This document shows, one piece after another, positions 1 to 64,000 of a stretch of DNA of 64,000 nucleotides (positions within the stretch are counted from its first letter, which is position 1; each line of letters opens with the position of its first letter). The position numbers and the translations under genes were made by a program. Location of the stretch: NCBI GenBank assembly GCA_964585475.1, contig CAZPDF010000006.1:8531-72530 (forward strand), written 5' to 3'. The notes under the pieces were generated by a model that was not told where the DNA came from, searched no databases, and saw only the letters and a program-made list of their open reading frames with translations. Source of the stretch: an uncultured Candidatus Saccharibacteria bacterium (GTDB lineage: Bacteria > Patescibacteriota > Minisyncoccia > Sungbacterales > HO2-52-23).

Positions 1-4
1 CGAT

Positions 5-1366
5 ATGGAAGAGGAAAGGGCCCCGGAAAAACGCCAAAAATTAGAAAAAAAATATAAAAAAGCCCTAAAGAAATACGAAAAACTCCTCGGAAGCCATCAG
101 AATAGTGTACGAAAAGCCGCCGGAATTGAGGAAACTGAAGTACAAGAAAGCGAAGCTGAATCTCAAGAATTAACTCCAGAGCAAATAGCTGGAGATTTAA
201 CTTCTTCGTATTGGACAAACCGTCTGCAGGAAACGCAGCGCAGTATGAAAACTCCTGATATTAGAGTTCAAGGCGGTGATTTTGATATGGCAAGAAGTGA
301 AGCATATTTAAAAAACATTCGGGAAGGAAAATTTTTTGAAAGCGTTGATGTTTCGGGAACATACGACGGTGAACCTACTCAAAGATCAGAGTCATCTGTT
401 TACGATTTTTTTAAGAGAATAGCCGACAGTACCGAGCGAAGAATAGAGTCATTTAAAGATAGCCCCGAACTTGTCGAGAAATATAAAAGAGAAGGCGAGG
501 AAGCACAAAAAATCGTTGAAGCGATGGAAAAATTAAAACCAGCGGAAGAAGAGCCACGGGCCAGGCCCTTGCCAATCGAAGAAACACCCGCTCCGCATGG
601 CGAAGCGGAAGTTTTAGAAGACCCGGGAGAGGCGCTGCTTCGCCAAATTGAAGAGGCAGCGGGAGACGCCCCAAAAGTGGAAGAACTGCGAAATCAATAC
701 GCAAGATTTCTGCTTGGGGAGACCGAAGGGACGGAGGAAACGGCCGAAGAAACTTCTGCTGCCCTCCAAGAAGAAATACCACAGGACACGCTAGAAGCAT
801 GGCAAAAAGAAGTCGAGGGATTCTGGCCGCTTGCAGAAGACGAATTTATGGAAAGTTTTCTTGCTGCACTTGAGACGATGAAAGAAAAAGGGGGAAACGC
901 AAAAGAACTTCTTCAATCAATGGTGGATAATTTTGTGGAGATTGCCGGAGACAAATTCCCCGGCATCAAAGAACTTAAAAAGGAACAACCCGAAGAATTT
1001 GAAAAGATGAAAAAGGGCCTGCTCGATGCGGCCGATATCGCAGATCCCAAAGAGCGCAAGCAAAAATGGCAGGAGATTATAAAAGAGAATAATTTTAAAG
1101 GAGAAACCGAGCGGTCTGCACGAGGACTTGCGGAGGAGATAGGGCAGCTAAAAGACAAGGTTGGAAAGAAAAAAATCAAGCCGGAGGAGGCAAAAGACGC
1201 CAAAACCAAACTTGAAGAACTAAAGGGCAAGGCAGGGGCGCTTGAAAAAATGCTACCGACACTCGGCCTGGTCGGCGCCATGATCCTTCTCTCGATTTTG
1301 GTAATAATAGTGCTCGAACTTGAAGCGCTCAATATGCTTCTCGGACAAACAAAAGGGAAACGCTAA
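5..1366 (+). CDS. Glu/Lys-rich coiled-coil protein with a C-terminal transmembrane anchor; hypothetical (5′ end may precede the window)
   Basis: Long ORF with a highly charged E/K-rich low-complexity sequence; last ~30 aa hydrophobic (LGLVGAMILLSILVIIVLELEAL). No recognisable catalytic motifs. Confidence 0.45.
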   Translation: MEEERAPEKRQKLEKKYKKALKKYEKLLGSHQNSVRKAAGIEETEVQESEAESQELTPEQIAGDLTSSYWTNRLQETQRSMKTPDIRVQGGDFDMARSEAYLKNIREGKFFESVDVSGTYDGEPTQRSESSVYDFFKRIADSTERRIESFKDSPELVEKYKREGEEAQKIVEAMEKLKPAEEEPRARPLPIEETPAPHGEAEVLEDPGEALLRQIEEAAGDAPKVEELRNQYARFLLGETEGTEETAEETSAALQEEIPQDTLEAWQKEVEGFWPLAEDEFMESFLAALETMKEKGGNAKELLQSMVDNFVEIAGDKFPGIKELKKEQPEEFEKMKKGLLDAADIADPKERKQKWQEIIKENNFKGETERSARGLAEEIGQLKDKVGKKKIKPEEAKDAKTKLEELKGKAGALEKMLPTLGLVGAMILLSILVIIVLELEALNMLLGQTKGKR

Positions 1367-1377
1367 ACCCCGGCACC

Positions 1378-1602
1378 AAAATTTCGGCCAATCTTTATTG
1401 CTGCCCCGAACTTCAGAAATAGTTTGGAGCTCACACTAATAGTTGAGTACATCTTAAACTTCGGGGGACTTGTCCTCCCACCTTTTTATTGTTTAGACCG
1501 CGTAGCCGGAATTTAGTTCAAACTGGCCCCTTTGAATGGACCATGATTTAGAAGTAGAAAAGGTGGGAGGATAAACAGCAGCCGAAATTTGGTGCGGGGT
1601 AA
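1378..1602 (+). ncRNA. Candidate structured RNA / nested palindromic element
   Basis: Outer helix ACCCCGGCACCAAAATTTCGGC (1381-1402) pairs with GCCGAAATTTGGTGCGGGGT (1581-1600). Inner helix GTCCTCCCACCTTTT (1470-1484) pairs with AAAAGGTGGGAGGAT (1558-1572). Branch helix CCCCGAACTTC/AACTTCGGGGG. A rho-independent terminator follows immediately. Confidence 0.25.
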
Positions 1603-1624
1603 ACTAAAAATTCAAAGACGCAAA

Positions 1625-1653
1625 ACGCCCCGACTTTGGTCGGGGCGTTTTGA
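1625..1653 (+). terminator. Rho-independent terminator
   Basis: ACGCCCCGAC-TTTGGT-CGGGGCGT hairpin followed by TTTTG. Confidence 0.7.
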
Positions 1654-1698
1654 TTATAGACACAAAAAGCTACATGTGCTACGCTGGCCCCGGAACAC

Positions 1699-2508
1699 TT
1701 GAAAAAGAGGTCACATATAATGGTGGAAATTGGCGTAGGCGCGCTTCTACTCGGGTGGCTTACTGGCGTACTCATGGGCGGCCAGATGGATCCTGCCAAA
1801 CTAAAGGAACTCGAAGAAAAAGCCAAAGCGGCACAGGCAATGGTTGAGACGCTTCAGGCACAAGTTTCAGCGTTTGAGATAAAGCTTAACGCCAAGGAAA
1901 ATGAGGTGGAGTATATGAAATCGGTTGTCGGTTTCCTGCAGATCGAGCGAGATGATTCCAAGAAGAGGATCGTTGCGCTTGAGAAAGAAAATCAACTCCT
2001 CCGCGATACGCGAAATTCCTTGAGCGTGGAAAATGATGCGCTCTTATCCGACAGGAAAAAGCTCGAGGAGCAATATGCGGTTTCGCTATTCACAATTGAG
2101 TCCCAAGGCCAAAGACTAGCCGATCAGGATCTGCTCGTTAGACGAGGGCACGCGACTGCGCTTAAACTTCTTGCGGAACAAGCCAGAAGCCGGGCGCTTG
2201 CCAAAGAAATTCGCTTGAAGCAAAACGCGCTTGCATCCAGAGATAAAGAAATTCATGCCCTTCGGACGGAGCGCGAAGACCTAAAAGCCCGGATTACCGA
2301 AGCTGAAAAAAACCTGGCTTCGCTTTCCAAACTGCTTGACGACGCGATGTCGCAAAACGCCAACAAGAACCGCCTCATGCTTGCCTTGGCGCTACTGGCG
2401 CTGATAGCAGCAGTGCTTGGTTACGCCTGGGGACTACACGCTACCCGCAAAAGGCGCACGTCGCATCTCCCCCCGGATTTTAGACCGGGAATCAAAACCG
2501 GCAGCTAA
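1699..2508 (+). CDS. Coiled-coil membrane protein (N- and C-terminal hydrophobic segments), hypothetical
   Basis: ORF with heptad-like charged repeats (LEEKAKAAQAMVETLQAQVSAFE...) flanked by hydrophobic segments. Confidence 0.45.
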   Translation: MKKRSHIMVEIGVGALLLGWLTGVLMGGQMDPAKLKELEEKAKAAQAMVETLQAQVSAFEIKLNAKENEVEYMKSVVGFLQIERDDSKKRIVALEKENQLLRDTRNSLSVENDALLSDRKKLEEQYAVSLFTIESQGQRLADQDLLVRRGHATALKLLAEQARSRALAKEIRLKQNALASRDKEIHALRTEREDLKARITEAEKNLASLSKLLDDAMSQNANKNRLMLALALLALIAAVLGYAWGLHATRKRRTSHLPPDFRPGIKTGS

Positions 2509-2580
2509 AACTCAAGAAAAGGCCACGAATGTTAAGAAAAACAAAAACCCCATTAAAACAAGTTTTAACGGGGCAAGACG

Positions 2581-2612
2581 CGGCATCCCCAAAGATGCCG
2601 CTTTTCATTTTA
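2581..2612 (+). terminator. Rho-independent terminator
   Basis: GGCATCCCCAAAGATGCCG hairpin followed by CTTTTCATTTT. Confidence 0.6.
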
Positions 2613-2773
2613 AAGCGTAAACTACTGAACCTCCAACCAACAAGCTGGTTGGTATTCAAGGAAGCTTCTCGACTCGTCCCGCTTTAAGCGGGACTCGCTC
2701 GAAGAATATCGTTCGAGCTTGTCGAGAACCTACCTATGGTATCCGACCCGCAAGCTGGTCGGAATAATCAAGT

Positions 2774-4336
2774 TTAATCTGTTTGTGCTTTAGGTGCGTC
2801 TGGGTTTTCTGTCCCTATTTGTGTTTGGTGCGTGTCTGGATTTTGTTTTTTCTCCTCACGTATCATTCCAAGAGACATCCTATGCTCTTTCGGGTCAAGC
2901 AGAAGCACCTTGAAATCGTATTCCTGGCCAAGCTCAAGTTCTTCTTTCATTTTGGCTTCGGTGCCGAATTCGGAAATGTGGACAAGTCCCTGCACCCCGT
3001 TAGAAGTGTGCGAAGTTTTAACGTCGGTAACAGTAGATTCTTGAACAATTTTTTGATTGCCATCGGTGGGTGCTTCCGAACCAAGACTTTTAACGGGGTT
3101 AACCTGCGAATCAAATTCCGCAAATGCGCCAAAAGGATTGAATTTAGTCACTTTAGCCCTCACGTTATCGCCCTTTTTATACTTCTCCGCAAGTTTCACC
3201 CAAGGATCTTCTTTAAGAGCTTTTAGCGATAAGGAAACTTTGTCGCTCTGGATATTTATTATTTTTGCCTTGACTTTGTCGCCGGGTTTCAGAACGTCAC
3301 GCGGGTCTCCGATAAGCGTCCAGTCAATCTCAGAAATGTGAATCAGGCCCTCAAGTCCCGTCGCTTCGTCAAATTTCATAAATGCTCCGAAGTCAACCAC
3401 GCCAGTAATTTCTCCCTCAACCTCGTCACCAACTTTGTGTTTAGAAAGGGCCTCTCGCAGTGCGGCCTGATCCAGCTCTTTCTCGGTAAAAATGAGTTTA
3501 TTCTCGGTGACGTCCGCAAAAAGAATTTTTACCTTGAGGGTCTGCCCGACTAACTTTTGCAGTTCCTGAAAAACTTTCTCCTTATCTCCGCCTTCAACCC
3601 GCGGATAATTTTTCGCCGAAAGTTGGGAGGCGGGAAGAAAACCTTTAACATTTTTTAATTCAAGAATAAGTCCGCCGCGATTTGCTTCAAGCACCGGCAA
3701 TTCCAGTATCGCTCCTTCCTGCGTCATTTTTGCCAAATCAGTCCAGCGCCGTTCCTCTCCGGCCTCTTTGAGCGAGAGCTCGATATACCCCTCGTCGTTG
3801 TCCGGCAAAACCACTTTGGCGCTGACCGGATCGCCGGGGTTTAAATTTTTTATAATGTCCTGCGCCGCGTGATACTCTCTTCCGAAGACGAGTCCAATAC
3901 CGCGGTATCCTAAATCGATGAAAAGCCGCGTGCCCTTTTTCTCAAGCACGCTCCCCTCGACAATCTCACCGATCTTGGGAAGCGAAACTCCGGCAAAATT
4001 CCGCAGCATAGTTTCCATCGGATGCTTCCCTCGTAGTAGAACGTCGACTGGGTTGGCCTCGCGAACACCATCTGAAGATACGGCCGATGAACTAGGATCG
4101 AGCCGATCCTCCGATACACCCCTATTTTTATTGTCGCCTTCGGTGATAGTCGAAGTTTCACTACGGGGCTTCCCGTGAGGCTTCAAAACCGCGGTGGCTC
4201 TCTCGCCGTTTCCTTCGGTGTCGGCGCTGGAAGGAACTGTGTCCTGGGCCGTATCTACGCTATCGGCAGTTTCTTCCGGTATTTTTACTTCATCAGTCAT
4301 GAAGGAAAGTATAGGGGATAAAACTAAATTTGGCAA
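2774..4336 (-). CDS. S1 RNA-binding domain protein (multi-S1-repeat, ribosomal protein S1-like)
   Basis: Repeated S1-like blocks (GxV..I..fGaFv...g..GLvHiSEi ... GdkvkvkIl.id); C-terminal low-complexity tail. Confidence 0.7.
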   Translation of the reverse strand: MPNLVLSPILSFMTDEVKIPEETADSVDTAQDTVPSSADTEGNGERATAVLKPHGKPRSETSTITEGDNKNRGVSEDRLDPSSSAVSSDGVREANPVDVLLRGKHPMETMLRNFAGVSLPKIGEIVEGSVLEKKGTRLFIDLGYRGIGLVFGREYHAAQDIIKNLNPGDPVSAKVVLPDNDEGYIELSLKEAGEERRWTDLAKMTQEGAILELPVLEANRGGLILELKNVKGFLPASQLSAKNYPRVEGGDKEKVFQELQKLVGQTLKVKILFADVTENKLIFTEKELDQAALREALSKHKVGDEVEGEITGVVDFGAFMKFDEATGLEGLIHISEIDWTLIGDPRDVLKPGDKVKAKIINIQSDKVSLSLKALKEDPWVKLAEKYKKGDNVRAKVTKFNPFGAFAEFDSQVNPVKSLGSEAPTDGNQKIVQESTVTDVKTSHTSNGVQGLVHISEFGTEAKMKEELELGQEYDFKVLLLDPKEHRMSLGMIREEKKQNPDTHQTQIGTENPDAPKAQTD

Positions 4337-4390
4337 GAGAGAAGAATTATGCTATCGTAAGGCGGGCGGAAAAAGAAACAGTGTTTAGAT

Positions 4391-4547
4391 AAATCCTAAA
4401 TTCTAAGCACTAAATTCTAAACCGACCGATAGGTCGTCCTGAGCACAGCGAAGGAACTCACGAGTTCCTTCAGTCGCTTCGCTCCTTCAGGATGACTTGT
4501 TTGTGACAAGTCAGTTTAGAGTTTAGGATTTAGTATTTAGAGTTTCG
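4391..4547. repeat. Palindromic intergenic element, family A, copy 1
   Basis: Core 4434-4496 is a ~27-bp-arm palindrome (GTCGTCCTGAGCACAGCGAAGGAACTC ... GAGTTCCTTCAGTCGCTTCGCTCCTTCAGGATGAC). It is flanked by inverted AAATCCTAAATTCTAA / TTAGAGTTTAGGATTT motifs. Confidence 0.75.
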
Positions 4548-4550
4548 TTT

Positions 4551-5252
4551 ATGGTAATCCAATGGTATGGTCAGGCCTGCTTTAAGATAACCTCGGGCGA
4601 TTTGGTCATTGCCATTGACCCCTTCTCCAAAGACATTGGACTTACGGCCCCACGCTTCCGTGCCGATATTGTGTTGGTGACGCACGAGCATTTTGACCAT
4701 TCCAATGTCGAGTCAATATCCGCCGCCTCTTCGGGGCACCGCTCTGAAGAGCGAGCCTCGCCCAGCGAAGCTGGGCGGGAAGGTGCGTTCGTAATCTCCG
4801 GGCCGGGCGAGTATGAAGTTAAGGGCGTCTATATTCAAGGGCTTCGGACGTTTCATGACAAGGCGCAAGGAAAAGAGAGGGGCACCAATACTATTTATAA
4901 AATAGAGTTTGAAGATCTAAGTATCCTCCACTTGGGCGATTTTGGTGAAGGCGAACTTCGCGAGGAGGTTCAAAGCGAAATAGGCGATATTGATATTCTC
5001 CTGATTCCTGTCGGAGGGAAGTACACCATTGACGCGGATGAGGCCGCGAGAGTCATGAAGCAGATCGAGCCGCGCATTGCAATCCCGATGCACTACAAAA
5101 TCCCGGGTCTAAAAGTGGGGCTTGACGGCGTGGAACAATTCTTGAAAGAAGTCGGCGCATCCAAGAATCAGGCGCAGGAAAAACTGGTGATAAAGAAAAA
5201 GGATATGGGCGAGGAGGAGAAAACGGAAGTAGTGGTGTTAAAACCCGTCTGA
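4551..5252 (+). CDS. MBL-fold metallo-hydrolase
   Basis: HEHFDH metal-binding motif and downstream conserved His/Asp pattern of the metallo-beta-lactamase superfamily. Confidence 0.75.
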   Translation: MVIQWYGQACFKITSGDLVIAIDPFSKDIGLTAPRFRADIVLVTHEHFDHSNVESISAASSGHRSEERASPSEAGREGAFVISGPGEYEVKGVYIQGLRTFHDKAQGKERGTNTIYKIEFEDLSILHLGDFGEGELREEVQSEIGDIDILLIPVGGKYTIDADEAARVMKQIEPRIAIPMHYKIPGLKVGLDGVEQFLKEVGASKNQAQEKLVIKKKDMGEEEKTEVVVLKPV

Positions 5253-5306
5253 ATCATAGCAACGTGAAACATGCGACATGTCGCTTGTCACATGGTGCTT
5301 ATAAAA

Positions 5307-5720
5307 ATGAAACCTCTTGAGAAAATTTTGACCCATATCCGCTCCCTTCCGGAGAAGACGAGGCGCCTCCTCGCTGGCCTCTTTTTAATCGCGGCCGCAA
5401 TTCTTCTTTTTGTTTCATGGAGCATTACGATTCCCTCGCGGCTTACCTCTCTATCGGGGAATTCTTTCGTGAGAGACAATACAAATGTGGCGGCGCGGAT
5501 CGAGGGCGCCTCCGCTATCTCACCCGCCACCCCCTCGCCTGCGGAGGGCGTCATTGAATCTCTCGGCACAGTATTCAAAGCCATTGTCCCCGAAGTCAAT
5601 AGAGAAGAAGAATCGCGTACAGTTTTTTCTAGGATTGAAGAAACGGCAGGGTACGCATCAGCCATGATAATACAGGCGTTTGATACGCTATTAAATTACG
5701 CGGAGAGTCAACTGCAATAA
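5307..5720 (+). CDS. Hypothetical membrane-anchored protein (alternative upstream start at 5271)
   Basis: ORF with an N-terminal TM helix (LLAGLFLIAAAILLFVSW); no recognisable domain. Confidence 0.35.
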   Translation: MKPLEKILTHIRSLPEKTRRLLAGLFLIAAAILLFVSWSITIPSRLTSLSGNSFVRDNTNVAARIEGASAISPATPSPAEGVIESLGTVFKAIVPEVNREEESRTVFSRIEETAGYASAMIIQAFDTLLNYAESQLQ

Positions 5721-5779
5721 ATTCAAAATGCAAAATGATGGCTAGGCCTTTCAGGCCGCCATCCCGGCAGCAAAGCTGC

Positions 5780-5930
5780 TTAGGGACAATGCAAAATTTA
5801 AAATTGACACAGGGTGTCATCCTGAGCGAAGCGAAGGATCTCCGAGATCCTTCGGTCGCTTCGCTCCCTCAGGATGACGTCCTAAAGGACGTCAGTTTAG
5901 AATTTAGAGTTTAGGATTTAGAATTTTTAC
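5780..5930. repeat. Palindromic intergenic element, family A, copy 2
   Basis: Core 5816-5878: GTCATCCTGAGCGAAGCGAAGGATCTC-CGA-GATCCTTCGGTCGCTTCGCTCCCTCAGGATGAC. Its 5′ flank is near-identical to copy 5 (AATGCAAAATTTAAAATTGACACAGGGT), and TTTAGAATTTAGAGTTTAGGATTTAGAA follows. Confidence 0.8.
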
Positions 5931-5933
5931 ATA

Positions 5934-8396
5934 ATGCCCGACATAGGTAAAATAAAACAGCGGGAAATAGTTGACGAGATGCGCGAATCCTATCTGGATT
6001 ACGCGATGTCGGTCATTATTTCGCGCGCCCTCCCCGATGTCCGAGACGGTCTGAAGCCGGTGCACCGGAGGATTTTATATTCCATGCACGAGATGGGCTT
6101 GGGACACTCTGCCAAACACAGAAAGTCGGCGGCAGTCGTCGGAGATGTCTTGGGGAAATACCATCCGCATGGAGACATAGCGGTCTACGACTCTTTGGTA
6201 CGCATGGCCCAGGATTTTTCTCTGCGGTACCCCTTGATAGACGGGCAGGGAAACTGGGGAAACATAGACGGAGATTCTGCGGCGGCCATGCGTTATACCG
6301 AAAGCCGCATGACGCGCCTGGCCGAGGAAATGCTCGCCGACATCGAAAAAGACACGGTTGATTTTCGGGATAACTACGACGGCACGAGAAAAGAGCCGAT
6401 AGTACTGCCGGCCTCGGTGCCGAACCTCCTTCTTAACGGAACCCTGGGCATTGCCGTCGGCATGGCAACTTCAATTCCGCCGCATAATCTCGGCGAGGTT
6501 GTGGACGGCGTCATATATCTTATTGACCGCCCGAAAGCCACCACCGAGGATCTTATGGAATTGGTCAAGGGTCCGGATTTTCCGACCGGCGGCATTATCT
6601 TTGATGAAAAAGAAATACGCGCATCTTACGCCGCGGGCAGGGGATCGATTTTAAATCGAGGTGTGGCCGAAATCGAGGAAGACGGAAAAGCGGGGCATAA
6701 AATTGTAATTACCGAAATACCTTACCAGGTAAATAAGTCAGGACTCCTTGAAGTCATGGCAGCCATCGTGCATGAAAAACGAGTAGAGGGAATAAAAGAT
6801 ATACGAGACGAATCGGATAAAGATGGCTTAAGAATTGTGGTAGAACTTAAATCAGATGCCCATCCCCAGAAAGTTTTAAATAATCTCTACAATCACACCG
6901 ACCTTGAAAAAAACTTCCATCTAAATATGCTGGCGCTAGTGGAGGGACTCCAGCCGCAGGTGCTCTCTTTAAAAGAGGTACTGGAAGAATTTCTCAAACA
7001 TAGGGTGGTGGTTGTTACTCGCCGAGCGAAATTTGATCTGGCCAAAGCTCGCGAGCGGATTCATATTCTCGAGGGCCTGAAGAAAGCGCTGGACCACATT
7101 GACCGGGTGATTGAGACGATTAAGAAATCGCTGGACCGCGAGGAGGCGCACGCGAACTTGATGAAAAAATTCGGGCTCACCCAAATACAAGCCACGGCCA
7201 TACTGGAGATGCGATTGCAGACCCTGGCCGGCCTGGAGCGCCAAAAGATTGAGGACGAGCTCAAAGAAAAAACGGCGCTCGCCAGGCAGCTTGATTCTTT
7301 GCTCAAAGATCCTAAAAAAATTACGGAAGTTATCCGGAAAGAACTGCTTGAAATGAAAGATAAATACGGGGATCTGCGTAAAACAAAAATAGTAAAAAGC
7401 TCCCCCAAAGAATTTTCCGATGAGGACCTCATACCAGAAGAAGAGGTAATGGTGATGTTGACCCGCGGCGGATATATCAAACGGATTAAGCCCGAGAACT
7501 ACCGCATGCAGAAACGCGGCGGAAAAGGGTTAATCGGGATCGAAACCAAAGAAGAAGATATGGTGGAGCATCTTCTTACTTGCAATACCCATGCGAGTCT
7601 CCTTTTTTTCACTAACTTCGGGAAGATCTATCAAGTACGCGTCTATGAAATTCCAGAAGGATCGCGGGTGGCGAAGGGCAAAGCCATTTTCAATTTCCTT
7701 TCGCTTTCAAGCCAAGAGCAGGTAACCTCGTGTCTCGCCGTGGCCAAAGGTAAAAAAGAAAAGTCCAGGGAGACGGGCGAAAAACAATACGCTGTGATGG
7801 TTACCAAAAACGGCATAATCAAAAAGGTGGATGCCGTTTCTTTTGAAAATGTGCGCCGATCCGGTCTCATCGCCCTGACTCTCAAAAAAGGAGACGAGCT
7901 CCGTTGGGCCAAACTGACCAAGGGCAGGGACGAGCTTATCCTGGTTACCAAAAAGGCACAGGCCATTCACTTTTCGGAAGCCGACGTGCGGCCAATGGGT
8001 CGGCAGGCGGCTGGGGTGCGCTCGATTCGACTACGAAGCGGGGACGAAGTGGTGGGGATGGACGTGATTAGTAACCAATTACCAATTACCAGTAACTCAA
8101 AGTTACTGGTGGTGATGGAAAACGGATACGGCAAAGAGACGCTTCTTAAACACTACAAAAAACAGCGCAGAGGCGGCTCGGGCATCAAGACCGCGAAAAT
8201 AACTACCAAGACCGGAAATGTCATAGGAACCAGAATCATCGGCGAAGAAGAATCGGAACTCATAGCGATATCGCGGAAGGGTCAGGTTATCCGCACCACT
8301 CTTTCCGCCATCCCGGTTTTGGGACGCGCCACCCAAGGAGTAAGGATTATGAGAATGGATTCGGGAGACGCGGTAGCTTCGATTACAACTTTTTAG
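5934..8396 (+). CDS. gyrA: DNA gyrase subunit A
   Basis: N-terminal [42 protein letters not shown] and the AAMRYTE active-site region with catalytic Tyr; C-terminal beta-pinwheel repeats. Confidence 0.92.
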
Positions 8397-8551
8397 CTTT
8401 ACGAAATACGAATATATACGAACTTACGAATTCTCCGGAACCGACATACGAATAGATTAACACGGTTCCGGTTACGAGTAGTTCGTACCCGAACGCCCAG
8501 ATTCGTATATGGCGTTCGGTACATTCATAATGATTAGTATTTCGTAAATAC

Positions 8552-9178
8552 GTGTTCAGCTTTTCCAGAATTGAGCGGCCCGCGTATTTGTTCTATAATA
8601 ATGGCATGGCAGAGGTTTCTTCGCCCGGACGAGAAATTGGCAGCGGTGGCTTCCTTGATCCCGAACGCATTGTTCGGCAGCTTGGGTTGGAGCGCGGGGA
8701 CCATGTCGCCGATTTCGGGGCCGGGCACGGATACTTTACCATTCCTATGGCACGCCTCGTGGGCGGAGACGGCCGGGTTTATGCTATAGACATTCAAAAG
8801 GCGGTGCTGGATATAATCCGCGCCAAAGCAAAACTCGAAAACATCCTTAATATCGAGCCGGTATGGGCGGATCTTGATTCGCCCGGCGGATCGCATCTCA
8901 AAGACAAATTTATTGACTTCGTAATGATCGCGAATATCCTTTTTCAGGCAGAGAAGCCGGACGTTTTACTCCGCGAAGCATATCGGGTGCTGCGTGAAGG
9001 CGGGCGTATGGCCATTATCGAGTGGAGTGATGCTACGCCTTCGCCCTTTGGTCCTCCGCCGCACCTAAGGGTTAAAAAGGAGGTGGCGCGCCAAATGGCC
9101 ATGGATGCCGGACTAGAACCGGAGCGAGAATTTGAAACGGGCGGTCATCACTACGGGCTCCTTTTTAAGAAGCGATAG
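8552..9178 (+). CDS. Class I SAM-dependent methyltransferase (likely start at 8606)
   Basis: Motif I VADFGAGHGYFT and post-I acidic residue; UbiE/COQ5-like fold. Confidence 0.65.
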   Translation: MFSFSRIERPAYLFYNNGMAEVSSPGREIGSGGFLDPERIVRQLGLERGDHVADFGAGHGYFTIPMARLVGGDGRVYAIDIQKAVLDIIRAKAKLENILNIEPVWADLDSPGGSHLKDKFIDFVMIANILFQAEKPDVLLREAYRVLREGGRMAIIEWSDATPSPFGPPPHLRVKKEVARQMAMDAGLEPEREFETGGHHYGLLFKKR

Positions 9179-9238
9179 ACTTTGGACCCCGCACCAGAAC
9201 CTGCGGTTCGGTACGGGGCATGCTTTTGACTCACTTTT

Positions 9239-10528
9239 ATGAACTCTCTACTCTCCCTCCTCAACAATAAAACCGTTCTTATCGCCGTCTTCGGAGCGCT
9301 AGTTTTGATCGGTATCCTGATTACTTTCGGGGTTCTTCCGGGACGACGCTCCGCGACTCCGGTACCCGCCACCCTTGAATTTTGGAACCTCGAAGATACA
9401 GACGAAGTATGGCGTGATATTTTCGAACGATTTAGAAAGCAGTTTCCGCATCTGACCGTGAGCTATCGCCGTTTTGACGAAGCTTCATACGAGGACTTCT
9501 TGGTCAATCGACTCGCCGAAGGCAAGGGGCCAGACGTTTTCGTCTTAAAAAATTCTTGGATCGCGAAACACCGAGACAAAATCGCCCCCTTGCCTGAAAC
9601 GGGAGAATATTCGGCCCGCGATTTTAAGCGTGATTTTGCTGATATAGCGGTCGAGGACCTTATTAACGAAAACAACCAAATTCTTGGCCTGCCCCTTTTC
9701 GTTGATACGCCGGCGCTTTTTTACAATAAAGACATTTTCAACACCGCCGGAATTGCCATACCGCCGAACGATTGGACCGATGTCATTAGGAAATCCCAGA
9801 TTCTCACCAAGGTCGCGCCCACCGGAGACATTATCCGATCGGGCATGGCTCTCGGCGGATATCGCAACATTGAGAATGCGTTTGAGACCCTAAATTCGCT
9901 GATACTGCAAAATGGCGACTCGATTCTCAACAAAAACGGCACGCCTTCCTTGGGACAGCAGGCAGCGGAGGCCGTTTCGTTTTACGCCTCGTTTGCTGAT
10001 CCTACCAAGCAAAATTATTCCTGGACCAGTCGTATGCGAAACTCCCTGGATTCTTTTGCCGAAGGCGTAACCGCAATGGTTATCGGGATGTCGCGGGACA
10101 TCGGCAGAATAGGCGCCCGCAATCCCCATCTTAATTTTTCGATCTTGCCTTTTCCCCAGCCGCGGGATGCAGAAACACGCATGGTCTATGGCGCTTATTT
10201 CTTTCCTACGGTGTCGAAGTTAAGCCAAAATCAAGAAGCGGCGTGGCAGTTTTTGCGCTTCATAACCTCGCGCGAGGCCGCAGACCTGTATCTGCGTAAA
10301 ACCTCGCGCTCCCCTGCCAGGCGCGACCTTATCTCCGCAGGCGCTCCCCAGGAACAGCTTTACGTTTTCTACAATCAAGCGTTAATAGCCCGCACCTGGC
10401 GTGTTCCTGATGAAAAACTAACTCGTAACCTTTTCCAGGATATGATAGAATCAGTAGTAGCTAAATCTTCCACACCGAGCCAAGGGGTGGATAGATTGCG
10501 AGAAAAATTACGTCTTATCAATTTCTAA
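9239..10528 (+). CDS. ABC transporter extracellular solute-binding protein (family 1, sugar-type)
   Basis: N-terminal TM/signal segment, then LEFWNLEDTDEVWRDIFERFRKQFPHLTVSYRRF...GPDVFVL, typical of SBP_bac_1. Confidence 0.65.
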   Translation: MNSLLSLLNNKTVLIAVFGALVLIGILITFGVLPGRRSATPVPATLEFWNLEDTDEVWRDIFERFRKQFPHLTVSYRRFDEASYEDFLVNRLAEGKGPDVFVLKNSWIAKHRDKIAPLPETGEYSARDFKRDFADIAVEDLINENNQILGLPLFVDTPALFYNKDIFNTAGIAIPPNDWTDVIRKSQILTKVAPTGDIIRSGMALGGYRNIENAFETLNSLILQNGDSILNKNGTPSLGQQAAEAVSFYASFADPTKQNYSWTSRMRNSLDSFAEGVTAMVIGMSRDIGRIGARNPHLNFSILPFPQPRDAETRMVYGAYFFPTVSKLSQNQEAAWQFLRFITSREAADLYLRKTSRSPARRDLISAGAPQEQLYVFYNQALIARTWRVPDEKLTRNLFQDMIESVVAKSSTPSQGVDRLREKLRLINF

Positions 10529-10664
10529 ATCCCGTTAGAAGCCTCACTACCTATCGCACCACCGCGTGAAACCCGAATCGTTTAGTAAAATTCATCCCGA
10601 CTTAGTTCTCGCAGAGAAATTTTATGGAAATTTTTCTGCGATAGGACTTCCAGTGGGATAAACC

Positions 10665-11198
10665 ATGTCTAAAGACAAAAAAATTGCTTTATATATAGTC
10701 TTAATCGGCGTATGCGGCGTTACCGCCATTTTTCTGTTTCCGCCAGGCATTTTGACAGCCCAAGGCCAACCTCCTCTTCCCACCCTACCTACACAAATTT
10801 TGCCGACTACCTGTCCTTACAGGGACCTGATAGTTAATGGGGTATCTTTTGGAAGAGTAAGCAATCTCTGCGGCGTCTGTGATCTTTTCGCGCTAATCAA
10901 AAACGTCTTCGATTATATCTTGGCCATAGCCGCGACTGCCGGAGCGCTGATGCTGGCCTACGGTGGGCTCCTGATGATCCTTCCCTACGTAGGCGGGGGG
11001 GACTCGAGCGTAATGCAGACCAAAGGCAAAAAGGTCTTAACACGCGCGGTTGTGGGCATACTTATAATCTTTTTTGCGTGGCTTGCCATAGATACCACCA
11101 TCAAGATACTGGCGAACCAAGTGGGCGGAGGAGGGCCTGCGCAAATCCCGACACCGTTAGGTCTTGGTCCGTGGAACGCGATTACATGTAATCCTTGA
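10665..11198 (+). CDS. Small two-TM pilin-like membrane protein (TrbC/VirB2-like), paralog 1
   Basis: N-terminal hydrophobic leader, then a mature region with two hydrophobic helices separated by a short polar loop. Related to the three downstream paralogs. Confidence 0.4.
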   Translation: MSKDKKIALYIVLIGVCGVTAIFLFPPGILTAQGQPPLPTLPTQILPTTCPYRDLIVNGVSFGRVSNLCGVCDLFALIKNVFDYILAIAATAGALMLAYGGLLMILPYVGGGDSSVMQTKGKKVLTRAVVGILIIFFAWLAIDTTIKILANQVGGGGPAQIPTPLGLGPWNAITCNP

Positions 11199-11522
11199 CC
11201 ATATTAGAAGTCCGTTCCTCCGAAGGCGGGACGGCAGTCGCCTGCGGCGGCTTATTTCTAACGGGGCGGACATAGTTCTTGCAATAAAAATAATTTAGAT
11301 TAATATTAAAAGACATGGATTACTTTTCCGCATCATTTTTAATAGACCTTATGGTCTTTTATCTCTTAACGGATGAGTTTAAAACTCTTTAAAGGGCCTG
11401 GTGGTTCCCGGTATTCCGTTAGAGTCAAAGCTTCTAACGGGGTGTGCCCGGTAGTAGACTTTGACTACTTTCGGCGTTTGGCGTTTTGCATAGCAAAGCG
11501 CCAGTCAAAGTGTTACTACCGG

Positions 11523-11867
11523 GTGTGGAAAACGGGTTTGCGGCATACCCTTATTTTTGCTAATCTGTTTATAGTGCAAGGGGTCTTCGCCCAAGGCACC
11601 ACTATCCCGAACCCCATTCAAGCCAATAATTTCCCCACTCTGATCCTTACGATTGTTAATGGTATAATGCTTATCGGGATACCTCTCGCCATAATTGCCA
11701 TAATATTTGCGGGGTTCAAGTTTATCGCTTCCGCAACCTCGGGGAACGAAGCCGGCCTGAAAGAGGCAAGAAAAATGTTTCTCTGGATCTTGATCGGGGT
11801 GGCGATTCTGGTCGGCGCAAGAGTGATTGCCCAAGCGGTGGTAAATTTCGCGCAAGGCCTGTCGTAA
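11523..11867 (+). CDS. Small two-TM pilin-like membrane protein (TrbC/VirB2-like), paralog 2 (GTG start inferred; the ORF extends upstream to 11373)
   Basis: Signal-peptide-like MWKTGLRHTLIFANLFIVQGVFAQG, then LTIVNGIMLIGIPLAIIAIIFAGFKFIASATSGNEAGLKEARKMFLWILIGVAILVGA. Confidence 0.4.
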   Translation: MWKTGLRHTLIFANLFIVQGVFAQGTTIPNPIQANNFPTLILTIVNGIMLIGIPLAIIAIIFAGFKFIASATSGNEAGLKEARKMFLWILIGVAILVGARVIAQAVVNFAQGLS

Positions 11868-12116
11868 TTAGTTTTATAATGAAATTGCAGAAGAATATCC
11901 CAAAATGCCATGCTGAGTCCTTCGACTGTCATTCTGAACGAAGTGAAGAATCTCAGGATAAACTCCGCGAAGAATCTATCCGTTCTGTTCCAAGAGATCC
12001 TTCACTGCGTTCAGGACGACTAAAGATGGGTTCTTCTACTGTCTCATGAGATCAATCGTTTAGCCATTGCTTAAAGGTCGATAAAATCTAGTAACTAGTT
12101 AACAGTAATAGAATCT

Positions 12117-12470
12117 ATGTCAAAATTTCTTATTCGATATCCAACGCTAGTTATCGGCTACGCGCTCTTGCCGCTGGTGGCAAGCGCCCAAACCGTTCAG
12201 ACAATTCTCACCAACCTCCGGACAACTCTTACCACCATTATCGGCATCCTTTTCGTGATTGCTACGGTGGTGTTTCTCTGGGGAGTGGTGCAGTTCATTG
12301 CTAATTCCGGGGATGAGGCAGCGCGGAACAAGGCCAAAGGCATTATGACCTGGGGCATTATCGGGCTCGCGGTTATGGCCGCTGCCTGGGGCATTACAGT
12401 AATTCTCATCACCTATTTCGGTGTAGGTGCTCAACCTCCGGCGTTTGCTCCGCCACCGCTTGTTAACTAA
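12117..12470 (+). CDS. Small two-TM pilin-like membrane protein (TrbC/VirB2-like), paralog 3
   Basis: Signal peptide ...LLPLVASAQ, then LTTIIGILFVIATVVFLWGVVQFIANSGDEAARNKAKGIMTWGIIGLAVMAAAWG. Confidence 0.45.
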   Translation: MSKFLIRYPTLVIGYALLPLVASAQTVQTILTNLRTTLTTIIGILFVIATVVFLWGVVQFIANSGDEAARNKAKGIMTWGIIGLAVMAAAWGITVILITYFGVGAQPPAFAPPPLVN

Positions 12471-12575
12471 TACGCAATTCGCAAAAACCCCAGGCCCAAA
12501 TCATCCTGGGGCTTGCGTTTATCCTGCGCCTTTTTTAAAACTCCGCGGAAAGGTGCAGGATTTCTATAACGCACT

Positions 12576-12836
12576 ATGCAAAACCCCACCATTAGCAGCA
12601 TTATTGCTCGCCTACAAACCGAGGTTCTGAACCCTCTTATAAACGTGCTTTTTGTGCTGGCCACTGTAATATTTTTATGGGGAGTGATAAATTACGTCAT
12701 TGGAAGCAGAGGAGATGAAAGGCGATTGGATGCCGGAAAAAGAGTAATGGTCTGGGGGATCATCGGGATGACGATTATGGCTTCTGCCTGGGGGATCGTG
12801 CGGATAATTTGCGTATTTTTTGGAACTTGTTCTTAA
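12576..12836 (+). CDS. Small two-TM pilin-like membrane protein (TrbC/VirB2-like), paralog 4
   Basis: LINVLFVLATVIFLWGVINYVIGSRGDERRLDAGKRVMVWGIIGMTIMASAWG; same FLWGV...G(D/G)E...K...WGIIG...A.WG pattern as paralog 3. Confidence 0.45.
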   Translation: MQNPTISSIIARLQTEVLNPLINVLFVLATVIFLWGVINYVIGSRGDERRLDAGKRVMVWGIIGMTIMASAWGIVRIICVFFGTCS

Positions 12837-12856
12837 ATCGAGCTTCAAATTAAATC

Positions 12857-12907
12857 AAACCCGCCTTTCGACTATGCTCAGGGCGGGTTTGATTTTAGCC
12901 AGTTTTT
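12857..12907 (+). terminator. Rho-independent terminator
   Basis: CAAACCCGCC...GGCGGGTTTG hairpin followed by ATTTTAG. Confidence 0.55.
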
Positions 12908-12969
12908 CCTGTATCATCTTCTTACGTTCTGCCTTCGTGGTGAAATGGCAGATTCACCCTCCCACCTAT

Positions 12970-13051
12970 GTCGCGGTGGCGGAACTGGAATACGCGCAGG
13001 ACTTAGAATCCTGTCCCGTAAGGGTTGTGGGTTCGACTCCCACCCGCGACA
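12970..13051 (+). tRNA. tRNA-Leu (anticodon TAG), type II with long variable arm; no encoded CCA
   Basis: Acceptor GTCGCGG/CCGCGAC; anticodon stem CAGGA/TCCTG with loop CTTAGAA; variable arm TCCCGTAAGGGTTG; T-arm GGGTTCGACTCCC. Confidence 0.6.
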
Positions 13052-13271
13052 TTGGTGGGAGGGCAAGCTGGGTTTAGAGCCCAGCGATCGCAAGATCATG
13101 AGAGTTCAAATCTCTCCCTCGGCATATGAGGTTCCCGCTCATTCAATTCAATTTGAATGAGCGAGGCTCGCCCATCGAAGATGGGCGGCAAATCCTCTCG
13201 GGAGCATGGTATAATCCGCTAGTATAGTTCAATATGATTGAAGCCATGAAATAATTCTTATTTATGTTTAT

Positions 13272-13347
13272 GCCGAGATAGCTCAGTTGGCAGAGCACGT
13301 CATTGGTAATGACGAGGTCCCGGGTTCGATCCCCGGTCTCGGCTCCA
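13272..13347 (+). tRNA. tRNA-Thr (anticodon GGT), CCA encoded
   Basis: GCCGAGA TAGCTCAGTTGGCAGAGCA CGTCA-TTGGTAA-TGACG AGGTC CCGGGTTCGATCCCCGG TCTCGGC T CCA. Confidence 0.85.
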
Positions 13348-13432
13348 GGCATATGGCAGGCGGGGATTCTCCCCGCTGGCTATAAAACTTTGCTTCAATC
13401 ATTTTGCATTTTTAAGTTTAAAGGGCTTTGTC

Positions 13433-13582
13433 CAAAATTTGGAGATATAGTCGAACAAATTTTGGTAACAAAACCTTTACCCCGCCCCTACTCTACTTCG
13501 GAGTTGAATTATTTAAGACAAGGGTCAAGCTAAATTATCCTTGCAGTAATAGTAGGATTCAGTAGTAGAGTAGGGGCGGGGT
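13433..13582 (+). repeat. Family C element: conserved GGGCTTTGTCCAAAA...TTTTGGTAACAAAACC motif plus a long 19-bp-stem hairpin, copy 1
   Basis: Stem ACCCCGCCCCTACTCTACT ... AGTAGAGTAGGGGCGGGGT encloses a ~70-nt loop. The motif also occurs at 29274, 17714 and 46024 (minus). Confidence 0.6.
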
Positions 13583-13884
13583 GCTCAATGTTGTGGCTAA
13601 ATTTATTGCGCCTCGCATTGAGCTCGGCTTACAAATTTAGACAACATTGGCATGCCACAACCAAATCTAATAAAACTTCAGTGTACGATCTGCAAGCGTA
13701 TCAACTACTGGACTTCCAAGAATAAAAAGACAGTGGAGAAGAAGTTGGAATTGAAAAAATACTGCAAATGGTGCAGGAAACATACAGTACACAAAGAAAC
13801 TAAAAAATAGGTTCTTTATGGAAATCCTAAACAAATTCCAATAATAAAAACCGGGCTTTTTTAAAATTTGGGATTTTGTTGTAT

Positions 13885-13956
13885 GGGGGTATAAGCTTAA
13901 TGGCAAACTGCGGGTCTCCAAAACCCGACTTCTTGGTTCGAATCCAAGTACCCCCG
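13885..13956 (+). tRNA. tRNA-Trp (anticodon CCA)
   Basis: Acceptor GGGGGTA/TACCCCC; anticodon arm CGGGT-CTCCAAA-ACCCG; T-arm CTTGGTTCGAATCCAAG; discriminator G. Confidence 0.75.
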
Positions 13957-13959
13957 CCT

Positions 13960-14517
13960 ATGGATTTTGTTTCTCTTACCGTAATTATCGGCCTCACGGT
14001 GCTGGTTCTTTTTGCGGTTTTATTTTCCGCGTTTGAGATATACGCCGTCGTCATAGGCCACCTTAAAGGCGCGCCATACGTGCGTTCCCCCAAAAAATAT
14101 GTAAAAACTATGATCGAACTTGCGGAAATAAAACCGGGGGAACTAATAATAGACCTTGGCTCGGGGGATGGAACAATCGTGATCGAGGCCGCGCGCAAAG
14201 GCGCGCGGGCAGTCGGAATAGAAATCAATCCTTTCCTCGTTCTCTGGTCGCGATACCGCATAAAGAAGTTGGGGCTCAAGGAACAAGCCCAAATCGTAAA
14301 AGGAAATTTTTTTAAATATTCCCTCGTAGACGCCGATGTTATACTTTTCTACCTTTTGCCGAAAATAATGAATAGGTTGAAAGAAAAATTTTCTCGGGAA
14401 CTCAAACCCGGCACACGCATTATCTCCTATGCCTTTCCCATTCCCGGCTGGACCCCACGATCCCAAAAAAACGGCGTATTTATGTATCACTATAGGGGCG
14501 AAACCTCTATAGTGTAA
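13960..14517 (+). CDS. Class I SAM-dependent methyltransferase (the listed ORF start at 13876 overlaps tRNA-Trp; ATG at 13960 preferred)
   Basis: Motif I IIDLGSGDGTIVIEAA; N-terminal TM helix. Confidence 0.6.
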   Translation: MDFVSLTVIIGLTVLVLFAVLFSAFEIYAVVIGHLKGAPYVRSPKKYVKTMIELAEIKPGELIIDLGSGDGTIVIEAARKGARAVGIEINPFLVLWSRYRIKKLGLKEQAQIVKGNFFKYSLVDADVILFYLLPKIMNRLKEKFSRELKPGTRIISYAFPIPGWTPRSQKNGVFMYHYRGETSIV

Positions 14518-14669
14518 ATCGCCACCCTATATATATCTTCGTCCAATTTCACATATAAAAACGATCGTCCGTATATGTGAAATTGGGCGATTGCAAGATT
14601 TTTTTAATAAGTTACTATAATTAGGGTTTGTTCGTTTACAATGCGAAATCTAGAAAGGGGTGATGCGCC

Positions 14670-16112
14670 GTGGAACCAAGAACCGGCTGCGACATTGCAA
14701 TCATCGGCTCGGGCCCGGCAGGAACGTTCGCGGCGATCGAGCTTGCGAGAATTCGTCCTAAATATTCCATCGTGATGTTTGAGAAGGGACCCCTTCGAAG
14801 CTACGGCGACCGGGACAATAAAACCTGTGGATGGGGAGGATCCGGCGCGTATTCGGACGGAAAACTTGACCTGACTCATCTTATCGGCGGAACGCTGGTT
14901 GAGAAGGGCTATGTTTCCGTGGCCGAGTTCACGGATCTCATGCGCTATGTTGAAGCAACCTATGTCAGCTACTGCAAGGACGCCGAAACCGTTCTTGAAA
15001 TAGACGAAAATCCGGAGGTGGAGCGGATGAGAAAACTTTGTGAAAACCACGACATGCAGCTTATTCCTTTTCCCGTAAGGCATCTTGGCACCGATCGCTC
15101 ATTCGCAATCGTAATGGGAATGTATCAGGATCTTACGAGAGCGGGTGTCAGCATCCGGACCCAGACCGAGGTTACCTCCATTAACCCCTGTGCTGACGGC
15201 TTCCGGCTGAACTGGGAGCAGTGGGAGGAAAATACTGTTGAGGGAAGAACTGAAAAAAACATAATTGCTCATGGTGAAATCCTTGCGAGCAAAGTCGTGG
15301 TCTGTCCGGGACGAGAAGGAGATCGCTGGTTCTCGGAAGAGGCACGGCGCCTCGGCCTGCAAATTTCGAGAAACAGGGTTGACATAGGAGTTAGGGTTGA
15401 GGTTCCGGCGCATGTAACTAAAAAGTTAACCGACATATTGCACGAGCCCAAAATCGTTTTCCATACGCCTTCGTTCAAAGACAGGGTACGCACTTTCTGC
15501 GTATGCCCGAACGGATTCGTGGTGAGAGAGCGATACCGCAACCTCGGGGTGGTGACCGTAAACGGAGAATCAAACAGCAAACGAGGACTCCAGACCTCAA
15601 GCACAAATTTCGCGCTTCTGGTCTCACAAGCATTCACTACTCCTTTTGATGATCCGGTGGGCTATGCCGTTTCCGTGGCTAAGGATACGAATCGCCTGGC
15701 CGGCGAAAATGGAATATTGGTGCAGAGACTGGGAGATATCGGCAAACACCGCTCCACGGAAAAGCGAATGCGCGAAAGCATAGAATACGGATTTATCGAA
15801 CAAACGCTGCTTGACGCAACTCCGGGCGATCTTACCCTTGCGGTCCCGCATCGCCACTTTGACGGCATACTCCAGATGTTGAAGGCCCTTGAATGGATGG
15901 CCCCCGGCATTGCCAGCCCCCACACCCTTCTTTATGGCGCCGAAGTTAAATTCTATTCTCTGCAAGTGAAAGCCGGAGAAGGGTTTGAAACCGACCTCAA
16001 AGGACTCTATGTTGCCGGAGACGGATCCGGCTACACGAGAGGTTTGATGCAGTCATCCATCCAAGGCGTTATCGTTGCGCGAAACATTGCGAAAAAATTA
16101 TTCCAAGAATAA
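14670..16112 (+). CDS. FAD-dependent oxidoreductase (uncharacterised FAD-dependent dehydrogenase family)
   Basis: N-terminal dinucleotide-binding fold DIAIIGSGPAGTFAAIELAR; C-terminal GDGSGYTRG FAD motif. Confidence 0.65.
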   Translation: MEPRTGCDIAIIGSGPAGTFAAIELARIRPKYSIVMFEKGPLRSYGDRDNKTCGWGGSGAYSDGKLDLTHLIGGTLVEKGYVSVAEFTDLMRYVEATYVSYCKDAETVLEIDENPEVERMRKLCENHDMQLIPFPVRHLGTDRSFAIVMGMYQDLTRAGVSIRTQTEVTSINPCADGFRLNWEQWEENTVEGRTEKNIIAHGEILASKVVVCPGREGDRWFSEEARRLGLQISRNRVDIGVRVEVPAHVTKKLTDILHEPKIVFHTPSFKDRVRTFCVCPNGFVVRERYRNLGVVTVNGESNSKRGLQTSSTNFALLVSQAFTTPFDDPVGYAVSVAKDTNRLAGENGILVQRLGDIGKHRSTEKRMRESIEYGFIEQTLLDATPGDLTLAVPHRHFDGILQMLKALEWMAPGIASPHTLLYGAEVKFYSLQVKAGEGFETDLKGLYVAGDGSGYTRGLMQSSIQGVIVARNIAKKLFQE

Positions 16113-16120
16113 TCATACCC

Positions 16121-16150
16121 GGCAGTAGTCTTCGACTACTGCCGTTTTTT
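16121..16150 (+). terminator. Rho-independent terminator
   Basis: GGCAGTAGTC-TTCG-ACTACTGCC followed by GTTTTTT. Confidence 0.75.
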
Positions 16151-16205
16151 GTCGAGCACTCAACGTATTGAGTGCTCGACAGTCAAAGAGTTACTACCTG
16201 GCATA

Positions 16206-16231
16206 CCGCGACTTAAAGTCGCGGTTTTTTT
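16206..16231 (+). terminator. Second rho-independent terminator
   Basis: CCGCGACTTAAAGTCGCGG followed by TTTTTTT. Confidence 0.7.
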
Positions 16232-16418
16232 AATCAATATTAAGCTAAAATCATACATACCAACGACCGTTTTTATATGTGATTTTGATTAAATACTACA
16301 TAAAATAACTAAAAACCGGTCGCGGGGACCGGTAAAATTATTTCTTTTTGTCGGGGTAGAAATTAGAACAAACCAATTTCTACAAAAAATCCACACGGGA
16401 AGCCGTGCGGTCTTTTAA

Positions 16419-17633
16419 TTATACTTTTTGAACCTCAATTTTTTCCGCCTTCACGAATGTATCGGCAAGAGCGCCGACCTTAAGCTCGATCAACATCGCA
16501 AACCAAGCACCAATGAATGCTCCTATGGCCGTACCAACCGCATAGGGGACAAAGAGCCGGAGATCGCCTTTAGCCATGGTGGCAACCATGTGAAGCACAA
16601 AGAACCACGAGCCATTCGAGCACATTGAAGCCAGAAGGTGATAAAGAGCGTTGTCTCTTTGTCGAGCTCGGGAGATCAGGGAAAAACTGATTTGCATGAA
16701 AACCGTGCCAAGTACAAACCAAATTGTTGAGGCCAAACTCTTCGGAGGGAACACCAAGACAGATAGACCGACAACGCCCAGAAGCGCCCAGACAGGACGA
16801 AAATCAGGTTTCTTCACCTCTCCTTTTTTCACATGAGCATCGGCAGAAGAAACGGTCCCGGTTTTCTTGTCAACCCATTTAGTAAAGCGAGATGCGGTTA
16901 AACTTCCGGCAATACTTCCCACCGTACCACCAGTTGCATACGGAACAAAAATTCCCCATCGCATATCAAACTTAATGAAGAGAGTCCATCGGAAGAAGTC
17001 AACTACGCCCGTAATGAGTCCTATTCCTAATGTCAGATAATAGTTATTTCGATTCTGGATCCAGGTCCGCATCGAATAAGCCATATCGGGAAGAAAAACA
17101 AAAGCCGTAATTTGAAGGAGCGAGAGCAGGCTTTCGCTTCCAAAAAAGAGAAATTGAAAAGTCCATCCAGCTGCCACCAGTATAGGAAGATATTTAAGCG
17201 CCACCCTTCGATTCATTGCCTCATTCTTCGCAGCAACTTCCTTTGAGACCTGCTCAATGCGAGCACCTGTCAGGCGCTCAATCCACGTTGAAACATAGCT
17301 TCCTGTAAGACTTCCCGACATGGTGCCGGCCGTATACGCAAGGAGAAGCTTCAGCGAAAAGTCCGAGCCCGGACCAAGGATGGTCCGAAATGTCAGGAAT
17401 GAAACCAACGCCGAGAAAACTACCGCGCAAAGATGGTACAGGATGTTATCTCGAGTCCGTGAGCGAGCGGCAAGGGTAAAGCAAATATTCTGTCCGTAAG
17501 AAATTCCGAGAACCAAGAGTGTCGTCTGCCAAATTTCAGGAGCAAAGATCAGCTGTCCACATACCAATGCAAGTAAAACACCAATCGGCCAAAGATCCCG
17601 CATACGGAACTTCTTTTCCGTCTTCTCAGCCAT
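16419..17633 (-). CDS. Polytopic membrane protein with internal tandem duplication (possibly DUF165/VUT-family transporter-like)
   Basis: Two homologous halves (…NICFTLAARSRTRDNILYHLCAVVFSAL… and …QISFSLISRARQRDNALYHLLASMCSNG…), each with ~5 TM helices. Confidence 0.4.
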   Translation of the reverse strand: MAEKTEKKFRMRDLWPIGVLLALVCGQLIFAPEIWQTTLLVLGISYGQNICFTLAARSRTRDNILYHLCAVVFSALVSFLTFRTILGPGSDFSLKLLLAYTAGTMSGSLTGSYVSTWIERLTGARIEQVSKEVAAKNEAMNRRVALKYLPILVAAGWTFQFLFFGSESLLSLLQITAFVFLPDMAYSMRTWIQNRNNYYLTLGIGLITGVVDFFRWTLFIKFDMRWGIFVPYATGGTVGSIAGSLTASRFTKWVDKKTGTVSSADAHVKKGEVKKPDFRPVWALLGVVGLSVLVFPPKSLASTIWFVLGTVFMQISFSLISRARQRDNALYHLLASMCSNGSWFFVLHMVATMAKGDLRLFVPYAVGTAIGAFIGAWFAMLIELKVGALADTFVKAEKIEVQKV

Positions 17634-17958
17634 GCCAAAACCTCGTTTTCAATGATCAAACCTCCGTTACTCTAGCAAATTACTTTTATATTGCAACTCA
17701 AAAGTTATCCCCAGGGCTTTGTCCAAAAATTCGAGCCTGTGGGTGAAGAATTTTTGGGAACAAAACCTAGGCCCCGCACAATTTTTGCCTTAGTGAATCA
17801 GTAGTGAACAGGTTTTACTTCATCGAAACGGTGCCCTCGCAGCGTGCGGTGGCCGAATAGGCCTACCCATATTGAGCGAAGCGCGCTGCCGTCGCTTTAC
17901 TTCGCAAAAATTGTGCGTGGGCACAAATAAAAAACCGCCGATGGGCGGACTGAAGATG

Positions 17959-18498
17959 TTAATACGGCATCTTGTTGCGCGTTCCTGTCTCGAAAATACT
18001 GAGCGTTCCCCCTTGGAGCCGCATCGATTCCGGATCAGTAGAGAGGATGGTCCCGTCGGGCTTTACTTCCCAAATCGGACAGCCCTGTTTAAAGATAAAT
18101 AACGCCTCGCCGTATACACCCGCACCCCATTTACCGTCTCGATACGGGAGAAAAATCCCTCCGTGCAGTTTAGGAAGCACCACCTTGAAGTAATAGTTCA
18201 TCCCGTTGCCGGTCTCTTTCTTCCAGCGCCGGTATCCCTCCTGATGGTGGAGCTGGTTGGGATTTTCTACATGCCATCCGGGAAAATGCTTTTTTATTTT
18301 CTCCACGAGCTCCGCCTCAACTCCCGAATTATAAGCGGCTACGGGATGCCCAAAATAAAGAACTGGTGTATCAATATACTGACACGGACTTGCCTGGGTA
18401 CGATTCCATTCGCTAACGCCGGCACATCCCCCCAGCAGTAAAAAGACCAGAATCGTAGTAAGCCACGGTTTTATTTTCAAAATCGTCTGGAATGCCAT
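17959..18498 (-). CDS. Lipoprotein, hypothetical
   Basis: Signal peptide with lipobox LLLGGC|AG. Confidence 0.45.
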   Translation of the reverse strand: MAFQTILKIKPWLTTILVFLLLGGCAGVSEWNRTQASPCQYIDTPVLYFGHPVAAYNSGVEAELVEKIKKHFPGWHVENPNQLHHQEGYRRWKKETGNGMNYYFKVVLPKLHGGIFLPYRDGKWGAGVYGEALFIFKQGCPIWEVKPDGTILSTDPESMRLQGGTLSIFETGTRNKMPY

Positions 18499-18655
18499 TT
18501 CATGCTCCCATCAACGAACCTCACCAATATTATCACGCAGTTAAAAAAACGCAATACTATACAACAAATTTATCGTTTGTGAAGTTTACGGAAAGTTTTC
18601 CACAGGCATAATGAAGGCAAGAGTTCTCTGACAACTTAACGGAGGTACTAGTTTT

Positions 18656-21600
18656 ATGTACTCGGGCAAATGGAATCCGGAAACGCGAGAAGGCAAGAAA
18701 CGACTCGAGCATCTCCTCGTCATCGTTAAACGATTGACCTATAGAGAGGATCTTAAAGCCGAACTCAAGAAAGAATCAATGTTCGCGGGATTTAGTACGA
18801 ATGTCGTGTTGAACAAACTCAATCGGGAGCAAATGACAAATCCCACCAGCGCATTGAGCAGGGCCTGGGCGGCAATTCCATTGAAGCCGCACGTTGCGAT
18901 CCGGCTTTTCCCCGATGAGAAACGGCGCGAGGCGCTGAAGCAGGCGCTCACCGATCCAGCCAAAACACTTGATGACATTGAGCGTGACTTCCCTGAATAT
19001 AAACTCCTGCTCAAAAACCAGCGTGATTCGATCAACCGATTTTTTGGTATCACTCGGCCCCATTCCGGGTGGACATCCCGGCTCGGCAAAAAGACGCCGA
19101 CGCCGGTATCCGCGAAGGAAGAGCCGACCCACTCTAAAAACTGGTGGATCCGCTTGACTGAAGAGCAAAAACAGGAGTTTTTGGCTGACTACCGGAAAGA
19201 CTATCGCCTTACCGGCAATACCAATGATGACTACTGCGAGAAGTGGACGCGGATCACCGGAGAGCAGGTAAGCGCGGAAAGTCTGAGCAAAGCCGCGCGA
19301 TACTTTGGCGAGACGAGAAACCGCGTGCAGATCGTAGCAGAATATAAGACCATCGCGCAGGTTCTGAAAGCAATGGACGATAGAATCACACAACTTATCC
19401 TAGCAGGCACTCTTGCCGAAGCGGGGCTCGATGTTCTTTTCGAGACAATAAAACAAGAGTTTAGAGAAGATCTCGAAAAGGTTCAGTTCAATCTCACCCA
19501 AGAATATTTCACCAAGAGGACAGACAAACTTGTTTGGACCGAAGGAAAGGCCGGTGCTCTAACCGAGCTTAACGATTTCATCGACAAGGGATTCACGGCG
19601 GAGAAATTCCACGAATACCACCGGCATATTCCGCTTGAGATGATAAAAGCGAAAATTCTCCAACTTACGGGCACGACCAACATTGAAAACCCGCCGCCTT
19701 TCGTGGCGACAGCTTTTGCCCGAGGAATTGGCCGCCTTATCGGCGACATACCAGAGGCCGAAACCGAACCATTCCAACGGGCCATGAAAGAATTCAAGAT
19801 TCCGGAAATTAGCTTTGACCAGCCGCTGGATATTCCTTTCCGAGACATCAAAAACTTCCGAACGGGTGTAATCAACGGCCCGAACCTAGGAATTCTTCAC
19901 GCGCCCCGTATCGAAAATAACACTTTCCGCCAGGCATTGGCCTTTGCGAAGCTAAGAGGATGGGAGCACCTTTTCCTTCATGGCATATTTGATCTTGATA
20001 TGACTAAGGCCGAAGGTCCGGTAAAAGGTATTCGGGCCCTGTATTCGGGCAGAAACACAAACATTGACGTGCTCGATCCCGGTTATCAGGAAGAGGCGCG
20101 CCGCATAATCCGAGCTATCGAAGCCAATGAGTTTACAAATGAAATCCTGTACGAGACGGCCAAAGAGGCGCTAATGAACCTCTTGCGAGGCCTCTGGAAA
20201 GTAATGCTGCATAACAAGAAGCCGGTGTTTCCGGGCAGAATATCCGTAATCCTTGGCCCGAAAGAGTTTGATGCCATCACTGCCGCGGCCCATGCGGAAA
20301 TCCTTTACGCGACGCTTTGCAAGCAGGAAGAACTTAAGCTTGAGAGGGGCGCTGCCGCGAACGCGGTTCGACGCCATCAAAAACAGCTTTCGAAACTTGA
20401 GGGTCGCATCTGGGATTATGAGTTCGAGCTCTCGCAGGGACCAAACCCTCAAGACGAGGAAGCGCTGCGAGCCAAGATTGAGGCGGTCCGGCAGAAGATA
20501 GACGAGACCAAACAAAAAATAGCGAGCCACAAACAAAAGGTTCGCGAACTCAAAAAAATGGAAGCCCGCACGCGGATGACCAACGTCCGCCCCGAGGAGT
20601 GGCAGCGCTTCCACAAGATCGCCTTAACGCTCGTCTCCATCCTCATTGAACGCGCGATCCCGAATTCAAAGGTGATTTCTCTCGGATCTACTTATATCAA
20701 GGTAGGTCCGGAACCCAAAGACAAGATAAAGTTTGTCATTCCCGGCAACCTCAAGATAACCGATGCTAGTGTTTCAAACTACGCCAATACCTATTCTACC
20801 GAGGCGCTATCGATGAAAATGGCAGAAACCATCATCATATGCCCTCCGTATTCGGTCGGATACGCCATGACCGCACGCGAAGTCGATTCAAAAGGAACAC
20901 GCGGGTATGCGTCGCGTATCTACAATGCGCTGACCTGTATCGACGGACCGTTCATACGCGAAAAAACCAAAAATGTCATCCGGGAAAGTCATCCCATCGG
21001 ACAATTGGCGAATCATCCCATGTTCCAAGGCGGTATTCTTGAGATCAACTGCGTGGACGGCATGGTAACTGCAAATCCGGTGACCACCGAGACGCTAGCA
21101 AGTTGCGAGCGGAGAGCTAAGGGACTAATCCATGGCAAAAATGCGCTGGCAGACAAATACATCTGGGTAATGATCGCGACCGACCAGCACTACGGCGGAC
21201 GGGCAAAAGAATTTTTGGAAGATCGGGAGACGGGAAAAAGCTTGGGAATGGCTGAAGCCGTGTTCCACCTCATGCGAAAAGCCGGCTACGGCGACGGCGA
21301 CAAGCTCCCGCCGTTCCACATTTTTACGGTAAACGATGACCCCACGCAAGGCCACCACTTCCCGGCAGAAAAAGAGCCGCATCGGCATGAAATGCAGTAT
21401 CACAGATATGAGAAAGAGCTGAATAAACTGCGTGCGCAGTATAGGACCGAAAAGAACCCGCGTATCAAAGAGGCCTTAATGGAAAAAATCGCCGCGTTCT
21501 CCAAGCGCCAGGTGCGCGTCAGAGGAACCGATTCCTACACGCGCCAGATGCAGGATTTCATCCATAGACACATCAAGGGCAACATTGATATGTTCAGCGG

Positions 21601-22312
21601 AATGCTAAAGCGATCCGAGAAAGCGGGATTGATCCTTAAGCCCGTAAGCGAATTTGAGGATTATCTCGAGATTGCGTTTGACACCTGTGATCTCGGCTTC
21701 ATCAACTTGGGGACCGGAAATCATGGTTTGAGCACCACGGAGGACAATCTTTCCGAAGGCGTAATTTTCGCCGAGATAATGAAACCGTATCTAATGATGC
21801 GTCCCCATTGGCACGATAAACCGGAGCTCTTGGATCGCTATGTAACCGGACCCACTTTTGGCAATAAGTTCATCGCATTCGGAACCGTCAAGGCCCCGGG
21901 CGGGTATGAATACGGGTTTGACCTTAGAAACTCCCCTGCTACCAATACGGTTGACTGGGGCAATACGGTACGAGCCGGTGCCCGGACCGACCTAAGACGA
22001 GCAAACTACGGCGCAAGAATATTCGAAGAGAAACTAACCGTCATAATCACAGGAGATAAACACTTCTTGTCAGCACTCCTCATGGCCTTGCGGCTTCACT
22101 TAATGTCGCCTGCCGGAACTCACACAGACGCCTACGGCGAGCGCGGATTTCCGCCGAATGGCTCCGGCATTGCCCTTCTCGGACTTCCCGCCGAGGGCCC
22201 GGCATCAGGTCCAATCCTTATCCGTTACCTCCTTCTTCACCACCTCCGAGATTACATCGAGAAAAATCCCCGGCAGCTTGACTTTGAAGCGCTTCTCGTG
22301 AATCCTCTGTAA
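18656..22312 (+). CDS. Large (1218 aa) protein with a C-terminal calcineurin-like metallophosphoesterase domain; N-terminal 800 aa unknown with a coiled-coil segment
   Basis: C-terminal motifs ATDQHYGG (D-x-H), GDGD, VNDDPTQGHHF (GNH[DE]-like) and ITGDKHF (GH-x-H-like) in canonical order. Confidence 0.45.
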   Translation: MYSGKWNPETREGKKRLEHLLVIVKRLTYREDLKAELKKESMFAGFSTNVVLNKLNREQMTNPTSALSRAWAAIPLKPHVAIRLFPDEKRREALKQALTDPAKTLDDIERDFPEYKLLLKNQRDSINRFFGITRPHSGWTSRLGKKTPTPVSAKEEPTHSKNWWIRLTEEQKQEFLADYRKDYRLTGNTNDDYCEKWTRITGEQVSAESLSKAARYFGETRNRVQIVAEYKTIAQVLKAMDDRITQLILAGTLAEAGLDVLFETIKQEFREDLEKVQFNLTQEYFTKRTDKLVWTEGKAGALTELNDFIDKGFTAEKFHEYHRHIPLEMIKAKILQLTGTTNIENPPPFVATAFARGIGRLIGDIPEAETEPFQRAMKEFKIPEISFDQPLDIPFRDIKNFRTGVINGPNLGILHAPRIENNTFRQALAFAKLRGWEHLFLHGIFDLDMTKAEGPVKGIRALYSGRNTNIDVLDPGYQEEARRIIRAIEANEFTNEILYETAKEALMNLLRGLWKVMLHNKKPVFPGRISVILGPKEFDAITAAAHAEILYATLCKQEELKLERGAAANAVRRHQKQLSKLEGRIWDYEFELSQGPNPQDEEALRAKIEAVRQKIDETKQKIASHKQKVRELKKMEARTRMTNVRPEEWQRFHKIALTLVSILIERAIPNSKVISLGSTYIKVGPEPKDKIKFVIPGNLKITDASVSNYANTYSTEALSMKMAETIIICPPYSVGYAMTAREVDSKGTRGYASRIYNALTCIDGPFIREKTKNVIRESHPIGQLANHPMFQGGILEINCVDGMVTANPVTTETLASCERRAKGLIHGKNALADKYIWVMIATDQHYGGRAKEFLEDRETGKSLGMAEAVFHLMRKAGYGDGDKLPPFHIFTVNDDPTQGHHFPAEKEPHRHEMQYHRYEKELNKLRAQYRTEKNPRIKEALMEKIAAFSKRQVRVRGTDSYTRQMQDFIHRHIKGNIDMFSGMLKRSEKAGLILKPVSEFEDYLEIAFDTCDLGFINLGTGNHGLSTTEDNLSEGVIFAEIMKPYLMMRPHWHDKPELLDRYVTGPTFGNKFIAFGTVKAPGGYEYGFDLRNSPATNTVDWGNTVRAGARTDLRRANYGARIFEEKLTVIITGDKHFLSALLMALRLHLMSPAGTHTDAYGERGFPPNGSGIALLGLPAEGPASGPILIRYLLLHHLRDYIEKNPRQLDFEALLVNPL

Positions 22313-22320
22313 AATCCAAA

Positions 22321-22346
22321 AAACAAATAGTCCCCCAAAAGGGGAC
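22321..22346 (+). terminator. Rho-independent terminator
   Basis: GTCCCCCAAAAGGGGGAC followed by TTTTAAATT. Confidence 0.7.
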
Positions 22347-22419
22347 TTTTAAATTCCGGGTGGTTCGGCGGAATTTTCCAAAAACAAAAAAAGTCACCCG
22401 CTAGGGCGACTGTGCTAAA

Positions 22420-23028
22420 TTAAAAAGGCAGCTCGGTAATTACTTCATCAATTACGCCGTGGGTTCCCATGGCCTTGGCTTGGGTAACATCAAGCCAGTA
22501 ATCCAGTTTTTTTGTTTTGGCCAGCAACTCCTCAATGTCTAGTCCGATTCTTTGCGCAATGATATTCATAACGATTCGGTTGATACGCTTCATCTCGTCT
22601 GCCCGCTCTTCTGTGACATTCACCTCTTCCTCTCGAAAAAGAATTGAATCGCTGACTTGGTGGAGGAGAAATTGCGTATGCGGAGTTGCGAATCTTTTGG
22701 TGCCCGCCTGGATAATCACGGAAGCCATGGAGGCCACAAGACCCATGCCAACGATATTTACAGTAATCCCCCTTGCAGTGATAACCCCAATCGCATCGTG
22801 TATTCCAATACCGTAATATACATCGCCACCGGGAGAATTTAGTATGATCCAAATCGGTAGCTTCTCGGACAAGCAGCGTTCGCTTATATACACGAGGTCG
22901 CGACAGAAATTACCACACACGGCAGCGTCAACCGCATCGTCGATAAATAAAATCCGTCTAGCTCTAAGATTATAATCCCGTTCATCTTCGGTCCTTAAAA
23001 GAGACGGTTTTCTTGACGGTTCGGGCAT
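22420..23028 (-). CDS. clpP: ATP-dependent Clp protease proteolytic subunit (ClpP family); the ORF extends to 23085, and a start at 23028 has an AAGGAG RBS
   Basis: LNSPGGDVYYGIGIHD, GMGLVASMASVI (catalytic Ser) and LLHQV (catalytic His) blocks. Confidence 0.7.
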   Translation of the reverse strand: MPEPSRKPSLLRTEDERDYNLRARRILFIDDAVDAAVCGNFCRDLVYISERCLSEKLPIWIILNSPGGDVYYGIGIHDAIGVITARGITVNIVGMGLVASMASVIIQAGTKRFATPHTQFLLHQVSDSILFREEEVNVTEERADEMKRINRIVMNIIAQRIGLDIEELLAKTKKLDYWLDVTQAKAMGTHGVIDEVITELPF

Positions 23029-23201
23029 CGCTTTTCTCCTTTTAGGTTCTGATGCCAGAATAGGGCCTATATAGGAAAATTGCAATATTCAACCATTCCC
23101 CCCTTCGGGGGATTTTTTGCTTCTTGGCGCGTTCGTACCTATACCCGTAGTTTGATATAATAAAATAAGCATCTTCACAATGAAAAATACGGGAGAAAAC
23201 G

Positions 23202-25271
23202 ATGCTTGATAAGGACCAGGGGCCGCCGATATCTTCCACCCGCGTATTTTCTGGAAGCGTGCCGTTAAAGAGGGTCCATCTGCCAAACATAGTGCTTTTT
23301 CCTTCCGGACTTCACGGCGATCTTAAGTTCACGGAAAAGGAAATAAGGGCCGGGTATCTTGAATATACGAGGCCCAAACCTTATCTTGTGCTCCAGCCGC
23401 AAATTACCCGAAATCCCAATATCGGCATAGGGCTTCTCGGAAAAATCTTAAATAGACGCGAGGAAAACGGTGTGCAAAGATTCGACCTTATGGGCATCCT
23501 GCGCGTACGCATTACCGGAATAGAAAATAAAAAAGGTATGCTGTTTGCGAAAATACTCCCCATTTTAGATCGCCCGTCCCCTACAGAAATTGAGCAAAAC
23601 CCGGATTTTCATTCAGCACTGCCAATATTTAAGGGCCTTTGTGAAGAATTGCTGGAAGGAATTGACGATGAACTTACCGCAGAGCAGTGGCTGCAGGCAA
23701 TCATGGAAAAAGCAAGAAATGCGGATTCCGAAACCATATCCCAAGTCATTGATGCGATCATGAATCTTCTCAACCACCTTGAAATCGGCGGAGGGGACGG
23801 CTTTGACATGTCTATGCCTTCCGTCATCATTTTCCAGGAAGAAGACACGCTGAAACGCCTTATGCTCTGCATCGGGCTTCTGGACAAGCTACTCCACGGC
23901 GAAATTATTGAGAAACCGCCTGAAAAAAGGGGAAGAGATGGCCACAAGATCCGTAAGCCGGATGATGATCCCGTAAAGATTGCCACGCATGATCAAAAAA
24001 TAGTTAGCAGAAAGGAGCTCGTGAACGTAATATTCTATGACGAAGCGGCTCCTCCGGATAATACTGATCCGGACGAAACGGCTGAACTGGATATTCCGGA
24101 AAGCACTGACCCGCCGATTATTGCTAAAAGCAGAGAATTTCTGTCAGGGAGAGTCATCGGGCAAGACAGGGCCATCCGCACTATTGTTCGTTCTTTCAAT
24201 CTGGCCAAGGCCGGAATATTTCCCAAAGAAGGGCCCCTGCTGATTCTTTATTGCGCTGGTCCCTCTCGGGTTGGAAAAACGGAAACCGCTTTTGCGCTCG
24301 GCGACATGCTCTGGCAACTGGAAAAAGACGTACTGGCTAGAGCCAAAGAGAAAGGGCAAAAGCTTCCCTTCTCGGAAGAAGATATTGCATCGCCCCCGCT
24401 TATTAAAATTGATTGTGGTCTATTGGCGGGATCCTTGACGCACGGCGCATCAAATCTTATTGGGGCGCCGGCGGGATTTGTGGGGAGCAAAGGCACTGGC
24501 AAATCTGCACAGCCACCCATTCTCTCGCCGAAAAATTTCCCTTCCAACAGAATTAGGGTTCTCCTTTTTGATGAATTTGAAAAAGCCATACTTCAATCGC
24601 GGGACTACGGAGCGGAATTAATCGGTATATTGGTTAATATGCTTGATAAGGGTATTCTCGTAAATAACTGGGGCGACGAAGTTTCTTTCCATCTCACCAT
24701 TGTCATCTTCACTTCTAACCTCGGCACCAAAGAAATCATGGACAAGGCCGAAGACCCCAAAATCGGTTTTGGCCGGGGAACCAAGAGGAAACATCTGACG
24801 GAGGAGGAGATAGAAAAGCTCAATGACCGTATTTACGAAAGCACGAGGGAGATCTACGAGAAAACGTTCCCGCAAGAATTCCGCAATAGAATAACGCGTT
24901 TCATCGTCTATCGATTCCTAACTTATTTGGACTATAGGGCGATCATCGCCAAGGAATTCGCCTATTTCCAAAAGGTTATAAAGGAGCAGTGCGGCATTGA
25001 GGTGGTGCTTAGCGAAGACGCAGTTCAATGGATGCTTTCGGAGATCCGTGCCGAGGAGGGAGTGCAGAAACTTAGGATTTTCATGGAGAAAGAAATTGCC
25101 GACCCGCTCGCTCGTGCCCACAATCTCGGGCGGCTCAAGCGCGGCAAAACATACGAGGTCTACACCAAACAAAAACCCGTAAAGCGTAACGGAAAAAATG
25201 GCGAAGACGGAGACAGCGAAACCAAAGCAGTATTCAAAATTAAAAAAGTAGAGCAGGGCTCGCCCCGTTAG
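23202..25271 (+). CDS. Lon N-terminal domain fused to a single Clp/Hsp100-type AAA+ module (ClpA/B/C D2-like unfoldase)
   Basis: N-terminal LON substrate-binding-like region (PNIVLFPSGLHGDLKF...GILRVRI). AAA+ region: GQDRAIRTIVRSF...ILYCAGPSRVGKTETAFALG (Walker A) ... IKIDCG...LIGAPAGFVGS ... VLLFDEFEKA (Walker B). Confidence 0.6.
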   Translation: MLDKDQGPPISSTRVFSGSVPLKRVHLPNIVLFPSGLHGDLKFTEKEIRAGYLEYTRPKPYLVLQPQITRNPNIGIGLLGKILNRREENGVQRFDLMGILRVRITGIENKKGMLFAKILPILDRPSPTEIEQNPDFHSALPIFKGLCEELLEGIDDELTAEQWLQAIMEKARNADSETISQVIDAIMNLLNHLEIGGGDGFDMSMPSVIIFQEEDTLKRLMLCIGLLDKLLHGEIIEKPPEKRGRDGHKIRKPDDDPVKIATHDQKIVSRKELVNVIFYDEAAPPDNTDPDETAELDIPESTDPPIIAKSREFLSGRVIGQDRAIRTIVRSFNLAKAGIFPKEGPLLILYCAGPSRVGKTETAFALGDMLWQLEKDVLARAKEKGQKLPFSEEDIASPPLIKIDCGLLAGSLTHGASNLIGAPAGFVGSKGTGKSAQPPILSPKNFPSNRIRVLLFDEFEKAILQSRDYGAELIGILVNMLDKGILVNNWGDEVSFHLTIVIFTSNLGTKEIMDKAEDPKIGFGRGTKRKHLTEEEIEKLNDRIYESTREIYEKTFPQEFRNRITRFIVYRFLTYLDYRAIIAKEFAYFQKVIKEQCGIEVVLSEDAVQWMLSEIRAEEGVQKLRIFMEKEIADPLARAHNLGRLKRGKTYEVYTKQKPVKRNGKNGEDGDSETKAVFKIKKVEQGSPR

Positions 25272-25290
25272 ATTCAACGGGGCATTTTTG
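25263..25290 (+). terminator. Rho-independent terminator
   Basis: CCCCGTTAGATTCAACGGGG followed by CATTTTTG. Confidence 0.65.
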
Positions 25291-25384
25291 TACCATACTC
25301 CTCGATGCAGAAACCAAAACTAATTTTTAATTTAGAACCAAAAGAGTCTAACGGGGCTCGTAGTGGGCCCTGTTTTTTGTTAGA

Positions 25385-26029
25385 ATGTCTCCTATGACAA
25401 CCAAAGAAAAACTCATCGAGTCAATTATAAGAGATGGCTATCTTAAAAACCCGAAGATAATTGAGGCCTTTTTTGCGATTGACCGGGCAGAGTTTGTAGC
25501 ACCCGAATACTTGAAAGAATCGTACGAAAACTATCCCCTGCCGATCGGCGAGGGACAGACCATCTCCCAGCCCCTAACAGTTGCTTTTTTGCTTGAATTG
25601 CTTGATCCTCGGCCGGGCGAAAAAATTTTGGACATCGGCTCCGGCTCCGGATGGACCACGGCGCTTCTTGCCTATATCGTCGGCAAAAAAGGAAGAGTTT
25701 TCGGGATTGAACGGATAAAAAAGCTTTGCGATTTTGGAGAGACGAATGTGCGGAAATATAACTTTATTGAAAAGGGGATTGTGAAATTCTCGAGCGTTGA
25801 CGGGACGCTCGGCCTTCCCGAGCATGCGCCTTACGACAAGATTCTTGCCGGAGCCGCTGCCTCCAAGGAAATCCCCAAGGCCTGGCGGGAACAGCTTAAA
25901 ATCGACGGGAAAATAGTTGCCCCAGTCGGTGGAGCGGTCTGGCTTTTTATCAAAAAATCCGAAAAAAGATGGGAAGAGAATGGATATTCCGGATTCGCAT
26001 TTGTGCCGTTAATAAGCGATAAAGAATGA
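25385..26029 (+). CDS. pcm: Protein-L-isoaspartate O-methyltransferase
   Basis: GEGQTISQPLTVAFLLELLDPRPGEKILDIGSGSGWTTALLA, the PIMT signature. Confidence 0.8.
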   Translation: MSPMTTKEKLIESIIRDGYLKNPKIIEAFFAIDRAEFVAPEYLKESYENYPLPIGEGQTISQPLTVAFLLELLDPRPGEKILDIGSGSGWTTALLAYIVGKKGRVFGIERIKKLCDFGETNVRKYNFIEKGIVKFSSVDGTLGLPEHAPYDKILAGAAASKEIPKAWREQLKIDGKIVAPVGGAVWLFIKKSEKRWEENGYSGFAFVPLISDKE

Positions 26030-26032
26030 TCC

Positions 26033-27124
26033 ATGCCGGAAATCATGAATGAACAAAATAATACAAACGGGCCGGAAGCAAATCAGCAAAATGGCTTGGT
26101 ACCCGAGCGGATAAAATCGTTGCCGCATCCCATCCTTGTCGCCTGTCTCTTGTTGCTTGTCGCTACGACTGGTCTCGTCGCCAACGAAATCTATCGCCCG
26201 CATACCTCATTCAAAAACGCAAAATCGGTGGAGATTCCTTCCGGAATCGGGTCAAGAAAAATTGCCGAACTCTTAAAAAACGAGGGGGTCATACGGTCAA
26301 AATGGGGATTTGTTTTTTACATATCGCTCAAAGGGAAGGCCTCTCTTCTTAAGCCGGGCAGTTATCTATTTTCACGCCAAACCATTCCCGAGATAGTGCG
26401 GGATCTCATGCGCGGAGGAACTAATGAACGTGTCATTACCATTCCCGAGGGCTGGTCAACCAAAGATATTGCCGAATATTTTGAGCGGGAAGGTGTCATC
26501 CCGCGCAACGAGTTTCTCAAAATCTCCGGTGGTCAACACCCGGTGTTGACCATAGACAGATTTGATTTTTTAAAAGACCAACCCAGGGACGCTGGCCTCG
26601 AAGGATATCTTTTCCCAGATACCTACCGCGTTTTCAAAGATGCTAAGCTCGAAGATATTATAGTCAAAATGCTTGAAAATTTTGGGAGAAAAATAACGCC
26701 GGAACTACGAGAAGAAACCGCCCGCCAGAATAAAACGCTCTTTGAAATAATAACTATGGCCTCTCTCATTGAAAAAGAAGTAGTAACCGACGAAGACCGC
26801 GCTCTGGTTTCCGGAATTTTATGGAAACGGCTGTCTCTAGGAATAGGTCTTCAGGTTGATGCCACGATAATTTACATCACCGGCAAAAAATCTACGCGCG
26901 TCTCGCGAGAGGAAACCCAAATTGATTCTCTTTATAACACTTATAAATACCGCGGCCTGCCCGTGGGGCCTATTGCAAATCCGGGGCTTTCTGCAATCCG
27001 CGCGGCGATTTATCCTAAAGAATCTCCGTATCTTTATTATCTTTCTGCTCCGGACGGACGAACGATTTTCTCACAAACGCTTGATGAGCATAATGAAGCC
27101 AAGGCCAAGTACTTGACAAGATAG
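26033..27124 (+). CDS. mltG: Endolytic murein transglycosylase MltG (YceG-like)
   Basis: N-terminal TM segment, then the YceG-like domain (ITIPEGWSTKDIAEYF..., LYYLSAPDG). Confidence 0.75.
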   Translation: MPEIMNEQNNTNGPEANQQNGLVPERIKSLPHPILVACLLLLVATTGLVANEIYRPHTSFKNAKSVEIPSGIGSRKIAELLKNEGVIRSKWGFVFYISLKGKASLLKPGSYLFSRQTIPEIVRDLMRGGTNERVITIPEGWSTKDIAEYFEREGVIPRNEFLKISGGQHPVLTIDRFDFLKDQPRDAGLEGYLFPDTYRVFKDAKLEDIIVKMLENFGRKITPELREETARQNKTLFEIITMASLIEKEVVTDEDRALVSGILWKRLSLGIGLQVDATIIYITGKKSTRVSREETQIDSLYNTYKYRGLPVGPIANPGLSAIRAAIYPKESPYLYYLSAPDGRTIFSQTLDEHNEAKAKYLTR

Positions 27125-27216
27125 ATCGTCAAATATATACTAACCCAAGCTCTAATTGAAAAAGGTGTGAACATGAGCAAGTGCGTTGATGAGGTGAGAA
27201 AGGTGCACACACGGGG

Positions 27217-27244
27217 TTGACAAAAATCTTAAAAAGTATAAAAT
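27217..27244 (+). promoter_or_regulatory. Sigma70-like promoter (TTGACA -35, 16-nt spacer, TAAAAT -10)
   Basis: TTGACA at 27217-27222; TAAAAT at 27239-27244; downstream ORF starts at 27278. Confidence 0.5.
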
Positions 27245-27277
27245 AAATGTAGCCCTTAAAACAACTAGGCGTAGAAA

Positions 27278-27730
27278 ATGAGAAGATCTTCTCTTTCGGT
27301 TCTGCTAATCTTCATAGTCGTTTTCAGCGTAGCCATTCAAGAGACAAGTGCAGTAGTACCGGAATGTTGGGACCGCGATGGACTGGTTGTTACTAATTTC
27401 CATGTTCTCGTACAAATTGATGTACTCCTTCCACGACTTAGCGCCAAAGGTAGAATTGAACTCCGGCCCGGGTTATTCACCAACCGAAGCGGTTGCTTGC
27501 TTGAAATTCATACCCACGATGATTCCGGCCTCCTCCACATTGCAAGCGCTGTCAAAAAAGAATTTACCCTAGGGGATGTCATAGAAATCCTTGAGTCTAA
27601 GGGCATCTCTCTTAAAAATTCGGACGGATCACCACCCTCAGTAATCGCGGACAATTCGCGGATCGAATCCCTTCGAGATTACGCACTGCGTGATGGAATG
27701 GTTATCTTAATTTTTATAGAAATCAAATGA
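27278..27730 (+). CDS. Hypothetical secreted protein
   Basis: N-terminal signal peptide (LLIFIVVFSVAIQETSA); no recognisable domain. Confidence 0.35.
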   Translation: MRRSSLSVLLIFIVVFSVAIQETSAVVPECWDRDGLVVTNFHVLVQIDVLLPRLSAKGRIELRPGLFTNRSGCLLEIHTHDDSGLLHIASAVKKEFTLGDVIEILESKGISLKNSDGSPPSVIADNSRIESLRDYALRDGMVILIFIEIK

Positions 27731-28122
27731 TATCTCCATAGCCGCCCTTCGGGGCATTTTAATTTCGCACTATTGACCCCGTTAGAAGTCTGGGGTAGAA
27801 AAATTTCTATAAAATTTTTCTACGGGGAACTAAGCCGGGAGGAGGTTCAATGATTCAAGTTCCGGGTGGGTTTACGTTAGATAGAGCGACTTCTAACGGG
27901 GTTGACAGGATATTTATAACGACTATACTAGCCATAGTTTCCAAAGACAGTCCCGATTTTGTCTGCGGCTCTGCTGTAGCAACAAAATCGAGGATCCCGA
28001 CTCCAAGGGCGTCGGGATCGGCATGCCACTAAAAAAGGCAAGAAGTCCGACCGAGGAAAATCTACGCCAAGCCCAACTTGGCATAGGAGGATTTTTCTTC
28101 GGTCGCCTCAATGGCGATTTTT

Positions 28123-28247
28123 ATAATTGGCAGCGAGGTAGAAGTGAAAATATCAATTTTCATTTCGACCGAGCGAACCAGTTATAATTGGCAATGAGGG
28201 AGAAGTAAAAATAGATTTTTACTTCGACCGAATGAACCGATTATATC
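28123..28247 (+). promoter_or_regulatory. Tandem duplicated ~62-bp hairpin units upstream of rplJ (possible L10 leader-like regulatory structure)
   Basis: Unit 1: TATAATTGGCAGCGAGGTAGAAGTGAAAATATCAATTTTCATTTCGACCGAGCGAACCAGT. Unit 2: TATAATTGGCAATGAGGGAGAAGTAAAAATAGATTTTTACTTCGACCGAATGAACCGAT. Confidence 0.4.
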
Positions 28248-28274
28248 CAAAGATATATCAAGCGAAGCGAAGAT

Positions 28275-28796
28275 ATGTTAAATAAGTCACAAAAAGAGAA
28301 AATTGTCGAGGAGGTAGCCGATAAATTTAAAAGGCAGAAAATTGCGGTATTTACGGATTTTCACGGAGTTTCTGTTGCCAAATCTCAATCGCTCCGGCGT
28401 CTCCTGAAAGAGATACATGCCGAATACAAAGTGGCCAAAAAGACCCTCCTTGATCGAGCCCTTGAGAAAGCCGGCATTGGAATTAAGACCAAAGAACTAC
28501 AAGGGGAACTTGGCATAGCGTTCGGATACGGCGATGCGGTGGCCATGGCCAAATCTCTTGTTAAATTCGGCAAAAAGAACGCAACCTTCAAAATTCTTAA
28601 AGGACTTCTTGAAGGAAAAATACTGGAGGGCAAGGAAATTGTGGCGTTAGCCAAACTCCCGTCGCGCGAGATACTGATTGCCCAGTTTCTTGGAACATTG
28701 CAGGCGCCCATGAGAGGATTAGTTACTATTCTCGGGGGCAATATACGTAATTTGGTAGTGGTTTTACACAAGATTAAAGATAATAAATCCGCGTAG
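28275..28796 (+). CDS. rplJ: 50S ribosomal protein L10
   Basis: MLNKSQKEKIVEEVADKFKRQKIAVFTDFHGVSVAKSQSLRRLL; operon position upstream of rplL. Confidence 0.9.
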   Translation: MLNKSQKEKIVEEVADKFKRQKIAVFTDFHGVSVAKSQSLRRLLKEIHAEYKVAKKTLLDRALEKAGIGIKTKELQGELGIAFGYGDAVAMAKSLVKFGKKNATFKILKGLLEGKILEGKEIVALAKLPSREILIAQFLGTLQAPMRGLVTILGGNIRNLVVVLHKIKDNKSA

Positions 28797-28886
28797 AATC
28801 AGCGTAGAAATCAGCGCATAATCAGCGGTCATAGTTAATCCGCTGATCGGACGCTGATATTGACGCTGAAATAGCGCTGATAAAAT

Positions 28887-29273
28887 ATGAAAAAAGAGGA
28901 ATTAATAGAATCCGTCGAGAAAATGTCCGTCCTTGAGCTCTCGGAGCTTGTAAAAGCGCTTGAGGAAAAATTCGGTGTATCTGCCGCCATGCCCATGATG
29001 ATGGGCGCAATGCCTACTGGCGGGGCCGGCAACGAGGATGAAGTGGAGAAAAAGGAAGAGAAAACCTCCTTTGCGGTGGAATTAACCGCTGGCGGGGGCC
29101 AGAAGATCCAAGTGATCAAAGTGCTTAGAGAGATCACGAGCCTCGGTCTCAAAGAAGCCAAGGATCTCGTGGATGCTGCCCCGAAAGTTGTGAAAGAGGG
29201 CGTCTCAAAGGAAGAGGCAGAGGAAATGAAAAAGAAGTTGGAAGTAGCAGGAGCAACAGTAACGATTAAATAA
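28887..29273 (+). CDS. rplL: 50S ribosomal protein L7/L12
   Basis: N-terminal dimerisation helix, flexible hinge, and C-terminal domain [56 protein letters not shown]. Confidence 0.92.
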
Positions 29274-29431
29274 GGGCTTTGTCCAAAAACCTTCCGTTAA
29301 CGGATGGTTTTTGGAAACAAAACCTTACCCCGCCCTTACTCTACTGCAGATTTTAATTGACAATTGGGTGGTTTAGCTGATATTACTATTTATCCCTTAC
29401 TACAAATCCAATAGTAGGGTAAGGGCGGGGT
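29274..29431 (+). repeat. Family C element, copy 2 (conserved motif plus long hairpin)
   Basis: GGGCTTTGTCCAAAAACCTTCCGTTAACGGATGGTTTTTGGAAACAAAACC, then stem ACCCCGCCCTTACTCTACT...AGTAGGGTAAGGGCGGGGT. Confidence 0.6.
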
Positions 29432-29490
29432 TCTCATACTTGTAACGAAATTTTGTTCGCTATAAATGTAGCTCCAAAATTTCGACAAAT

Positions 29491-30132
29491 ATGGCAGAAC
29501 AGATACTCGAAAAACTTTTCGAATCCGTCCCGAAAGTCCGGCTCTTGCGCCTTTTTATGCGAAACCCGGATGTCTACTTTTCGTTTCCCGAAATTTACAA
29601 AAGAAGTCAAGTCAAGCCGCGAGCCGCAAAAAAAGAGTTGGCAAAACTCCTTAAAATCGGCATAGCTAAGACAAAAATAGGGTATATTCGCGAGGAAATC
29701 AGAAGAAAATCCCGCTCTAAAAAAACGCCCAAAGTAATTATAAAAACCAAGAAAGCTAGAGTATATTATGCAGACAGCCGTTTTGAACTGCTGGATGAGC
29801 TTCGGGCTTTGGTAACCAAATCTGCGGTTGCTTCTCGCCAAAAACTAATCAAGCAAATAAGGGGGCTGGGGAAAATGAAGCTTGCGATAATTTCCGGTGC
29901 CTTCCTCAATAGCGATAATTCACGGACTGACCTCTTGATTGTCGGGGACCATATCAAGAAAAAGAAACTGGATAATTTTCTTGCGGAAATCGAATCGGAG
30001 CTTGGAAAATCTTTGCGCTATACTTCCATGGATACGAAAGAATTCAAATACCGTCTTGATATGTACGATCGTTTCCTCCGCGACATTCTTGAATATCCGC
30101 ATAAGAAATTAATAAATACTCTTCGTATCTAG
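29491..30132 (+). CDS. Hypothetical protein (basic, possibly nucleic-acid binding)
   Basis: ORF with a K/R-rich central segment; no recognisable motif. Confidence 0.35.
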   Translation: MAEQILEKLFESVPKVRLLRLFMRNPDVYFSFPEIYKRSQVKPRAAKKELAKLLKIGIAKTKIGYIREEIRRKSRSKKTPKVIIKTKKARVYYADSRFELLDELRALVTKSAVASRQKLIKQIRGLGKMKLAIISGAFLNSDNSRTDLLIVGDHIKKKKLDNFLAEIESELGKSLRYTSMDTKEFKYRLDMYDRFLRDILEYPHKKLINTLRI

Positions 30133-30239
30133 GCCGGCTCCAAAATCGTCCCGCTTCCATCGGGACGATTTTGATTTGAATTGACGATGCAAGATCACTG
30201 TGCTATCGTTCTGGTAGCTCATCACGGCAAGGGTGTATT

Positions 30240-31124
30240 TTGAAAATAAAATATCACTTCATGGAGCCGGGTGAAGACATTGCGCTGATACGGCTTTCCA
30301 AAAGCGGAGAACGAAAACCACAGACGATTCATATAGTAAGCACAATCCGAAAAAAAGATTTCATCGATCTTATCCAACGCTTTGAACCTAAGGTAGCATT
30401 GCTTGACTACGATGGAACATTTACCCGCATCGGGCGTATCTATTCCCATACGGGAAAGGGAGAAACCTACCAGACCGGATGGCAGGAGCTTAGAAAACGA
30501 CTCCCACCGGAGGGACACCGTGCGCTGGATAGGCACTACTCCCTTTATAAACGTGGAGATATCACTCCCCTGGAATGGCTCTATATAAGCATTGCCTGCT
30601 ACCAGCACCACGGACTAACCCTCAATGATATCATTGAAACCGCGGGGCGGGTGCCCTTCCGTGAAGGATATGAAAAATTCATTTCGCTCCTCAAATTATA
30701 TTTCGAGAAGCAATGCATTTTGAGTTTCGGTCTACAAGAGTGGATTGATAATCGCCCCGAGTTTACGACGTTCCCCCATGAAACCATTGCCTCAAATGTA
30801 CTAGTAGATAAAGAGGGCCGCATCAATGGGGTAAGGGCCGGCATCACGGAAGAAACAAAAGGAATTGCCGCGCAGGCCATTCTCGAAAAAACCGGCTGGT
30901 CGAAAATGAGTGCCATGGCCATCGGAAACTCGTGGCACGACCGCCATCTTTTCTCTTCCGCAGGAATTTCAGTCTATCTCTCGCACGGGGGATATAAAGG
31001 ATCGGGGATCGATCACTCGGCAGAAATAGAACGCCTTAAAGGAATTGCAACCATTATTATATTTGATGACACTCTTTGTGGAGTAAACGATCTTATTGAG
31101 AAAATCGTTACCAAATCATTTTGA
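30240..31124 (+). CDS. HAD-superfamily hydrolase (TTG start; alternative ATG at 30261)
   Basis: Motif I VALLDYDGTF (DxDGT); downstream conserved S/T and K, D motifs. Confidence 0.5.
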   Translation: MKIKYHFMEPGEDIALIRLSKSGERKPQTIHIVSTIRKKDFIDLIQRFEPKVALLDYDGTFTRIGRIYSHTGKGETYQTGWQELRKRLPPEGHRALDRHYSLYKRGDITPLEWLYISIACYQHHGLTLNDIIETAGRVPFREGYEKFISLLKLYFEKQCILSFGLQEWIDNRPEFTTFPHETIASNVLVDKEGRINGVRAGITEETKGIAAQAILEKTGWSKMSAMAIGNSWHDRHLFSSAGISVYLSHGGYKGSGIDHSAEIERLKGIATIIIFDDTLCGVNDLIEKIVTKSF

Positions 31125-31231
31125 GCCGCCCCGGAAGCGGCTTTTTAGTCATTACGAAAAAGGTCCAGATCAATATCCGTGTTAATCCAACCAGCTTGAT
31201 CTTAAGCTAATTTAGAACTATAAGTAGTTAA

Positions 31232-31303
31232 GGGCGACTAGTTCAGTGGTAGAACGTTCGCTTCACATGCGAAAGGTCGTTGGTTCGATCCCAACGTCGC
31301 CCA
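31232..31303 (+). tRNA. tRNA-Val (anticodon CAC)
   Basis: GGGCGAC TAGTTCAGTGGTAGAAC G TTCGC-TTCACAT-GCGAA AGGTC GTTGGTTCGATCCCAAC GTCGCCC A. Confidence 0.8.
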
Positions 31304-31332
31304 AAATGTTTATCCTAATAGTCATTTAATTC

Positions 31333-31779
31333 ATGAAACAAATTCCTAAAAAAGAGATTACAAGAAGCGTTCTTGCGTACCTCGGCAAAAATCGCTTAAT
31401 GACTCTTGGTACCTCAATGAATAATAAACCATGGGCAGCTACAGTTTTTTACGCTTTTGATAAGAAAGCCAATCTTATTTTCTACTCACGCCCTGGTACA
31501 AAACACTGCCGACATATAAAGCAAAATCCTTACGTTTCTATGGTTATCAACCATAACTGGCGAAATACTGATGGTACTATCAAGGGACTTCAGATAACCG
31601 GCCGCGCGTCAAAGGTTTTACAAAGAGATTATCGTCGAATCTATGCGCTTTATAAAAAACGTTTTAAGTGGGCCGACGAATTTGCGCCTGATCATGTCCT
31701 TTATCTTATAAAACCAAAAGAGATCTGGTATATCGATCAGAAGCTATTTGGCCACTTTAATAGGGTACGCGCGATTTAA
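31333..31779 (+). CDS. Pyridoxamine 5′-phosphate oxidase-like FMN-binding split-barrel protein
   Basis: MTLGTSMNNKPWAATVFYAFD...VSMVI pattern typical of the PNPOx-like/general stress protein 26 family. Confidence 0.55.
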   Translation: MKQIPKKEITRSVLAYLGKNRLMTLGTSMNNKPWAATVFYAFDKKANLIFYSRPGTKHCRHIKQNPYVSMVINHNWRNTDGTIKGLQITGRASKVLQRDYRRIYALYKKRFKWADEFAPDHVLYLIKPKEIWYIDQKLFGHFNRVRAI

Positions 31780-31834
31780 GACTTTCTGTCCAATAGAATT
31801 TAAAAGGACATATCGGACAAACCAAGTAATTCTA

Positions 31835-32287
31835 TCAGACTGTTTGACGTGGAACACTTGGTTTAGCTCTATAAATGAGACTATCTAGGTAAGGAAATTT
31901 TTTTAGCCACCAATCAAATTGAGTTCCTTTGTGCCCAAGAAGTTTATATCTACACATCTTCACAATCTTATTTTTTAGAGTGGGAATATCGCGGATTATT
32001 AACATTGCAAAATGTCTTCCTTGGTGGGTATACTCATATACCCAGTTATGAACTACTAAATAGTCTCTAATTGCTTCAATTAGCTCTTTATCCCGCACGT
32101 GCATTTTTAGAACAAAGGATGGAATCTTTTCTCCTGTACGGTAAGTATCTGCACCGAAATGTCCCTCTCCTTCAATCAAACCGAGTATGTAATCATCAGT
32201 TAACCTTTCCCTAATTTCATCCCTTGAGTAGTATGTTTCCTCCATTATTCCATCATAAAACTTGCCTTTATTTCTGCCCCTAGACAT
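31835..32287 (-). CDS. LAGLIDADG-type homing endonuclease-like protein (free-standing)
   Basis: YILGLIEGEGHFGADT motif (LAGLIDADG variant) near the N-terminus; ~150 aa single-motif size. Confidence 0.5.
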   Translation of the reverse strand: MSRGRNKGKFYDGIMEETYYSRDEIRERLTDDYILGLIEGEGHFGADTYRTGEKIPSFVLKMHVRDKELIEAIRDYLVVHNWVYEYTHQGRHFAMLIIRDIPTLKNKIVKMCRYKLLGHKGTQFDWWLKKFPYLDSLIYRAKPSVPRQTV

Positions 32288-32373
32288 ATTTGTTCTACAT
32301 GAAACAGAGTGGATGTTACACTTACTGTTAAATATAACATTTTCACGGACCTATAAAAGGATAGATATCCACC

Positions 32374-32763
32374 ATGCCTTCTCAAAAAAGAAAATTTGGT
32401 GATATTGGGGAGAAATATGCAGAAGAGTTTTTAATCAAAAAAGATTATAGAATTCTGGAAAAGAACTATAGGATCAAAAATTTAGGGGAAATCGATATCG
32501 TTGCAGAAAAAAACGATAAGCTAATATTCTTTGAGGTCAAAACTAGAGATATAAAACATGAAACAGCGTTCCCAATCGGCTTTAGTATTAACGAGCGGAA
32601 GAGAAGAAATTTAGCACGGATATGTCAGCTTTATCTCACAGAGAAGCGCATTCCGTTTCAACGTAAATGGCAGGTAGACGCCATTTTCTTACTGGTTGAT
32701 TCTACTAATGGATCTAGCTCTATTGAGCACCTTGAGAATATTCTTTGGGAGCGATATTATTGA
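32374..32763 (+). CDS. YraN family (UPF0102) endonuclease
   Basis: GDIGEKYAEEFLIKKDYRILEKNYR...GEIDIVAEKNDKLIFFEVKTR, the PD-(D/E)xK core of UPF0102. Confidence 0.75.
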   Translation: MPSQKRKFGDIGEKYAEEFLIKKDYRILEKNYRIKNLGEIDIVAEKNDKLIFFEVKTRDIKHETAFPIGFSINERKRRNLARICQLYLTEKRIPFQRKWQVDAIFLLVDSTNGSSSIEHLENILWERYY

Positions 32764-33072
32764 CCCCGCACCTTTTGTGCGCTAGTTAATGGATATGCAC
32801 TACGTCTATATTCTTAAAAGTATATCGGCATCCATTCTGTACATAGGCCGTACCGACAATCTTGAAAGAAGAATGAGAGAGCATAACTCTGGGGGTACTC
32901 GCACCACGAGAAAATATATACCTTGGGTTATGGTATACTGCGAAGGCTATTTTGATATTGAAGACGCCAGGTCAAGGGAAAGAAGTTTGAAGCAGTTCGG
33001 AAGGGTGTATTCTCAACTTAAACGCCGTATTGCAAAAAGCCTTCTTAGCGCACAAAAGGTGCGGGGTTGAAG
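32759..33072 (+). mobile_element. GIY-YIG nuclease cassette bounded by 24-bp terminal inverted repeats (TTGACCCCGCACCTTTTGTGCGCT)
   Basis: Left IR 32759-32784 and right IR 33047-33072 are near-perfect reverse complements. The same IRs flank a gene-less element at 34611-34766. Confidence 0.7.
32789..33070 (+). CDS. GIY-YIG domain nuclease (93 aa)
   Basis: HYVYILKS...LYIGRTDNLERRMREHN...R...E GIY-YIG catalytic motifs. Confidence 0.8.
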   Translation: MDMHYVYILKSISASILYIGRTDNLERRMREHNSGGTRTTRKYIPWVMVYCEGYFDIEDARSRERSLKQFGRVYSQLKRRIAKSLLSAQKVRG

Positions 33073-33101
33073 TGTTCGACGTTTTACGTTTCATGGTGTT
33101 T

Positions 33102-33178
33102 CACGGGCCGTAGTATACCGGTCCCTAGGCCCTTTGGGCCGGGATCCCGGCGGCGAAGCCGCCTAGGGATAGTACGCC
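33102..33178 (+). pseudogene. Degenerate tRNA-Pro-related sequence (partial duplication with an internal palindromic insertion)
   Basis: CGGGCCGTAGTATACCGG matches the 5′ part of the downstream tRNA-Pro. It is followed by TCCCTAGG...CCTAGGGA inverted repeats enclosing T-loop and anticodon-loop-like fragments. Confidence 0.3.
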
Positions 33179-33204
33179 TGTTTCTTGCCAGCTTAAATTT
33201 TTAC

Positions 33205-33275
33205 CGGGGAGTAGTATACCGGCAGTACACATGCTTTGGGAGCATGAAGACCGGGTTCGATTCCCGGCTCCCCGA
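33205..33275 (+). tRNA. tRNA-Pro (anticodon TGG)
   Basis: CGGGGAG TA GTAT-ACCGGCA-GTAC A CATGC-TTTGGGA-GCATG AAGA CCGGGTTCGATTCCCGG CTCCCCG A. Confidence 0.7.
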
Positions 33276-33428
33276 ATTTTTAAATTTTGGCGGGTGAAGG
33301 AGCGCGGAGAACGGATTTAATTCTCCCGATTTTCTCTGCAACGTTGTTGCGGTTAGAAAATCGAGGATCCTCGATATCGTTTCAAAATCATAGATTTTGA
33401 CGATATCGGGACCAGCGGCCCGATTCTT

Positions 33429-33749
33429 ATGTCAAAGCAACAAGAATCATTAGGCGGCCAGGAGGAAGAATTGCATTACGAAATAATGGAAAACGGGGAT
33501 GTTATAGAAATTTCTGGAGGCGAAACCAGACTGCTTAAAATTGGGGCCCAAATCTATCAAAGACTTGGCGGTGAGGACTGGAAAGAGGATGAGGCAAGAA
33601 ATTTATTATCGCAAGGAACGGAGTTACGGCCACGGAGTATGGCAATTTCAGTCAATCGTGGCAAGTTATATGTTGACACAAGAAACTTCAGGGGAAATAT
33701 AGAACGCAAGAAGATGATATTGGAGACCGTAAAGAGCCTTCTTGAATAA
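33429..33749 (+). CDS. Hypothetical protein
   Basis: ORF only; acidic, no motifs. Confidence 0.3.
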   Translation: MSKQQESLGGQEEELHYEIMENGDVIEISGGETRLLKIGAQIYQRLGGEDWKEDEARNLLSQGTELRPRSMAISVNRGKLYVDTRNFRGNIERKKMILETVKSLLE

Positions 33750-33899
33750 ACTCGGGTTTTTATCGAAAAATGCCCAAAATTGTAGAATGTGCTGATATCG
33801 TTAGTGGCAATATCTTAGGTTTCCAGCTAAAAGCCGCGAGTTCGACTCTCAGCGGCCCGACATTATGAAAAATCCGCCACTTGTTGAATGGCGGACGCG

Positions 33900-34550
33900 T
33901 TAATGTGAGTGACGAGAAAGGCCCTTGATTGTCTGCGTGAAAAGAATGTATATGCCAATCGATAGCATCCAGAGCCCAATGGCGAATGAGATCAATGCGT
34001 CAATGTTTGGCCAGTGATATAGATAGATTATCGGAACTCCTACGAAAACGATAAGAAGCGACCCGATAAAATCAGACCAGAGTTCAAGCCATCTATAAAG
34101 ACGCGTCTGGTTCCTAACTTCAATTCCACGGCAAATCCATAGCTGCCAACCATTTCCCGCAAGTCCTAAAAACCCGCCAACCAGCATGTGTCTTAAGTTG
34201 ATGCTCTCCGGAGTGATAAGCCTATCCCATGCTTCGTAAAATATGAAGCAGGCAGCGATAACTATTATGACAAAGGACCAAATGCCGTATCTGGATCGAA
34301 CCACCTCCTCGCTTTGGGTATGTCGTCTTGACACCGCAATTTCAGTAAAAACCATCAAAAGGTATCCGGCGCCATGAACGGATGAATGCATTGCGTCGCT
34401 TAACACCGCAACGCTATTCGCCCACCAAGAAAAAAGTAATTGCAAAGCCCCGGTTCCCAGAGCAATCAGGAAAAGCTTTAAATTGCGCTCAATCTCGCAA
34501 ACACAGTTCGGGGGGCCGGTACAGTGCCGAACGCAGTGCTCTCGTGCCAC
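33900..34550 (-). CDS. Polytopic membrane protein (possible cation efflux/CDF-like, weak)
   Basis: Six predicted TM segments; SDAMHSSVHGAGY segment is reminiscent of the CDF metal-binding TM2. Confidence 0.35.
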   Translation of the reverse strand: MAREHCVRHCTGPPNCVCEIERNLKLFLIALGTGALQLLFSWWANSVAVLSDAMHSSVHGAGYLLMVFTEIAVSRRHTQSEEVVRSRYGIWSFVIIVIAACFIFYEAWDRLITPESINLRHMLVGGFLGLAGNGWQLWICRGIEVRNQTRLYRWLELWSDFIGSLLIVFVGVPIIYLYHWPNIDALISFAIGLWMLSIGIYILFTQTIKGLSRHSH

Positions 34551-34610
34551 TTTTTAACCCATTTTCGCGAGCTTTCTATATTCTAAAACAAATTATAAAA
34601 AAAGCAACCT

Positions 34611-34766
34611 CTTGACCCCGCACCTTTTGTGTACTGTATTATACCCATCACCTCATCAGTGTGCCGCATTCTGCGATTAACTCGGTAAAGAAGCAGTGCC
34701 GAATAGGTAGTAAAAATTTGGTGCTCGCGAGGTGGTCTGGTACACAAAAGGTGCGGGGTTGACAAC
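34611..34766. mobile_element. MITE-like non-autonomous derivative of the GIY-YIG element (same 24-bp terminal inverted repeats, no ORF)
   Basis: CTTGACCCCGCACCTTTTGTGTAC at 34611-34634 and GTACACAAAAGGTGCGGGGTTGACAA at 34740-34765. Confidence 0.65.
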
Positions 34767-34937
34767 CCACGGGCTTTTTGCTACTGTTGAGAAAACTTCT
34801 GGAAAGAGAAGGGCAACCGAGCACTCAATGGGTTGAGTGCTCGGCCAGTCTACTCCTAGGAAGAGTGTTTTTTAGCTCTTTCAAATAGTAGATTGGTAGC
34901 CCTTTTTTCTTTCCTCAAAATCACGGAGGAGAGTGGC

Positions 34938-36740
34938 ATGGCAGAGAAAGGTAAAGATGACTCTAGGGGACTCTCCAAGTTTCTTCCGATGACCGACGCG
35001 ACCTATCGGCGTCGTCTTACCGAGTACGAAGTTCAGGTTCAGGACCTTCAGACTTATATCAGATCTCTTGAAGTCGAAACCGTACACCTGCGAAAAAAGC
35101 TCGAAGAAGCTCCTAAGGAGTTTCTGGTGCTTGAGAATAAACTTCGCGAAGCGAACCGGCAACTAATACAGGCCTTTAACCAGAACGAGAAGCTGGTCAA
35201 CGCCCTCTACGAGTCCCGCGAGCAGATCCAGTCGCTCAAAGAAGAAGTGGACAAGCTTTGCGCTCCGCCTTCCACCTACGGCGTGTATCTGTCAGTCAAC
35301 GAGGACGGAACCGTAAACATTCTTGCTCAAGGACGAAAGGTAAAAGTAAACCTTCATCCTTCGATCAAGCCGGAGTCGCTGAAGCCCGGGCAGGAGCTCA
35401 TCCTGAACGAGGGCCTGAACGTCGTCGAGGCGGCGGGCTACGAGATCCAGGGCGACGTCGTCGTGCTGAAGGAGGTGCTGGACTCCGAGCGGGCGGTGGT
35501 CACCCTGCGGGCGGACGAGGACAAGGTGGGGATCATCGCCGACCCGCTGCGACCGCTGAAGCTGAAGGTCGGCGACCACATCCTGATGGACTCCAAGTCC
35601 GGCTACCTGCTCGAGAAGCTCCCCAAGAGCGAGGTCGAGGACCTGACGCTCGAAGAGGTGCCCGACATCTCCTACGAAGACATCGGCGGGCTCACGACCC
35701 AGATCGAGGCGATCCGCGACGCCGTGGAGCTCCCCTACCTCTACGCCGACTACTACAGGGAGCACAAGCTCACCCCGCCCAAGGGCGTCCTGCTCTACGG
35801 GCCGCCCGGCTGCGGCAAGACCATGATCGCCAAGGCGGTGGCCAACAATCTGGCGGAGAAGATCTCCGAGCAGCGCGGCGAGAAGATCAAGGGATACTTC
35901 CTGAACATCAAGGGGCCGGAGCTGCTGAACAAGTATGTGGGCGAGACCGAACGGAAGATCCGCGAGATTTTCATGAAGGCCAAGGAGAAGGCCGCCGAGG
36001 ACGTGCCGGTCATCGTGTTCTTCGACGAGATGGACGCCCTCTTCCGCACGCGGGGCTCCGGCATCTCCTCCGACGTGGAGACGACCATCGTGCCCCAGCT
36101 CCTGGCGGAGATCGACGGCGTCGAGGGTCTGAAGAACGTCATCGTGATCGGGGCCTCCAACCGGCAGGACTTGATTGATCCTGCAATTCTTCGTCCCGGG
36201 CGTCTGGATATTAAGATCAAGATTTTGCGGCCGGATAAAGATGCGGCAGTCGATATCTTCGACAAATACCTCACGATCGAAGTCCCTCTTCATGACTCGG
36301 AGATGCGGCAGGACGGCGGTGAGAGAGTTGATACTCTCAAGCGCCTCATCGCCTCGACCGTTGAGGAGATGTATGCGCTTACTGAAGAAAACAGGTTCCT
36401 CGAGGTAACGTATGCCAACGGCGATAAGGAAGTTCTTTACTTCAAGGATTTCTCCTCCGGCGCCATGATTGAATCAATCGTGCGTCGTGCCAAGAAACTC
36501 GCGCTCAAGCGCTACATCCAGACGAGCCAGAAGGGCATCGTGCTTGACGATCTACTGGCTGCAGTTCGCGAAGAATTCAAGGAGAACGAAGATCTTCCGA
36601 ATACGACCAACCCGGACGACTGGGCTAAGATCGCCGGCAAGAAGGGCGAGCGGATTGTATACGTGAAGCCCTTGATGGGAGAACCGAAAGACAAGCAGCG
36701 GACCGTGGAACAGGTGATCACTACCGGACAGTACCTGTAG
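34938..36740 (+). CDS. Proteasome-associated AAA+ ATPase ARC/Mpa homolog (GGAGGAG RBS; the ORF extends upstream to a TTG at 34893)
   Basis: N-terminal coiled coil, inter-domain OB region, Walker A GPPGCGKT, Walker [11 protein letters not shown], and C-terminal ...TTGQYL (the GQYL proteasome-docking motif of Mpa/ARC). Confidence 0.85.
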
Positions 36741-36759
36741 TCCTTCTGACAACTACTCC

Positions 36760-36827
36760 GTCACCCTGAACAAAGTGAAGGGTCTCAAAACAACCAAGAG
36801 ATCCTTCGGCTAGCGCCTCAGGATGAC
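36760..36827. repeat. Palindromic intergenic element, family A, copy 4 (degenerate)
   Basis: GTCACCCTGAACAAAGTGAAGGGTCTC ... GAGATCCTTCGGCTAGCGCCTCAGGATGAC. Confidence 0.6.
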
Positions 36828-36957
36828 CACCATAAAAAATTACAAGTTGCTCCGGCTCTGCCCGGAGTTTTTTATTTGCTAAATAGGCAAGCTTGCGCTA
36901 CGCTTGCTCCAAGAATATGTTCTTCACAAATTCAATAATTTGAAGGGAGGTGGGAAT

Positions 36958-38988
36958 ATGGCGATTCCGAAGCTTATCGGAACCGAAACTGAAGCTACGC
37001 TTTCGGTAAAAGACCGGCGCTCATCCGCCGAGTTTCAGGGAAATGTGTATGAGGTGGTGAGTCTTCTTTGGACATTCGCAAGTAACAATCGGGTAAGCCC
37101 GATTGGCGGCAGGAGGGAGTTTGAGAACATTGCCGCGTTGGAGAATGAGATTAAGAATGTCTATGGATACACCGCCAGGCGTCTGGTGACGATTGAGGAA
37201 ATCAAAGAGGCCATCCGGCGTCTCGGCTCAAAAGTTTTCTTCAGTCCCATTGAGGGGCTAGTGCTAGAAAACGGGGCCCGAGCATATATGGAGCCGGCTG
37301 GGGCGGATCCGGAATGGAGCACTCCGGTGTGTCTCCTGCCCAGTGAAGTTCTCATGCAGGAGCGGATGCTTGAATGCGCTTTTGCCAAATCCGCCAGACA
37401 ACTTTCGGATGACAAACAGGAGATTCGTCTTTACAAGAACGCGAGCGACGGGCAAGGCCATTCGCATGGACTTCATTCCTCGTTTTTCATCTCTCGCGAA
37501 TTCAGAGAGCGGCTTTTTTTGCGATCGCGCGATGCATGGAGTCAAGATCGTTCCATAAACTACTGGGGTCGCACCATGCAGGACTTGATATCTTTTGATG
37601 TCTTAATGTGGCTGATAAAAGGGGCGGGCAAGGTGGGCAGTGAAGATGTGTGGGCTCCGGCAACTTATCAAATTTCCCAGCGGTCCGATCATATCCGCGG
37701 AGGATTGGTCGGCGGAAATACCACCGGAGACCGACCTCTTATCAATAGCCGCGACGAGGCCTTGTCCGATTTCGAGCGTTTTTCGCGGCTTCATGATATT
37801 CATAACGACGGCAATCGCTCGCTGACTGCTATAAGTTTGAAACTCGGCGTGAAACAAGTATTCCTTTCCATGCTTGAGGACGATATGTGTTTTCTTGACT
37901 GGCATCTGGCCGAGCCGATCGTGGCCCTGATACAAATTTCCCGAGATCTTTCGCTGTCAAGACCCGTCAAGGTGTATGTGAGAAGTGAGAAACGAACTGA
38001 TGAGCGTCTGCCCGAAGATCTTCTTTGGGATATCGCCGGGAAAATGGAGCAATACGCCAAAGTAACCCCGCTTCATACGGAGCACCTGAATCTTATCGAA
38101 GAGTTTAAACAGGTGATCTCGCTCCTTAGAAAAAAATCTCCTAATTTAAGCAAGATTCTCGACTGGGCGATTAAGAGAAAATATATTCGCGCGAAAATGA
38201 AGAAGTGGGGTTTAAACCCCGATAATCGGAAACACTGGGCTGATCCCAGAGTGCGGCAGGTGGATATTAAGTATGGCGACCTAACTAATGAAACCAAGGG
38301 CTGGGAATCTATTGCTGAATATTGCGAAGTTAAGGATGCGGAGAAATATTTTGCCGTGAATATTCCCGATATCTTAACTCCACCGACCAGCACTGCTCAT
38401 TTCCTGCGCGGGTTTCTCGTGCACCATCCCCATCTTAGGCAGTGGGTTGAGTTTAAGGATTGGCATAGGTTCGCCGTAGCCATCCCCGGCCGTTCGCGAT
38501 GGATTATCTCGATTCCTGACCCAAGATTGTTTCATCAGGATCATCTTTTCTCACTGCGTCAGGGTCTGGGAATGCTGGATACTCCGGAGCAAGCCGAAAT
38601 CTTTTTTGAAAGAATCGCGAGTCAGGCCAGAAAAACAACTCCGCCGAACTTCTGCGCGCCGATTATCATAACTCCTGGCGAGCAAAAAGCGCTACCGCCT
38701 GCTCGTCCAACCGAAGTGCCGGTCAAAAAAACAGCAGAATCATGCTTACAGCTTGAATTCCGCCTCTACCATTTGGAAACGGCAGCGGATCCTTTGCTCT
38801 TTCGCTTGGTCCCTCAAGCGTGCGAAGAGCGGCCTCGAGAAATGCCGCACGAGCCGGAGGATCTCTATGAGCGATCACTGGGGATTCTAGAGGAAGTCCA
38901 TCCGGTTGAGGAAAAGATGGGCATTGACGACCCGAAGCCCTGTGGTATGCTACCTTCAGTACTTGAGAGCGAGGAGTATCATGGCTGA
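36958..38988 (+). CDS. Pup ligase/deamidase-family protein, long form (Dop-like by position; ~677 aa)
   Basis: N-terminal IGTETE (the GIETE[FY]G motif of PafA/Dop carboxylate-amine ligase fold); INSRDEALSDFERFSRLHDI region homologous to PafA/Dop [28 protein letters not shown] RBS sits before the ATG at 36958. The stop overlaps the Pup start codon. Confidence 0.75.
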   Translation: MAIPKLIGTETEATLSVKDRRSSAEFQGNVYEVVSLLWTFASNNRVSPIGGRREFENIAALENEIKNVYGYTARRLVTIEEIKEAIRRLGSKVFFSPIEGLVLENGARAYMEPAGADPEWSTPVCLLPSEVLMQERMLECAFAKSARQLSDDKQEIRLYKNASDGQGHSHGLHSSFFISREFRERLFLRSRDAWSQDRSINYWGRTMQDLISFDVLMWLIKGAGKVGSEDVWAPATYQISQRSDHIRGGLVGGNTTGDRPLINSRDEALSDFERFSRLHDIHNDGNRSLTAISLKLGVKQVFLSMLEDDMCFLDWHLAEPIVALIQISRDLSLSRPVKVYVRSEKRTDERLPEDLLWDIAGKMEQYAKVTPLHTEHLNLIEEFKQVISLLRKKSPNLSKILDWAIKRKYIRAKMKKWGLNPDNRKHWADPRVRQVDIKYGDLTNETKGWESIAEYCEVKDAEKYFAVNIPDILTPPTSTAHFLRGFLVHHPHLRQWVEFKDWHRFAVAIPGRSRWIISIPDPRLFHQDHLFSLRQGLGMLDTPEQAEIFFERIASQARKTTPPNFCAPIIITPGEQKALPPARPTEVPVKKTAESCLQLEFRLYHLETAADPLLFRLVPQACEERPREMPHEPEDLYERSLGILEEVHPVEEKMGIDDPKPCGMLPSVLESEEYHG

Positions 38989-39181
38989 AGTAGAGAAGCG
39001 AAAGACTGGGCATCCCAAGGGTACGCCCGAGGGCGAAGGTGGATCTGCAAACCCCAATGTTGCCAAGAAAGGGAAAAAGCTAAAGGAAGACATGGATAAA
39101 CTTCTGGACGAGATTGACGGTATTCTTGAAGAGAACGCCGAGGAGTTTGTAAAAAGCTATGTCCAGCGCGGAGGAGAATAG
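38981..39181 (+). CDS. pup: Prokaryotic ubiquitin-like protein Pup (66 aa, C-terminal GGE)
   Basis: MAEVEKRKTGHPKG...DKLLDEIDGILEENAEEFVKSYVQRGGE. Close match to the Pup C-terminal Mpa-binding helix (LDEID.VLEENAE.FV..YVQKGGQ); ends in GGE. Confidence 0.85.
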   Translation: MAEVEKRKTGHPKGTPEGEGGSANPNVAKKGKKLKEDMDKLLDEIDGILEENAEEFVKSYVQRGGE

Positions 39182-39290
39182 CATGCGAATAGCGCGACCC
39201 TCGCCATCGGGTTCGGGGTATACGAATGCGCCCATGCGAATACGGTGATAAGTATCGCCAAGGTTTTACGCCTTGGTTTTTTGATCCACG

Positions 39291-39408
39291 CACCAGAAGA
39301 CCACGGGCTTGCCTGTGGAGGAATGGTGGTCTTCGGTGCGGGATTTCGCTCCACTGGCAAGCCTTCGGCTTGACCGTAAGCGAGGATACCACGGGCTTGC
39401 CCGTAGAG
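39291..39408 (+). repeat. Family B structured repeat (CCACGGGCTTGCCCGTGG hairpins), copy 1
   Basis: ~115 nt with >80% identity to the reverse complement of 46770-46895; contains the palindromes CCACGGGCTTGCC(T/C)GTGG and GGTCTTCGGTGC/…CAGAAGACC. Confidence 0.7.
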
Positions 39409-39624
39409 CTTTATTTTCAAGCGAGCGAGTGAAAAACAAAGATCTTTGCTTTTCCGAGCGAGCGCCGAAAACAAAGGGTTTAATACCGTGATCTTTAGTG
39501 CTTGCGGTAGAACAAATTTAAGTCGTCCCGGCCCTCCGTGCCCGGGTTCAGTACCCTTTATTTTCCGGCCCCAACATGCCATATTTGATTTACGCTCTTT
39601 AAATAAACAGATTGGAGGTGAATT

Positions 39625-41175
39625 ATGCGGTCCTTGGTGGATCTTGGGCGAATCCGCGGCATAGAAGTTGAGCATCAAGCCCTCGTTACCATAAACGGCA
39701 AGACGCAGCCGGAATTTTTCATGGCGCCGGAACGGCAAAATGTTTTCTTTGAGAAACTTCTTCCTCCGGAGCTTACGTCTTCTTGGCTGACCCCGATGGT
39801 AAATTGGCTGTTCCTTGCTAACGGCGCCAAAATAGGAATTGATAGCGGTTGGCATCCGGAATATGCAACGCAAGAGGTAGATTGCTCTCTGGTCGCGCTT
39901 TCATGCGAAAAAGCAGGCGAGAATATCATGGCGGGAATAGCCAAGCGAGCGAATGAATACTGGAAGGAATATGGGATAACGGTGCGTTTCTTCAAAAATA
40001 ATTTGGATGCGTCAGGCCATGCCGATCACTCCTGCGGCATGCATGAGAGCTACATGTTTTTACGCGATGAGGATAAGCTCCGCATGGCTTATGTAGTTGA
40101 GTTGCTCTGGCCGCATCTTGTTTCGCGCAGCTTCTATACCGGAAATGGCTGGGTGGATAAAGAACTTTCATTTCATATCTCGCAGCGCGCCAAGGCCATT
40201 GAAGCATTTTTAACCGGAGCTACAACAAGCAAGCGCCCAATAGTCAACACCCGCGATGAGCCGCATGCCGATGCCGAAAAGTACCGCCGGATACATATTA
40301 TAGTCGGCGATTCTCTTATGGCTGATACGGCAATTTATTTGAGATCCGGAACTACCGCCTTGATTCTGGATATGATCGAGGAGGGCTTCCTTACAGAATG
40401 CCCCTTCCGCTGCGAGAACGATGAGAGAAAAGTGAAAATTCTGCATGATTTTTCCCAGGACATTACCCTGCGCAAGCCGGTCAAGTTTGATAGCGGTAAC
40501 TACACGATGGTTGATGTTCAGGAATGGTATTTTGAGCGGGCACAGGAATACTGCGAGAAAACCGGGCGCATGTCGGGAGAGCGAGAAGACGTACTTCGCC
40601 GTTGGGGAGATAGGATAACGTATGCGCGAAGCGACGATCCGGTCGGCGTTCTCTCTTCGTGTGTGGATTGGGCCGCCAAGAAGTGCCTCATCGAAGAAGA
40701 CATGAAGCGGTATGGCTACGGGTTTAATACCCCGCCGGATTCCGAAATTACGGTTTTGAAGAGGGATCCCAAAACCGGGAAGAGAAAAGAGGTACGCTCT
40801 CGGGTGTTTGATCATCTGAAAGCGCTGGATCTTAAGTTTTTGGAGCTTGGAGCGCAGGGCTACATGCAGAAACTTATTGAAACCGGTTTTATAGAGCGCC
40901 TGGCAACCGACGAGATGATAAGAGCCGTTGAGTATGGGCCCGTGCCGGATCTTCGCTCTTGCGCCAGGGCCGATGCGTGGCAATGGTATGTGGCTGAAGC
41001 TCAAAGGCGCGGCCGGGTGCTGACCGAAGCCGCAGACTGGATGTATTTTGCGGCCAAAGACGGGGACGAGAGGATAGAAAGATTCGGGAAAATGAAAGAC
41101 CCCTATGAAAGCCGCCTTAAGTTATTGTCGGCGCCGGAGGACACGGATTCTCAAGGGCCAACGGAAGCGCCATAG
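39625..41175 (+). CDS. Pup-protein ligase PafA-like (Pup ligase/deamidase family)
   Basis: [10 protein letters not shown] and [27 protein letters not shown] are near-identical to mycobacterial PafA/Dop blocks. N-terminal GIEVEH. GGAGGTG RBS. Confidence 0.85.
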   Translation: [516 protein letters not shown]

Positions 41176-41240
41176 GCCTTAATCGTACCGGACCAAGAGT
41201 CCGGTTTTAATTTGCGTGAAAATATTCTACTATAAGCAAT

Positions 41241-42845
41241 GTGAAATCTGATTTATCTTTATACCGCCTGCTTGAAATTTTTCCCGGGGCCATCGCCTGG
41301 GCAACGCTTTTCGGAATGGTAGTTGTCTCCTGGAGAGCACCGATTGCGGCAAGTTTTTTTATAATAGCATTCGATCTTTATTGGCTGCTGAAAACCATCT
41401 TTTTTACCTCGCATATCGTCGCCTCTTACCGGAAGATGCGGGAAAATTTAAAAATTGATTGGATGGGAAGACTGCGTGAAGTATCGGAGGATACTAATGG
41501 TAAAGTTCTCGACAAGCTCGAACAATACTCTTCGAGCGAGCCCTTCGACTCCGCTCAGGATAAACTTCGCGAGTCGAGAAGCTACAATTGGCAGGACCTT
41601 TATCATCTTATTATTCTTCCGGCGTATCAGGAGCCGTACGAGGTACTGCGGGCGTCTCTCCTGGCGATAAAAAACTCCAGCTGGCCGAAAGACCGGATGA
41701 TCGTGGTTTTGGGAATTGAAGAGCGCGGCGGAGAAGAGGATCAAATTGCGGCGGAAAAAATTAAACAGGAATTCGGATCCAATTTCGCGAAATTTCTAGT
41801 AACGGTGCACCCCGCCGGGCTTCCCGGAGAAATTCCGGGAAAAGGATCCAATGCAACCTGGGCTGCCAAAGCCGCGAAAAAAATTATTGATGATCTCCCG
41901 ATTCCGTATGAACGCGTAATCGTCTCCTCCCTGGATTCCGATACCAGGGTTTACCCGGATTATTTTGCCATTGTCGCGTATCACTACTTAACCGAGTCGG
42001 GTCCCCTTCAGGCCTCCTATCAACCCATTCCGGTTTATCACAATAATATCTGGGATGCTCCGGCAATATCGCGCGTGGTGTCCACGTCGGACACTTTCTG
42101 GCAAATGACCCAACAGTCGAGACCCGAGCGGCTCGAAACCTTCTCTTCGCATTCGATGCCGTTTAAATCATTGGTGGAGGTTGGATTTTGGCAGACCGAT
42201 ATAGTTTCTGAGGATTCTCGAATTTTCTGGCAATGCCTGCTGTATTATAACGGCGATTGGCGGGTGGTGCCGCTTTATTACCCGGTATCCATGGATGCCA
42301 ATCTTGCGCCGTCGTTTTGGCAGACTGCCAAAAATATTTATCGCCAGCACCGCCGTTGGGCTTGGGGAGTCGAAAATATACCCTACATGCTCTACGGCTT
42401 CTTCAAAAATAAATTTATTCCCTTAAGGAAAAAGCTTTTCTATGCATCTGATAAAATAGAGGGTTTCTGGTCGCTATCGACGAATGCCCTCCTTATTCTT
42501 TTTTTAGGATGGCTGCCGCCTCTTTTGGGGGGCGACGTATTCTCAACCACCGTCCTCGCGCATAATCTTCCGCGTATCACCCAGATTCTTCTGACGCTGG
42601 CGATGGTGGGACTTGCTTCGGCCGCAGTAATTTCTTTGGCCCTCCTCCCCACGAGGCCCAAGAAAAAACCTTATCACTGGAAGTGGTGGCTGGTGCTTGA
42701 GTGGCTTACGATCGTCGTAACCGGGACAATTTTTGGCGCAATCCCCGGACTTGAGGCGCAAACCCGTCTCATGCTAGGAAAAAAACTTGGATTTTGGAGA
42801 ACGCCCAAAGTGAGAAAATCCGAAATCCCAATCTCTAAATTCTAA
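41241..42845 (+). CDS. Membrane-bound family-2-like glycosyltransferase
   Basis: N- and C-terminal TM helices around a cytoplasmic domain with DSD (DxD) and a QxxRW-like region (QHRRWAWG), as in processive GT2 synthases. Confidence 0.5.
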   Translation: MKSDLSLYRLLEIFPGAIAWATLFGMVVVSWRAPIAASFFIIAFDLYWLLKTIFFTSHIVASYRKMRENLKIDWMGRLREVSEDTNGKVLDKLEQYSSSEPFDSAQDKLRESRSYNWQDLYHLIILPAYQEPYEVLRASLLAIKNSSWPKDRMIVVLGIEERGGEEDQIAAEKIKQEFGSNFAKFLVTVHPAGLPGEIPGKGSNATWAAKAAKKIIDDLPIPYERVIVSSLDSDTRVYPDYFAIVAYHYLTESGPLQASYQPIPVYHNNIWDAPAISRVVSTSDTFWQMTQQSRPERLETFSSHSMPFKSLVEVGFWQTDIVSEDSRIFWQCLLYYNGDWRVVPLYYPVSMDANLAPSFWQTAKNIYRQHRRWAWGVENIPYMLYGFFKNKFIPLRKKLFYASDKIEGFWSLSTNALLILFLGWLPPLLGGDVFSTTVLAHNLPRITQILLTLAMVGLASAAVISLALLPTRPKKKPYHWKWWLVLEWLTIVVTGTIFGAIPGLEAQTRLMLGKKLGFWRTPKVRKSEIPISKF

Positions 42846-43040
42846 ATATCTCCACTAATCAAAATTCAAAATGACAGTGCAAAATCTAAAATTGATACGG
42901 GGTGTCATCCTGAGCGAAGCGAAGCCCTGTAGAATCACCCATGGGGAGCTCTACGGGGCGAAGGATCTCAGAGATCCCTCAGCCGCCTCGCTCCTTCAGG
43001 ATGACGGTAGAACCGTCAATCTTGCATTTTGAATTTTATT
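42840..43040. repeat. Palindromic intergenic element, family A, copy 5 (long-loop variant)
   Basis: Core 42903-43005: GTCATCCTGAGCGAAGCGAAGCC...GGCGAAGGATCTCAGAGATCCCTCAGCCGCCTCGCTCCTTCAGGATGAC; 5′ flank near-identical to copy 2. Confidence 0.8.
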
Positions 43041-43206
43041 ATTTCTGGCAGAATACCTCGCAGCTTTGCTGCGAGGATGAATGCCAGCCCGTAGCGAAGT
43101 CCCGGCTTGCCGGGACGAAGCGGAGGAAATAACCCCGACGTAGTCGTCCGATTTCAAGACGCGTATTCCGTCGAGGAATACCCCGCAGCTCTGCTGCGGG
43201 CGTCGG

Positions 43207-45771
43207 TTATTCAAAGTGTATTTCTCTCTCCATTTTTTCCAGCCGTTCTTTGAGTAAGGGATAAAGCCTAAGATCTGGGCTTTTTTGGATAAGTTCGATC
43301 GCCTCTCGTCTTACCTCGCGCACCAGCTTTACGTCCGTGACGGCCTCGATCACCGCATCCGGAACCCCCCATTGCCTTTGTCCGAAAAGGTCCCCCGGGC
43401 CTCGTATTTCAAGGTCTTTTTCCGCAAGTTCAAACCCGTTTTTTGCTTCAACCACCGCGCGAAGGCGGCGAGTTACCATGCCGTCCTCGCTCGGGAAAAG
43501 AAAACAGTACGACTGGTCGGCACCCCTCCCCACTCTTCCGCGGAATTGATGCAGAGTCGCAAGGCCGAATCTTTCTGCGCCCTCGATCATCATTATGGTG
43601 GCGTTCGGATTATCAATGCCTACTTCCACCACCGAAGTTGATACGAGAATTTGGATTTCTTCGTTTTTAAACTTTTTCATTACCGCTTCTTTCTCCTTGG
43701 ATTTTAATTTTCCGTGTAGCATCCCCACACTTAAATCTCTGAATATCTCGTCTTTCAGTTTTTTATATTCCTCTTTCACGGCTTTCACCTCGGCAAGCAG
43801 TAGCTTTGGTTGCGTCGTACCTGTCGTTTGTTGCTTGCCCACTCCGCTCTCGCTTGAGCGAGGCGAGTCGTTTGTCGCTAACTCTATTCGCGGACAAATG
43901 ACAAATGCCTGTCTTCCTCTCCCCACCTCCTCCCTAATAAATTGATACGCCTCGCCCCGTCTAGTTGGTTCTACAATTTTCGTAATGATTTCTTTTCTGG
44001 ATTTTGGCATCTCATCAAGGATGGAAAGGTCAAGGTCGCCGTAGACGGTAAGCGCCAAGGTGCGGGGAATCGGAGTCGCGCTCATGCTCAAAAAATGAGG
44101 CATGAGCGCCGCGGACTGACGCGGACTTGATTCCTCAAGCGCGGACCTACGCTGACTACGCGCTGTATCATATACAATTCTTTTTATCTCAGCTCCTTGA
44201 GGACCGAAGTTAACCAGTAGGGCTACTTTATATTCTGAACCCTTTACATAAGTCCATAGTTGCTTTTTTTCTGTAGTGCCTATAAAAGGAAGTGCTTTGA
44301 GTTCTATAATTACTTTGTCGTCAACAATAAAGTCCGGTTGATATATTCCAACTTTTTTACCTCCAAAAGTAACAGTTAGTGGTTTGCCTTCAACAAAATT
44401 TAAGCCGGCCGTCCTGAAAGCTTCTGCCAACGCCTTTTGATACACCGACTCTTTATGCCCGAATCCTATTTGATCTGTAACTTTAAAAACGCACCCCCGG
44501 ATTTTATAGGTGACATCCTCGTATAAAAGTTTTCCCGATTCCGCGTTAGTCCGCGTTATATTCTCTGTCCGCGCCTGTCCGCGAACCAGCGCCATGCGTT
44601 GGTTGACTCCAAATCGATGTTGTTCGTCCACCACGACAAGTCCGAGATCTGGAATTTTAAACCTTTCCTGTATTAGCGCATGCGTGCCAACGATAATATC
44701 GGGGTCGTGCGCAATCTTTTTTTCCGCGCCGAGTGCTAAACCCACTTTTATTCCGAAAGTCGCAAGCAATTTTTCAATCGTTTCATAGTGCTGCCTCGCC
44801 AAGATCTCGGTTGGCGCCATGAAGGCTACCCTGTATCCGGCTTTTATGGCCAGAAGTGAGGCGGCTGCTGCAACCACTGTTTTGCCGGACCCCACATCTC
44901 CTTCCAGGAGCCGGTTCATGGGTTTGGGTTTTGAAATATCCTGCGCGATTTCCCAGATGGAACGGCGTTGGGCGCTGGTGAGTTCGTAAGGCAGCGAGCG
45001 CACGAACTCTTTGAGGAGGGGAACCATCGCAGGAATTTCGGGCGCCTGATACTGCTTGAGTGTCAGGCGCGCCTTTAGAGCCCTCAGCTGTATGAGAAGG
45101 AGTGTCTCGAAATTGAAACGGCGGCGCGCTCGCTCCGCCTCCGATTTGTTTTTGGGGAAATGAATTGCGCCGAGCGCGTCTTGAAGGTTGGGCAGGAGAT
45201 ATTTATGACGCGTTTCCGAAGGCAAAGGGTCGGAGAGTTTCGACTTTAGCTCAATAAACGATTTTATAAGGAAGCGGAGCCAGCGTGAAGAAATTCCAGA
45301 AGTTTCCGGATAAATTGCGACGAGCCCCCCTGTGTGTATGTTGGTTACTGGTAACTGGTTACTGGCTATTTTCTCATATGCCGGATTCTGCAGATAAAGT
45401 CCTCCGGTTCCCGTAGCTGTTTTTCCGGACATACTCACCGTATCCCCCGCCTTTAAATTCCGCAGTAAAAACGGCTGGTTAAACCAAAGTGCTTTTATTG
45501 CTCCGGTTCCATCCTCAATTTTGGCCTCGGTAAGAAACATACGCTTTCGCAGGGTTCTGCGGCCGGAAATAGTTTTTATTTTCCCCATGATTGTTACGGT
45601 CTCGCCAAGCAAGAGATCGCGTATGGCCTTTCTATTTGAAAAATCTTCGTAGCGCGTGGGGAAATGGAAGAGCAAATCCCGAATGGTTTTTATGCCAAGG
45701 CGTTTCAGGGGCGGTACGATCCGCCGGCTTATTTTGGGGACGTTTTCTATCGGGGTACTCAAGGAAATCAT
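43207..45771 (-). CDS. recG: ATP-dependent DNA helicase RecG with an in-frame ~165-aa GxxExxY-domain insertion between helicase motifs II and III (the ORF extends to 45870; start at 45771 has a GGAGGG RBS)
   Basis: Wedge domain, Walker A GDVGSGKT, motif II VVDEQHRFGV, motif III SATPIPRT, motif VI QLHQFRGRVGRG. The insertion contains GFGHKESVYQKALAEAF...YQPDFIVDDKVIIELKAL, matching the GxxExxY protein family signature. Confidence 0.85.
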   Translation of the reverse strand: MISLSTPIENVPKISRRIVPPLKRLGIKTIRDLLFHFPTRYEDFSNRKAIRDLLLGETVTIMGKIKTISGRRTLRKRMFLTEAKIEDGTGAIKALWFNQPFLLRNLKAGDTVSMSGKTATGTGGLYLQNPAYEKIASNQLPVTNIHTGGLVAIYPETSGISSRWLRFLIKSFIELKSKLSDPLPSETRHKYLLPNLQDALGAIHFPKNKSEAERARRRFNFETLLLIQLRALKARLTLKQYQAPEIPAMVPLLKEFVRSLPYELTSAQRRSIWEIAQDISKPKPMNRLLEGDVGSGKTVVAAAASLLAIKAGYRVAFMAPTEILARQHYETIEKLLATFGIKVGLALGAEKKIAHDPDIIVGTHALIQERFKIPDLGLVVVDEQHRFGVNQRMALVRGQARTENITRTNAESGKLLYEDVTYKIRGCVFKVTDQIGFGHKESVYQKALAEAFRTAGLNFVEGKPLTVTFGGKKVGIYQPDFIVDDKVIIELKALPFIGTTEKKQLWTYVKGSEYKVALLVNFGPQGAEIKRIVYDTARSQRRSALEESSPRQSAALMPHFLSMSATPIPRTLALTVYGDLDLSILDEMPKSRKEIITKIVEPTRRGEAYQFIREEVGRGRQAFVICPRIELATNDSPRSSESGVGKQQTTGTTQPKLLLAEVKAVKEEYKKLKDEIFRDLSVGMLHGKLKSKEKEAVMKKFKNEEIQILVSTSVVEVGIDNPNATIMMIEGAERFGLATLHQFRGRVGRGADQSYCFLFPSEDGMVTRRLRAVVEAKNGFELAEKDLEIRGPGDLFGQRQWGVPDAVIEAVTDVKLVREVRREAIELIQKSPDLRLYPLLKERLEKMEREIHFE

Positions 45772-45904
45772 GTATTCACCCTCCCACCAAAAAGCTACGG
45801 GTGTCAAACCGGGATGAGGTGCATAAGCCCGCAGGACAATAAGCCAAATGTTGCGGCTGTACCCCCTCAAATTTGGTGGGAGGGTTAAGTATATAGCTTA
45901 TTTT

Positions 45905-45936
45905 CCGCCAAAAGAAAAACGGCACGCATGCCGTTT
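45905..45936 (-). terminator. Rho-independent terminator downstream of tRNA-Arg (minus strand)
   Basis: ACGGCACGCATGCCGT hairpin with a T-run on the minus strand. Confidence 0.6.
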
Positions 45937-45946
45937 TTCTAAAGTG

Positions 45947-46018
45947 TGCCCTCGAGAGGAATTGAACCCCTATTTGAAGCTCCGCAAGCTTCCGTCCTGT
46001 CCGTTGAACGACGAGGGC
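45947..46018 (-). tRNA. tRNA-Arg (anticodon GCG)
   Basis: Minus strand: GCCCTCG TC GTTC-AACGGACA-GGAC G GAAGC-TTGCGGA-GCTTC AAAT AGGGGTTCAATTCCTCT CGAGGGC A. Confidence 0.65.
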
Positions 46019-46053
46019 TCCTCTTTATATATCCAAGTTTTGGACAAAGCCCT

Positions 46054-46611
46054 TTAAAATCCAAGAGCACGTGCTATCTGATCCGTAATTAATTCTTTAT
46101 GCTCTTCTTCGGGGAGGTGGTTTTTAAGGATTCTCCTAATTTTTTCCGGATCGGTACTCCCCAGCGGTAGCACCACAAAAGGCGTAAGCGGTTTTTTGGT
46201 TTCAAGTGACAGCTCGTTCCCGTCGGCTCGTTTAAAGATCCAAAATGATTTTAACTCCGTAAAAGGCGTGGTTTTATTGCCTGTTCGTATCCCGTCTTGC
46301 CCGATCGCGCAGGAAATTTCTCGGGGGGAGCGAGCCGCATACATCAAGATTACAATAAAGGAAAGGGTTATCAGTGCGACAAAAAAGTAACTCCGGGTGA
46401 ATATGCCAAAAATTATAAATGCCGTAGCCCCAAGGGCCATGAAAAGAAACCAGCGCGAACCGTGCCTCACTTTTGAGTATTCCGGGGTGGCCCATTCCCA
46501 AAGTTCCTCCCGTTCTTCTCTTACTGCCAGCGGAGTTTCCTCGAGATTCGTTTCAAGGACTTCGTTTTCTTTTCTATCGCGGTTTCGAAGATCAATGACG
46601 TTATTGATCAT
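46054..46611 (-). CDS. Hypothetical membrane protein
   Basis: Two central TM helices; no motifs. Confidence 0.35.
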   Translation of the reverse strand: MINNVIDLRNRDRKENEVLETNLEETPLAVREEREELWEWATPEYSKVRHGSRWFLFMALGATAFIIFGIFTRSYFFVALITLSFIVILMYAARSPREISCAIGQDGIRTGNKTTPFTELKSFWIFKRADGNELSLETKKPLTPFVVLPLGSTDPEKIRRILKNHLPEEEHKELITDQIARALGF

Positions 46612-46769
46612 GTAGCGTATTCTAACACGAAGATATGTTAAAGAAAAGCTTATTGAAGCGCATTAAGAAAAATGCGGAGAGAATAGGCATAAAATTTTGA
46701 TAAATGTTATGCCCAAAACTTCTAACGGGATTCATAACTGCATGATAGCAAATTTGATTTAAAAATGAA

Positions 46770-46895
46770 GCTCCACGGGCAAGCCCGTGATATCCCGTCC
46801 TACGGTCGCGCCCTGAAGGCGCGCCCGTGGAGCGAAATCCAGCACCGAAGACCACCATTCATCCACGGGCAAGCCCGTGGTCTTCTGGTGCTGTT
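46770..46895 (-). repeat. Family B structured repeat, copy 2 (inverted relative to copy 1)
   Basis: Reverse complement aligns with 39291-39408 (CAGAAGACCACGGGCTTGCCCGTGGATGAATGGTGGTCTTCGGTGC...). Confidence 0.7.
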
Positions 46896-46944
46896 GACCA
46901 AATGCGCGGAGTAAGTCCGCGCATTTTGTCTTCCGAGGCGGATT

Positions 46945-47865
46945 TTAATGAATTGTACTGTCGAGAAGTATGCCGTCCGCCCAATAGAATCCAGTTTCGC
47001 CGGAAGGGAGAATGTCGTACGTATAACCTTTTTGATAAGATACCATCTCGGCAGTTATTACACGGCCTCCATCCATAAGGTCTCCAACAGAAAGATCGCC
47101 CATAATTCGTCCGTCTCCGATTGGATGCCCGGATGAAGCGAAAATTTCTCGTCCGTCAGCCAGAAGCAGATGGATTACCTCATGAGTGGATGGTACGGGA
47201 GTTTTGGCGGTTTCAACAACGAAGGCAGAAATACGTTCACCCAAATTATTGACCGTCCAAATCGCCATCCCTTTTTGCAAATGTTCTACAGGAATAGCAC
47301 CCGAGGGCGTATCAATCAATGTATTTTCTGTAAGACATATCGGGCAGGGCCGGTTAAAATCGGTTTTCTTTATAAACACGGCAGTATTTCCTTCGATGCG
47401 AGTGAGTGTCAGCGTTATAGTACAGCCGTTACTTACGATTTCTCCGATACGTAAAGTCAAGGGATGCCCTTGGCCAGTCACTACAGGATATTCCCAAAAA
47501 TTCAGGCCCGTGACGCGGTCAGTATAAATTTTCTCCAACAAGAAAGAACTCTCTCGTTGCCCTTCCCGCAGAGATATTTGTTCTCCATCCGGTTTCGGTA
47601 AAGGCGCAGGACCCGGCCTTGGAACGGGTATAGGAGCCGGGGCCGGAGTGGGAGGCGAGGTTGCGGGACATTCCGCAAATTCACAATTGGGGCCGGTACG
47701 GCTGACATAACTTCCGTCGGGGCACTGCCGTGTTTCTTGAGTGCAGGCCTTCGGAAGCGGCGGAGATTTTTTGAACAAAATTAAATATCCTGCTGCTCCG
47801 GCAAATATAACAATAAGGATGACAACCAGTATATTTGTAAATCCTTTTTGCTGATCCTCGTTCAT
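46945..47865 (-). CDS. Secreted/membrane-anchored protein with Pro-rich linker and C-terminal Hint (bacterial intein-like, BIL) domain
   Basis: N-terminal TM; PTPAPAPIPVPRPGPAPLP linker; CLTENTLIDTPSGAIPVEHL (Hint block A: C-L-x-x-D/N-T); C-terminus ...DSTIH. Confidence 0.5.
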   Translation of the reverse strand: MNEDQQKGFTNILVVILIVIFAGAAGYLILFKKSPPLPKACTQETRQCPDGSYVSRTGPNCEFAECPATSPPTPAPAPIPVPRPGPAPLPKPDGEQISLREGQRESSFLLEKIYTDRVTGLNFWEYPVVTGQGHPLTLRIGEIVSNGCTITLTLTRIEGNTAVFIKKTDFNRPCPICLTENTLIDTPSGAIPVEHLQKGMAIWTVNNLGERISAFVVETAKTPVPSTHEVIHLLLADGREIFASSGHPIGDGRIMGDLSVGDLMDGGRVITAEMVSYQKGYTYDILPSGETGFYWADGILLDSTIH

Positions 47866-47881
47866 ATCCGTCCCGAGCGGC

Positions 47882-48484
47882 TCAAAATTTAACCTGCGGA
47901 ACCCTTTTTTCTTCCGCTGGAATCGCTATAAACTCTGCTTTTTTGAATCGGAAGAACGAGGCGACAAAATTAAGCGGAACCGATTCCATTTTTACATTCA
48001 GCTCCCGTACCGCCTCGTTGTATCTTCGCCGATCCGCCTGAATCGCATCTTCCACCTCGGCGAGTTTGCGCTGAAGATCCAGAAAATTCTGGTTGGCTTT
48101 AAGATCCGGATAATTTTCCGCAACGGCAAATAGCGTTTTAAGAAACCCGCTTATTTGATTTTCCAAGCCGGCTCGCTCCTGTGGCCCGGATGCGCCCGAC
48201 AACATGGACCTTGCGTTTGTAACCCGTTCTAAAAGTTCCCGCTCATGCGTTGCGTACCCTCGGACGCTTTCAACCAAATTGGGAATAAGGTCGTTCCTAC
48301 GCTTTAGTTGAGTTTCAATATTCGCCCAGGCCTCATCGGCTCTCCGCCTAACACTCACCAAACTGTTATAAGCCCATACCACCCAACCGACAAAAGACCC
48401 GATCCCTCCCAAGATGGCATACAAAACATACAACAGAAGTTTCTCAAAATTAATTACCGACTTTAATAAAGAAATTATGTCCAT
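47882..48484 (-). CDS. LemA family protein
   Basis: N-terminal TM, then VRRRADEAWANIETQLKRRNDLIPNLVESVRGYATHERELLERVTNARS, characteristic of LemA. Confidence 0.8.
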   Translation of the reverse strand: MDIISLLKSVINFEKLLLYVLYAILGGIGSFVGWVVWAYNSLVSVRRRADEAWANIETQLKRRNDLIPNLVESVRGYATHERELLERVTNARSMLSGASGPQERAGLENQISGFLKTLFAVAENYPDLKANQNFLDLQRKLAEVEDAIQADRRRYNEAVRELNVKMESVPLNFVASFFRFKKAEFIAIPAEEKRVPQVKF

Positions 48485-48515
48485 AGAGATTAAATTTAGT
48501 TGAATGTTATATTTT

Positions 48516-49457
48516 CTACCGCTTAAAAGAACCGGCTATGATCATTCTACCACGTGGTCCTTTGATAAGCCACGGCGGAAGCGCTCCACGTTCCTTCAGG
48601 TGATAAAATATGTCGAGTGCTATTTTGGAAAATATAAGAACCGTAAGAAATGCCGCGGTCGAATGAAATAAAAATGTGAATATGCCTCCGAAGACAATGG
48701 TTAAATGCATTATTCCGATCCGCTTATACGGTCGCATCATTTGTCCTGCGGGAGAAATGGAGAGAAATTCCTGTTTGCCTATGAAGTTCATTGCATAGGA
48801 GATTCCGTGGCTGGTTACGAGCGCTGCGACAGAGCCGAAAATAGAAAGGAGGGATGCGGAAGTAAGGAGAGAAGGCGTGTAAAATTTAGATGAAGCTGAT
48901 GCAAAAATAAAAATACCTAAAAACAAAGCATGAAAAGCCATAAACATCCCGTACTGCTGAATAAAAAACCAAGTAAGCCCCCCTTCTTTAATAGCCGTTG
49001 CTGCGGACGTACTATTTATGCGATAGCCGCGAAGTTCGTTTATCTCTTCCGGAGTGGAGACGGCAGCTGCTTTTTGCAATTTTAAAATGCTGTAAAACCC
49101 GACTACAGCGCTCTCGAACCAATAAAGAATTAATAGCGAGAACACATCCCATTTGAAAAAGAATACCCCGAGAAACGGCATCAGGTTTGAGGCAACTAAG
49201 ACGAGAACCGATGGATAAATGCGGATAAATCGAAAGGTAACGACGGTTGCATACGGAACATTTCGAATAAGTCGAAAAGTAAAGATAGCCGCCTGCGGAG
49301 CATACCGGATGACCTTAATTGCCGCTTTCAATACTTCACGTATGATTCGGAAAAACATCCATAGCCAGAAAATGAGGAACGAGATAAATATAAGTATAAA
49401 AAGCGCGGGCAAAAAATATTGCGGGAGTGTGTTAAAGAAATAGTCCATTAACGCCAA
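48516..49457 (-). CDS. Polytopic membrane protein, hypothetical (LemA-adjacent)
   Basis: ~8 predicted TM helices. Confidence 0.4.
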   Translation of the reverse strand: MALMDYFFNTLPQYFLPALFILIFISFLIFWLWMFFRIIREVLKAAIKVIRYAPQAAIFTFRLIRNVPYATVVTFRFIRIYPSVLVLVASNLMPFLGVFFFKWDVFSLLILYWFESAVVGFYSILKLQKAAAVSTPEEINELRGYRINSTSAATAIKEGGLTWFFIQQYGMFMAFHALFLGIFIFASASSKFYTPSLLTSASLLSIFGSVAALVTSHGISYAMNFIGKQEFLSISPAGQMMRPYKRIGIMHLTIVFGGIFTFLFHSTAAFLTVLIFSKIALDIFYHLKERGALPPWLIKGPRGRMIIAGSFKR

Positions 49458-49473
49458 ATTGGCAGCGCTTTTT

Positions 49474-50589
49474 CTACTCGAATAAGCTCTTTAATAAACC
49501 CATTAACTCTCGGAGGAGTTGAGATATACGAAACAATACCTGTTGCGGAATCCCCCTAGGAGGACTTTCCGGGCGTTTCTCTTCGGCCGTTTCGCTGGCT
49601 TCGGCAGGCAAGGAAGGAAGCTCCGGCGCGGGTTTCTTTTCTTTTGGTTCCGGCGTAACCGGTTTTGGAGTTGGCGCGGGTTTAGGAGTAACGGCCGGAG
49701 GCGGCAGAGGAGGAGGGACGACCGGAACAACCGGTACGGGCGTCGGCAGGGCGGGTGCCGGAAGCGGGAGTGTGGGAGGCGGTGCCGGTTTAGTTATCGG
49801 GGTTGGTTTGTCGGTTGAGAAAGCGTGGTACAAATCAAGAGGTTTAAATGTGGAGCTTGACCACTGCGCAATGATAAATGCTTTATAGGTCTTACTTGGA
49901 TCAGGCGCGGGGCCGGCGTAGGCCGTTTGATTTCCGCGATTGATCTCGGTCTTTGACCAAATTACTTTTTCTCCATCGTGCAGTTTGATAATGTAGAGAA
50001 TTTGATTCTCCGGCCAGCCGGGAACGCTGGTCCATTCAAGTTGCGGTTGGAGAGCCACGACGTCGAACGAACCAAGCACATGAACGTTAAACACTTGAGA
50101 TGGCGCGCCTTCGTTTCCGGATGAATCCGCCGCCGCAGCATAATAGCTGTAGATTCCCGGTGGATAGACCGAAGGCGACTCATAAAGCGGCACCGGCAGG
50201 GTTGTGAGAAGCGCAGTATTGAATTTTTTAATTATCCACGTATTTTCCAGGCGGCTTAACGCCCATGTTCCGGATTTGTCATACGTATTTCCGCTGACAG
50301 CCAGCAGATTTTTAAATTCTGCAATACGGCTGAAGCCGGAGGCGCCCGGCCGTTTTTCATAAAAGCGAAAGGAGCTTAAATCGCTCGTACTCTCCTCATA
50401 TTTAAAAGTAAAATCAAAGTGGATTTTATTCCAAGATGCATCCGAATCGCTCCCTTGGGCGAACCGCGCCCCTAAGCCGTACCCCTGCTTGACAACGATG
50501 GGGGCGCCTATTGCGCCTGCCTCATTTGCCTGCAGTGCAATCCCCAATAATGCCATATTCAGGACGATAAAAATTTTTTTATGATCCAT
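49474..50589 (-). CDS. Secreted protein with C-terminal Pro-rich low-complexity tail
   Basis: Signal peptide MDHKKIFIVLNMALLGIALQA; C-terminal PAPPPTLPLPAPALPTPVPVVPVVPPP repeats. Confidence 0.4.
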   Translation of the reverse strand: MDHKKIFIVLNMALLGIALQANEAGAIGAPIVVKQGYGLGARFAQGSDSDASWNKIHFDFTFKYEESTSDLSSFRFYEKRPGASGFSRIAEFKNLLAVSGNTYDKSGTWALSRLENTWIIKKFNTALLTTLPVPLYESPSVYPPGIYSYYAAAADSSGNEGAPSQVFNVHVLGSFDVVALQPQLEWTSVPGWPENQILYIIKLHDGEKVIWSKTEINRGNQTAYAGPAPDPSKTYKAFIIAQWSSSTFKPLDLYHAFSTDKPTPITKPAPPPTLPLPAPALPTPVPVVPVVPPPLPPPAVTPKPAPTPKPVTPEPKEKKPAPELPSLPAEASETAEEKRPESPPRGIPQQVLFRISQLLRELMGLLKSLFE

Positions 50590-51133
50590 GATCCATTATA
50601 AAGGCGGGTTGAACATAAATTGCTAAGGCAAAATATGTCCTTTCCGTGGCTTTACAATAGTTTGAAAACTTACCTTGCTTAATTATACCTCAAACCAGCA
50701 GAAAAGTAATCAACAATAAACAAAATGGTCTGGACTTCTAGACCGTTTTGTTGTCTCTTGTCGGATTTCCGAGGCATTTCGGCCTTCGCCGACTGAAGTC
50801 GGCTACGACCGATGAAGGTCGGTCACTCGACTCGTGGTGAGCCGTGTCGAACCATCCTTCAACTTTCTTCGATTCTACTCAGGACAAGTCGTTCAGGATA
50901 AATTATTTGATGGTGAGCAAAAGCGAACCATAAAAAATGTTGTCTGCGGTGACGATGTCCGGAAGTTTGAACCGAAAACGTGGCTCAAATTCAAGAATCT
51001 TGATAAAAGCATACGTGAATTACGGGCTATGTTCAAGCAACACCCTCAATGGTTTGAGGTGCCGAAACCGAAGTCCGATAAGGGGCAAAATGCAGTGGAT
51101 TATTCGGTTGAGTAAACTAGGGCTTCCGCTTGA

Positions 51134-52030
51134 TTAGGATATCTGCTTTTCAAACTCACTATCCAGTTTTTGGAAGTTCTCGGTTATTCTAAAGAACTCA
51201 TGAATCCTATCACTTTCTTTTCTACCAATAGTATTTGAGCGTCCTTTGTAATTTATAAGCTCGATTTTGGGATAGGAAAAACACGCATCAATGCCACGGC
51301 TTTTGTGAATGACGTGGAAATGCCTTGGGTTATGGTCACCACTGTAAACTCGGAATTCAAACCCCTCCATTCGCCCAGCAATACCGTGAAACAGGGGGCC
51401 TCGCCACTCAATGGCATCTTTGTATTTTTCTGCGAGCTCCTTTTCTTGTTTGTCTTCTTCAGACTCGGAAAATGCTTCGAAGCTACTATCCGATTGCTCA
51501 AATATCCCAAAAACTCCCTCTAAAATTTCCCTGCTATATATGATACTTTTCCTGATTTTTGCCGACTCGTTGTTATAATTTTTAAGATCCGCTTCATACT
51601 GAAGAACTCTTTTGCCGATGCCTTTGTGTTTTTCGTCGATCTCTGGGCCGACTTCACCTTCCGGTTCAAAACCATTAACGATCAGAGGAACGAAAAAAAT
51701 ACAGCCTTCCTTATGCCCGCTCAACTTGAGCGTAATACGACCTTGAGACTTTGCAATAAATGGCACATTAAACTGACTAAACTGGGCTGTAGTTGAAAAG
51801 TAAAGTTTTTTCTTAAATACAGAAAACAAATCATGTCTAACATAGGCGGTAACAGTAGAGGCAAATTCAAGACCATCAATATCAAGAAATCCTCCCAAGA
51901 CTCTGTAATCCATGCCGCCCCAACTTGTTTTTAGCCAAGACTTAGGAATTCGACCTGACAGGACAAATTCTGCCCCAACACGTTCGTGTGGTTTTGGGGA
52001 TATTATTTCAATTTCATCTATTTGCTTCAT
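51134..52030 (-). CDS. Hypothetical protein with a C-terminal DUF4160-like motif (HNPRHFHV)
   Basis: C-terminal ...YSGDHNPRHFHVIHKSRGIDACF...; divergently transcribed from the LexA-methyltransferase gene with only ~55 bp between starts. Confidence 0.35.
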   Translation of the reverse strand: MKQIDEIEIISPKPHERVGAEFVLSGRIPKSWLKTSWGGMDYRVLGGFLDIDGLEFASTVTAYVRHDLFSVFKKKLYFSTTAQFSQFNVPFIAKSQGRITLKLSGHKEGCIFFVPLIVNGFEPEGEVGPEIDEKHKGIGKRVLQYEADLKNYNNESAKIRKSIIYSREILEGVFGIFEQSDSSFEAFSESEEDKQEKELAEKYKDAIEWRGPLFHGIAGRMEGFEFRVYSGDHNPRHFHVIHKSRGIDACFSYPKIELINYKGRSNTIGRKESDRIHEFFRITENFQKLDSEFEKQIS

Positions 52031-52084
52031 TTGTGTGGATAACTTAACTTGTATACATTCTATTTATTTTCTATAATAGTATAT

Positions 52085-53950
52085 ATGCTCACAAAAAAGC
52101 AAACACAAGTCCTAGATTTCATAAAGGCTTATATGGCAAAGCATAGCTATGCCCCCTCCCTCGATGAGATCAAGAAGAAGTTTAAGCTCGCCTCTGTATC
52201 TACTGCTCATTACTACATAAGCAAATTACAAGATGCTGGTTTTTTGAATAAAGAACACAATCAACCTCGTGCTGTTTCGACCGTTAAAGCAAAACAGACT
52301 GTTGAAGTTCCCATTTTAGGAGCAATCGCGGCAGGTGAGCCTATTGAGGCGATAGAAATTCCTGACGAAACAATAACGATCACAAGAGATGAAATTGGAA
52401 AGCAGGGCAAGCACTATGCTTTGCGTGTGCAAGGTAGCAGTATGATTGATGAGGGTATTTTTGATGGCGATATTGTCGTTATACGCAAACAAGAAGTAGC
52501 AGAAAATGGTCAAACTGTTGTGGCGGTCATTGATGATAACGAGGCGACACTCAAAAAACTGTATCGTGAAAATGGAAAGTTTAGACTTCAACCGGCAAAT
52601 CCAACACTATCTCCAATTTATCGTGATGAAGTGGAAGTGAGAGGTGTAGTTGTAAAGATTATTCGAAACCTCGAATCACAACTGGATCAAGGACAATCAA
52701 GGGATGAGAAGTATGTCCGTAAAATAGATTATTCATGGGACTACAGAGGAGAAAAAACAAAGTCGTATACGCACGGAATACATACCTATCCGGCGATGTT
52801 CATTCCACAAGTCGGACGAAGATTGTTAGAAACTTATAGTAAAGAGGGCGATACAATTTGTGATATTTTCTGTGGCTCTGGTTCAGCCTTAGTCGAAAGT
52901 AGGTTGATAGGGAGAAATGCTTACGGCATTGATCTCAATCCTTTGGCCATTTTTCTTGCGAAAGCAAAAACAACTCCAATCAATCCACAAAAACTAACCA
53001 AAGAATACATTATCCTGCTCAGCAGAGTAGAAAAAATAAAGGACAATGAGATAAAAAGACCTGATTTTAAGAATATTGATTTTTGGTTTAAGGACAAGGT
53101 AATAGTTAAACTTGCGAAACTAAAGAAAGCTATACAAGAAATAAAAGACGAGACCATTCAGAATTTCTTGATGGTTGCTTTTAGTGAGACAGTTCGGTAT
53201 TCCTCAAATACAAAGACTGGAGAGTTTAAGTTGGTGCGTGTTAAAGGAGAAAAACTGGAAAAGCATGATCCTGATATCTTGGGCATATTTCGAAAAAATG
53301 CAGAGAAAAATATCGCAGGTATGACGGATTTTTATAAAGATGCAAAAAATGATTCATGGACAAAAATAATCTATGGTGATTCATCAAAAGATAACGGAAT
53401 AAAAGCAAATTCTATTGATTGCATCATCACCTCACCGCCATATGGCGATAGTCGCACTACAGTAGCTTACGGACAGTTTTCTAGACTCTCGGCGCAGTGG
53501 ATTGATGTGTTTGAAGATCCAAATGACGCCTCTGGGGTAGATAACGATCTTCTCGGGGGTAGAGCTACTAAAAATTTAACCCATACACTTTCATCAGCTT
53601 ATCTTAAGGAATCATTAGACAAAATTGTGAAGCAAGACGAAGCAAGAGCAAAAGATGTATTAAGTTTTAATCTTGGATTGAATGAATGTCTGAAACAAGC
53701 TCACAGAATACTTAAACCAAGAAAGTATTTTTGTCTTGTTGTCGGAAATAGATTAGTCAAACAAGTACGAATTCCCACCGACTTTATTATTGCTGAATTA
53801 GCAGAAAAGATAGGTTTTACTTGTGAAGATATAGCCGTTCGAAATATCCCCGGCAAAAGAATGCCAATCAAAAATTCTCCAACGAATATTGTGGGTGCTT
53901 TAGAGGAAACAATGAACAAGGAAAGTATTGTTGTGCTAAGAAAGAATTAG
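52085..53950 (+). CDS. LexA-like repressor (wHTH plus S24 peptidase) fused to an N4-cytosine/N6-adenine DNA methyltransferase (the ORF extends upstream to 52049)
   Basis: N-terminal MLTKKQTQVLDFIKAYMAKHSYAPSLDEIKKKF (LexA DNA-binding domain) and VQGSSMIDEGIFDGDIVVIRKQ...TVVAVIDDNEATLKKL (S24 Ser/Lys dyad). C-terminal MTase motif I DIFCGSGS and motif IV IITSPPYGD. Confidence 0.7.
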   Translation: MLTKKQTQVLDFIKAYMAKHSYAPSLDEIKKKFKLASVSTAHYYISKLQDAGFLNKEHNQPRAVSTVKAKQTVEVPILGAIAAGEPIEAIEIPDETITITRDEIGKQGKHYALRVQGSSMIDEGIFDGDIVVIRKQEVAENGQTVVAVIDDNEATLKKLYRENGKFRLQPANPTLSPIYRDEVEVRGVVVKIIRNLESQLDQGQSRDEKYVRKIDYSWDYRGEKTKSYTHGIHTYPAMFIPQVGRRLLETYSKEGDTICDIFCGSGSALVESRLIGRNAYGIDLNPLAIFLAKAKTTPINPQKLTKEYIILLSRVEKIKDNEIKRPDFKNIDFWFKDKVIVKLAKLKKAIQEIKDETIQNFLMVAFSETVRYSSNTKTGEFKLVRVKGEKLEKHDPDILGIFRKNAEKNIAGMTDFYKDAKNDSWTKIIYGDSSKDNGIKANSIDCIITSPPYGDSRTTVAYGQFSRLSAQWIDVFEDPNDASGVDNDLLGGRATKNLTHTLSSAYLKESLDKIVKQDEARAKDVLSFNLGLNECLKQAHRILKPRKYFCLVVGNRLVKQVRIPTDFIIAELAEKIGFTCEDIAVRNIPGKRMPIKNSPTNIVGALEETMNKESIVVLRKN

Positions 53951-54699
53951 AGAATCTTTTTCTGAATCTTAAACAAAAGTGGTAAAGATTTCTCAGTTAA
54001 GCGGAATGCTGAGCCATGATCATGTGGTTTCCCCGCATTTTTACCACTATGGTATACGCCTAAGCGAATGTCATATTTTGAGTGAGCAAGAAACTTAGTC
54101 GGATCAATTTCTTTCAGAATATAAGCATCTTTGTAATGAAAATACTCATACCCCCGAATCTTTTTTGTTTCAGCACGAACCAATATCAACCCATCTCCTA
54201 TTTTTTCGATAGCTTTTTTCCTCAAAAACGCCAGACTGTAATATCCTAAAAGTTTGCCTTTTTTGAGAATCAGTAATTTCCCTTGTTTTTCATCAATAGT
54301 AGCCTGAAATCCCATACCGTTTCTTTTACCATCACTGATGGTCTGATGGAGAATTTTAATCTTAGGAAATTCAGGATCGGAATAACCAAAGCGTTTTCTT
54401 ATTTCAGCATTTGTAATACCCTCTGGACTCTTGGTGAATAGAGTCATCATTGAAAGAGTATTGAGTCTTTGCGATTTCAATTCCATTACTCCAAAATCTG
54501 GCAGAGCGATATTGTTTTCCGTAATACCAAGATAATCCTCTAGGGTTTTACCTATCCCAGTATTATGACTCCGGTTAGATTTAATCCATCCCTTTTTGGA
54601 GAGTTCTTGAAGTGCTTTCCTAATTTGGGTTAATGTTCGTTTTTGCATATTACTTTTGTCCAAGAAACCCCTATTTTGTTTAGGTTCGAACTTGGACAT
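53947..54699 (-). CDS. Putative type II restriction endonuclease (MvaI/BcnI-like, inferred), partner of the adjacent methyltransferase
   Basis: Overlaps the MTase stop by 4 nt in convergent orientation; TGIGKTLEDYLGI...LPDFGVMELKSQ segment resembles the MvaI/BcnI family as I recall it. Confidence 0.35.
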   Translation of the reverse strand: MSKFEPKQNRGFLDKSNMQKRTLTQIRKALQELSKKGWIKSNRSHNTGIGKTLEDYLGITENNIALPDFGVMELKSQRLNTLSMMTLFTKSPEGITNAEIRKRFGYSDPEFPKIKILHQTISDGKRNGMGFQATIDEKQGKLLILKKGKLLGYYSLAFLRKKAIEKIGDGLILVRAETKKIRGYEYFHYKDAYILKEIDPTKFLAHSKYDIRLGVYHSGKNAGKPHDHGSAFRLTEKSLPLLFKIQKKIL

Positions 54700-54700
54700 C

Positions 54701-55020
54701 TGGCGGTGGGAGGAGGATTTGAACCTCCGACACCCGTAAAGGTGTTCCGGTTTTCCTTGCCCGCACTAAAATTTGGATTTTCGGAAGCGGGAGGATTTGA
54801 ACCCACGATACGGATTTAAACCCGTATAACAGGTTAGCAACCTGCCGCTTTGTTTTTGCGCATTTTTGATTAGCGCAAAAACCCCGGCTGCGTTCGTAGG
54901 CACAAAATGGAGAGGGCGAGATTCAAACTCGCGAGGGACTTTCATCCCTAACACCTTAGCACGGTGCCGCTTTGTTCTCGCCGAGATTGACTCGGCGAGA
55001 ACCCGGAGCGCTTCTCTATG
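54701..55020 (-). pseudogene. Three tRNA 3′-portion fragments lacking matching 5′ acceptor strands: Val(TAC)-like with CCA (54701-54766), Ser-like (54781-54855), Ser(GCT)-like (54905-54990)
   Basis: Each has an anticodon arm, variable arm, T-arm (TTCAAAT/TTTGAAT) and 3′ acceptor strand but no complementary 5′ strand. Two share the motif AAAGCGGCA with the intact tRNA-Ser and are preceded by perfect palindromic hairpins. Confidence 0.45.
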
Positions 55021-55027
55021 TTCACGG

Positions 55028-55114
55028 CGGAGGCGGCAGGATTTGAACCTGCGAAAGGATTTCTCCTTTAACACCTTAGCACGGTGCCGCTTTAAACCGC
55101 TCAGCCACGCCTCC
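55028..55114 (-). tRNA. tRNA-Ser (anticodon GCT), type II
   Basis: Minus strand: GGAGGCG TG GCT-GAGCGGTTTAA-AGC G GCACC-GTGCTAA-GGTGT TAAAGGAGAAATCCTTTC GCAGGTTCAAATCCTGC CGCCTCC G. Confidence 0.75.
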
Positions 55115-55159
55115 GCCGTGAACACAATATAAAGTGCGCTCGCTAAATGTAACGTTAGT

Positions 55160-55470
55160 TACATTTAGCCCACTCAGCCACGCCTCCACGTATTTAATTC
55201 TCGGCGGTGCCTCGATCAAAAAACTGTACGGCTGAGTGTCCGCCGGGGCGGTCTTTTGACCGCCCGTTCAAAGCTGCGCTTGCTCGCTTTGAACCCACTC
55301 AGCCACGCCTCCGCTATAGACCCAATGCAATGTGCGCCCGTCAAAAACAAAATTGTTTGCTTTTGACCCGCTAAGCCACCTCTCCGTTTTGTGTCCAATG
55401 CAAGGTGCAGCCGTTTAACGTGCCTTTAGGCACGTTAAACCCACTCAGCCACACCTTCTCCTGCGCAATA
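55160..55470 (-). repeat. Four degenerate copies of the tRNA-Ser 5′ ~20 nt (GGAGGCGTGGCTGAGTGGG), each followed by a different perfect palindromic hairpin
   Basis: Plus-strand CCCACTCAGCCACGCCTCC-like motif at 55168, 55293, 55367 and 55441. Adjacent palindromes: GCTAAATGTAACGTTAGTTACATTTAGC, TTCAAAGCTGCGCTTGCTCGCTTTGAA, TCAAAAACAAAATTGTTTGCTTTTGA, TTAACGTGCCTTTAGGCACGTTAA. Confidence 0.6.
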
Positions 55471-55519
55471 TTAACATAATTATCGTGTTTACTCAAGGGA
55501 ATGTGGTATAATAAATTCA

Positions 55520-56764
55520 ATGGCTATATTTACTTATTCGGCGGCGGAACGTAGCGGCGCGGTGCAAAAAGGAGAAAAAGAGGCCGAAAATGAGAAAGCT
55601 TTGGCACAGGCCCTTAAGACAGAGGGGCTGTTTCTTTTGGAAGCCAAAGAGCTGGGGAAACAAGGGGGATTTTCGCTTCTGCATGCCAATATTAAGTTGG
55701 GTGAGATTCTCTCGCGCATCCGGCCAATCGGCTTGGTGGACAAGATGTTTTTTGCGAGAAACCTCGGCGTGATGCTTGGCGCGGGCCTTTCCCTTACGCG
55801 GGCCATTGATGCGCTGGTGCAGGAGTCATCCAACGCAAAATTTAAAAAGATTTTGGACGAGGTGAATAGCTCGGTCGTCAAAGGCAACACTTTCGCCGAC
55901 TCCCTGCGGATCCACGAGGATGTTTTCGGGTCACTTTTTGTGAATATGATTGAGGTGGGGGAGACGACCGGAAAACTTACCATGGTTTTGAATTTGCTTG
56001 CGAACCAAATGAAGAAGGATCATAACCTCCGGCGCAAAGTGAAAGGAGCCATGATTTATCCGGCCATAATCATTATGGCATTGGTCGGCATCGGATCCGG
56101 AATGTTGATTTTTGTCGTTCCGACACTTGCCGCCACCATTAAAGAACTTGGGGTGGAGCTTCCCCTTACTACGCGGATCATTATTGCCTTAAGCGACATT
56201 TTGGTAAATTACGCCGTTTGGGTGTTTATCGGGCTTCTGGTTTTTGTTTTGCTTTTTTGGAGGGCGTTGAAAAGCGCGCGGGGTAAATCTATATTCGACC
56301 GCCTGGTTTTGCATTTCCCAATTTTTGGAGAGTTGGTACGCAAATTCAACGTGGCGCGGTTTTGTAGAACTCTTGCTTATCTAATAACTTCTGGCGTCCC
56401 GATTGTGCGGTCTTTGGAGATTACCGCATCGGTTCTGGGCAATACGCTATTTCGCAATGCGGCGCGCGAGGCCGCGGTGGAGATTCAGAAAGGAAAACAG
56501 CTTCATGAAATTTTGCAGGGGCATGTCTCGCTCTTTTTGCCGATTGTGATCCAGATGATCAGCGTGGGGGAGGAGACCGGAAAGATTTCAAGCATGATGC
56601 TGCGCCTGGCCATATTTTTTGAAGAGGACGTGACGAATGCCACCAAAAATCTTTCGACCATCATTGAGCCCTTGCTCATGCTTATTATCGGCGCAGGGGT
56701 TGGCTTTTTCGCAGTCTCCATGTTGCAACCAATTTACGGCAGTTTGGGGAATATAGGAGGATAA
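55520..56764 (+). CDS. pilC: Type IV pilus assembly protein PilC / type II secretion system F-domain protein
   Basis: Two GspF repeats (…FARNLGVMLGAGLSLTRAIDAL… and …FCRTLAYLITSGVPIVRSLEIT…) and three TM segments. Confidence 0.85.
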   Translation: MAIFTYSAAERSGAVQKGEKEAENEKALAQALKTEGLFLLEAKELGKQGGFSLLHANIKLGEILSRIRPIGLVDKMFFARNLGVMLGAGLSLTRAIDALVQESSNAKFKKILDEVNSSVVKGNTFADSLRIHEDVFGSLFVNMIEVGETTGKLTMVLNLLANQMKKDHNLRRKVKGAMIYPAIIIMALVGIGSGMLIFVVPTLAATIKELGVELPLTTRIIIALSDILVNYAVWVFIGLLVFVLLFWRALKSARGKSIFDRLVLHFPIFGELVRKFNVARFCRTLAYLITSGVPIVRSLEITASVLGNTLFRNAAREAAVEIQKGKQLHEILQGHVSLFLPIVIQMISVGEETGKISSMMLRLAIFFEEDVTNATKNLSTIIEPLLMLIIGAGVGFFAVSMLQPIYGSLGNIGG

Positions 56765-56809
56765 ACGATAAATTCGAAATCCTAATCTCTAAATTCTAGA
56801 CAAATCTTA

Positions 56810-57742
56810 ATGTTCCAAATCCAAAATTCCAAACACGCGTTTAGAATTTCGAATTTCGAATTTAGAATTTTCCCCAAAGGGGGTTTTACTCTTCTTGAAG
56901 TTCTAATTGTTTTAGGAATTTTGGGGTTAGTTGGCGGCATTGCGATTACTTCCTTTTTTGGTTCAAGAAATATTCGGGAGCTTGCAACATCCGGCGAGAA
57001 CGTGCTCTCGGTCCTGCGTCTGGCGCAGGCCAAGGCCCTCGGTAGCGAGGATGGTTCCCAGTGGGGGGTGTGGCTTGGGCAATCTCGGGTGATTCTTTTT
57101 CGAGGGCCCAGCTTTGCCGGATCAACTTCAACTCAGATTTTTGATCTGCCATCCAATCTGGAGATTGTAAATATCAATCTGGCCGGAGGCGGACAGGAGG
57201 TTTTGTTTAAGCGTCTTGATGGAGGTACTGATAACCCCGGAACATTCGATGCCAGGGTGCGAAGCGCCACGAATTTCATTTTTCCAATCGTGGTGGATGG
57301 TTCCGGAAAAGTATACCAATCTGCTACGGCCCCCTCGCCCACCGGAACCAGGATCATAGATGCCCGCCACCGCCAGTTTAACCTCGGCTGGAGCATTCAA
57401 AATTCGATTCAGCTGGTATTGGTATTTTCTAATCCCCCCGGTCCTAATTCCACGACCACCGTCACCATGGCGTCCTATTTTGATGTAGGGAAAACAAAAT
57501 TCGATTGGACGGACACTGTTGTGGTGGGCGGGCAGAATCAAACTCTGCGGATTCACACCACCCTGCTTAATTCCGTAAACACTACACTCTCCGTTGACCG
57601 GGATTGTCGGAAAAATACTAAAAAAGTAGACATAAGCATTGATTCCGGCGTCATTAACGACCTTCGGAATATTGCAACGTACGAGGCCGATTGCCAGACC
57701 ATTGCGGTAGGGGCTTTTGGGGGAACGATGAGTGAACCATAG
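56810..57742 (+). CDS. Type IV pilin-like protein (pseudopilin) with a long leader
   Basis: Prepilin motif ...PKGG|FTLLEVLIVLGILGLVGGIAI; the leader contains the heptamer repeat (N)GAATTT ×4. Confidence 0.75.
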   Translation: MFQIQNSKHAFRISNFEFRIFPKGGFTLLEVLIVLGILGLVGGIAITSFFGSRNIRELATSGENVLSVLRLAQAKALGSEDGSQWGVWLGQSRVILFRGPSFAGSTSTQIFDLPSNLEIVNINLAGGGQEVLFKRLDGGTDNPGTFDARVRSATNFIFPIVVDGSGKVYQSATAPSPTGTRIIDARHRQFNLGWSIQNSIQLVLVFSNPPGPNSTTTVTMASYFDVGKTKFDWTDTVVVGGQNQTLRIHTTLLNSVNTTLSVDRDCRKNTKKVDISIDSGVINDLRNIATYEADCQTIAVGAFGGTMSEP

Positions 57743-57785
57743 AAAAAATCCTAAATCCTAATTTCTAAATTCTAAACAATAACTA

Positions 57786-58880
57786 ATGCTTAAAAATCTA
57801 AATCCCAAAACTCGTTTTGAATTTTGGAACATTCGAATTTTGAATTTGTTTCGAATTTCGAATTTCGAATTTCGAATTTCCCCCAATGGGGGGTTTGGTC
57901 TGGTTGAGATGGTGATTGTTACCGCGATTGTTTCGGGGTCCTTGTTTGCATTTTTACAGGCCGAGATTTTGTCTGTGCGGCTTTTGAGAAGCGAAAAAGA
58001 GAATTTGGAGGCAACGCTTCTGGCCGAGGAGGCGCTCGAAGCAGTGCGCTCGGTCCGCGATGAATCTTGGACGACCATCTCCGCCTCCACCACGAACGGC
58101 ACTATCTACTACCCCTCGGTTGAGAACGGAAAATGGAAACTTTCAACTTCCTCTCCGGGGATTATAAATGGCAAATACAAGCGATTCGTCATATTTAGTG
58201 AAGTTCTTCGTGATACGCAGGATCGAATAGCTGCGAGCGGCACCGCTGATCCCGATACGAGAAAAGTTACGGCGTACGCCACCACTACGACCAAGCAAAT
58301 AACGCTTGTTACCTATATTACCAATTTTCAGAGTTATCTTCCCCGGCCGACCGAGGCCAAAGTAATTTCTTTTGAGGGTGCGACGACAGATGCGAATCTT
58401 GCCAGTTTTCCGTCGAATAACTTGGGCGACGGAGACCCGGCGCAGGGATTTACCACCCTTGTCGACTCCCTCCAAGTTACGAAAGTTGAGCTCTATCTTC
58501 GCAGGACCACTGTCTCTCCGTCAGACGTTTACGCCGAACTTAGAACCACGGCGACCGGGACGGTCCTGGGCATCTCCAATATCATTACGGCCAGTACCAT
58601 CTCAAGTACGAGTCCGGCTTGGATTGAATTTAGGTTTCCCGACCCCGTAAATTTGAGCGCCCTTACCAAATATTATATTCGTCTCCGTAGTATTCCCGAT
58701 TCAACCGCTGTTGGCAGCGGTTCGGCCGGAAACATAAACTGGTTTTATCTGCAAACCGGCTCAAGCCCTTATGCCGGAGGAGAGGCCAGGCGTTATGTCG
58801 GACGGCTGTCTAACCCCACAGATGCGGGACAGCAACTGGATCAGTATGACTTTGGGTTTAGAGTGTACGCACTGCAATAA
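57786..58880 (+). CDS. Type IV pilin-like protein (pseudopilin)
   Basis: ...SPNGG|FGLVEMVIVTAIVSGSLFAF; the leader contains TCGAATT ×4 plus degenerate copies. Confidence 0.7.
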   Translation: MLKNLNPKTRFEFWNIRILNLFRISNFEFRISPNGGFGLVEMVIVTAIVSGSLFAFLQAEILSVRLLRSEKENLEATLLAEEALEAVRSVRDESWTTISASTTNGTIYYPSVENGKWKLSTSSPGIINGKYKRFVIFSEVLRDTQDRIAASGTADPDTRKVTAYATTTTKQITLVTYITNFQSYLPRPTEAKVISFEGATTDANLASFPSNNLGDGDPAQGFTTLVDSLQVTKVELYLRRTTVSPSDVYAELRTTATGTVLGISNIITASTISSTSPAWIEFRFPDPVNLSALTKYYIRLRSIPDSTAVGSGSAGNINWFYLQTGSSPYAGGEARRYVGRLSNPTDAGQQLDQYDFGFRVYALQ

Positions 58881-58881
58881 C

Positions 58882-59520
58882 ATGAAATCACAAATCACAA
58901 ATCACAAATCACAAACAAATTCTAAACGCGTTTGGAATTTAGAATTTTGGTCGTTGGGATTTGTTTGGAATTTGGTGCTTGGGGCTTGGAATTTTCCTTC
59001 GCGCGGTCGCGCGAAGGGCATCTCCCTTATCGAGGCCGTGGTCTATATTGCGCTTCTCGGGATTTTCGCGGTTTTCATTTCTAATTTCCTGCTGCAGATT
59101 GTAAATACCTACTATCGCGCCCGGGCCGAGCGGGAAGTATTGTCGAATGCGCGGCTTCTGCTTGAAACGGTGACTAAATTCGTTGCGCAGTCAAGCGAAG
59201 TATATGCGCCGACAAGCAGCTTTAACACGAATCTCGGCCAGCTCTCGCTTATTACGACAGCCACATCCACCCCGGAGCACACTACCTCGTATAGGGATTT
59301 CTGGGTTGATAACGGGGTTTTCTTTTTGCGGCGTGAGGGCGGATCCTCCATGGCCCTCTCGGCGCCTTCGGTGCGCGTGACCAAATTCCGGCTGGAGAGA
59401 ATCGTGCAGGGACTTGCCCGCGAGGCGGTAAAGGTTACCCTGGAAGTCGCATCCGCGCAGTCCAAATTCCCGACCTCCGCCACCCTTAATTCAACCACGG
59501 CTTTGAGAGGCAACTACTAA
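58882..59520 (+). CDS. Type IV pilin-like protein (FimT/PilW-like minor pilin); the ORF extends upstream to 58771 but the ATG at 58882 follows the previous stop
   Basis: ...GRAKG|ISLIEAVVYIALLGIFAV; the leader coding begins with AAATCAC ×4. Confidence 0.65.
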   Translation: MKSQITNHKSQTNSKRVWNLEFWSLGFVWNLVLGAWNFPSRGRAKGISLIEAVVYIALLGIFAVFISNFLLQIVNTYYRARAEREVLSNARLLLETVTKFVAQSSEVYAPTSSFNTNLGQLSLITTATSTPEHTTSYRDFWVDNGVFFLRREGGSSMALSAPSVRVTKFRLERIVQGLAREAVKVTLEVASAQSKFPTSATLNSTTALRGNY

Positions 59521-59535
59521 AATTTACAATTTTCA

Positions 59536-60978
59536 ATGACCAATTTTCAATCTAGACGGAATTTAAAACGAGTGCCGCGTTGGAATGTTTGGGAATTGGG
59601 AATTGGGAATTGGGAATTCCGTTCGCGCTTCAGCGCGAACGGGTATGCTGCCCTGACGACGATAATCCTCGCAGTTATTGTCTCCTTGGTGGTTGTCGGC
59701 GGCTTTACATTTTTTGCTCTGCAGGAAGTCGGCATAAACCGGATATTTACGAAATCCATTGACGCGCTATATATAGCGGAAAGCGGTATCGAGGATATGG
59801 TATGGCGTGTTATGTCCGGAAAACAGACCGGAAGTCCGGAAACGCTCGGGGTAGGAAAAGGCACCACCACCATCAATGTCACCGTAACTCCGGATAACAA
59901 GCGGATTATCCGTTCCGATGGGCAGAGAGATGGCGTTAGGCGCAGTCTTGAGACGAGGATTGATCTTTCCATAACTAATGCGAGTTTCATCTATGGAGCG
60001 CAGGTGGGCGGCGGTGGACTTGAAATGGAGAATAACGCAACCCTAAACGGAAGCGTATTTTCCAACGGTACGATCATTGGGGATAACGGAGCCGTTATTA
60101 CCGGCGATGCGTTTGCGGCATCCAACTCACAAATTAGCTTTATGGCGGTGGATGGTAACGCGCAGGCCTTTATTATCGCGACAAGCTCCATCGGGGGGTA
60201 CGCGACGTCCACTAATCTTTTCCATAATTCGAGCTCCGGAAAAGACGTTCATGCCGACAAAATCATAAATAGCGCGGTGACTGCGGACGCTTATTATTAT
60301 GATGTAATAATTAACAGCACCGTTCTTGGATCAAGTTTTCCCGGGAATCCCGGCCCGCCAACACTTTCTCCAATTCCTCTACCCATATCCGATGCCACTA
60401 TCAACCAATGGAAACAAGAGGCAGAACAACTTGGGACGATTGCGTCTGGCGGCTGCGGACAGGACTGGACCCCTCCCACAAGTCCTTACACCTTGAACGG
60501 CGGAGTTTTAGATCGCAATCTTGTTCTTACCAATAACCAAATTCTTATTATGCGGGGGACAATATGGGTGAAATGCAATGTAGATATTTCAAATGGTGCA
60601 ACCATACGGCTTGATTCCGCATACGGTGATACTAGCGGTGCGCTGGTTGCCGACGGCTGGATGCACCTGCAAAATAACGGCCAGTTTCAAGGATCCGGCG
60701 TTGCCGGAAGTTATCTCATGCTTTTGACAACGGCGTCCGGAGGCGGGCATCACGGCTCGGCCATTGACTTGCACAATAATGCGGGAGGAGCAATATTTTA
60801 CGCCCAAAACGGAATGATTTTTCTGCACCAAAACGTTTCGGTAACTGAACTTATTGGCTACCGTCTGCATATGGAAAATAACTCCGTTCTTACTTACGAG
60901 ATCGGTTTGCAGAATGTGCGATTCTCGGCTGGCCCGGCCGGAGGATATGATCTTAAATACTGGAAGGAAGTGGAATAG
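59536..60978 (+). CDS. PilX-like pilus-associated protein, paralog A
   Basis: N-terminal GYAALTTIILAVIVSLVVVGG hydrophobic segment typical of PilX_N; the leader contains GGGAATT ×4. Confidence 0.6.
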   Translation: MTNFQSRRNLKRVPRWNVWELGIGNWEFRSRFSANGYAALTTIILAVIVSLVVVGGFTFFALQEVGINRIFTKSIDALYIAESGIEDMVWRVMSGKQTGSPETLGVGKGTTTINVTVTPDNKRIIRSDGQRDGVRRSLETRIDLSITNASFIYGAQVGGGGLEMENNATLNGSVFSNGTIIGDNGAVITGDAFAASNSQISFMAVDGNAQAFIIATSSIGGYATSTNLFHNSSSGKDVHADKIINSAVTADAYYYDVIINSTVLGSSFPGNPGPPTLSPIPLPISDATINQWKQEAEQLGTIASGGCGQDWTPPTSPYTLNGGVLDRNLVLTNNQILIMRGTIWVKCNVDISNGATIRLDSAYGDTSGALVADGWMHLQNNGQFQGSGVAGSYLMLLTTASGGGHHGSAIDLHNNAGGAIFYAQNGMIFLHQNVSVTELIGYRLHMENNSVLTYEIGLQNVRFSAGPAGGYDLKYWKEVE

Positions 60979-60990
60979 TAAATAAACAAA

Positions 60991-62454
60991 ATGCAAAGTC
61001 AAAAGTCAAAAGTCAAAAGTCAAAACCTAAAAATTATCCCGCCAAAAGCAGGATACCGAAACTTTGGACTCGAGGGGGGCTACGCGGCCTTGACCGTTAC
61101 CTTGCTTACCCTCGTTGTTTCGCTTACCATCGTGGGGGGACTTACCTTGTTTACCATCCGAGAAGTTAACATAAACCGCGCTTTTACGAAATCCATTGAT
61201 TCCTATTTTATCTCAGAAGGCGGAATAGAGGATGCGCTATATCGGGTGCTTGCAGGAAAACAGCTTACTAATGGCGAAACCTTAGGGGTAGGGAAGGGAA
61301 CCACGACTTTGCTGGTTACTGTTTTTGGAAGTGAAACTACCATTCGTTCTGAAGGAAGGAGGGATACTATCCAAAGGAATCTTGAAACAAAGGCGGCCAA
61401 AGAAACGGTGGGAACCAGTTTTATTTACGGAGTCCAAGTGGGAGATGGAGGGGTGGAAATGAGTAATACCGCCGCTATAAATGGCAGCTTCTATTCTAAT
61501 GGTCCTCTTGTCGGTCAAAACTCGCCTACTATCACCGGGGATGTATTTGCGGCAAGTACTTCGGCGGTTACCGGTACATTTACAATAAATGGAAACGTGC
61601 GTGCTCACCGGATACAAGGGGAGCAGAATGATCAAATTGAAATTGCCGGATTTGCCTCTTCCAGCACGTTGATTGACGATGCGGTAGTTGGGGGGAGCGC
61701 TTCTGCGGATATGTTTGATGACAGCGCGATTAGCCAAAATGCATATTATCAGACCTCAATATCCGCGGATACCACGGTGCTGGGCAGTACAATTCAGATT
61801 TCAAACACTAATTTTGATCTCCCCGTTCTGCCCATGCCCATAAGCGACGCACAGCTTGATCAATGGGAGCAGGAGGCGCAAGCGGGCGGTATTCACACCT
61901 CACCCTGTCCGTATGAGTTGACGTCCGGCACCACCAATCTGGGTCCCAGGAAAATCGCCTGCGATATGGATATCAAGAATACGGCAGTTGTGAATCTCAC
62001 GGGAACTCTCTGGGTTGCCGGTAATCTTACTATTCAGAATTCGGCAATTGTACGCTTAGACCCCGCTTACGGATCCGGCAGCGGGTTAATTATCGTAGAT
62101 GATCCTTCTAACCGTTCTACGGGAAGCATCCTGGATGTGAAGAATTCTATGCAAGTTCTCGGTTCGGGTACTGCAGGAAGTTATGTAATGCTGGTTTCCC
62201 GAAATAATTCGGCAGAAAGCGGAGGCAGCAACGATGCGATCGAGATAAACAATACATCTTCTGCCCCTATTTACTACGCACCCCACGGATCCATAGAGAT
62301 TCACAATTCCGCTACACTTAAAGAAGTGACGGCATACAAACTCGAGATTAGAAATTCTGCAACGGTTACCTATGAGACCGGTCTGGCTAATGTAAATTTT
62401 TCCTTGGGGCCGTCGGGAGGATATAACGTAAGATATTGGCGGGAAGTCGAATAG
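60991..62454 (+). CDS. PilX-like pilus-associated protein, paralog B (tandem duplicate of 59536-60978)
   Basis: GYAALTVTLLTLVVSLTIVGG; colinear similarity to paralog A (…AFTKSID…ETLGVGKGTTT…); the leader contains AAAGTCA ×4. Confidence 0.6.
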   Translation: MQSQKSKVKSQNLKIIPPKAGYRNFGLEGGYAALTVTLLTLVVSLTIVGGLTLFTIREVNINRAFTKSIDSYFISEGGIEDALYRVLAGKQLTNGETLGVGKGTTTLLVTVFGSETTIRSEGRRDTIQRNLETKAAKETVGTSFIYGVQVGDGGVEMSNTAAINGSFYSNGPLVGQNSPTITGDVFAASTSAVTGTFTINGNVRAHRIQGEQNDQIEIAGFASSSTLIDDAVVGGSASADMFDDSAISQNAYYQTSISADTTVLGSTIQISNTNFDLPVLPMPISDAQLDQWEQEAQAGGIHTSPCPYELTSGTTNLGPRKIACDMDIKNTAVVNLTGTLWVAGNLTIQNSAIVRLDPAYGSGSGLIIVDDPSNRSTGSILDVKNSMQVLGSGTAGSYVMLVSRNNSAESGGSNDAIEINNTSSAPIYYAPHGSIEIHNSATLKEVTAYKLEIRNSATVTYETGLANVNFSLGPSGGYNVRYWREVE

Positions 62455-62482
62455 GGGGAGAATTAGTAGTATAATGTAAGAC

Positions 62483-63592
62483 ATGGCGATGGTAACGGCT
62501 ATACGAAATCAAATTTTAAGGATCGCGGACCCATTTATTCGTATTCCCGTCTTGGGCCTCGATATTTCTGATCTCTCCATAAAATATCTGAAATTCGGAG
62601 GGGGACGGATGCTTACTCTTGACGATTTTGGAGAAGTTACGGTCGCCGAAGGCATTATTTCTAACGGGGAGATCAGGGATGAGGAAGCGCTCGTGACTAC
62701 GTTAAATTCGTGGCTGTTGAAAGACGGTCGGCGGTTTCGAGGGTCTTTTGTTGCCGTATCGCTTCCTGAAGAGAAAAGTTTTTTGCGTCTGATCCAGCTC
62801 CCCAAGATCAAGCGGGAAGAATTGGGAAATGCGATCCGATGGGAGATTGAGGCAAATATTCCCATGCCGGCGGATGAACTTAGTTACGACTATGAAGTTA
62901 TTGAGCCGCTGGAGGGTGGCGCTGACCATTTTGACGTTGTCTTAACCGCTTTCCCCAAAGCCATAGTTGAATCCTATGTGCGGGTTCTGAAAAAATCGGG
63001 CTTGGAGCCCTTGGCCCTTGAACTTGAATCACAGGCGATAATCCGCGCGGCCATTGCAGATCTAAAAGAGAGAACCGCTAAGCTAGTGGTGGACATGGGG
63101 CGTACGCGAACAAGTTTTATTATAATTTCTGGTGGCGCGATTATTTTTACCACCACGATTGAGCTTGGGGGCCGGTTGCTGGAAGAGCACATTGTAAGGG
63201 GTCTGGGTGTCGACTGGGGTAAGGCGGTGGTCCTCAAAAAGGAGGTAGGGTTTAATAAAAAAGAACTTGAAGGCAGAGTTTTTACGGCCCTGGTTCCTCC
63301 TGTGGCTGCATTCGGCGACGAATTACGCCGCAGCATCGAGTACTATCATAACCACACCAAGCACATTCACGGCGCAAGCGAATCCATCGAAGAAATTTTG
63401 CTCGTCGGAGGAGATGCCAACCTTAATGGTCTCGATACGTATCTTTCGAGCATGCTCAAGGTGCCGGTAAGACTTGCTAATCCCTTTGCTTCAATTCGCC
63501 ATCGCCTCGCTTATGCCATTCCGCCTATTGCCAAAAATAAAGCCCTCGCTTTTACCACTGCGCTCGGCCTGGCCATGCGCGGCTTAGAGTAG
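62483..63592 (+). CDS. pilM: Type IV pilus assembly protein PilM (actin-like ATPase fold)
   Basis: N-terminal ...VLGLDISDLSIKYLKF and the sugar-kinase/actin fold pattern typical of PilM. Confidence 0.7.
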   Translation: MAMVTAIRNQILRIADPFIRIPVLGLDISDLSIKYLKFGGGRMLTLDDFGEVTVAEGIISNGEIRDEEALVTTLNSWLLKDGRRFRGSFVAVSLPEEKSFLRLIQLPKIKREELGNAIRWEIEANIPMPADELSYDYEVIEPLEGGADHFDVVLTAFPKAIVESYVRVLKKSGLEPLALELESQAIIRAAIADLKERTAKLVVDMGRTRTSFIIISGGAIIFTTTIELGGRLLEEHIVRGLGVDWGKAVVLKKEVGFNKKELEGRVFTALVPPVAAFGDELRRSIEYYHNHTKHIHGASESIEEILLVGGDANLNGLDTYLSSMLKVPVRLANPFASIRHRLAYAIPPIAKNKALAFTTALGLAMRGLE

Positions 63593-63600
63593 ATCCGCTT

Positions 63601-64000
63601 ATGCTTACCATCAACCTTCTCCCGTCGCAGGAGAGAAAGATAGTAGAGTTTGCCAAAACGCGCCGCGTCATGGCCTTTTTGGCGATTCTGGCGTCAACTC
63701 TTTTTTTATTTGCCTCTTCCCTTCTGCTTCCCTCGTTTCTTCCGCTTTATTTTGAACGGCGAGAGCTTGAACGGTCTTTGGTTTTGGAGAGGATGGCGTC
63801 CGCGGCGTTGAAAGTTGATGAGACAGTGGTGCGTATCCGGGCCCTGCAGTCCGTTATCTCCACGGCAAAAAATTCTCTCTCCGCACCGCTCAAGGCGTCT
63901 TTTATTCTTGATAGCATCCTTGAGCGTTTGGGTAACGCCATTACGTTGACCAAACTTACGGTACTGAAGGAAGATACTATTTTTTTGACCGGGAGCGCCA
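63601..64000 (+). CDS. PilN-like fimbrial assembly protein (partial; truncated by the window end)
   Basis: MLTINLLPSQERKIVEFAKTRR then a TM helix (MAFLAILASTLFLFASSLLLP) — the canonical PilN start. Confidence 0.5.
   Translation, partial: MLTINLLPSQERKIVEFAKTRRVMAFLAILASTLFLFASSLLLPSFLPLYFERRELERSLVLERMASAALKVDETVVRIRALQSVISTAKNSLSAPLKASFILDSILERLGNAITLTKLTVLKEDTIFLTGSA

Follow-up and report, generated by a model that had tools for sequence, protein, structure and literature searches.

The nuclease gene cassette at 32760-33070 of the window (the whole 64-kb stretch of DNA analyzed) and the gene-less hairpin element downstream of it belong, in the reading that we favor with fair confidence, to a CPR-type variant, new in its architecture, of the system formed by Ssn nucleases and Ssn-related motifs (SRMs), and one that is, or formerly was, transposable. 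The architecture is not without precedent, small GIY-YIG genes flanked by hairpin repeats being known from the work of Chenal et al. (Nat Commun 2025; PMC11893778). In that study, Ssn (CDD cd10448), a single-domain GIY-YIG nuclease of ~94 amino acids, was shown to recognize a short DNA hairpin carrying a conserved 5′ GTC and 3′ C, and to cut single-stranded DNA just upstream of it. The gene is flanked by such hairpins, the NTS/SRM repeats, and the likeness of hairpin-flanked GIY-YIG genes to an insertion sequence was remarked upon. A literature survey on GIY-YIG nucleases in connection with transposable elements or Patescibacteria retrieved this paper alone as relevant.

The cassette is bounded by two fully complementary arms, recovered by a repeat search of the window, and by a TTGA direct repeat (Table 1). 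The first-pass annotation had described the nuclease ORF as bracketed by 24-bp terminal inverted repeats (TIRs). The perfect inverted repeat is real, though it is 22 bp long and the outer TTGA is direct; the earlier coordinates of the cassette and its arms were off by 1-2 nt. Treating TTGA as part of the inverted repeat was rejected, as it is direct in 41 elements of the family described below and inverted in only ~3. When the region 32750-33080 was folded as single-stranded DNA, the arms paired with one another (z-score -5.5). Folding of each arm as its own mini-hairpin, in the style of canonical SRMs, was dismissed on inspection, with just 3-5 bp of pairing that was not conserved among copies. 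A 17-nt arm core, ACCCCGCACCTTTTGTG, occurs four times in the window, at 32763 and 34615 on the plus strand and at 33051 and 34743 on the minus strand; shuffled sequences held 0.16 matches on average and none of 100 shuffles reached four. The left TTGA contains the stop codon (32761-32763) of the YraN/UPF0102 gene that lies upstream. On the other side, the right arm and its flanking TTGA encode the final seven codons of the nuclease ORF (SAQKVRG) and the stop, and this C-terminal tail shifts with the arm sequence in orthologous cassettes (SAEKVRG, SEIKARG). The right flank reads TTGAAG, not TTGAC, and shows no convincing -10 box.

The ORF at 32789-33070 matched the Pfam GIY-YIG model PF01541 with an E-value of 6e-17 over residues 3-69 of 93, the domain thus spanning nearly the whole protein. 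Translation probably starts at the second ATG (32795), because M3 is nearly invariant in homologues. The catalytic residues are intact: G20, R28, H32, Y50, E52, R63 and E64 are invariant across 64 homologues. The protein is 41-42% identical to GIY-YIG proteins of Rhizobium and Azospirillum (E-values 1e-13 and 2e-12) whose genes are flanked by canonical SRMs, CGTCATCCCCGCGAAGGCGGGGATCCAG. The best PDB matches were UPF0213 proteins, with scores of only 27 and 24 bits, and a search for small GIY-YIG proteins returned 5,721 representative clusters at E-values up to 1e-3. Pfam and NCBIfam gave GIY-YIG-related matches only for the cassette protein, and no HUH (Y1) transposase was found with either; the nuclease is the sole ORF of the cassette, which contains no recognized transposase. 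The group I intron endonuclease model TIGR01453 did not match the window protein, and three homologues matched it far below the cutoff. Homing endonucleases such as I-TevI and the Seg proteins share the GIY-YIG catalytic domain and a selfish behavior, but they have a C-terminal DNA-binding domain, sit in introns or between phage genes, spread by double-strand-break repair into a cognate allele, and lack TIRs, target-site duplications (TSDs) and gene-less copies. Assignment of the window protein to this group was rejected, since it has only 91-93 residues, nearly all within the domain, and no additional DNA-binding domain.

The gene-less element, both TTGA copies included, occupies 34612-34762 (151 bp) and not 34611-34766 (156 bp) as annotated at first. 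Its 20-nt arms are 100% complementary and pair in the fold of the single strand (z-score -3.3). It had been taken for a MITE derivative of the cassette. The two indeed have the same ends, but what they have in common is limited to the TTGA flank and the 17-nt core of the arms; past position 17 the arms differ (CGCTA versus TAC). We therefore describe it as a second element with the same ends and not as a demonstrable deletion derivative. The TTGACC…TATTAT arrangement, described earlier as promoter-like and outward-reading, in fact points inward; its spacer is 19 nt and the promoter scan did not call it. The outward promoter-like site is instead TTGACA/TACTGT, which has its -35 box rebuilt by the right TTGA and points toward the ARC/Mpa gene at 34938; its -10 hexamer is weak (3/6 matches) and the consensus scan did not call it. 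The ARC ATPase could not serve as a synteny anchor, its nearest relatives being in Rokubacteria/NC10.

Table 1. Features of the cassette and of the gene-less element (window coordinates).
Feature	Position	Strand	Basis or remark
Left TTGA direct repeat of the cassette, putative target-site duplication	32760..32763	+	Read in sequence
Cassette left arm (hairpin/TIR), ACCCCGCACCTTTTGTGCGCTA	32763..32784	+	22 nt, complementary at every position to 33046-33067
Single-domain GIY-YIG nuclease gene, Ssn-like	32795..33070	+	91 aa if started at the conserved Met, 93 aa if at ATG 32789
Cassette right arm (hairpin/TIR), TAGCGCACAAAAGGTGCGGGGT	33046..33067	+	Repeat search
Right TTGA direct repeat of the cassette; gives the stop codon TGA of the nuclease gene	33067..33070	+	Read in sequence
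Left TTGA of the gene-less element	34612..34615	+	Read in sequence
Gene-less hairpin element, 145 bp	34615..34759	+	20-bp arms 34615-34634 / 34740-34759, 105-nt loop
Right TTGA rebuilding a -35-like TTGACA (34759-34764), 17-nt spacer, -10-like TACTGT (34782-34787)	34759..34787	+	Read in sequence

A search for further copies, suggested in the first-pass annotation, was fruitful. The same arms were found in at least ~90 other elements, mostly from CPR/Patescibacteria MAGs and metagenomes. A genome scan gave 21 loci, nearly all of them inverted pairs 45-135 bp apart, mostly in MAGs of Saccharibacteria, Uhrbacteria and other Patescibacteria; loci were picked for carrying an arm sequence identical over 17-20 nt, and MAGs labeled as taxa outside CPR may owe that label to binning errors. 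At least 65 further paired elements came from the metagenome scan, while 22 of the metagenome matches listed correspond to one unrelated conserved gene with a chance 17-mer. The family comprises gene-less members of 34-156 bp and cassettes of ~305 bp with orthologous GIY-YIG genes, which are the only protein-coding members among the matches listed. These orthologues (47-76% identity) lie within the same type of inverted repeat, each in a different gene neighborhood. Arms of this type enclose the gene in each of no fewer than ten GIY-YIG lineages, with identities as low as 41-47%. One cassette (P0014) occupies the final codons of an MgtC gene.

Comparison of the elements indicates that arm pairing is under selection. 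Positions 18-20 of the arms are complementary in 50 of 72 elements, through 15 different triplets, as compared to a mean of 8.3 when arms were randomly re-paired. Position 21 pairs at chance level (10/50). The stem is 20 bp long, with 17 sequence-specific and three free positions. Compensatory changes were also observed between cassette lineages, from TTTTGTG/CACAAAA to TTTTCTG/CAGAAAA, and in ACCCCGCGCCTTAATTTCAC/GTGAAATTAAGGCGCGGGGT. Covariation at positions 18-20 points to base pairing, and not to protein recognition of two separate ends.

Several features suggest that these units have moved. A check for target-site duplications, also suggested at first, revealed matching 4-bp flanks in 48 of 72 non-redundant elements (TTGA/TCAA in 41, TAAA/TTTA in six, TCCA in one) and in 35 of the 43 elements with clean arms. 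The matching flanks have the form TNNA, with four different sequences plus a nested case, in which one element is inserted in the arm of another and TGAA is duplicated. The remaining 24 elements have no matching flank, many of them being one substitution or a 1-nt shift away, and a subgroup of ~110-bp elements has different conserved flanks. Copies from the same genome were found at different loci and in both orientations relative to the flank. We read the duplications, the nesting and the dispersed copies in two orientations as marks of past transposition. The description of the pair as an active or recently active transposable element is borne out as regards past movement across the family; the search for an empty site or a presence/absence polymorphism returned none, so that current activity is unproven. 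An empty-site pattern built for P0014 had no match in metagenomes. Exact look-ups of the YraN and cation-efflux proteins returned the same filled locus plus contigs breaking inside an arm. Predicted empty junctions compared all-against-all over the collected loci gave self-matches only. The databases contain no close relatives of the host.

The consensus of the insertion site is GGG-TTGA-C, and a promoter of the form TTGAC-N16-18-TAnnnT is present at 34 of 40 TTGA-flanked elements, whereas TAnnnT was found at 11% of 744 control TTGAC sites, which lie mostly in coding sequence. With respect to the same controls, a perfect TATAAT was observed in 10/40 elements versus 0.8%, and -10 sequences matching TATAAT at five or more of six positions were enriched (Fisher p = 1e-12). 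An ORF starts within 250 nt downstream of 28 of 35 elements, as compared to 11 of 34 in the opposite direction. This association may reflect the survival of harmless insertions and not targeting. The target, GGGTTGAC, resembles the right junction of the element itself, GCGGGGTTGAC.

With the Ssn/SRM system, the locus shares a single-domain GIY-YIG protein of ~90 residues, a gene bracketed by inverted copies of a repeat that is also present without a gene elsewhere, and a stem base of the form GTCA-(A/T)-CCCCGC…GCGGGG-(T/A)-C. On its minus strand, the gene-less element reads GTCA-ACCCCGC…GCGGGGT-C, so that the conserved 5′ GTC and 3′ C are present, on one strand only. Among the 41 TTGA-type elements, the G of GTC is kept in 36 and the 3′ C in all 41; in the window cassette, a T replaces that G. 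Canonical SRMs differ in being self-contained hairpins of 20-50 nt with 3-5-nt loops, at least one of which lies on either side of the gene (PMC11893778), whereas here the arms are not self-complementary and pair with each other, leaving the gene in the loop. Tolerance of a split hairpin by Ssn, which still cuts when the hairpin is divided between two oligonucleotides and for which only single-stranded DNA is a substrate (PMC11893778), fits a stem made by two distant arms. The SRM pattern HGTCWYN(0-2)YYVSBRHN(0-5)WNVSBRGN(0-2)RNCYNB had no match in the 64-kb window, as against five and four matches at the Rhizobium and Azospirillum control loci. This is because the pattern allows loops of 0-5 nt only and needs Y after GTCW, while in the window the loops measure 105-261 nt and GTCA is followed by A. 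With the strict pattern unmatched, it is the common stem base and the protein homology that support a relationship to SRMs.

In the variant that we propose, the stem is lengthened to 20 bp and the loop is open-ended (0 to ~270 nt), and the gene of the nuclease lies within the loop of the very hairpin that the enzyme presumably recognizes. Other hairpins built on this stem, but lacking a gene, are scattered in the genome, the one in the window being an example. Such hairpin units would act, or have acted, as small transposable elements inserting into TNNA sites, overwhelmingly (G)GG-TTGA-C, and leaving a 4-bp direct repeat behind. Since TTGAC is the sigma-70 -35 box and its duplication rebuilds a -35 beside the -10, insertions are seen almost exclusively directly upstream of intact promoters. 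The GIY-YIG protein would be the mobilizing enzyme: it may bind or cut its own hairpin as single-stranded DNA, and this cut may start the mobilization of the cassette in cis and of the gene-less copies in trans. Joining would have to be supplied by host replication or repair, because GIY-YIG enzymes are hydrolytic. To our knowledge, no strand-joining activity has been described for GIY-YIG nucleases, and such a nuclease alone therefore cannot be a transposase. The sole characterized relatives, the Ssn proteins, are hydrolytic single-stranded DNA nucleases with no known joining activity in the account of PMC11893778. A stronger version, which we advance tentatively as a possibility, is that these are true transposons, encoding nothing but a ~91-aa Ssn-type GIY-YIG single-stranded DNA nuclease. 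The elements would travel as single-stranded hairpins and insert specifically at the -35 box (GGG-TTGA-C) of sigma-70 promoters, where the 4-bp duplication would keep the promoter intact.

A rather unlikely alternative is a domesticated, non-mobile Ssn/SRM system having a host function, with rare spread of hairpins by recombination or by template switching at TTGA microhomology. The function could be to restrict or modulate incoming single-stranded DNA in natural transformation, as in Neisseria, or to insulate or terminate transcription upstream of promoters. The authors who described SsnA of N. meningitidis, a modulator of transformation, themselves suggest domestication (PMC11893778). Orthologous insertions are kept between diverged relatives (L015/L089, L105/L129, L082/L149), with arms better conserved than the left flank. 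The likeness of target and right junction is what homology-guided copying predicts, and the missing empty sites agree with immobility. However, microhomology to a donor flanked by TTGA would hardly yield independent TAAA, TTTA, TCCA and TGAA duplications, and the occurrence of both orientations within a genome, the nested insertion and the presence of cassettes in unrelated neighborhoods, lineage by lineage, argue against it.

The marks of insertion could also be ascribed to an ordinary MITE family, moved by a conventional transposase encoded elsewhere, with the GIY-YIG gene as a passenger or an independent selfish gene. TIRs are common to coding and non-coding copies and a TSD of fixed length (4 bp) is present, which together with the small size of the gene-less copies makes a classic MITE signature. 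Several DDE families typically produce a TSD of 4 bp, and the lack of joining chemistry in GIY-YIG enzymes would be explained. We nevertheless consider this reading very improbable. The GIY-YIG lineages are repeatedly embedded in such arms and the arms co-vary with the lineage; ~190 loci contained neither a longer element (0.7-6 kb) sharing these ends nor a transposase or any other enzyme gene; and the covariation in the stem points to base pairing. In addition, hairpins of their own likewise flank the distant proteobacterial homologues (PMC11893778). The Correia elements of Neisseria, which are MITEs, are likewise short, TIR-bounded, gene-less intergenic units with a short TSD that interact with promoters, but their target duplication is TA and their presumed ancestor a DDE insertion sequence, whereas here the only coding partner is a ~91-aa nuclease and the insertion point is the -35 box itself.

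Two systems based on HUH enzymes also resemble the proposed Ssn/SRM variant. REPIN/RAYT has a single-copy nuclease-type gene between inverted copies of the repeat on which it presumably acts, with gene-less hairpin-forming doublets dispersed between genes and long-term, partly vertical persistence. It relies on an HUH tyrosine transesterase instead of a GIY-YIG hydrolase, and the 4-bp flank duplications and defined target are particular to the present family. In the 'peel and paste' movement of IS200/IS605, hairpin ends are recognized in single-stranded DNA and insertion is directed to a specific short sequence of four or five nucleotides that resembles the element's own cleaved end. There, however, each end has a subterminal hairpin, in contrast to the one hairpin formed here from both ends; TIRs and target duplication are lacking, and the enzyme is an HUH transposase, absent here. 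attC sites and invertons were rejected on inspection, since the flanks are unlike attC core sites and identical arms across many genomes are unlike either.

The least probable reading, a structured RNA or regulatory DNA (bidirectional terminator, RNase III site or mRNA stabilizer) whose repetition is secondary, could draw on the strong RNA hairpin that a perfect 20-22-bp stem would form, on the intergenic position just upstream of promoters and on the many right flanks that run on as TTGACTTTT, partly U-rich, but no Rfam family was found at either element (gathering scores over the whole window; E-values up to 1 over 32700-34900), loop length (0-270 nt) and sequence are unconstrained to the point that a protein gene can fill the loop, flank duplications and nesting are DNA-level events, and the constant link with a nuclease gene is left unexplained.

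If they are indeed transposons encoding only a nuclease, these elements would represent a new enzymatic class of prokaryotic mobile element. The signs of movement (varied flank duplications, nesting, both orientations) and the location of the gene inside the hairpin go a step past the Ssn study, whose Results, Discussion and two Methods sections do not mention target duplications, nesting or a -35-box location (PMC11893778). A stem defined by 17 specific and three free base pairs, whatever the loop, suggests that the target of the nuclease could be supplied in trans. Promoters of uncultured CPR genomes could be annotated from the strict placement of the elements at -35 boxes, a placement that also raises the question of how an enzyme acting on single-stranded DNA finds promoters. 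Overall, the proposed variant of the Ssn/SRM system would give a concrete, testable role to the uncharacterized small GIY-YIG proteins of CPR bacteria.

The first-pass annotation had described a GIY-YIG gene bracketed by terminal inverted repeats, with a gene-less partner carrying the same ends. This structure was confirmed by a repeat search in the window, by core counts and by the domain assignment of the ORF, with small corrections to repeat lengths and coordinates. A 17-nt core, ACCCCGCACCTTTTGTG, is common to both elements and occurs exactly four times in the 64 kb; shuffled sequences contained a mean of 0.16 copies, and none of 100 shuffles contained four. Sequence shared by the two elements is limited to this core and TTGA. 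The outermost TTGA is a direct, not an inverted, repeat at each end of both elements. At the cassette, the upstream UPF0102/YraN gene has its stop codon in the left-hand TTGA, and the right-hand one supplies that of the nuclease gene, whose second ATG (32795) corresponds to the conserved Met of the homologues. Upon folding as single-stranded DNA, the arms pair in both elements (z-scores of -3.3 for the gene-less element and -5.5 for the cassette).

Features of the studied region and further hairpins, in window coordinates
Feature	Position	Size	Remarks
Cassette	32760-33070		gene-bearing hairpin element
Cassette arms	32763-32784 / 33046-33067	22 nt	perfect inverted pair
ORF in cassette	32789-33070		GIY-YIG domain protein (PF01541, E 6e-17)
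Gene-less element	34615-34759		34612-34762 with both TTGA
Gene-less element arms	34615-34634 / 34740-34759	20 nt	perfectly inverted
TTGACA at gene-less element	34759-34764		directed toward ARC/Mpa gene
Hairpin	34814-34847	15-bp stem	TGGCCGAGCACTCAACCCATTGAGTGCTCGGTTG, minus strand; terminator-like in scan; between putative promoter and ARC start codon
ARC/Mpa proteasome-type ATPase	34938-36740		90-94% identical to Rokubacteria/NC10 MAG proteins
LAGLIDADG endonuclease ORF	31835-32287	150 aa	minus strand; free-standing; PF00961, E 1e-6; between PNPOx-like and YraN genes, about 500 bp from cassette
tRNA-Pro-like segment	33099-33121	23 nt	just downstream of cassette; 83% resemblance to 5' part of adjacent tRNA-Pro gene
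GC-rich hairpin	33124-33170		follows tRNA-Pro-like segment
tRNA/tmRNA 3'-end-like fragment	33815-33851		Rfam tmRNA, E 0.31
Further hairpin element	13479-13582		related but different arms
Further hairpin element	29327-29431		related but different arms
Further hairpin element	17772-17920		related but different arms
Further hairpin element	1470-1574		related but different arms
Further hairpin element	45775-45888		related but different arms

Counting copies of the terminal repeats in other genomes, as had been proposed at first pass, gave 21 loci when one genome per species was scanned with the pattern T[TC][GA]ACCCCGCACCTTTTGTG. With the partner arm sought allowing mismatches, nearly all were inverted pairs, 45-135 bp apart. 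Their hosts are mostly MAGs of Saccharibacteria, Uhrbacteria and other Patescibacteria (CPR), with several loci within one Saccharibacteria genome. One Uhrbacteria locus (L003) is a second cassette, of 309 bp, whose GIY-YIG gene is 64.5% identical. A metagenome scan using the bare 17-mer gave at least 120 matches and added at least 65 paired elements, at least four complete cassettes and one truncated cassette; 22 matches were rejected, as they lay in a single unrelated gene where the 17-mer occurs by chance. Among the matches listed, the non-redundant set comprises 72 elements of 34-156 bp, plus cassettes of 302-309 bp. Its minimal members (scan loci L134 805-838, L099 236-272 and L071 2674-2707) are bare palindromes of 34-37 bp, made of two abutting arms, with TTGA duplicated. 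The arms alone seem sufficient, and the loops, nuclease gene included, look like cargo. Under a rival explanation, the family would be a conventional MITE whose transposase went unseen; among the loci found there was no element of 0.7-6 kb with the family ends, and none encoded an enzyme other than the GIY-YIG nuclease.

Two clean elements with identical arms carry labels outside the CPR (L014, a Bdellovibrionales MAG, on a 122-kb contig; L008, a Dehalococcoidales MAG). They represent either a binning error or cross-phylum transfer; one paper includes GIY-YIG genes in its list of transfers from Patescibacteria to other bacteria. Independent assemblies of the same organism (L173, ending at 512, and L023, ending at 3510) break exactly within an arm of the cassette or gene-less element, as expected if the arm is repeated elsewhere in the genome or community.

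Past the core, arm complementarity covers exactly three further positions in most elements. Positions 18-20 are fully paired in 50 of the 72, with 15 different triplets, whereas random re-pairing of arms gave 8.3 such elements on average and 16 at most; pairing at position 21 is at chance level (10/50). This covariation indicates that pairing within the stem is selected for. Were a protein to bind the two ends separately, complementarity would not be expected to persist at variable positions. The pattern thus suggests either a hairpin formed by single-stranded nucleic acid or copying of one arm from the other. An RNA-level element is a further, less probable rival. In orthologous elements of about 75 bp (L105 1687-1760 and L129 1364-1437; L082 and L149), the loop contains a GC-rich inner stem-loop with compensatory substitutions (GCCCGCC…GGTGGGC vs GTCCGCC…GGCGGAC), followed by AAAAACGA; this loop may have a structure of its own.

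The arms are also found around the homologous genes. Among 64 homologues, those nearest the window protein have the C-terminus (A)(Q/E)KVRG, a translation of the right arm, and some gene calls begin with the translated left arm. In the DNA of six homologue lineages and in the metagenome cassettes, each gene lies between long inverted arms with the outer part (A/T)CCC(C)GC(A)CC, and the neighbours differ in every case (hisS/DHFR, MgtC, FtsH/tRNA, others). Arm changes between lineages are compensatory (TTTTCTGCGCT/AGCGCAGAAAA and ACCCCGCGCCTTAATTTCAC/GTGAAATTAAGGCGCGGGGT). The nuclease tail varies along with the arms (SAEKVRG, SEIKARG) and is thus a by-product of the DNA. By these sequence comparisons, nuclease gene and arms belong together. 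In the wider protein family, which is large, a cutoff of E 1e-3 takes in 5,721 representative clusters and one of 1e-10 takes in 278.

Target-site duplications were sought at the ends. When each end is read as a tetranucleotide, made of three bases of flank and the A or T that ends the element, the two sides agree in 48 of 72 elements; among the 43 whose arms have at most one mismatch, 35 agree. Matching flanks are TTGA/TCAA (41), TAAA/TTTA (6) and TCCA (1); the elements with non-TTGA flanks are independent, with unrelated loops and flanks. At locus L005, a small element is nested in the left arm of a larger one with TGAA duplicated around the insert; the partner arm allows the interrupted sequence to be restored (GTGAAC). 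Two genomes carry related elements in opposite orientations relative to the flank, at different loci (L004/L020, L012/L013), and the L003 nuclease gene is oriented opposite to that of the window cassette. At P0014, a homologous cassette locus, an MgtC gene has received the cassette in its last codons, which alters the C-terminus of the protein. Together, duplications, nesting, orientations and the MgtC case indicate real insertions with a 4-bp TNNA duplication; a 2-bp duplication by elements ending in A…T would formally yield the same sequence. These marks stand against the rival of a domesticated, non-mobile system. On its side, no empty site was found: the predicted P0014 junction was absent from the metagenome collection, none of the collected loci spanned a predicted empty junction, and exact look-ups of the two proteins flanking the window cassette returned only the same filled locus or contigs ending within an arm. 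The host has no close database relatives, the best named match of its ClpC-like protein being a Parcubacteria MAG at 40% identity.

The flank consensus of the 41 TTGA-type elements is (G)GG-TTGA-C(A/T), so that the right junction reads TTGAC(A/T). A TAnnnT hexamer follows 16-18 nt past it in 34 of 40 cases, with a perfect TATAAT in 10, as compared to 11% and 0.8% at 744 other TTGAC sites of the same loci, mostly in coding sequence (Fisher p = 1e-12 for at least five of six matches to TATAAT). A long ORF starts less than 250 nt downstream of the right end in 28 of 35 elements (median 75 nt), and outward from the opposite end in 11 of 34. Cassettes follow the same rule. The right flank of the window cassette (TTGAAG…) has no convincing promoter. 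By sequence, the elements are placed exactly on the -35 box of putative sigma-70-type promoters, and the duplication rebuilds the box beside the -10. This reflects either targeting or survival of the sole harmless insertions in gene-dense genomes. The promoter remark of the first pass has to be recast: in the window, the promoter-like site is TTGACA-17 nt-TACTGT at the right end of the gene-less element; its -10 is weak and gave no call in a consensus promoter scan. The downstream hairpin may be a 5'-UTR structure.

The gene-less hairpin lies about 175 bp upstream of the ARC/Mpa start codon. The ATPase DNA (35001-36000) has 59% GC vs about 48% for the window, and no relative of the contig's ClpC-like housekeeping protein exceeds 53%; a divergent CPR-like genome seems to have acquired this pupylation ATPase recently, by horizontal transfer. 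The LAGLIDADG ORF, the two hairpin elements, tRNA-Val and tRNA-Pro share a 4-kb stretch that resembles a hotspot for small selfish genes, and 33099-33180 and 33815-33851 could be left over from tRNA genes or attachment sites. The further window hairpins (105-150 bp) have the arms ACCCCGCCC[C/T]TACTCTACT and CCCCGCACAATTTTTGC. Three (13479, 29327 and 17772) have TTTTGGnAACAAAACCT before them and GCTC, TCTC or GCAC after; this flank pair recurs around elements of ~110 bp at metagenome loci L053, L079 and L093. By their flanks, these form a second hairpin family, without TTGA duplication.

Ssn proteins are single-domain GIY-YIG nucleases of about 94 aa (CDD cd10448; Chenal et al. 2025, PMC11893778). 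They cut only ssDNA, on one strand, just upstream of the short hairpin (the NTS/SRM repeat) that they bind, and they still cut when this hairpin is assembled from two oligos. Cleavage depends most on the three bases 5' of the palindrome, and binding on the C that directly follows it on the 3' side. SRMs lie on both sides of 42% of homologous genes; the authors likened NTS-ssnA-NTS to an insertion sequence and compared it with REP/RAYT, their Results and Discussion reporting no evidence of movement (PMC11893778). The window protein matches GIY-YIG genes on Rhizobium and Azospirillum plasmids (BLASTP, 41-42% identity, E 1e-13 and 2e-12), which are flanked by canonical SRMs, CGTCATCCCCGCGAAGGCGGGGATCCAG; its PDB relatives, with low scores, are UPF0213 proteins and SLX1. 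The minus strand of the window element reads GTCA-A-CCCCGC[ACCTTTTGTGNNN … loop … N'N'N'CACAAAAGGT]GCGGGG-T-C. The 5' GTCA, the CCCCGC/GCGGGG stem base and the 3' C are identical to those of SRMs, whereas the stem has 13 additional bp and the loop is open-ended. The strict published pattern had no match in the window because its loops are limited to 0-5 nt.

Ssn, REPIN/RAYT and IS200/IS605 suggest by analogy that the element would fold while single-stranded, at replication forks or during DNA uptake, and the nuclease would recognise the stem foot on the GTCA strand and nick there. The site preference would be explained by the target (GTCAA-CCC, GTCA strand) resembling the 5' junction of the element itself (GTCAA-CCCC). 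Such a nuclease-driven scheme does not account for the joining step, as GIY-YIG enzymes are hydrolytic. Overall, the locus is probably a new architectural variant of the Ssn/SRM system, in which the presumed recognition hairpin encloses the nuclease gene, and hairpin units both with and without a gene have transposed. Given this explanation, past mobility of the hairpin units is highly probable, and whether the nuclease was required for it is an even question. Of the earlier interpretation, the mobile element with a gene-less partner is supported by flank duplications, nesting and orientations, and the GIY-YIG protein as mobilising enzyme is plausible by analogy.

The system is of a kind described in 2025 for Ssn and is not categorically new. 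Literature searches returned no description of GIY-YIG-bearing hairpin elements in CPR, SRM target duplications or -35-box insertion. The gene-in-hairpin layout, the target duplications and the -35-box placement go beyond the Results and Discussion of the Ssn paper and those search results.

Follow-up and report, generated by a model that had tools for sequence, protein, structure and literature searches.

A pupylation gene cassette with a recently replaced Mpa gene and no linked proteasome genes in a Candidatus Sungbacteria lineage

In Mycobacterium tuberculosis, the genes of the Pup-proteasome system lie in the order mpa-dop-pup-prcB-prcA-pafA. The 64,000-nucleotide stretch of DNA that we analysed (the window) encodes homologous Mpa and Pup proteins and two enzymes with the Dop/PafA fold, in the same order but without prcBA. 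The window also differs from M. tuberculosis in that its Pup is PupE rather than PupQ, both of its ligase-family proteins score under the equivalog cut-offs, and the catalytic site of its Dop-like protein is altered. An earlier account of this DNA, made from the letters alone (the sequence-only reading), treated Pup-proteasome systems as a trait of Actinobacteria and Nitrospirae. Our genome scan contradicts this: pupylation genes are far more widespread, and are also found in Myxococcota, Spirochaetales, Methylomirabilota/Rokubacteria, Entotheonella, Gemmatimonadota, and others. The UBact system of Lehmann et al. (2017) reportedly comprises conjugation-proteasome loci of Gram-negative bacteria and candidate phyla, with some phyla of the Parcubacteria group listed. 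The UBact tag is defined by the ending R[T/S]G[E/Q]. UBact likewise combines Pup-like tags with homologues of Mpa and Dop/PafA outside Actinobacteria, but its loci have proteasome homologues and the window's does not; also, the window's tag ends in QRGGE, like canonical Pup, and not in the UBact motif.

Corynebacterium glutamicum, with ARC, Dop, Pup and PafA, has the same gene order as the window: pafA immediately follows pup, and the locus lacks prcBA. (Pup directly before pafA, and more variable enzymes, have been described for proteasome-free actinobacteria; PMC3511204.) As in the window, the corynebacterial ligase-family enzymes are more divergent than those of proteasome-bearing lineages (PMC3511204), and Pup ends in glutamate, which makes it ready for ligation. 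The likely outcome in both cases is unfolding or disassembly, not degradation (PMC8223512, PMC12288473); for the window this is predicted by homology. There are differences as well. In the window, Mpa was recently acquired from a foreign source and keeps its GQYL docking tail, the Dop-like protein is one of a long subfamily in which Asp94 has become glutamate, among other changes, and the host is a tiny-genome bacterium of the candidate phyla radiation (CPR).

Operons of soil bacteria of the Methylomirabilota/Rokubacteria type (such as locus L216, where pup lies elsewhere) encode Mpa proteins that are 84-94% identical to the window's and have the same TGQYL end, and their Pup is 74% identical to the window's overall. 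However, these operons carry PrcB and PrcA, their Dop and PafA are canonical (about 560 bits to the Nitrospirae enzymes), their GC content is 62-70%, and the window's ligases are about 35% identical to theirs. The locus is an unusual variant of the known pupylation system, without linked proteasome genes, rather than a new kind of system.

The cassette consists of four collinear genes on the plus strand, all with intact reading frames. The features of the region are:

34938..36740, plus strand: mpa/arc, a proteasome-type AAA+ unfoldase of 600 amino acids (coiled coil, two OB domains, AAA module, beta-grasp region; TGQYL at the C-terminus); imported recently
36849..36868, plus strand: terminator-like hairpin and T-run in the gap between mpa and the Dop-like gene, from a consensus scan only, whose overall count is not above chance
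36958..38988, plus strand: Dop-like gene, a long member of the Pup-ligase family, 676 amino acids (PF03136, 220 bits)
38981..39181, plus strand: pup, 66 amino acids, ending in QRGGE (PF05639, TIGR03687)
39257..39277, plus strand: terminator-like hairpin and T-run directly 3' of pup, from the consensus scan
39280..39420, no strand assigned: copy 1 of a dispersed, internally palindromic repeat of about 140 nt, in the pup-pafA spacer
39625..41175, plus strand: PafA-like Pup ligase, 516 amino acids (PF03136, 271 bits), with a GGAGGTG Shine-Dalgarno sequence upstream
41187..41205, plus strand: terminator-like hairpin 3' of the PafA-like gene, from the consensus scan
46759..46902, no strand assigned: copy 2 of the repeat, a match to copy 1 in another intergenic region outside the cassette

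The coordinates, strand and HMM matches of all four genes agree with the identities and order given by the sequence-only reading. Mpa scores 745 bits against TIGR03689 (pup_AAA), above the equivalog cut-off of 504.75. From the N-terminus, it consists of a coiled coil, a pair of OB domains, a single AAA module and a beta-grasp region, with the Pfam domains Prot_ATP_ID_OB_N, Prot_ATP_ID_OB_C and AAA (PF17758, PF16450, PF00004), and its alignment with M. tuberculosis Mpa (PDB 7px9; 679 bits, residues 32-609) spans the full length. Its C-terminus, TTGQYL, includes the GQYL proteasome-interaction motif. Pup is above both cut-offs (PF05639, 74.6 bits versus 27; TIGR03687, 61.8 versus 41.45) and scores 47.7 bits against M. 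tuberculosis Pup (3m9d). Its closest relatives are from locus L003 (78% identity) and from Rokubacteria/Methylomirabilota (74%). The start of pup overlaps the stop of the Dop-like gene by 8 nt (ATGGCTGA), and a GAGGAG Shine-Dalgarno sequence lies upstream. Both ligase-family proteins match PF03136, as expected from the sequence-only reading. Its wording on the two proteins needs one correction: both are divergent and fall under the NCBIfam Dop and PafA equivalog cut-offs.

The suspicion that the host is not an actinobacterium was right: GyrA is 81% identical to that of Candidatus Sungbacteria, a member of the CPR. The order Mpa-Dop-Pup-PafA is found in the related loci L003, L068 and L096, and L254 has Mpa-Dop-Pup. 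L251 has Mpa-Dop-PafA, with no pup in the cluster, and L005 has Mpa-Pup-PafA-GT2...RecG, with no Dop-like gene. L068 is from a public metagenome-assembled genome (Ca. Sungbacteria RIFCSPLOWO2_02_FULL_51_17). Its cassette adjoins a GT2 glycosyltransferase gene whose product is 58% identical to that of the GT2 gene downstream of the window's cassette; in L005, too, GT2 (and RecG) adjoins the cassette as in the window. The cassette is thus resident in the Sungbacteria lineage, at a position shared with L068 and L005.

We favour the view, with a probability of roughly 0.55, that the cassette works as a module for pupylation and unfolding, resident in a Sungbacteria lineage, with no linked 20S proteasome. 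We infer the enzymatic activities and the fate of tagged proteins from the sequences. Pup ends in GGE, so no deamidation step is needed; it would be synthesised ready for ligation, bypassing a deamidase. The N-terminal coiled coils of the Mpa hexamer would capture the Pup helix, and Mpa would thread the tagged protein through its pore, which would lead to unfolding or disassembly, as ARC does to ferritin in Corynebacterium, which lacks a proteasome. The role of the long Dop-like protein would be that of a variant depupylase or regulator, binding to Pup and undoing or adjusting the tagging. The Mpa-binding half of Pup is almost invariant, and in its C-terminal half the window's Pup is near-identical to Methylomirabilota/Rokubacteria Pups. 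Because this half is almost the same in both groups, the imported Mpa probably works in place of the old one.

We searched for a 20S proteasome in two ways. First, phmmer with Nitrospirae PrcB and PrcA as queries gave no match at E<=10. Second, profile HMMs built from 49 PrcB and 31 PrcA sequences gave no match better than E=1 in the window, L001-L010, L068, L096, L251, L252 or L253. (On the Nitrospirae positive control, these HMMs score 386 and 340 bits.) So prcB and prcA are indeed missing between pup and the second ligase gene. Beyond the window, PrcA and PrcB homologues were not found in 78.4 kb of the 79.6-kb contig or in eight related loci. The proteasome-less status is thus shown only for the contig, about 80 kb of the genome, and for the related loci; the whole genome may also lack a 20S proteasome.

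The main alternative is that the Pup-proteasome system is complete, with prcB and prcA elsewhere in the genome, so that Mpa docks on the 20S via GQYL and tagged proteins are degraded. This is possible, but we lean against it. One line of support is the tail of Mpa. All eight CPR-type Mpa proteins end in G[QH]YL after a variable linker: TGQYL is invariant in six loci (the window, L003, L005, L068, L251 and L254) despite the varying linker, and L096 has GHYL. The motif is reported to have been lost from the ATPase in actinobacteria without a proteasome (PMC3511204), so its retention here speaks in favour of a partner on which Mpa docks, which may be a 20S with genes at another site. Relocation of genes is also known, as with pup in Methylomirabilota/Rokubacteria. 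Against a distant prcBA, besides the searches above, prcBA almost always lies within the operon in the lineages surveyed (in most genome loci and, among the 44 metagenome loci whose downstream DNA is long enough, in 38), and the hyper-divergent ligases fit the pattern described for lineages that lack the proteasome. In the window, the GQYL tail is partly explained by the recent import of Mpa from a proteasome-bearing type of donor (see below). The sequence-only reading found the tail curious; this import accounts for most of the puzzle in the window, but not in the long-resident CPR-type Mpa proteins. The motif is also kept by Mpa genes with host-like codon usage (GC at third codon positions, or GC3, of 0.43 in L251, 0.57 in L003, and 0.52 in L005).

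A more speculative idea, which we think improbable, is that selection maintains GQYL in CPR bacteria devoid of any 20S, because Mpa docks on some other partner, and that the long Dop-like subfamily has a new activity or an adaptor role. If so, Mpa might dock on a different resident protease or ring, or on a 20S belonging to a Methylomirabilota/Rokubacteria host cell that carries the bacterium as an attached episymbiont; the import of a near-identical Mpa would then flag a physical host-symbiont pair. The novelty of the Dop-like protein would be tied to its remodelled, glutamate-based site and to its C-terminal DLYERSLG motif.

Could the module instead be a decaying remnant, with a dead Dop-like enzyme and tagging lost? 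We doubt this strongly, even though the Dop-like protein lacks canonical active-site residues. It was first described as a 677-residue Dop/PafA-family protein; the family is correct and the length is 676. It scores 184.5 bits against the Dop model TIGR03688 (cut-off 492.3) and 163.4 bits against the PafA model TIGR03686, far under the cut-off. In the numbering of AcelDop (active-site residues from PMC8599861), Asp94 is changed to glutamate (AYME), the Mg/phosphate ligand His241 to leucine (DEALSD), and HENY to HSSF. Given the missing Asp94, His241 and HENY glutamate, the protein may not be a depupylase. In canonical Dop, a Dop-loop of about 40 residues links the first strand to the NGAR strand (PMC7947786). 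An N-terminal insertion occupies this site in the Dop-like protein; it is about 94 residues long, does not align convincingly with the canonical loop and is modelled by AF2 with low confidence. Residues 572-676, with AF2 pLDDT under 35, form a disordered C-terminal tail that includes the DLYERSLG motif. However, Asp94 is glutamate in all 17 members of the long subfamily, and the conservation of the substitutions points to a selected variant and not to decay. This long subfamily with a remodelled active site, in which the HENY glutamate is also lost, is apparently undescribed so far; leucine in place of His241 is the state of the window's protein.

The PafA-like protein keeps a glutamine-synthetase-type active site, with the Mg/ATP ligands and the catalytic Asp. 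It retains the equivalents of Glu8, Glu10, Asp94, Glu99, His155, Arg227 and His241; Tyr92 is replaced by glycine, as in P0002 and L005. The gap between its GxExE and NGA(K/R) strands is about 49 residues, versus about 41 in canonical PafA and about 74 in Dop, so it has no Dop-loop insertion. Its score of 271 bits is well above the Pfam cut-off (25), but against TIGR03686 it reaches 250.3 bits and the cut-off is 551.3. Among 5.8 billion proteins, just three relatives are over 50% identical to it. The low identity of ligase-family proteins between relatives (28-55%) could be taken as a sign of decay, as could the loss of the Dop-like gene from L005 and of pup from the L251 cluster. But the four reading frames are intact and have Shine-Dalgarno sequences, Mpa was re-acquired and retained, and the binding half of Pup has hardly changed.

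As to origin, a Methylomirabilota/Rokubacteria-type bacterium with a full proteasome operon was the recent source of the present Mpa gene, which displaced the previous one. The window's Mpa is 93.9% identical to that of L216 at the amino-acid level and 87.8% identical at the nucleotide level, and the DNA similarity is confined to the Mpa reading frame (34967-36739). L216 is 68% GC, has the operon Mpa-Dop-PrcB-PrcA-PafA, and encodes a PafA that is 85-92% identical to proteins labelled Methylomirabilota. In a tree, the window's Mpa is nested within the L216/Methylomirabilota-type clade, with L003 and L005 basal to the clade, so the foreign origin proposed earlier is supported for this one gene. 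Its GC3 of 0.77 stands out (z=3.9) from that of the other genes in the window (0.479±0.075) and is under that of the donors (0.95). Synonymous differences are 112 GC>AT and 13 AT>GC. Where residues are identical, the codons are identical at 71.5% of sites, against 43% in the comparison of the window with L003.

The sequence-only reading had suggested a horizontally acquired module. That the whole four-gene cassette was acquired recently and en bloc from one donor is disfavoured, and we consider it very unlikely. The cassette's GC content is slightly over the window's average (0.524 versus 0.469), and the closest homologues of Mpa and Pup are from Methylomirabilota/Rokubacteria. But codon composition is like the host's in the Dop-like, pup and PafA-like genes (GC3 of 0.51-0.57), the similarity to donor DNA ends with Mpa, the ligases are far less similar to donor-type ligases than Mpa is, and L005 and the named Sungbacteria genome hold the cassette at the same place, by GT2/RecG. 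Only Mpa was recently imported; pup and the two ligase-family genes have long been resident and diverge fast. An assembly chimera, or contaminating DNA of a Methylomirabilota genome from the same sample, is a hardly credible source of the Mpa gene, despite the gene's high similarity to a high-GC organism within a low-GC contig: three contigs (ENA ERZ27284378 and Logan SRR8863434; P0254) carry an identical Mpa with the same Dop-like gene behind it, the DNA of the Mpa gene is 12% diverged from the nearest high-GC relative, its GC3 is intermediate with differences strongly biased towards GC>AT, and Mpa occupies the same position in all relatives.

The spacer between pup and the PafA-like gene is 443 nt and contains repeats. 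It had been described as a repeat-filled spacer in place of prcBA. The repeats are there, but relatives have about 100 nt at this point, and the extra DNA is the dispersed repeat with its second copy, so the spacer is not a proteasome remnant. An Rfam search with the spacer repeat gave no match. The two copies are 85.4% identical over 144 nt (E=2e-41), with the second on the reverse strand (46902-46759), and the motif CCACGGGCTTGCC occurs 9 times versus 1.2 expected. The hairpin stretch just upstream of the first copy is conserved in L005, directly after the pup stop codon.

The pupylation cassette is real and conserved. It is a variant form of the pupylation system, hosted by a CPR bacterium, and it is a mosaic: its ligases are old and divergent, and its Mpa was recently imported. 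The sequence-only reading had described four collinear pupylation genes. This is correct, as 34938-41175 is filled by four plus-strand ORFs with family matches:

34938-36740, plus strand: mpa/arc, 600 amino acids; NCBIfam TIGR03689, 745 bits (cut-off 504.75)
36958-38988, plus strand: Dop-like gene, 676 amino acids; Pup-ligase family PF03136, 220 bits
38981-39181, plus strand: pup, 66 amino acids; PF05639, 74.6 bits; TIGR03687, 61.8 bits (cut-off 41.45)
39625-41175, plus strand: PafA-like gene, 516 amino acids; Pup-ligase family, 271 bits

The same reading had proposed HMM searches. With Pfam and NCBIfam models, Mpa and Pup scored above the cut-offs, and both ligases matched the Pfam Pup-ligase family but scored below the NCBIfam equivalog cut-offs. 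In Pfam, the first ORF matches both OB domains of proteasomal ATPases and a single AAA module. It aligns over its full length, C-terminal region included, with Mpa from M. tuberculosis (7px9; 679 bits) and ends in TTGQYL. Judging by these features, it is a bona fide Mpa/ARC. The Dop-like protein scores 184.5 bits against TIGR03688 and 163.4 bits against TIGR03686, both far below the equivalog cut-offs (492 and 551), which suggests a slight lean to Dop over PafA. The PafA-like protein leans to PafA, with 250 bits for the PafA model and 215 bits for the Dop model, and is likewise below the equivalog cut-off. The ATG of pup overlaps the stop of the Dop-like gene, and the protein terminates in QRGGE.

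The host belongs to the CPR. The window's GyrA (5934-8396) shares 81% identity with a protein labelled Candidatus Sungbacteria, and almost all of its next 100 or so named matches are labelled Sungbacteria, Parcubacteria, or Patescibacteria. (The window also encodes type IV pilus genes (T2SSF and PilM), S1, ClpP, and small conjugative-type (T4SS) pilin or TrbC-like genes.) The earlier impression of a non-actinobacterial host thus holds up, with GyrA and its named matches pointing to Sungbacteria.

We then looked for related loci. Among 5.8 billion proteins, the closest relatives of the PafA-like protein are 60%, 55%, 36%, and 36% identical to it, followed by canonical PafA from Nitrospirae and Methylomirabilota at about 35%. 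Searching genome contigs for relatives with the PafA-like protein found none. A scan for the C-terminus of Pup, with one genome per GTDB species, identified two further Mpa-Dop-Pup-PafA loci without prcBA (L068 and L096). The related loci are:

L003: Mpa-Dop-Pup-PafA
L005: Mpa-Pup-PafA-GT2...RecG; downstream synteny as in the window, with the glycosyltransferase (GT2) 77% and RecG 65% identical
L006-L010: two tandem ligase paralogs adjoining RecG
L068: Candidatus Sungbacteria RIFCSPLOWO2_02_FULL_51_17 (MHQW01000025.1); Mpa-Dop-Pup-PafA with the same GT2 downstream (58% identical)
L096: unclassified MAG with 48% GC; Mpa-Dop-Pup-PafA
L251: Mpa-Dop-PafA
L254: Mpa-Dop-Pup

L005 and L068 share the GT2 neighbor; the cassette is resident in the Sungbacteria lineage, at a stable chromosomal position. 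The cassette itself was already in a public MAG from 2016, where it went uncommented. In the 570-nt gap between Mpa and pup in L005, tblastn did not find a remnant of Dop. In L003, a cluster on the opposite strand lies directly upstream of the Pup cassette (166-5407). It encodes a ThiF/E1-like protein, a 634-amino-acid AAA ATPase, and two proteins without Pfam matches (184 and 562 amino acids), and it may be a second ubiquitin-like conjugation module or a defense module.

The Mpa gene has a different history. We scanned metagenomes for the C-terminal region of Mpa and obtained at least 120 stretches, 100 of them with an Mpa gene. Among the matches listed, all have 62-70% GC, 97 of the 100 Mpa proteins end in GQYL, and PrcB is present in 38 of the 44 loci for which 3 kb or more of downstream DNA is available. 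The scan was aimed at CPR-type Mpa C-termini, and the matches listed were only high-GC proteasome-bearing loci, which make up the donor clade. Several pieces of evidence place the window's Mpa in this clade.

First, it is 84-86% identical to most of the listed high-GC Mpa proteins and 93.9% identical (over 593 amino acids) to Mpa from L216, a 68%-GC operon (Mpa-Dop-PrcB-PrcA-PafA) whose PafA matches proteins labelled Methylomirabilota or Methylomirabilia at 85-92% identity. It is only 80.6% and 79.1% identical to Mpa from L003 and L005. The similarity to L216 is also seen in the DNA, at 87.8% across 1,775 nt, but does not reach beyond 34967-36739, which is within the ORF.

Second, a neighbor-joining tree of Mpa groups the window's protein with L216 as sisters within the high-GC clade, with L003 and L005 at the base of the clade.

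Third, the GC3 of the window's Mpa is 0.77 (z=3.9), versus a mean of 0.479 for the other genes in the window (standard deviation 0.075, maximum 0.59). The rest of the cassette has GC3 of 0.535 (Dop-like), 0.507 (Pup), and 0.567 (PafA-like); Mpa has GC3 of 0.57 in L003, 0.52 in L005, and 0.43 in L251, and donor-type Mpa genes have 0.95. Where residues are identical, the codon is also identical for 71.5% of positions between the window and L216, versus 43% between the window and L003. Synonymous differences in Mpa run 112 GC>AT to 13 AT>GC, as expected if a high-GC gene is adapting to a genome of lower GC.

The most parsimonious reading is that a proteasome-bearing bacterium of the Methylomirabilota/Rokubacteria type supplied a copy that took the place of the resident Mpa. 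Alternatively, the window's Mpa could be an assembly chimera. This is unlikely, because two assemblies have contigs on which this Mpa precedes the same Dop-like gene, and because this Mpa has diverged by 12% from its nearest high-GC relative. So the horizontal acquisition that had been proposed for the module applies, as a recent event, to Mpa, given its identity, tree position, and GC3, and not to the cassette as a whole, which is resident and shares its position with relatives. Replacement of Mpa by a donor's copy could be tolerated, as the window's Pup is closest to Pup from L003 (78%) and from Rokubacteria/Methylomirabilota (74%), and the Mpa-binding half is almost identical in all of these; this would let a foreign Mpa serve the resident tag. 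A transfer at 88% nucleotide identity also hints at whom this Sungbacterium lives with.

We also searched for the 20S proteasome. With the PrcB and PrcA of L011, a canonical operon from Nitrospirae (Mpa-Dop-Pup-PrcB-PrcA-PafA), as queries, phmmer found no match among the six-frame ORFs of the window and the related loci, even at E<=10. Profile HMMs built from 49 PrcB and 31 PrcA sequences gave no match better than E=1 in the window, in L001-L010, L068, L096, or L251, or in the contig's stretches beyond the window (L252 and L253). As a control, the same HMMs gave 386 and 340 bits on the Nitrospirae proteins, and each also picked up the paralogous subunit. The precomputed Pfam calls for the contig do not include PF00227. 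These searches bear out the absence of prcB and prcA between pup and the second ligase. Together they cover 78.4 of the contig's 79.6 kb, so the description "proteasome-less" stands for the locus and the contig only.

The sequence-only reading found it curious that Mpa nevertheless retains GQYL, its C-terminal proteasome-docking motif. For the window's Mpa, its recent arrival from a donor with a proteasome is enough to explain the motif. However, the other CPR-type Mpa proteins also end in TGQYL (L003, L005, L068, L251, and L254) or in GHYL (L096). The linkers before this tail vary in sequence and length, and three of the CPR-type Mpa genes that keep the tail have host-like GC3. This suggests that the tail is under selection and therefore that Mpa has a docking partner, which might be a 20S proteasome encoded elsewhere or something else. 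In actinobacteria without proteasome genes, pup lies directly before pafA, the enzymes are more variable, and the C-terminal interaction motif of the ATPase has been lost (PMC3511204). The CPR-type loci resemble these in the pup-pafA order and the variable enzymes, but unlike them, they keep the motif. (In Mpa from L068 (5863-7203) and L251 (83-2218), the C-terminal half of the ATPase is interrupted by about 100 inserted residues that are absent from the window's Mpa; despite the insertion, both end in NTGQYL.)

We then examined the functional residues of the ligase-family proteins. In Dop from Acidothermus, Glu8, Glu10, Tyr92, Glu99, His155, and His241 are magnesium ligands, Asp94 is catalytic, and Arg227 binds phosphate (PMC8599861). 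The PafA-like protein has all of these except for Tyr92 (which is glycine) and has no insertion the size of the Dop loop; it is probably an active ligase. In the Dop-like protein, Asp94 is replaced by glutamate (AYME), HENY by HSSF, and His241 by leucine (DEALSD). At the site of the Dop loop it also has an insertion of about 94 residues, and its tail, about 105 residues long, is predicted to be disordered. An AlphaFold2 model from a 7-sequence alignment had a mean pLDDT of 57, which is too low for a meaningful fold search.

An exhaustive HMMER search with the Dop-like protein (1.84 billion representatives, E<=1e-30) gave 40 matches. About 17 of these are long (572-699 amino acids) and form a subfamily with the window's protein. 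Asp94 is glutamate in 17/17, the glutamate of HENY is lost in 16/17, the GD box is IN[GS]EGNRSPW (with aspartate changed to glutamate), and His241 is kept in 14/17. Six long members share a motif near the C-terminus, [DE][LI][YA][ED]RS[LM]G (residue 635 in the window's protein). Such conserved and coordinated substitutions imply a selected variant and speak against a dead enzyme; the Dop-like protein may be a depupylase or a regulator. We found no description of this subfamily, which is apparently undescribed. Its altered HENY motif, GD box, and Asp94 could inform the mechanism of Dop and PafA.

The ligases diverge faster than their neighbors: between the window and L005, GT2 is 77%, Mpa 79%, and PafA 55% identical, and between the window and L068, GT2 is 58%, PafA 28%, and Dop 25% identical. 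The tandem paralogs of L006-L010 (such as L006 3942-7124) have 511 and 509 amino acids, both with leucine at His241. Their contigs, of up to 11.5 kb, contain no Mpa and no detectable Pup; this locus was found in five assemblies, one of them from a Rifle groundwater sample.

The repeat-filled spacer had been thought to take the place of prcBA, which was not borne out. The gap between pup and pafA is about 100 nt in L003 and L005 and 443 nt in the window, and a dispersed repeat of about 140 nt, internally palindromic and present in two inverted copies, accounts for the additional DNA: 39280-39420 matches the reverse strand at 46902-46759 (85.4% over 144 nt, E=2e-41), which is also intergenic. 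Given this and the lack of PrcA or PrcB HMM matches, we rejected a prcBA remnant. Rfam had no match for the spacer or the repeat, and the spacer's fold z-score of -2.4 is accounted for by the palindrome. One possibility is that the repeat is a small element of this genome, mobile or REP-like. A hairpin with a T-run lies just 3' of pup (39257-39277) and is conserved in L005, and there are similar sites 3' of Mpa and of the PafA-like gene. These suggest up to three transcription units, although the scan as a whole was not above chance.

Almost all work on pupylation concerns Actinobacteria; there, it supplies the proteasome or, in Corynebacterium, drives ARC-dependent disassembly. Reportedly, a 2017 paper on UBact included some Parcubacteria-group phyla in its list. 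We found nothing relevant in the searchable library that links pupylation to CPR, Patescibacteria, Parcubacteria, or Sungbacteria. Dop and PafA are described from Actinobacteria and Nitrospirae, and sporadically from NC10, Armatimonadetes, Verrucomicrobia, Nitrospinae, Firmicutes, Proteobacteria, and Planctomycetes, in a list without any mention of CPR bacteria (PMC7947786). The view of Pup-proteasome systems as typical of Actinobacteria and Nitrospirae needs widening, as our genome scan found complete operons in many MAGs of Myxococcota, Spirochaetales, Entotheonella, and Gemmatimonadota, along with solitary pup genes in Rokubacteria/Methylomirabilota. The cassette does not overturn current understanding. 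As a conserved module in a reduced CPR genome, it is a simple natural system for the role of Pup and Mpa without a linked 20S proteasome. Fast-evolving ligases, a strongly conserved and recently replaced Mpa, and a kept GQYL do not occur together in the actinobacterial cases, and this combination predicts a 20S proteasome elsewhere or a new docking partner.

The survey of other genomes (L012-L130 and L131-L250) gave further observations. Genomes of the Methylomirabilota/Rokubacteria type have a Mpa-Dop-PrcB-PrcA-PafA operon and encode pup alone elsewhere. Several Spirochaetales MAGs have complete Mpa-Dop-Pup-PrcB-PrcA-PafA operons, and this phylum is absent from the list in PMC7947786. Two proteins of about 700 amino acids (P0076 and P0077) combine Proteasome (PF00227) and Pup_ligase domains and look like fusions of PrcA with PafA; their identity to the PrcA and PafA of L216, which are separate ORFs there, is 86% and 92%. 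A MAG labelled Candidatus Nitrosocosmicus, an archaeon, includes a contig (L072) that bears a Rokubacteria-type solitary pup, probably through bin contamination.

PADLOC gave generic AAA matches only and no sign of an anti-phage system. Elsewhere in the window, at 52049-54699, a single ORF (633 amino acids) fuses a LexA DNA-binding domain, an S24 peptidase domain, and an N6/N4 DNA methylase. It is convergent with, and overlaps by 4 nt, a gene for a MvaI/BcnI-family restriction endonuclease. The pair lies in an island of 37% GC and resembles a restriction-modification unit in which the methylase is joined to a self-cleaving repressor of the LexA type. RecG (43207-45870, minus strand) has a PDDEXK_3 domain (GxxExxY-type nuclease) inserted inside the helicase, which RecG from L005 and L006 (697-713 amino acids) lacks. 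A 1,218-amino-acid ORF with no Pfam match (18656-22312) lies beside ClpP (22420-23085, minus strand) and a Clp-type AAA_2 ATPase (23202-25271). Upstream of the cassette, a run of small nuclease-type genes at 31835-33070, namely LAGLIDADG (31835-32287), UPF0102/YraN (32374-32763), and GIY-YIG (32789-33070), sits in the lowest-GC part of that half of the window.

Follow-up and report, generated by a model that had tools for sequence, protein, structure and literature searches.

An apparent mosaic in time: recent and older Rokubacterial DNA in the ARC gene of a Sungbacterial pupylation locus

Results

The ARC gene and its locus

The 64-kb stretch of DNA analysed here (the window) carries, on the plus strand at 34938..36740, the coding sequence of an ARC/proteasome-associated AAA+ ATPase of 600 aa (P0001; TIGR03689). 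The protein scores 745.1 bits against TIGR03689 (pup_AAA) and passes the equivalog cutoff of 504.75; Pfam places OB-N, OB-C and AAA domains at residues 113–173, 174–229 and 284–429. Its translation shows the Walker A motif GPPGCGKT, the Walker B motif DEMD (within FFDEMD) and a C terminus reading VITTGQYL, and GQYL is the proteasome-docking motif of Mpa. Two alternative starts, a TTG giving 615 aa and an ATG giving 601 aa, had no exact-protein record, the recorded product being the one of 600 aa. No second ARC copy or ARC remnant was found within the 64-kb window.

Downstream on the same strand lie a Dop-like gene (36958–38988, 676 aa) and a PafA-like gene (39625–41175, 516 aa), both assigned to Pfam Pup_ligase, and between them a gene for Pup (38981–39181, 66 aa, Pfam Pup) whose product ends in GGE. 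The NCBIfam equivalog scores of the two Pup_ligase proteins are far below the cutoffs (185 vs 492 for the Dop-like and 250 vs 551 for the PafA-like protein), and among 1.84 billion cluster representatives the Dop-like protein had two relatives only, near 50% identity. Unlike Rokubacterial loci, in which prcB and prcA lie directly downstream of Dop, the locus is without 20S proteasome genes: tblastn with the Rokubacterial subunits found neither prcA nor prcB within the 64-kb window. In the ranges retrieved from the Rokubacterial loci, tblastn found no homologue of the window's Pup. The Mpa/ARC ATPase of the Pup–proteasome system is known from Actinobacteria and Nitrospirae, and the gene described here resembles it in passing TIGR03689, in the OB-N/OB-C/AAA arrangement, in the GPPGCGKT, DEMD and GQYL motifs and in the adjoining Dop, Pup and PafA; it differs from the usual Mpa/ARC in its CPR genome, its very divergent Dop and PafA neighbours and the GGE end of Pup. 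Our literature search found no paper linking pupylation with Patescibacteria.

The best named matches of GyrA (5934–8396) were to Candidatus Sungbacteria MAGs at 69–81% identity, followed by other Parcubacteria, and the window is evidently part of a Candidatus Sungbacteria (CPR/Patescibacteria) genome. The tetranucleotide frequencies of the two sides of the contig (1–34800 and 36900–64000) correlate at r = 0.965, a value on a par with controls drawn from within one side. PilC, a pilin and PilM are encoded at 55.5–63.6 kb of the window, and neither RecA nor ComEC was seen in its 64 kb. The window is an exact piece of the 79.6-kb MEGAHIT-style contig k139_434167 (ENA ERZ27284378), and the sample, SRR8863434, was groundwater collected in Greene County, Ohio (BioProject PRJNA512237; PMC11549363).

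Composition of the high-GC tract

In 200-nt windows along the gene, the GC content ramps from 0.45–0.48 to 0.60–0.665 between ~35300 and ~36200 and then settles at 0.51–0.53. The overall GC content of the 64-kb window is 47%, and in windows of 400 nt only the ARC tract exceeds 58%. The first-pass annotation had described a sharply bounded tract of ~68% GC here: the tract and its sharp bounds are real, while the figure was slightly high, as 35361–36173 measures 64.5% (z = 4.6 relative to the other windows of 813 nt, whose GC averages 0.472, with sd 0.038 and a maximum of 0.54). The ~48% it gave for the two ends of the reading frame is roughly right, the 5′ and 3′ flanks within the CDS having 49.6% and 52.4% GC, respectively.

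The signal lies almost wholly in third codon positions, GC1 and GC2 being nearly flat across the tract boundaries. A sliding-window analysis confirmed the switch in third positions, with GC3 of the ARC reading frame at 0.93–1.00 within the tract vs 0.5–0.7 outside it. On average, GC3 is 0.967 in the tract (97%, vs ~61% elsewhere in the gene), ~0.61 in the ARC flanks, 0.50 in the host and 0.944 in the flank-equivalent codons of the donor sequence L001 described below. The top-scoring GC3 segment comprises 271 codons at 35361..36173, 262 of them ending in G or C and 9 in A or T, and its edges are sharp to within one codon. As had been read from the sequence at first pass, neither boundary interrupts the open reading frame.

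Relative synonymous codon usage correlates with that of the host at 0.56 for the ARC flanks, where CTT, GGA and GAA are host-like preferences, and at 0.24 for the tract; the tetranucleotide profile of the tract correlates at r = 0.87 with L001 and at 0.015 with the host. Codon choice within the tract is mixed (GCC/GCG, GTC/GTG, CTG/CTC), which, together with the base-for-base match to a natural genome, leaves no place for a synthetic origin or a recoding with one codon per residue. The two long off-frame reading frames that had drawn attention to the tract are present, one within the ARC CDS on the plus strand (35258–36178) and one within it on the minus strand (35292–36293), and a third lies within the CDS on the minus strand (35795–36274). 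We read them as by-products of GC3-rich coding DNA, because the CDS beneath them has overwhelming homology support. All three features, high GC content, GC3 near 1.0 and long off-frame reading frames, are simply donor composition that has not been adapted.

In the protein, the tract corresponds to residues 142–412 of 600, that is, the second half of OB-N, OB-C, the linker and the AAA domain up to sensor-1. Its first residue falls midway through the first OB domain and its last before the PGRLD arginine-finger region, neither of them at a domain border, and the earlier wording that it is confined to the AAA+ core was imprecise.

A recent layer nearly identical to a Rokubacterium

The comparison sequence L001 (JBBTEL010000229.1) comes from a Rokubacteria/Methylomirabilota MAG, isolate H43-bin120_1, with 67% GC. 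Over 34967–36739, the ARC gene shares 94% aa and 89% nt identity with it, and the alignment of these 1773 nt to L001, L002, L003 and L035 is gap-free, with frame and length preserved and no insertion scars. Across the 30–42 kb stretch queried, nucleotide similarity to Rokubacterial loci is found at 34967–36739 only, essentially the CDS. The best 80 species-representative loci are mostly titled Rokubacteria/Methylomirabilota, have 60–70% GC and are 81–94% identical to the whole ARC protein. These loci and the named top ARC proteins belong to Rokubacteria/Methylomirabilota or to otherwise-binned MAGs with the same gene type, and the actinobacterial donor suggested at first pass can be dismissed in favour of a Rokubacterium (Methylomirabilota, CSP1-6-like clade). 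The second-best ARC match, P0002, was considered as a low-GC relative and rejected, as it sits on a 63%-GC contig and has its OB region duplicated.

Within this overall similarity, the main tract (35364..36170, plus strand; 35361–36173 as defined by GC3) stands apart. It differs from L001 at 6 of 807 nt (99.3% identity), whereas the remainder of the gene differs at 186 of 966 nt (Fisher P = 1.5e-44), and the identity profile runs at 96–100% from ~35370 to 36140 and at 68–93% elsewhere in the gene. The proposal of a foreign high-GC segment that replaced its homologue in frame thus holds up, with flanks at 70–88% nt identity to the same 67%-GC MAG. Divergence of the tract from L001 is dS 0.036 and dN 0.002, with three GC-to-AT changes and one AT-to-GC change in third positions; its protein is 99.6% identical to the CSP1-6-like Rokubacterial cluster, and in a neighbor-joining tree, which like those of the flanks was rooted with the ARC of L085 (see below), it falls beside L001 and L088 at a distance of 0.004. 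In the tract region, no Rokubacterium of the set comes as close to L001 as the window does (99.3%; the nearest relatives of L001 reach 98.4% and 97.1%), and the window has in common with L001 the rare A/T third positions specific to that genome at 35552, 35894 and 35936; because of this, the tract appears to stem from a very recent copying event, with a close relative of L001 as its source. None of the differences is a host-side GC-to-AT mutation that would mark residence in the host, all six of six being ordinary Rokubacterial variants. The nearest donor sequences found belong to different assemblies (GCA_038042325.1, ERZ27254860 and ERZ27254842).

The same near-identity bears on the idea that GC3 was raised in situ and without transfer by a local process, for example GC-biased gene conversion, or selection acting at the codon or mRNA level. 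Such a process would suit a tract that spans the most conserved part of the protein and at whose boundaries GC1 and GC2 hardly shift. It cannot, however, give 99.3% nucleotide identity to one Rokubacterial MAG along with that MAG's rare A/T third positions, nor boundaries sharp to one codon; a purely compositional origin is refuted by the near-identity to L001, and we regard the chance of any such process as negligible.

A second, shorter donor-identical patch lies on the plus strand at 35178..35233, 130 nt upstream of the main tract. Its 56 nt are identical to L001 and L002, and third positions agree over 18 codons in a row (P = 5e-5 by permutation within the N-terminal flank); a stretch of 12 matching codons in the 3′ flank (36690–36727) did not reach significance (P = 0.06). 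Either the recent import was discontinuous, comprising the patch and the tract, or there were two recent events. In natural transformation, heteroduplex repair can restore patches of the recipient and so give a discontinuous import.

An older layer in the flanks

Three parts of the gene make up the remainder. The 5′ part (34968..35177, plus strand) has 78% nt identity to L001, with pS 0.80 (saturated) and dN 0.05; the 130 nt between the two donor-identical segments (35234..35363, plus strand) have dS ~2 and dN 0.02 and end at the left junction, 35360/35364; and the 3′ part (36171..36740, plus strand), which begins at the right junction, 36170/36171, has 70–85% nt and 87–88% aa identity to the L001 clade. 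The third-position changes relative to L001 run almost entirely one way: 33 GC-to-AT and 2 AT-to-GC in the 5′ part, and 21 GC-to-AT, 1 AT-to-GC and no other between the two segments. Along 35309–35363, mismatches fall at nearly every third base and always toward A/T. For the N-terminal flank as a whole, dS is 1.74 and dN 0.034, with 54 GC-to-AT and 3 AT-to-GC changes in third positions; for the C-terminal flank, dS is 1.18 and dN 0.083, with 59 and 5. Pooled, the flanks show 113 GC-to-AT vs 8 AT-to-GC changes.

The best protein matches of the flanks are in the same CSP1-6-like Rokubacterial cluster (91–93.5% aa identity for the N-terminal and 86–88% for the C-terminal flank). In neighbor-joining trees of the protein segments, the flanks lie inside Rokubacteria as a long-branch sister (0.10–0.11) of a clade of six genomes, L001, L002, L003, L035, L088 and L089, and thus hold a position different from that of the tract, the neighbour of L001 and L088. 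This is the classical picture of what would be an older Rokubacterial copy adapted to host composition under strong purifying selection. The flanks, which the first-pass annotation took for native sequence, thus appear to derive from the same clade as the tract, at an earlier date and with adapted composition.

The first-pass annotation had also held that a mosaic would be refuted if the separate segments gave the same best-hit lineage. All segments best-match Rokubacteria, yet they differ more than 30-fold in synonymous divergence, and because of this difference we consider the gene to be a mosaic in time and not in lineage, as far as sequence comparison can tell. As a practical warning, best-hit taxonomy by segment would wrongly reject the ARC mosaic, which synonymous divergence exposes.

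The rest of the locus bears on whether the older copy is itself foreign. Compared with their syntenic counterparts in Rokubacteria, the window's Dop and PafA reach 30% and 41% identity, vs 94% for ARC. The only host-type relative that we found, and one called host-type by its Dop, is L085, a Logan contig of 45% GC; its Dop, one of the two relatives near 50% identity mentioned above, is 48% identical to that of the window, and the adjoining ARC is 60% identical to the window's ARC and 60–61% to the Rokubacterial one. An ARC identity of ~60%, as with L085, would be the level expected of a vertically inherited ARC in such a locus. Because Dop and PafA reach only 30–41% identity to Rokubacteria and the ARC of L085 only 60%, vs 94% for ARC, the whole ARC of the window is best read as a Rokubacterial xenolog within a host-type pupylation locus.

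Support from the assemblies

The ARC allele is known from one sequencing run only: its cluster has a single member, and the exact protein occurs in three records, two of which are the same contig. Two scans of JGI metagenomes, one for relatives of the host Dop and one with an exact 28-mer of the host-type flank beside the left junction, had no match and so gave no independent sample. Within that run, the Logan contig SRR8863434_272602 (L082, k = 31) is 100% identical to k139_434167 over 34730–37460, across both junctions and the 56-nt patch. Since only one run carries the allele, the two agreeing assemblies probably share the same reads.

These data weigh on the possibility, raised at first pass, of a chimeric contig: a uniformly low-GC Sungbacterial ARC in which the assembler took a detour through the core of a co-occurring Rokubacterium at shared k-mers. 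Groundwater communities hold both groups, all evidence comes from a single run, the tract has no host-specific mutations, and the two ARC genes have identical runs of 56 nt and 38 nt beyond the tract, by which the graphs could be linked at small k. A chimera would nevertheless need two in-frame switch points with a return into the same genome, which is improbable, and both the 0.8-kb core path of the host and the flanks that belong to the Rokubacterium would have to be missing from the assembly. The unitig-based Logan contig is unbranched over both junctions and the patch, whereas, judging from assembler behaviour, two genomes at usable depth would branch the graph and break that contig. At 56 nt, the patch falls short of the final k of 139, and the two sides of the contig have one tetranucleotide signature (the r of 0.965 given above). 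Lastly, host-type mismatches reach 35363 and resume at 36171, so a shared k-mer must lie in donor-identical DNA, and to place it there is already to concede a mosaic. We consider an assembly artefact unlikely.

Discussion

We think it probable that ARC was displaced long ago by a Rokubacterial gene, which then adapted to the host and very recently had its core imported anew through homologous recombination. In the first step, which phylogeny and composition suggest, the ARC of the locus would have been replaced by that of a Rokubacterium (Methylomirabilota, CSP1-6-like clade); later, nearly all free synonymous sites would have drifted to host codon usage, with purifying selection keeping ~90% of the protein unchanged. 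In the second step, DNA of a close relative of H43-bin120_1 would have recombined very recently with the resident ARC, overwriting codons 142–412 (35364–36170) and the 56 nt at 35178–35233 and leaving 130 nt of resident sequence between them. For this step, the sequence relationships, boundaries and composition are observed directly, and the mechanism we infer from them. At that time, the resident gene would have been 75–88% identical to the incoming Rokubacterial DNA; the first acquisition would have supplied the homology that enabled the second import. The hybrid protein is presumably functional, because its reading frame is unbroken and it retains every ARC motif.

The likely route would be the uptake of DNA from the environment or a host, RecA-type homologous recombination and patchy repair of the heteroduplex. 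Type IV pili and ComEC are part of the CPR gene repertoire, and for this reason, and given the pilus genes in the window, we favour uptake by pilus and competence. The part of PMC12455944 drawn on here reports genes for competence and recombination in CPR, and horizontal transfers to the Patescibacteria of groundwater, one of them from Methylomirabilota.

Several points count against this history of two imports. RecA-type recombination is normally very inefficient at 20–25% divergence; the allele is confined to one run; the tract has no mutations acquired in the host; neither RecA nor ComEC was seen in the 64 kb; and we found no unconverted resident ARC allele showing what the tract replaced. 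The first of these would be eased if a complete Rokubacterial ARC, newly acquired elsewhere on the chromosome or on a mobile element, had converted the core of the resident gene, as incoming single-stranded DNA would not have to recombine with a target 20–25% divergent, and conversion between paralogs yields the same patchy, in-frame mosaic. The 64-kb window holds no second ARC or fragment of one, however, and sample look-ups returned no other contig with this ARC protein; such intragenomic conversion strikes us as very unlikely.

As a process, two successive imports of Rokubacterial DNA would be of a known kind, mosaic genes combined with compositional adaptation after transfer. Like the mosaic pbp2x, pbp2b and penA genes of Streptococcus and Neisseria and the tet(O/M/O) mosaics, ARC has sharp, in-frame blocks of unlike divergence, donor blocks broken by short recipient stretches, and a route of the transformation and recombination kind. 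In those systems, the partners are congeners 5–20% divergent and antibiotic selection is strong, whereas the donor and recipient of ARC belong to different phyla, there is no evident selective agent, and the homology exists only through an earlier transfer of the same gene. The flanks agree with the amelioration model of Lawrence and Ochman in being foreign within a native locus, with third positions shifted toward the host and the protein conserved, and their GC3 of 0.61 is still slightly above the 0.50 of the host. Unlike a standard xenologous displacement, ARC has adapted and unadapted layers of one donor clade side by side, and the contrast in time is internal to the gene (dS of about 1.2–1.7 in the flanks vs 0.036 in the tract). 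What is unusual is the inter-phylum distance, the CPR recipient, the two dated layers of one donor clade and the setting in a pupylation locus.

Transfer into CPR bacteria is usually scored gene by gene. The case agrees with PMC12455944, as far as the part drawn on here extends, in that transfers between phyla, including from Methylomirabilota, into aquifer CPR are described there, with competence and pili as the proposed route. It differs in being a sub-genic replacement and a repeated import, of which that part, counting events by donor phylum, makes no mention. Our literature search returned nothing useful on a link between Sungbacteria and Rokubacteria.

Should the mosaic prove real, a first xenologous replacement can open a homology "door" to further recombination with the same donor group, and the gene provides a concrete, testable pairing of Sungbacteria and Rokubacteria and puts on record that a CPR genome has a pupylation locus. 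DNA of one donor lineage seems to have entered the ARC gene at least twice. The repeated imports might reflect a long-lasting physical association, with Rokubacteria as the hosts of this CPR lineage and as a source of DNA that it takes up by way of pili and competence; we regard that as a speculative and rather doubtful reading. To our knowledge, hosts have been named for hardly any environmental CPR bacteria, and, if the association were true, near-identical sub-genic tracts such as this one could be a genomic marker for identifying the hosts of groundwater CPR.

Pupylation Locus of the Sungbacterium

The window, from a Candidatus Sungbacteria (CPR) genome, carries a pupylation locus at 34938–41175 that comprises genes for the proteasome-associated ATPase ARC, a Dop-like protein, Pup (ending in GGE) and a PafA-like protein. 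No 20S proteasome genes were found within the locus or elsewhere in the 64-kb window. Both enzyme-like proteins scored far under the NCBIfam thresholds, the Dop-like protein reaching 185 against a cutoff of 492 and the PafA-like protein 250 against 551, and among 1.84 billion representatives only two relatives were found at ~50% identity to the Dop-like protein. Our literature search on pupylation and Patescibacteria gave no paper connecting the two.

Only two loci with a Dop of this divergent, host type were found. One of them, on a Logan contig of 45% GC (L085; SRR22388256_237493), encodes a Dop 48% identical to that of the window and has the gene order ARC followed by a PafA-like gene. Its ARC (positions 83–2218, 711 aa) differs from both the window ARC and the Rokubacterial ARC by an insertion of ~135 residues that separates the AAA module from the C-terminal part.

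ARC Variants and Possible Exchange among Donors

Within the high-GC tract of the window's ARC gene, the window agrees with the Rokubacterial locus L003 and not with the Rokubacterial locus L001 at three clustered sites, 35557, 35651 and 35654. This pattern suggests that ARC segments are exchanged among the Rokubacterial donors themselves. Another ARC homologue, of 691 aa (positions 170–2245 of WNFE01067510.1, a contig of 63% GC), contains the OB-N/OB-C pair in duplicate, which represents either a true tandem duplication or an assembly artefact.

Other Features of the Window

A RecG helicase (43207–45771, minus strand) carries an inserted PD-(D/E)XK_3 nuclease domain at residues 418–531, preceded by the DEAD domain and followed by Helicase_C, and a single ORF of 633 aa (52049–53950, plus strand) combines LexA DNA-binding, peptidase S24 and N6/N4 DNA-methylase domains, being either an uncommon fusion or one ORF read from two genes. 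A 305-aa protein has an intein-like Hint_2 domain (46945–47865, minus strand); several Sungbacterial GyrA homologues found by search contain inteins, the window's GyrA being without one.

Flanked by tRNA-Val and tRNA-Pro, a cluster of small ORFs with low GC (35–43%; 31232–33275) includes a weak LAGLIDADG match, UPF0102 and GIY-YIG, and could represent a small island of mobile or homing-endonuclease type. A 1218-aa ORF (18656–22312, plus strand) had no Pfam match, and Pfam likewise gave no family for the ORFs at 5–1366, 16419–17633 and 59536–62454. Lastly, a type IV pilus gene cluster (55520–63592), encoding PilC/T2SSF, an N-methyl pilin-like protein and PilM, is a possible route for DNA uptake.
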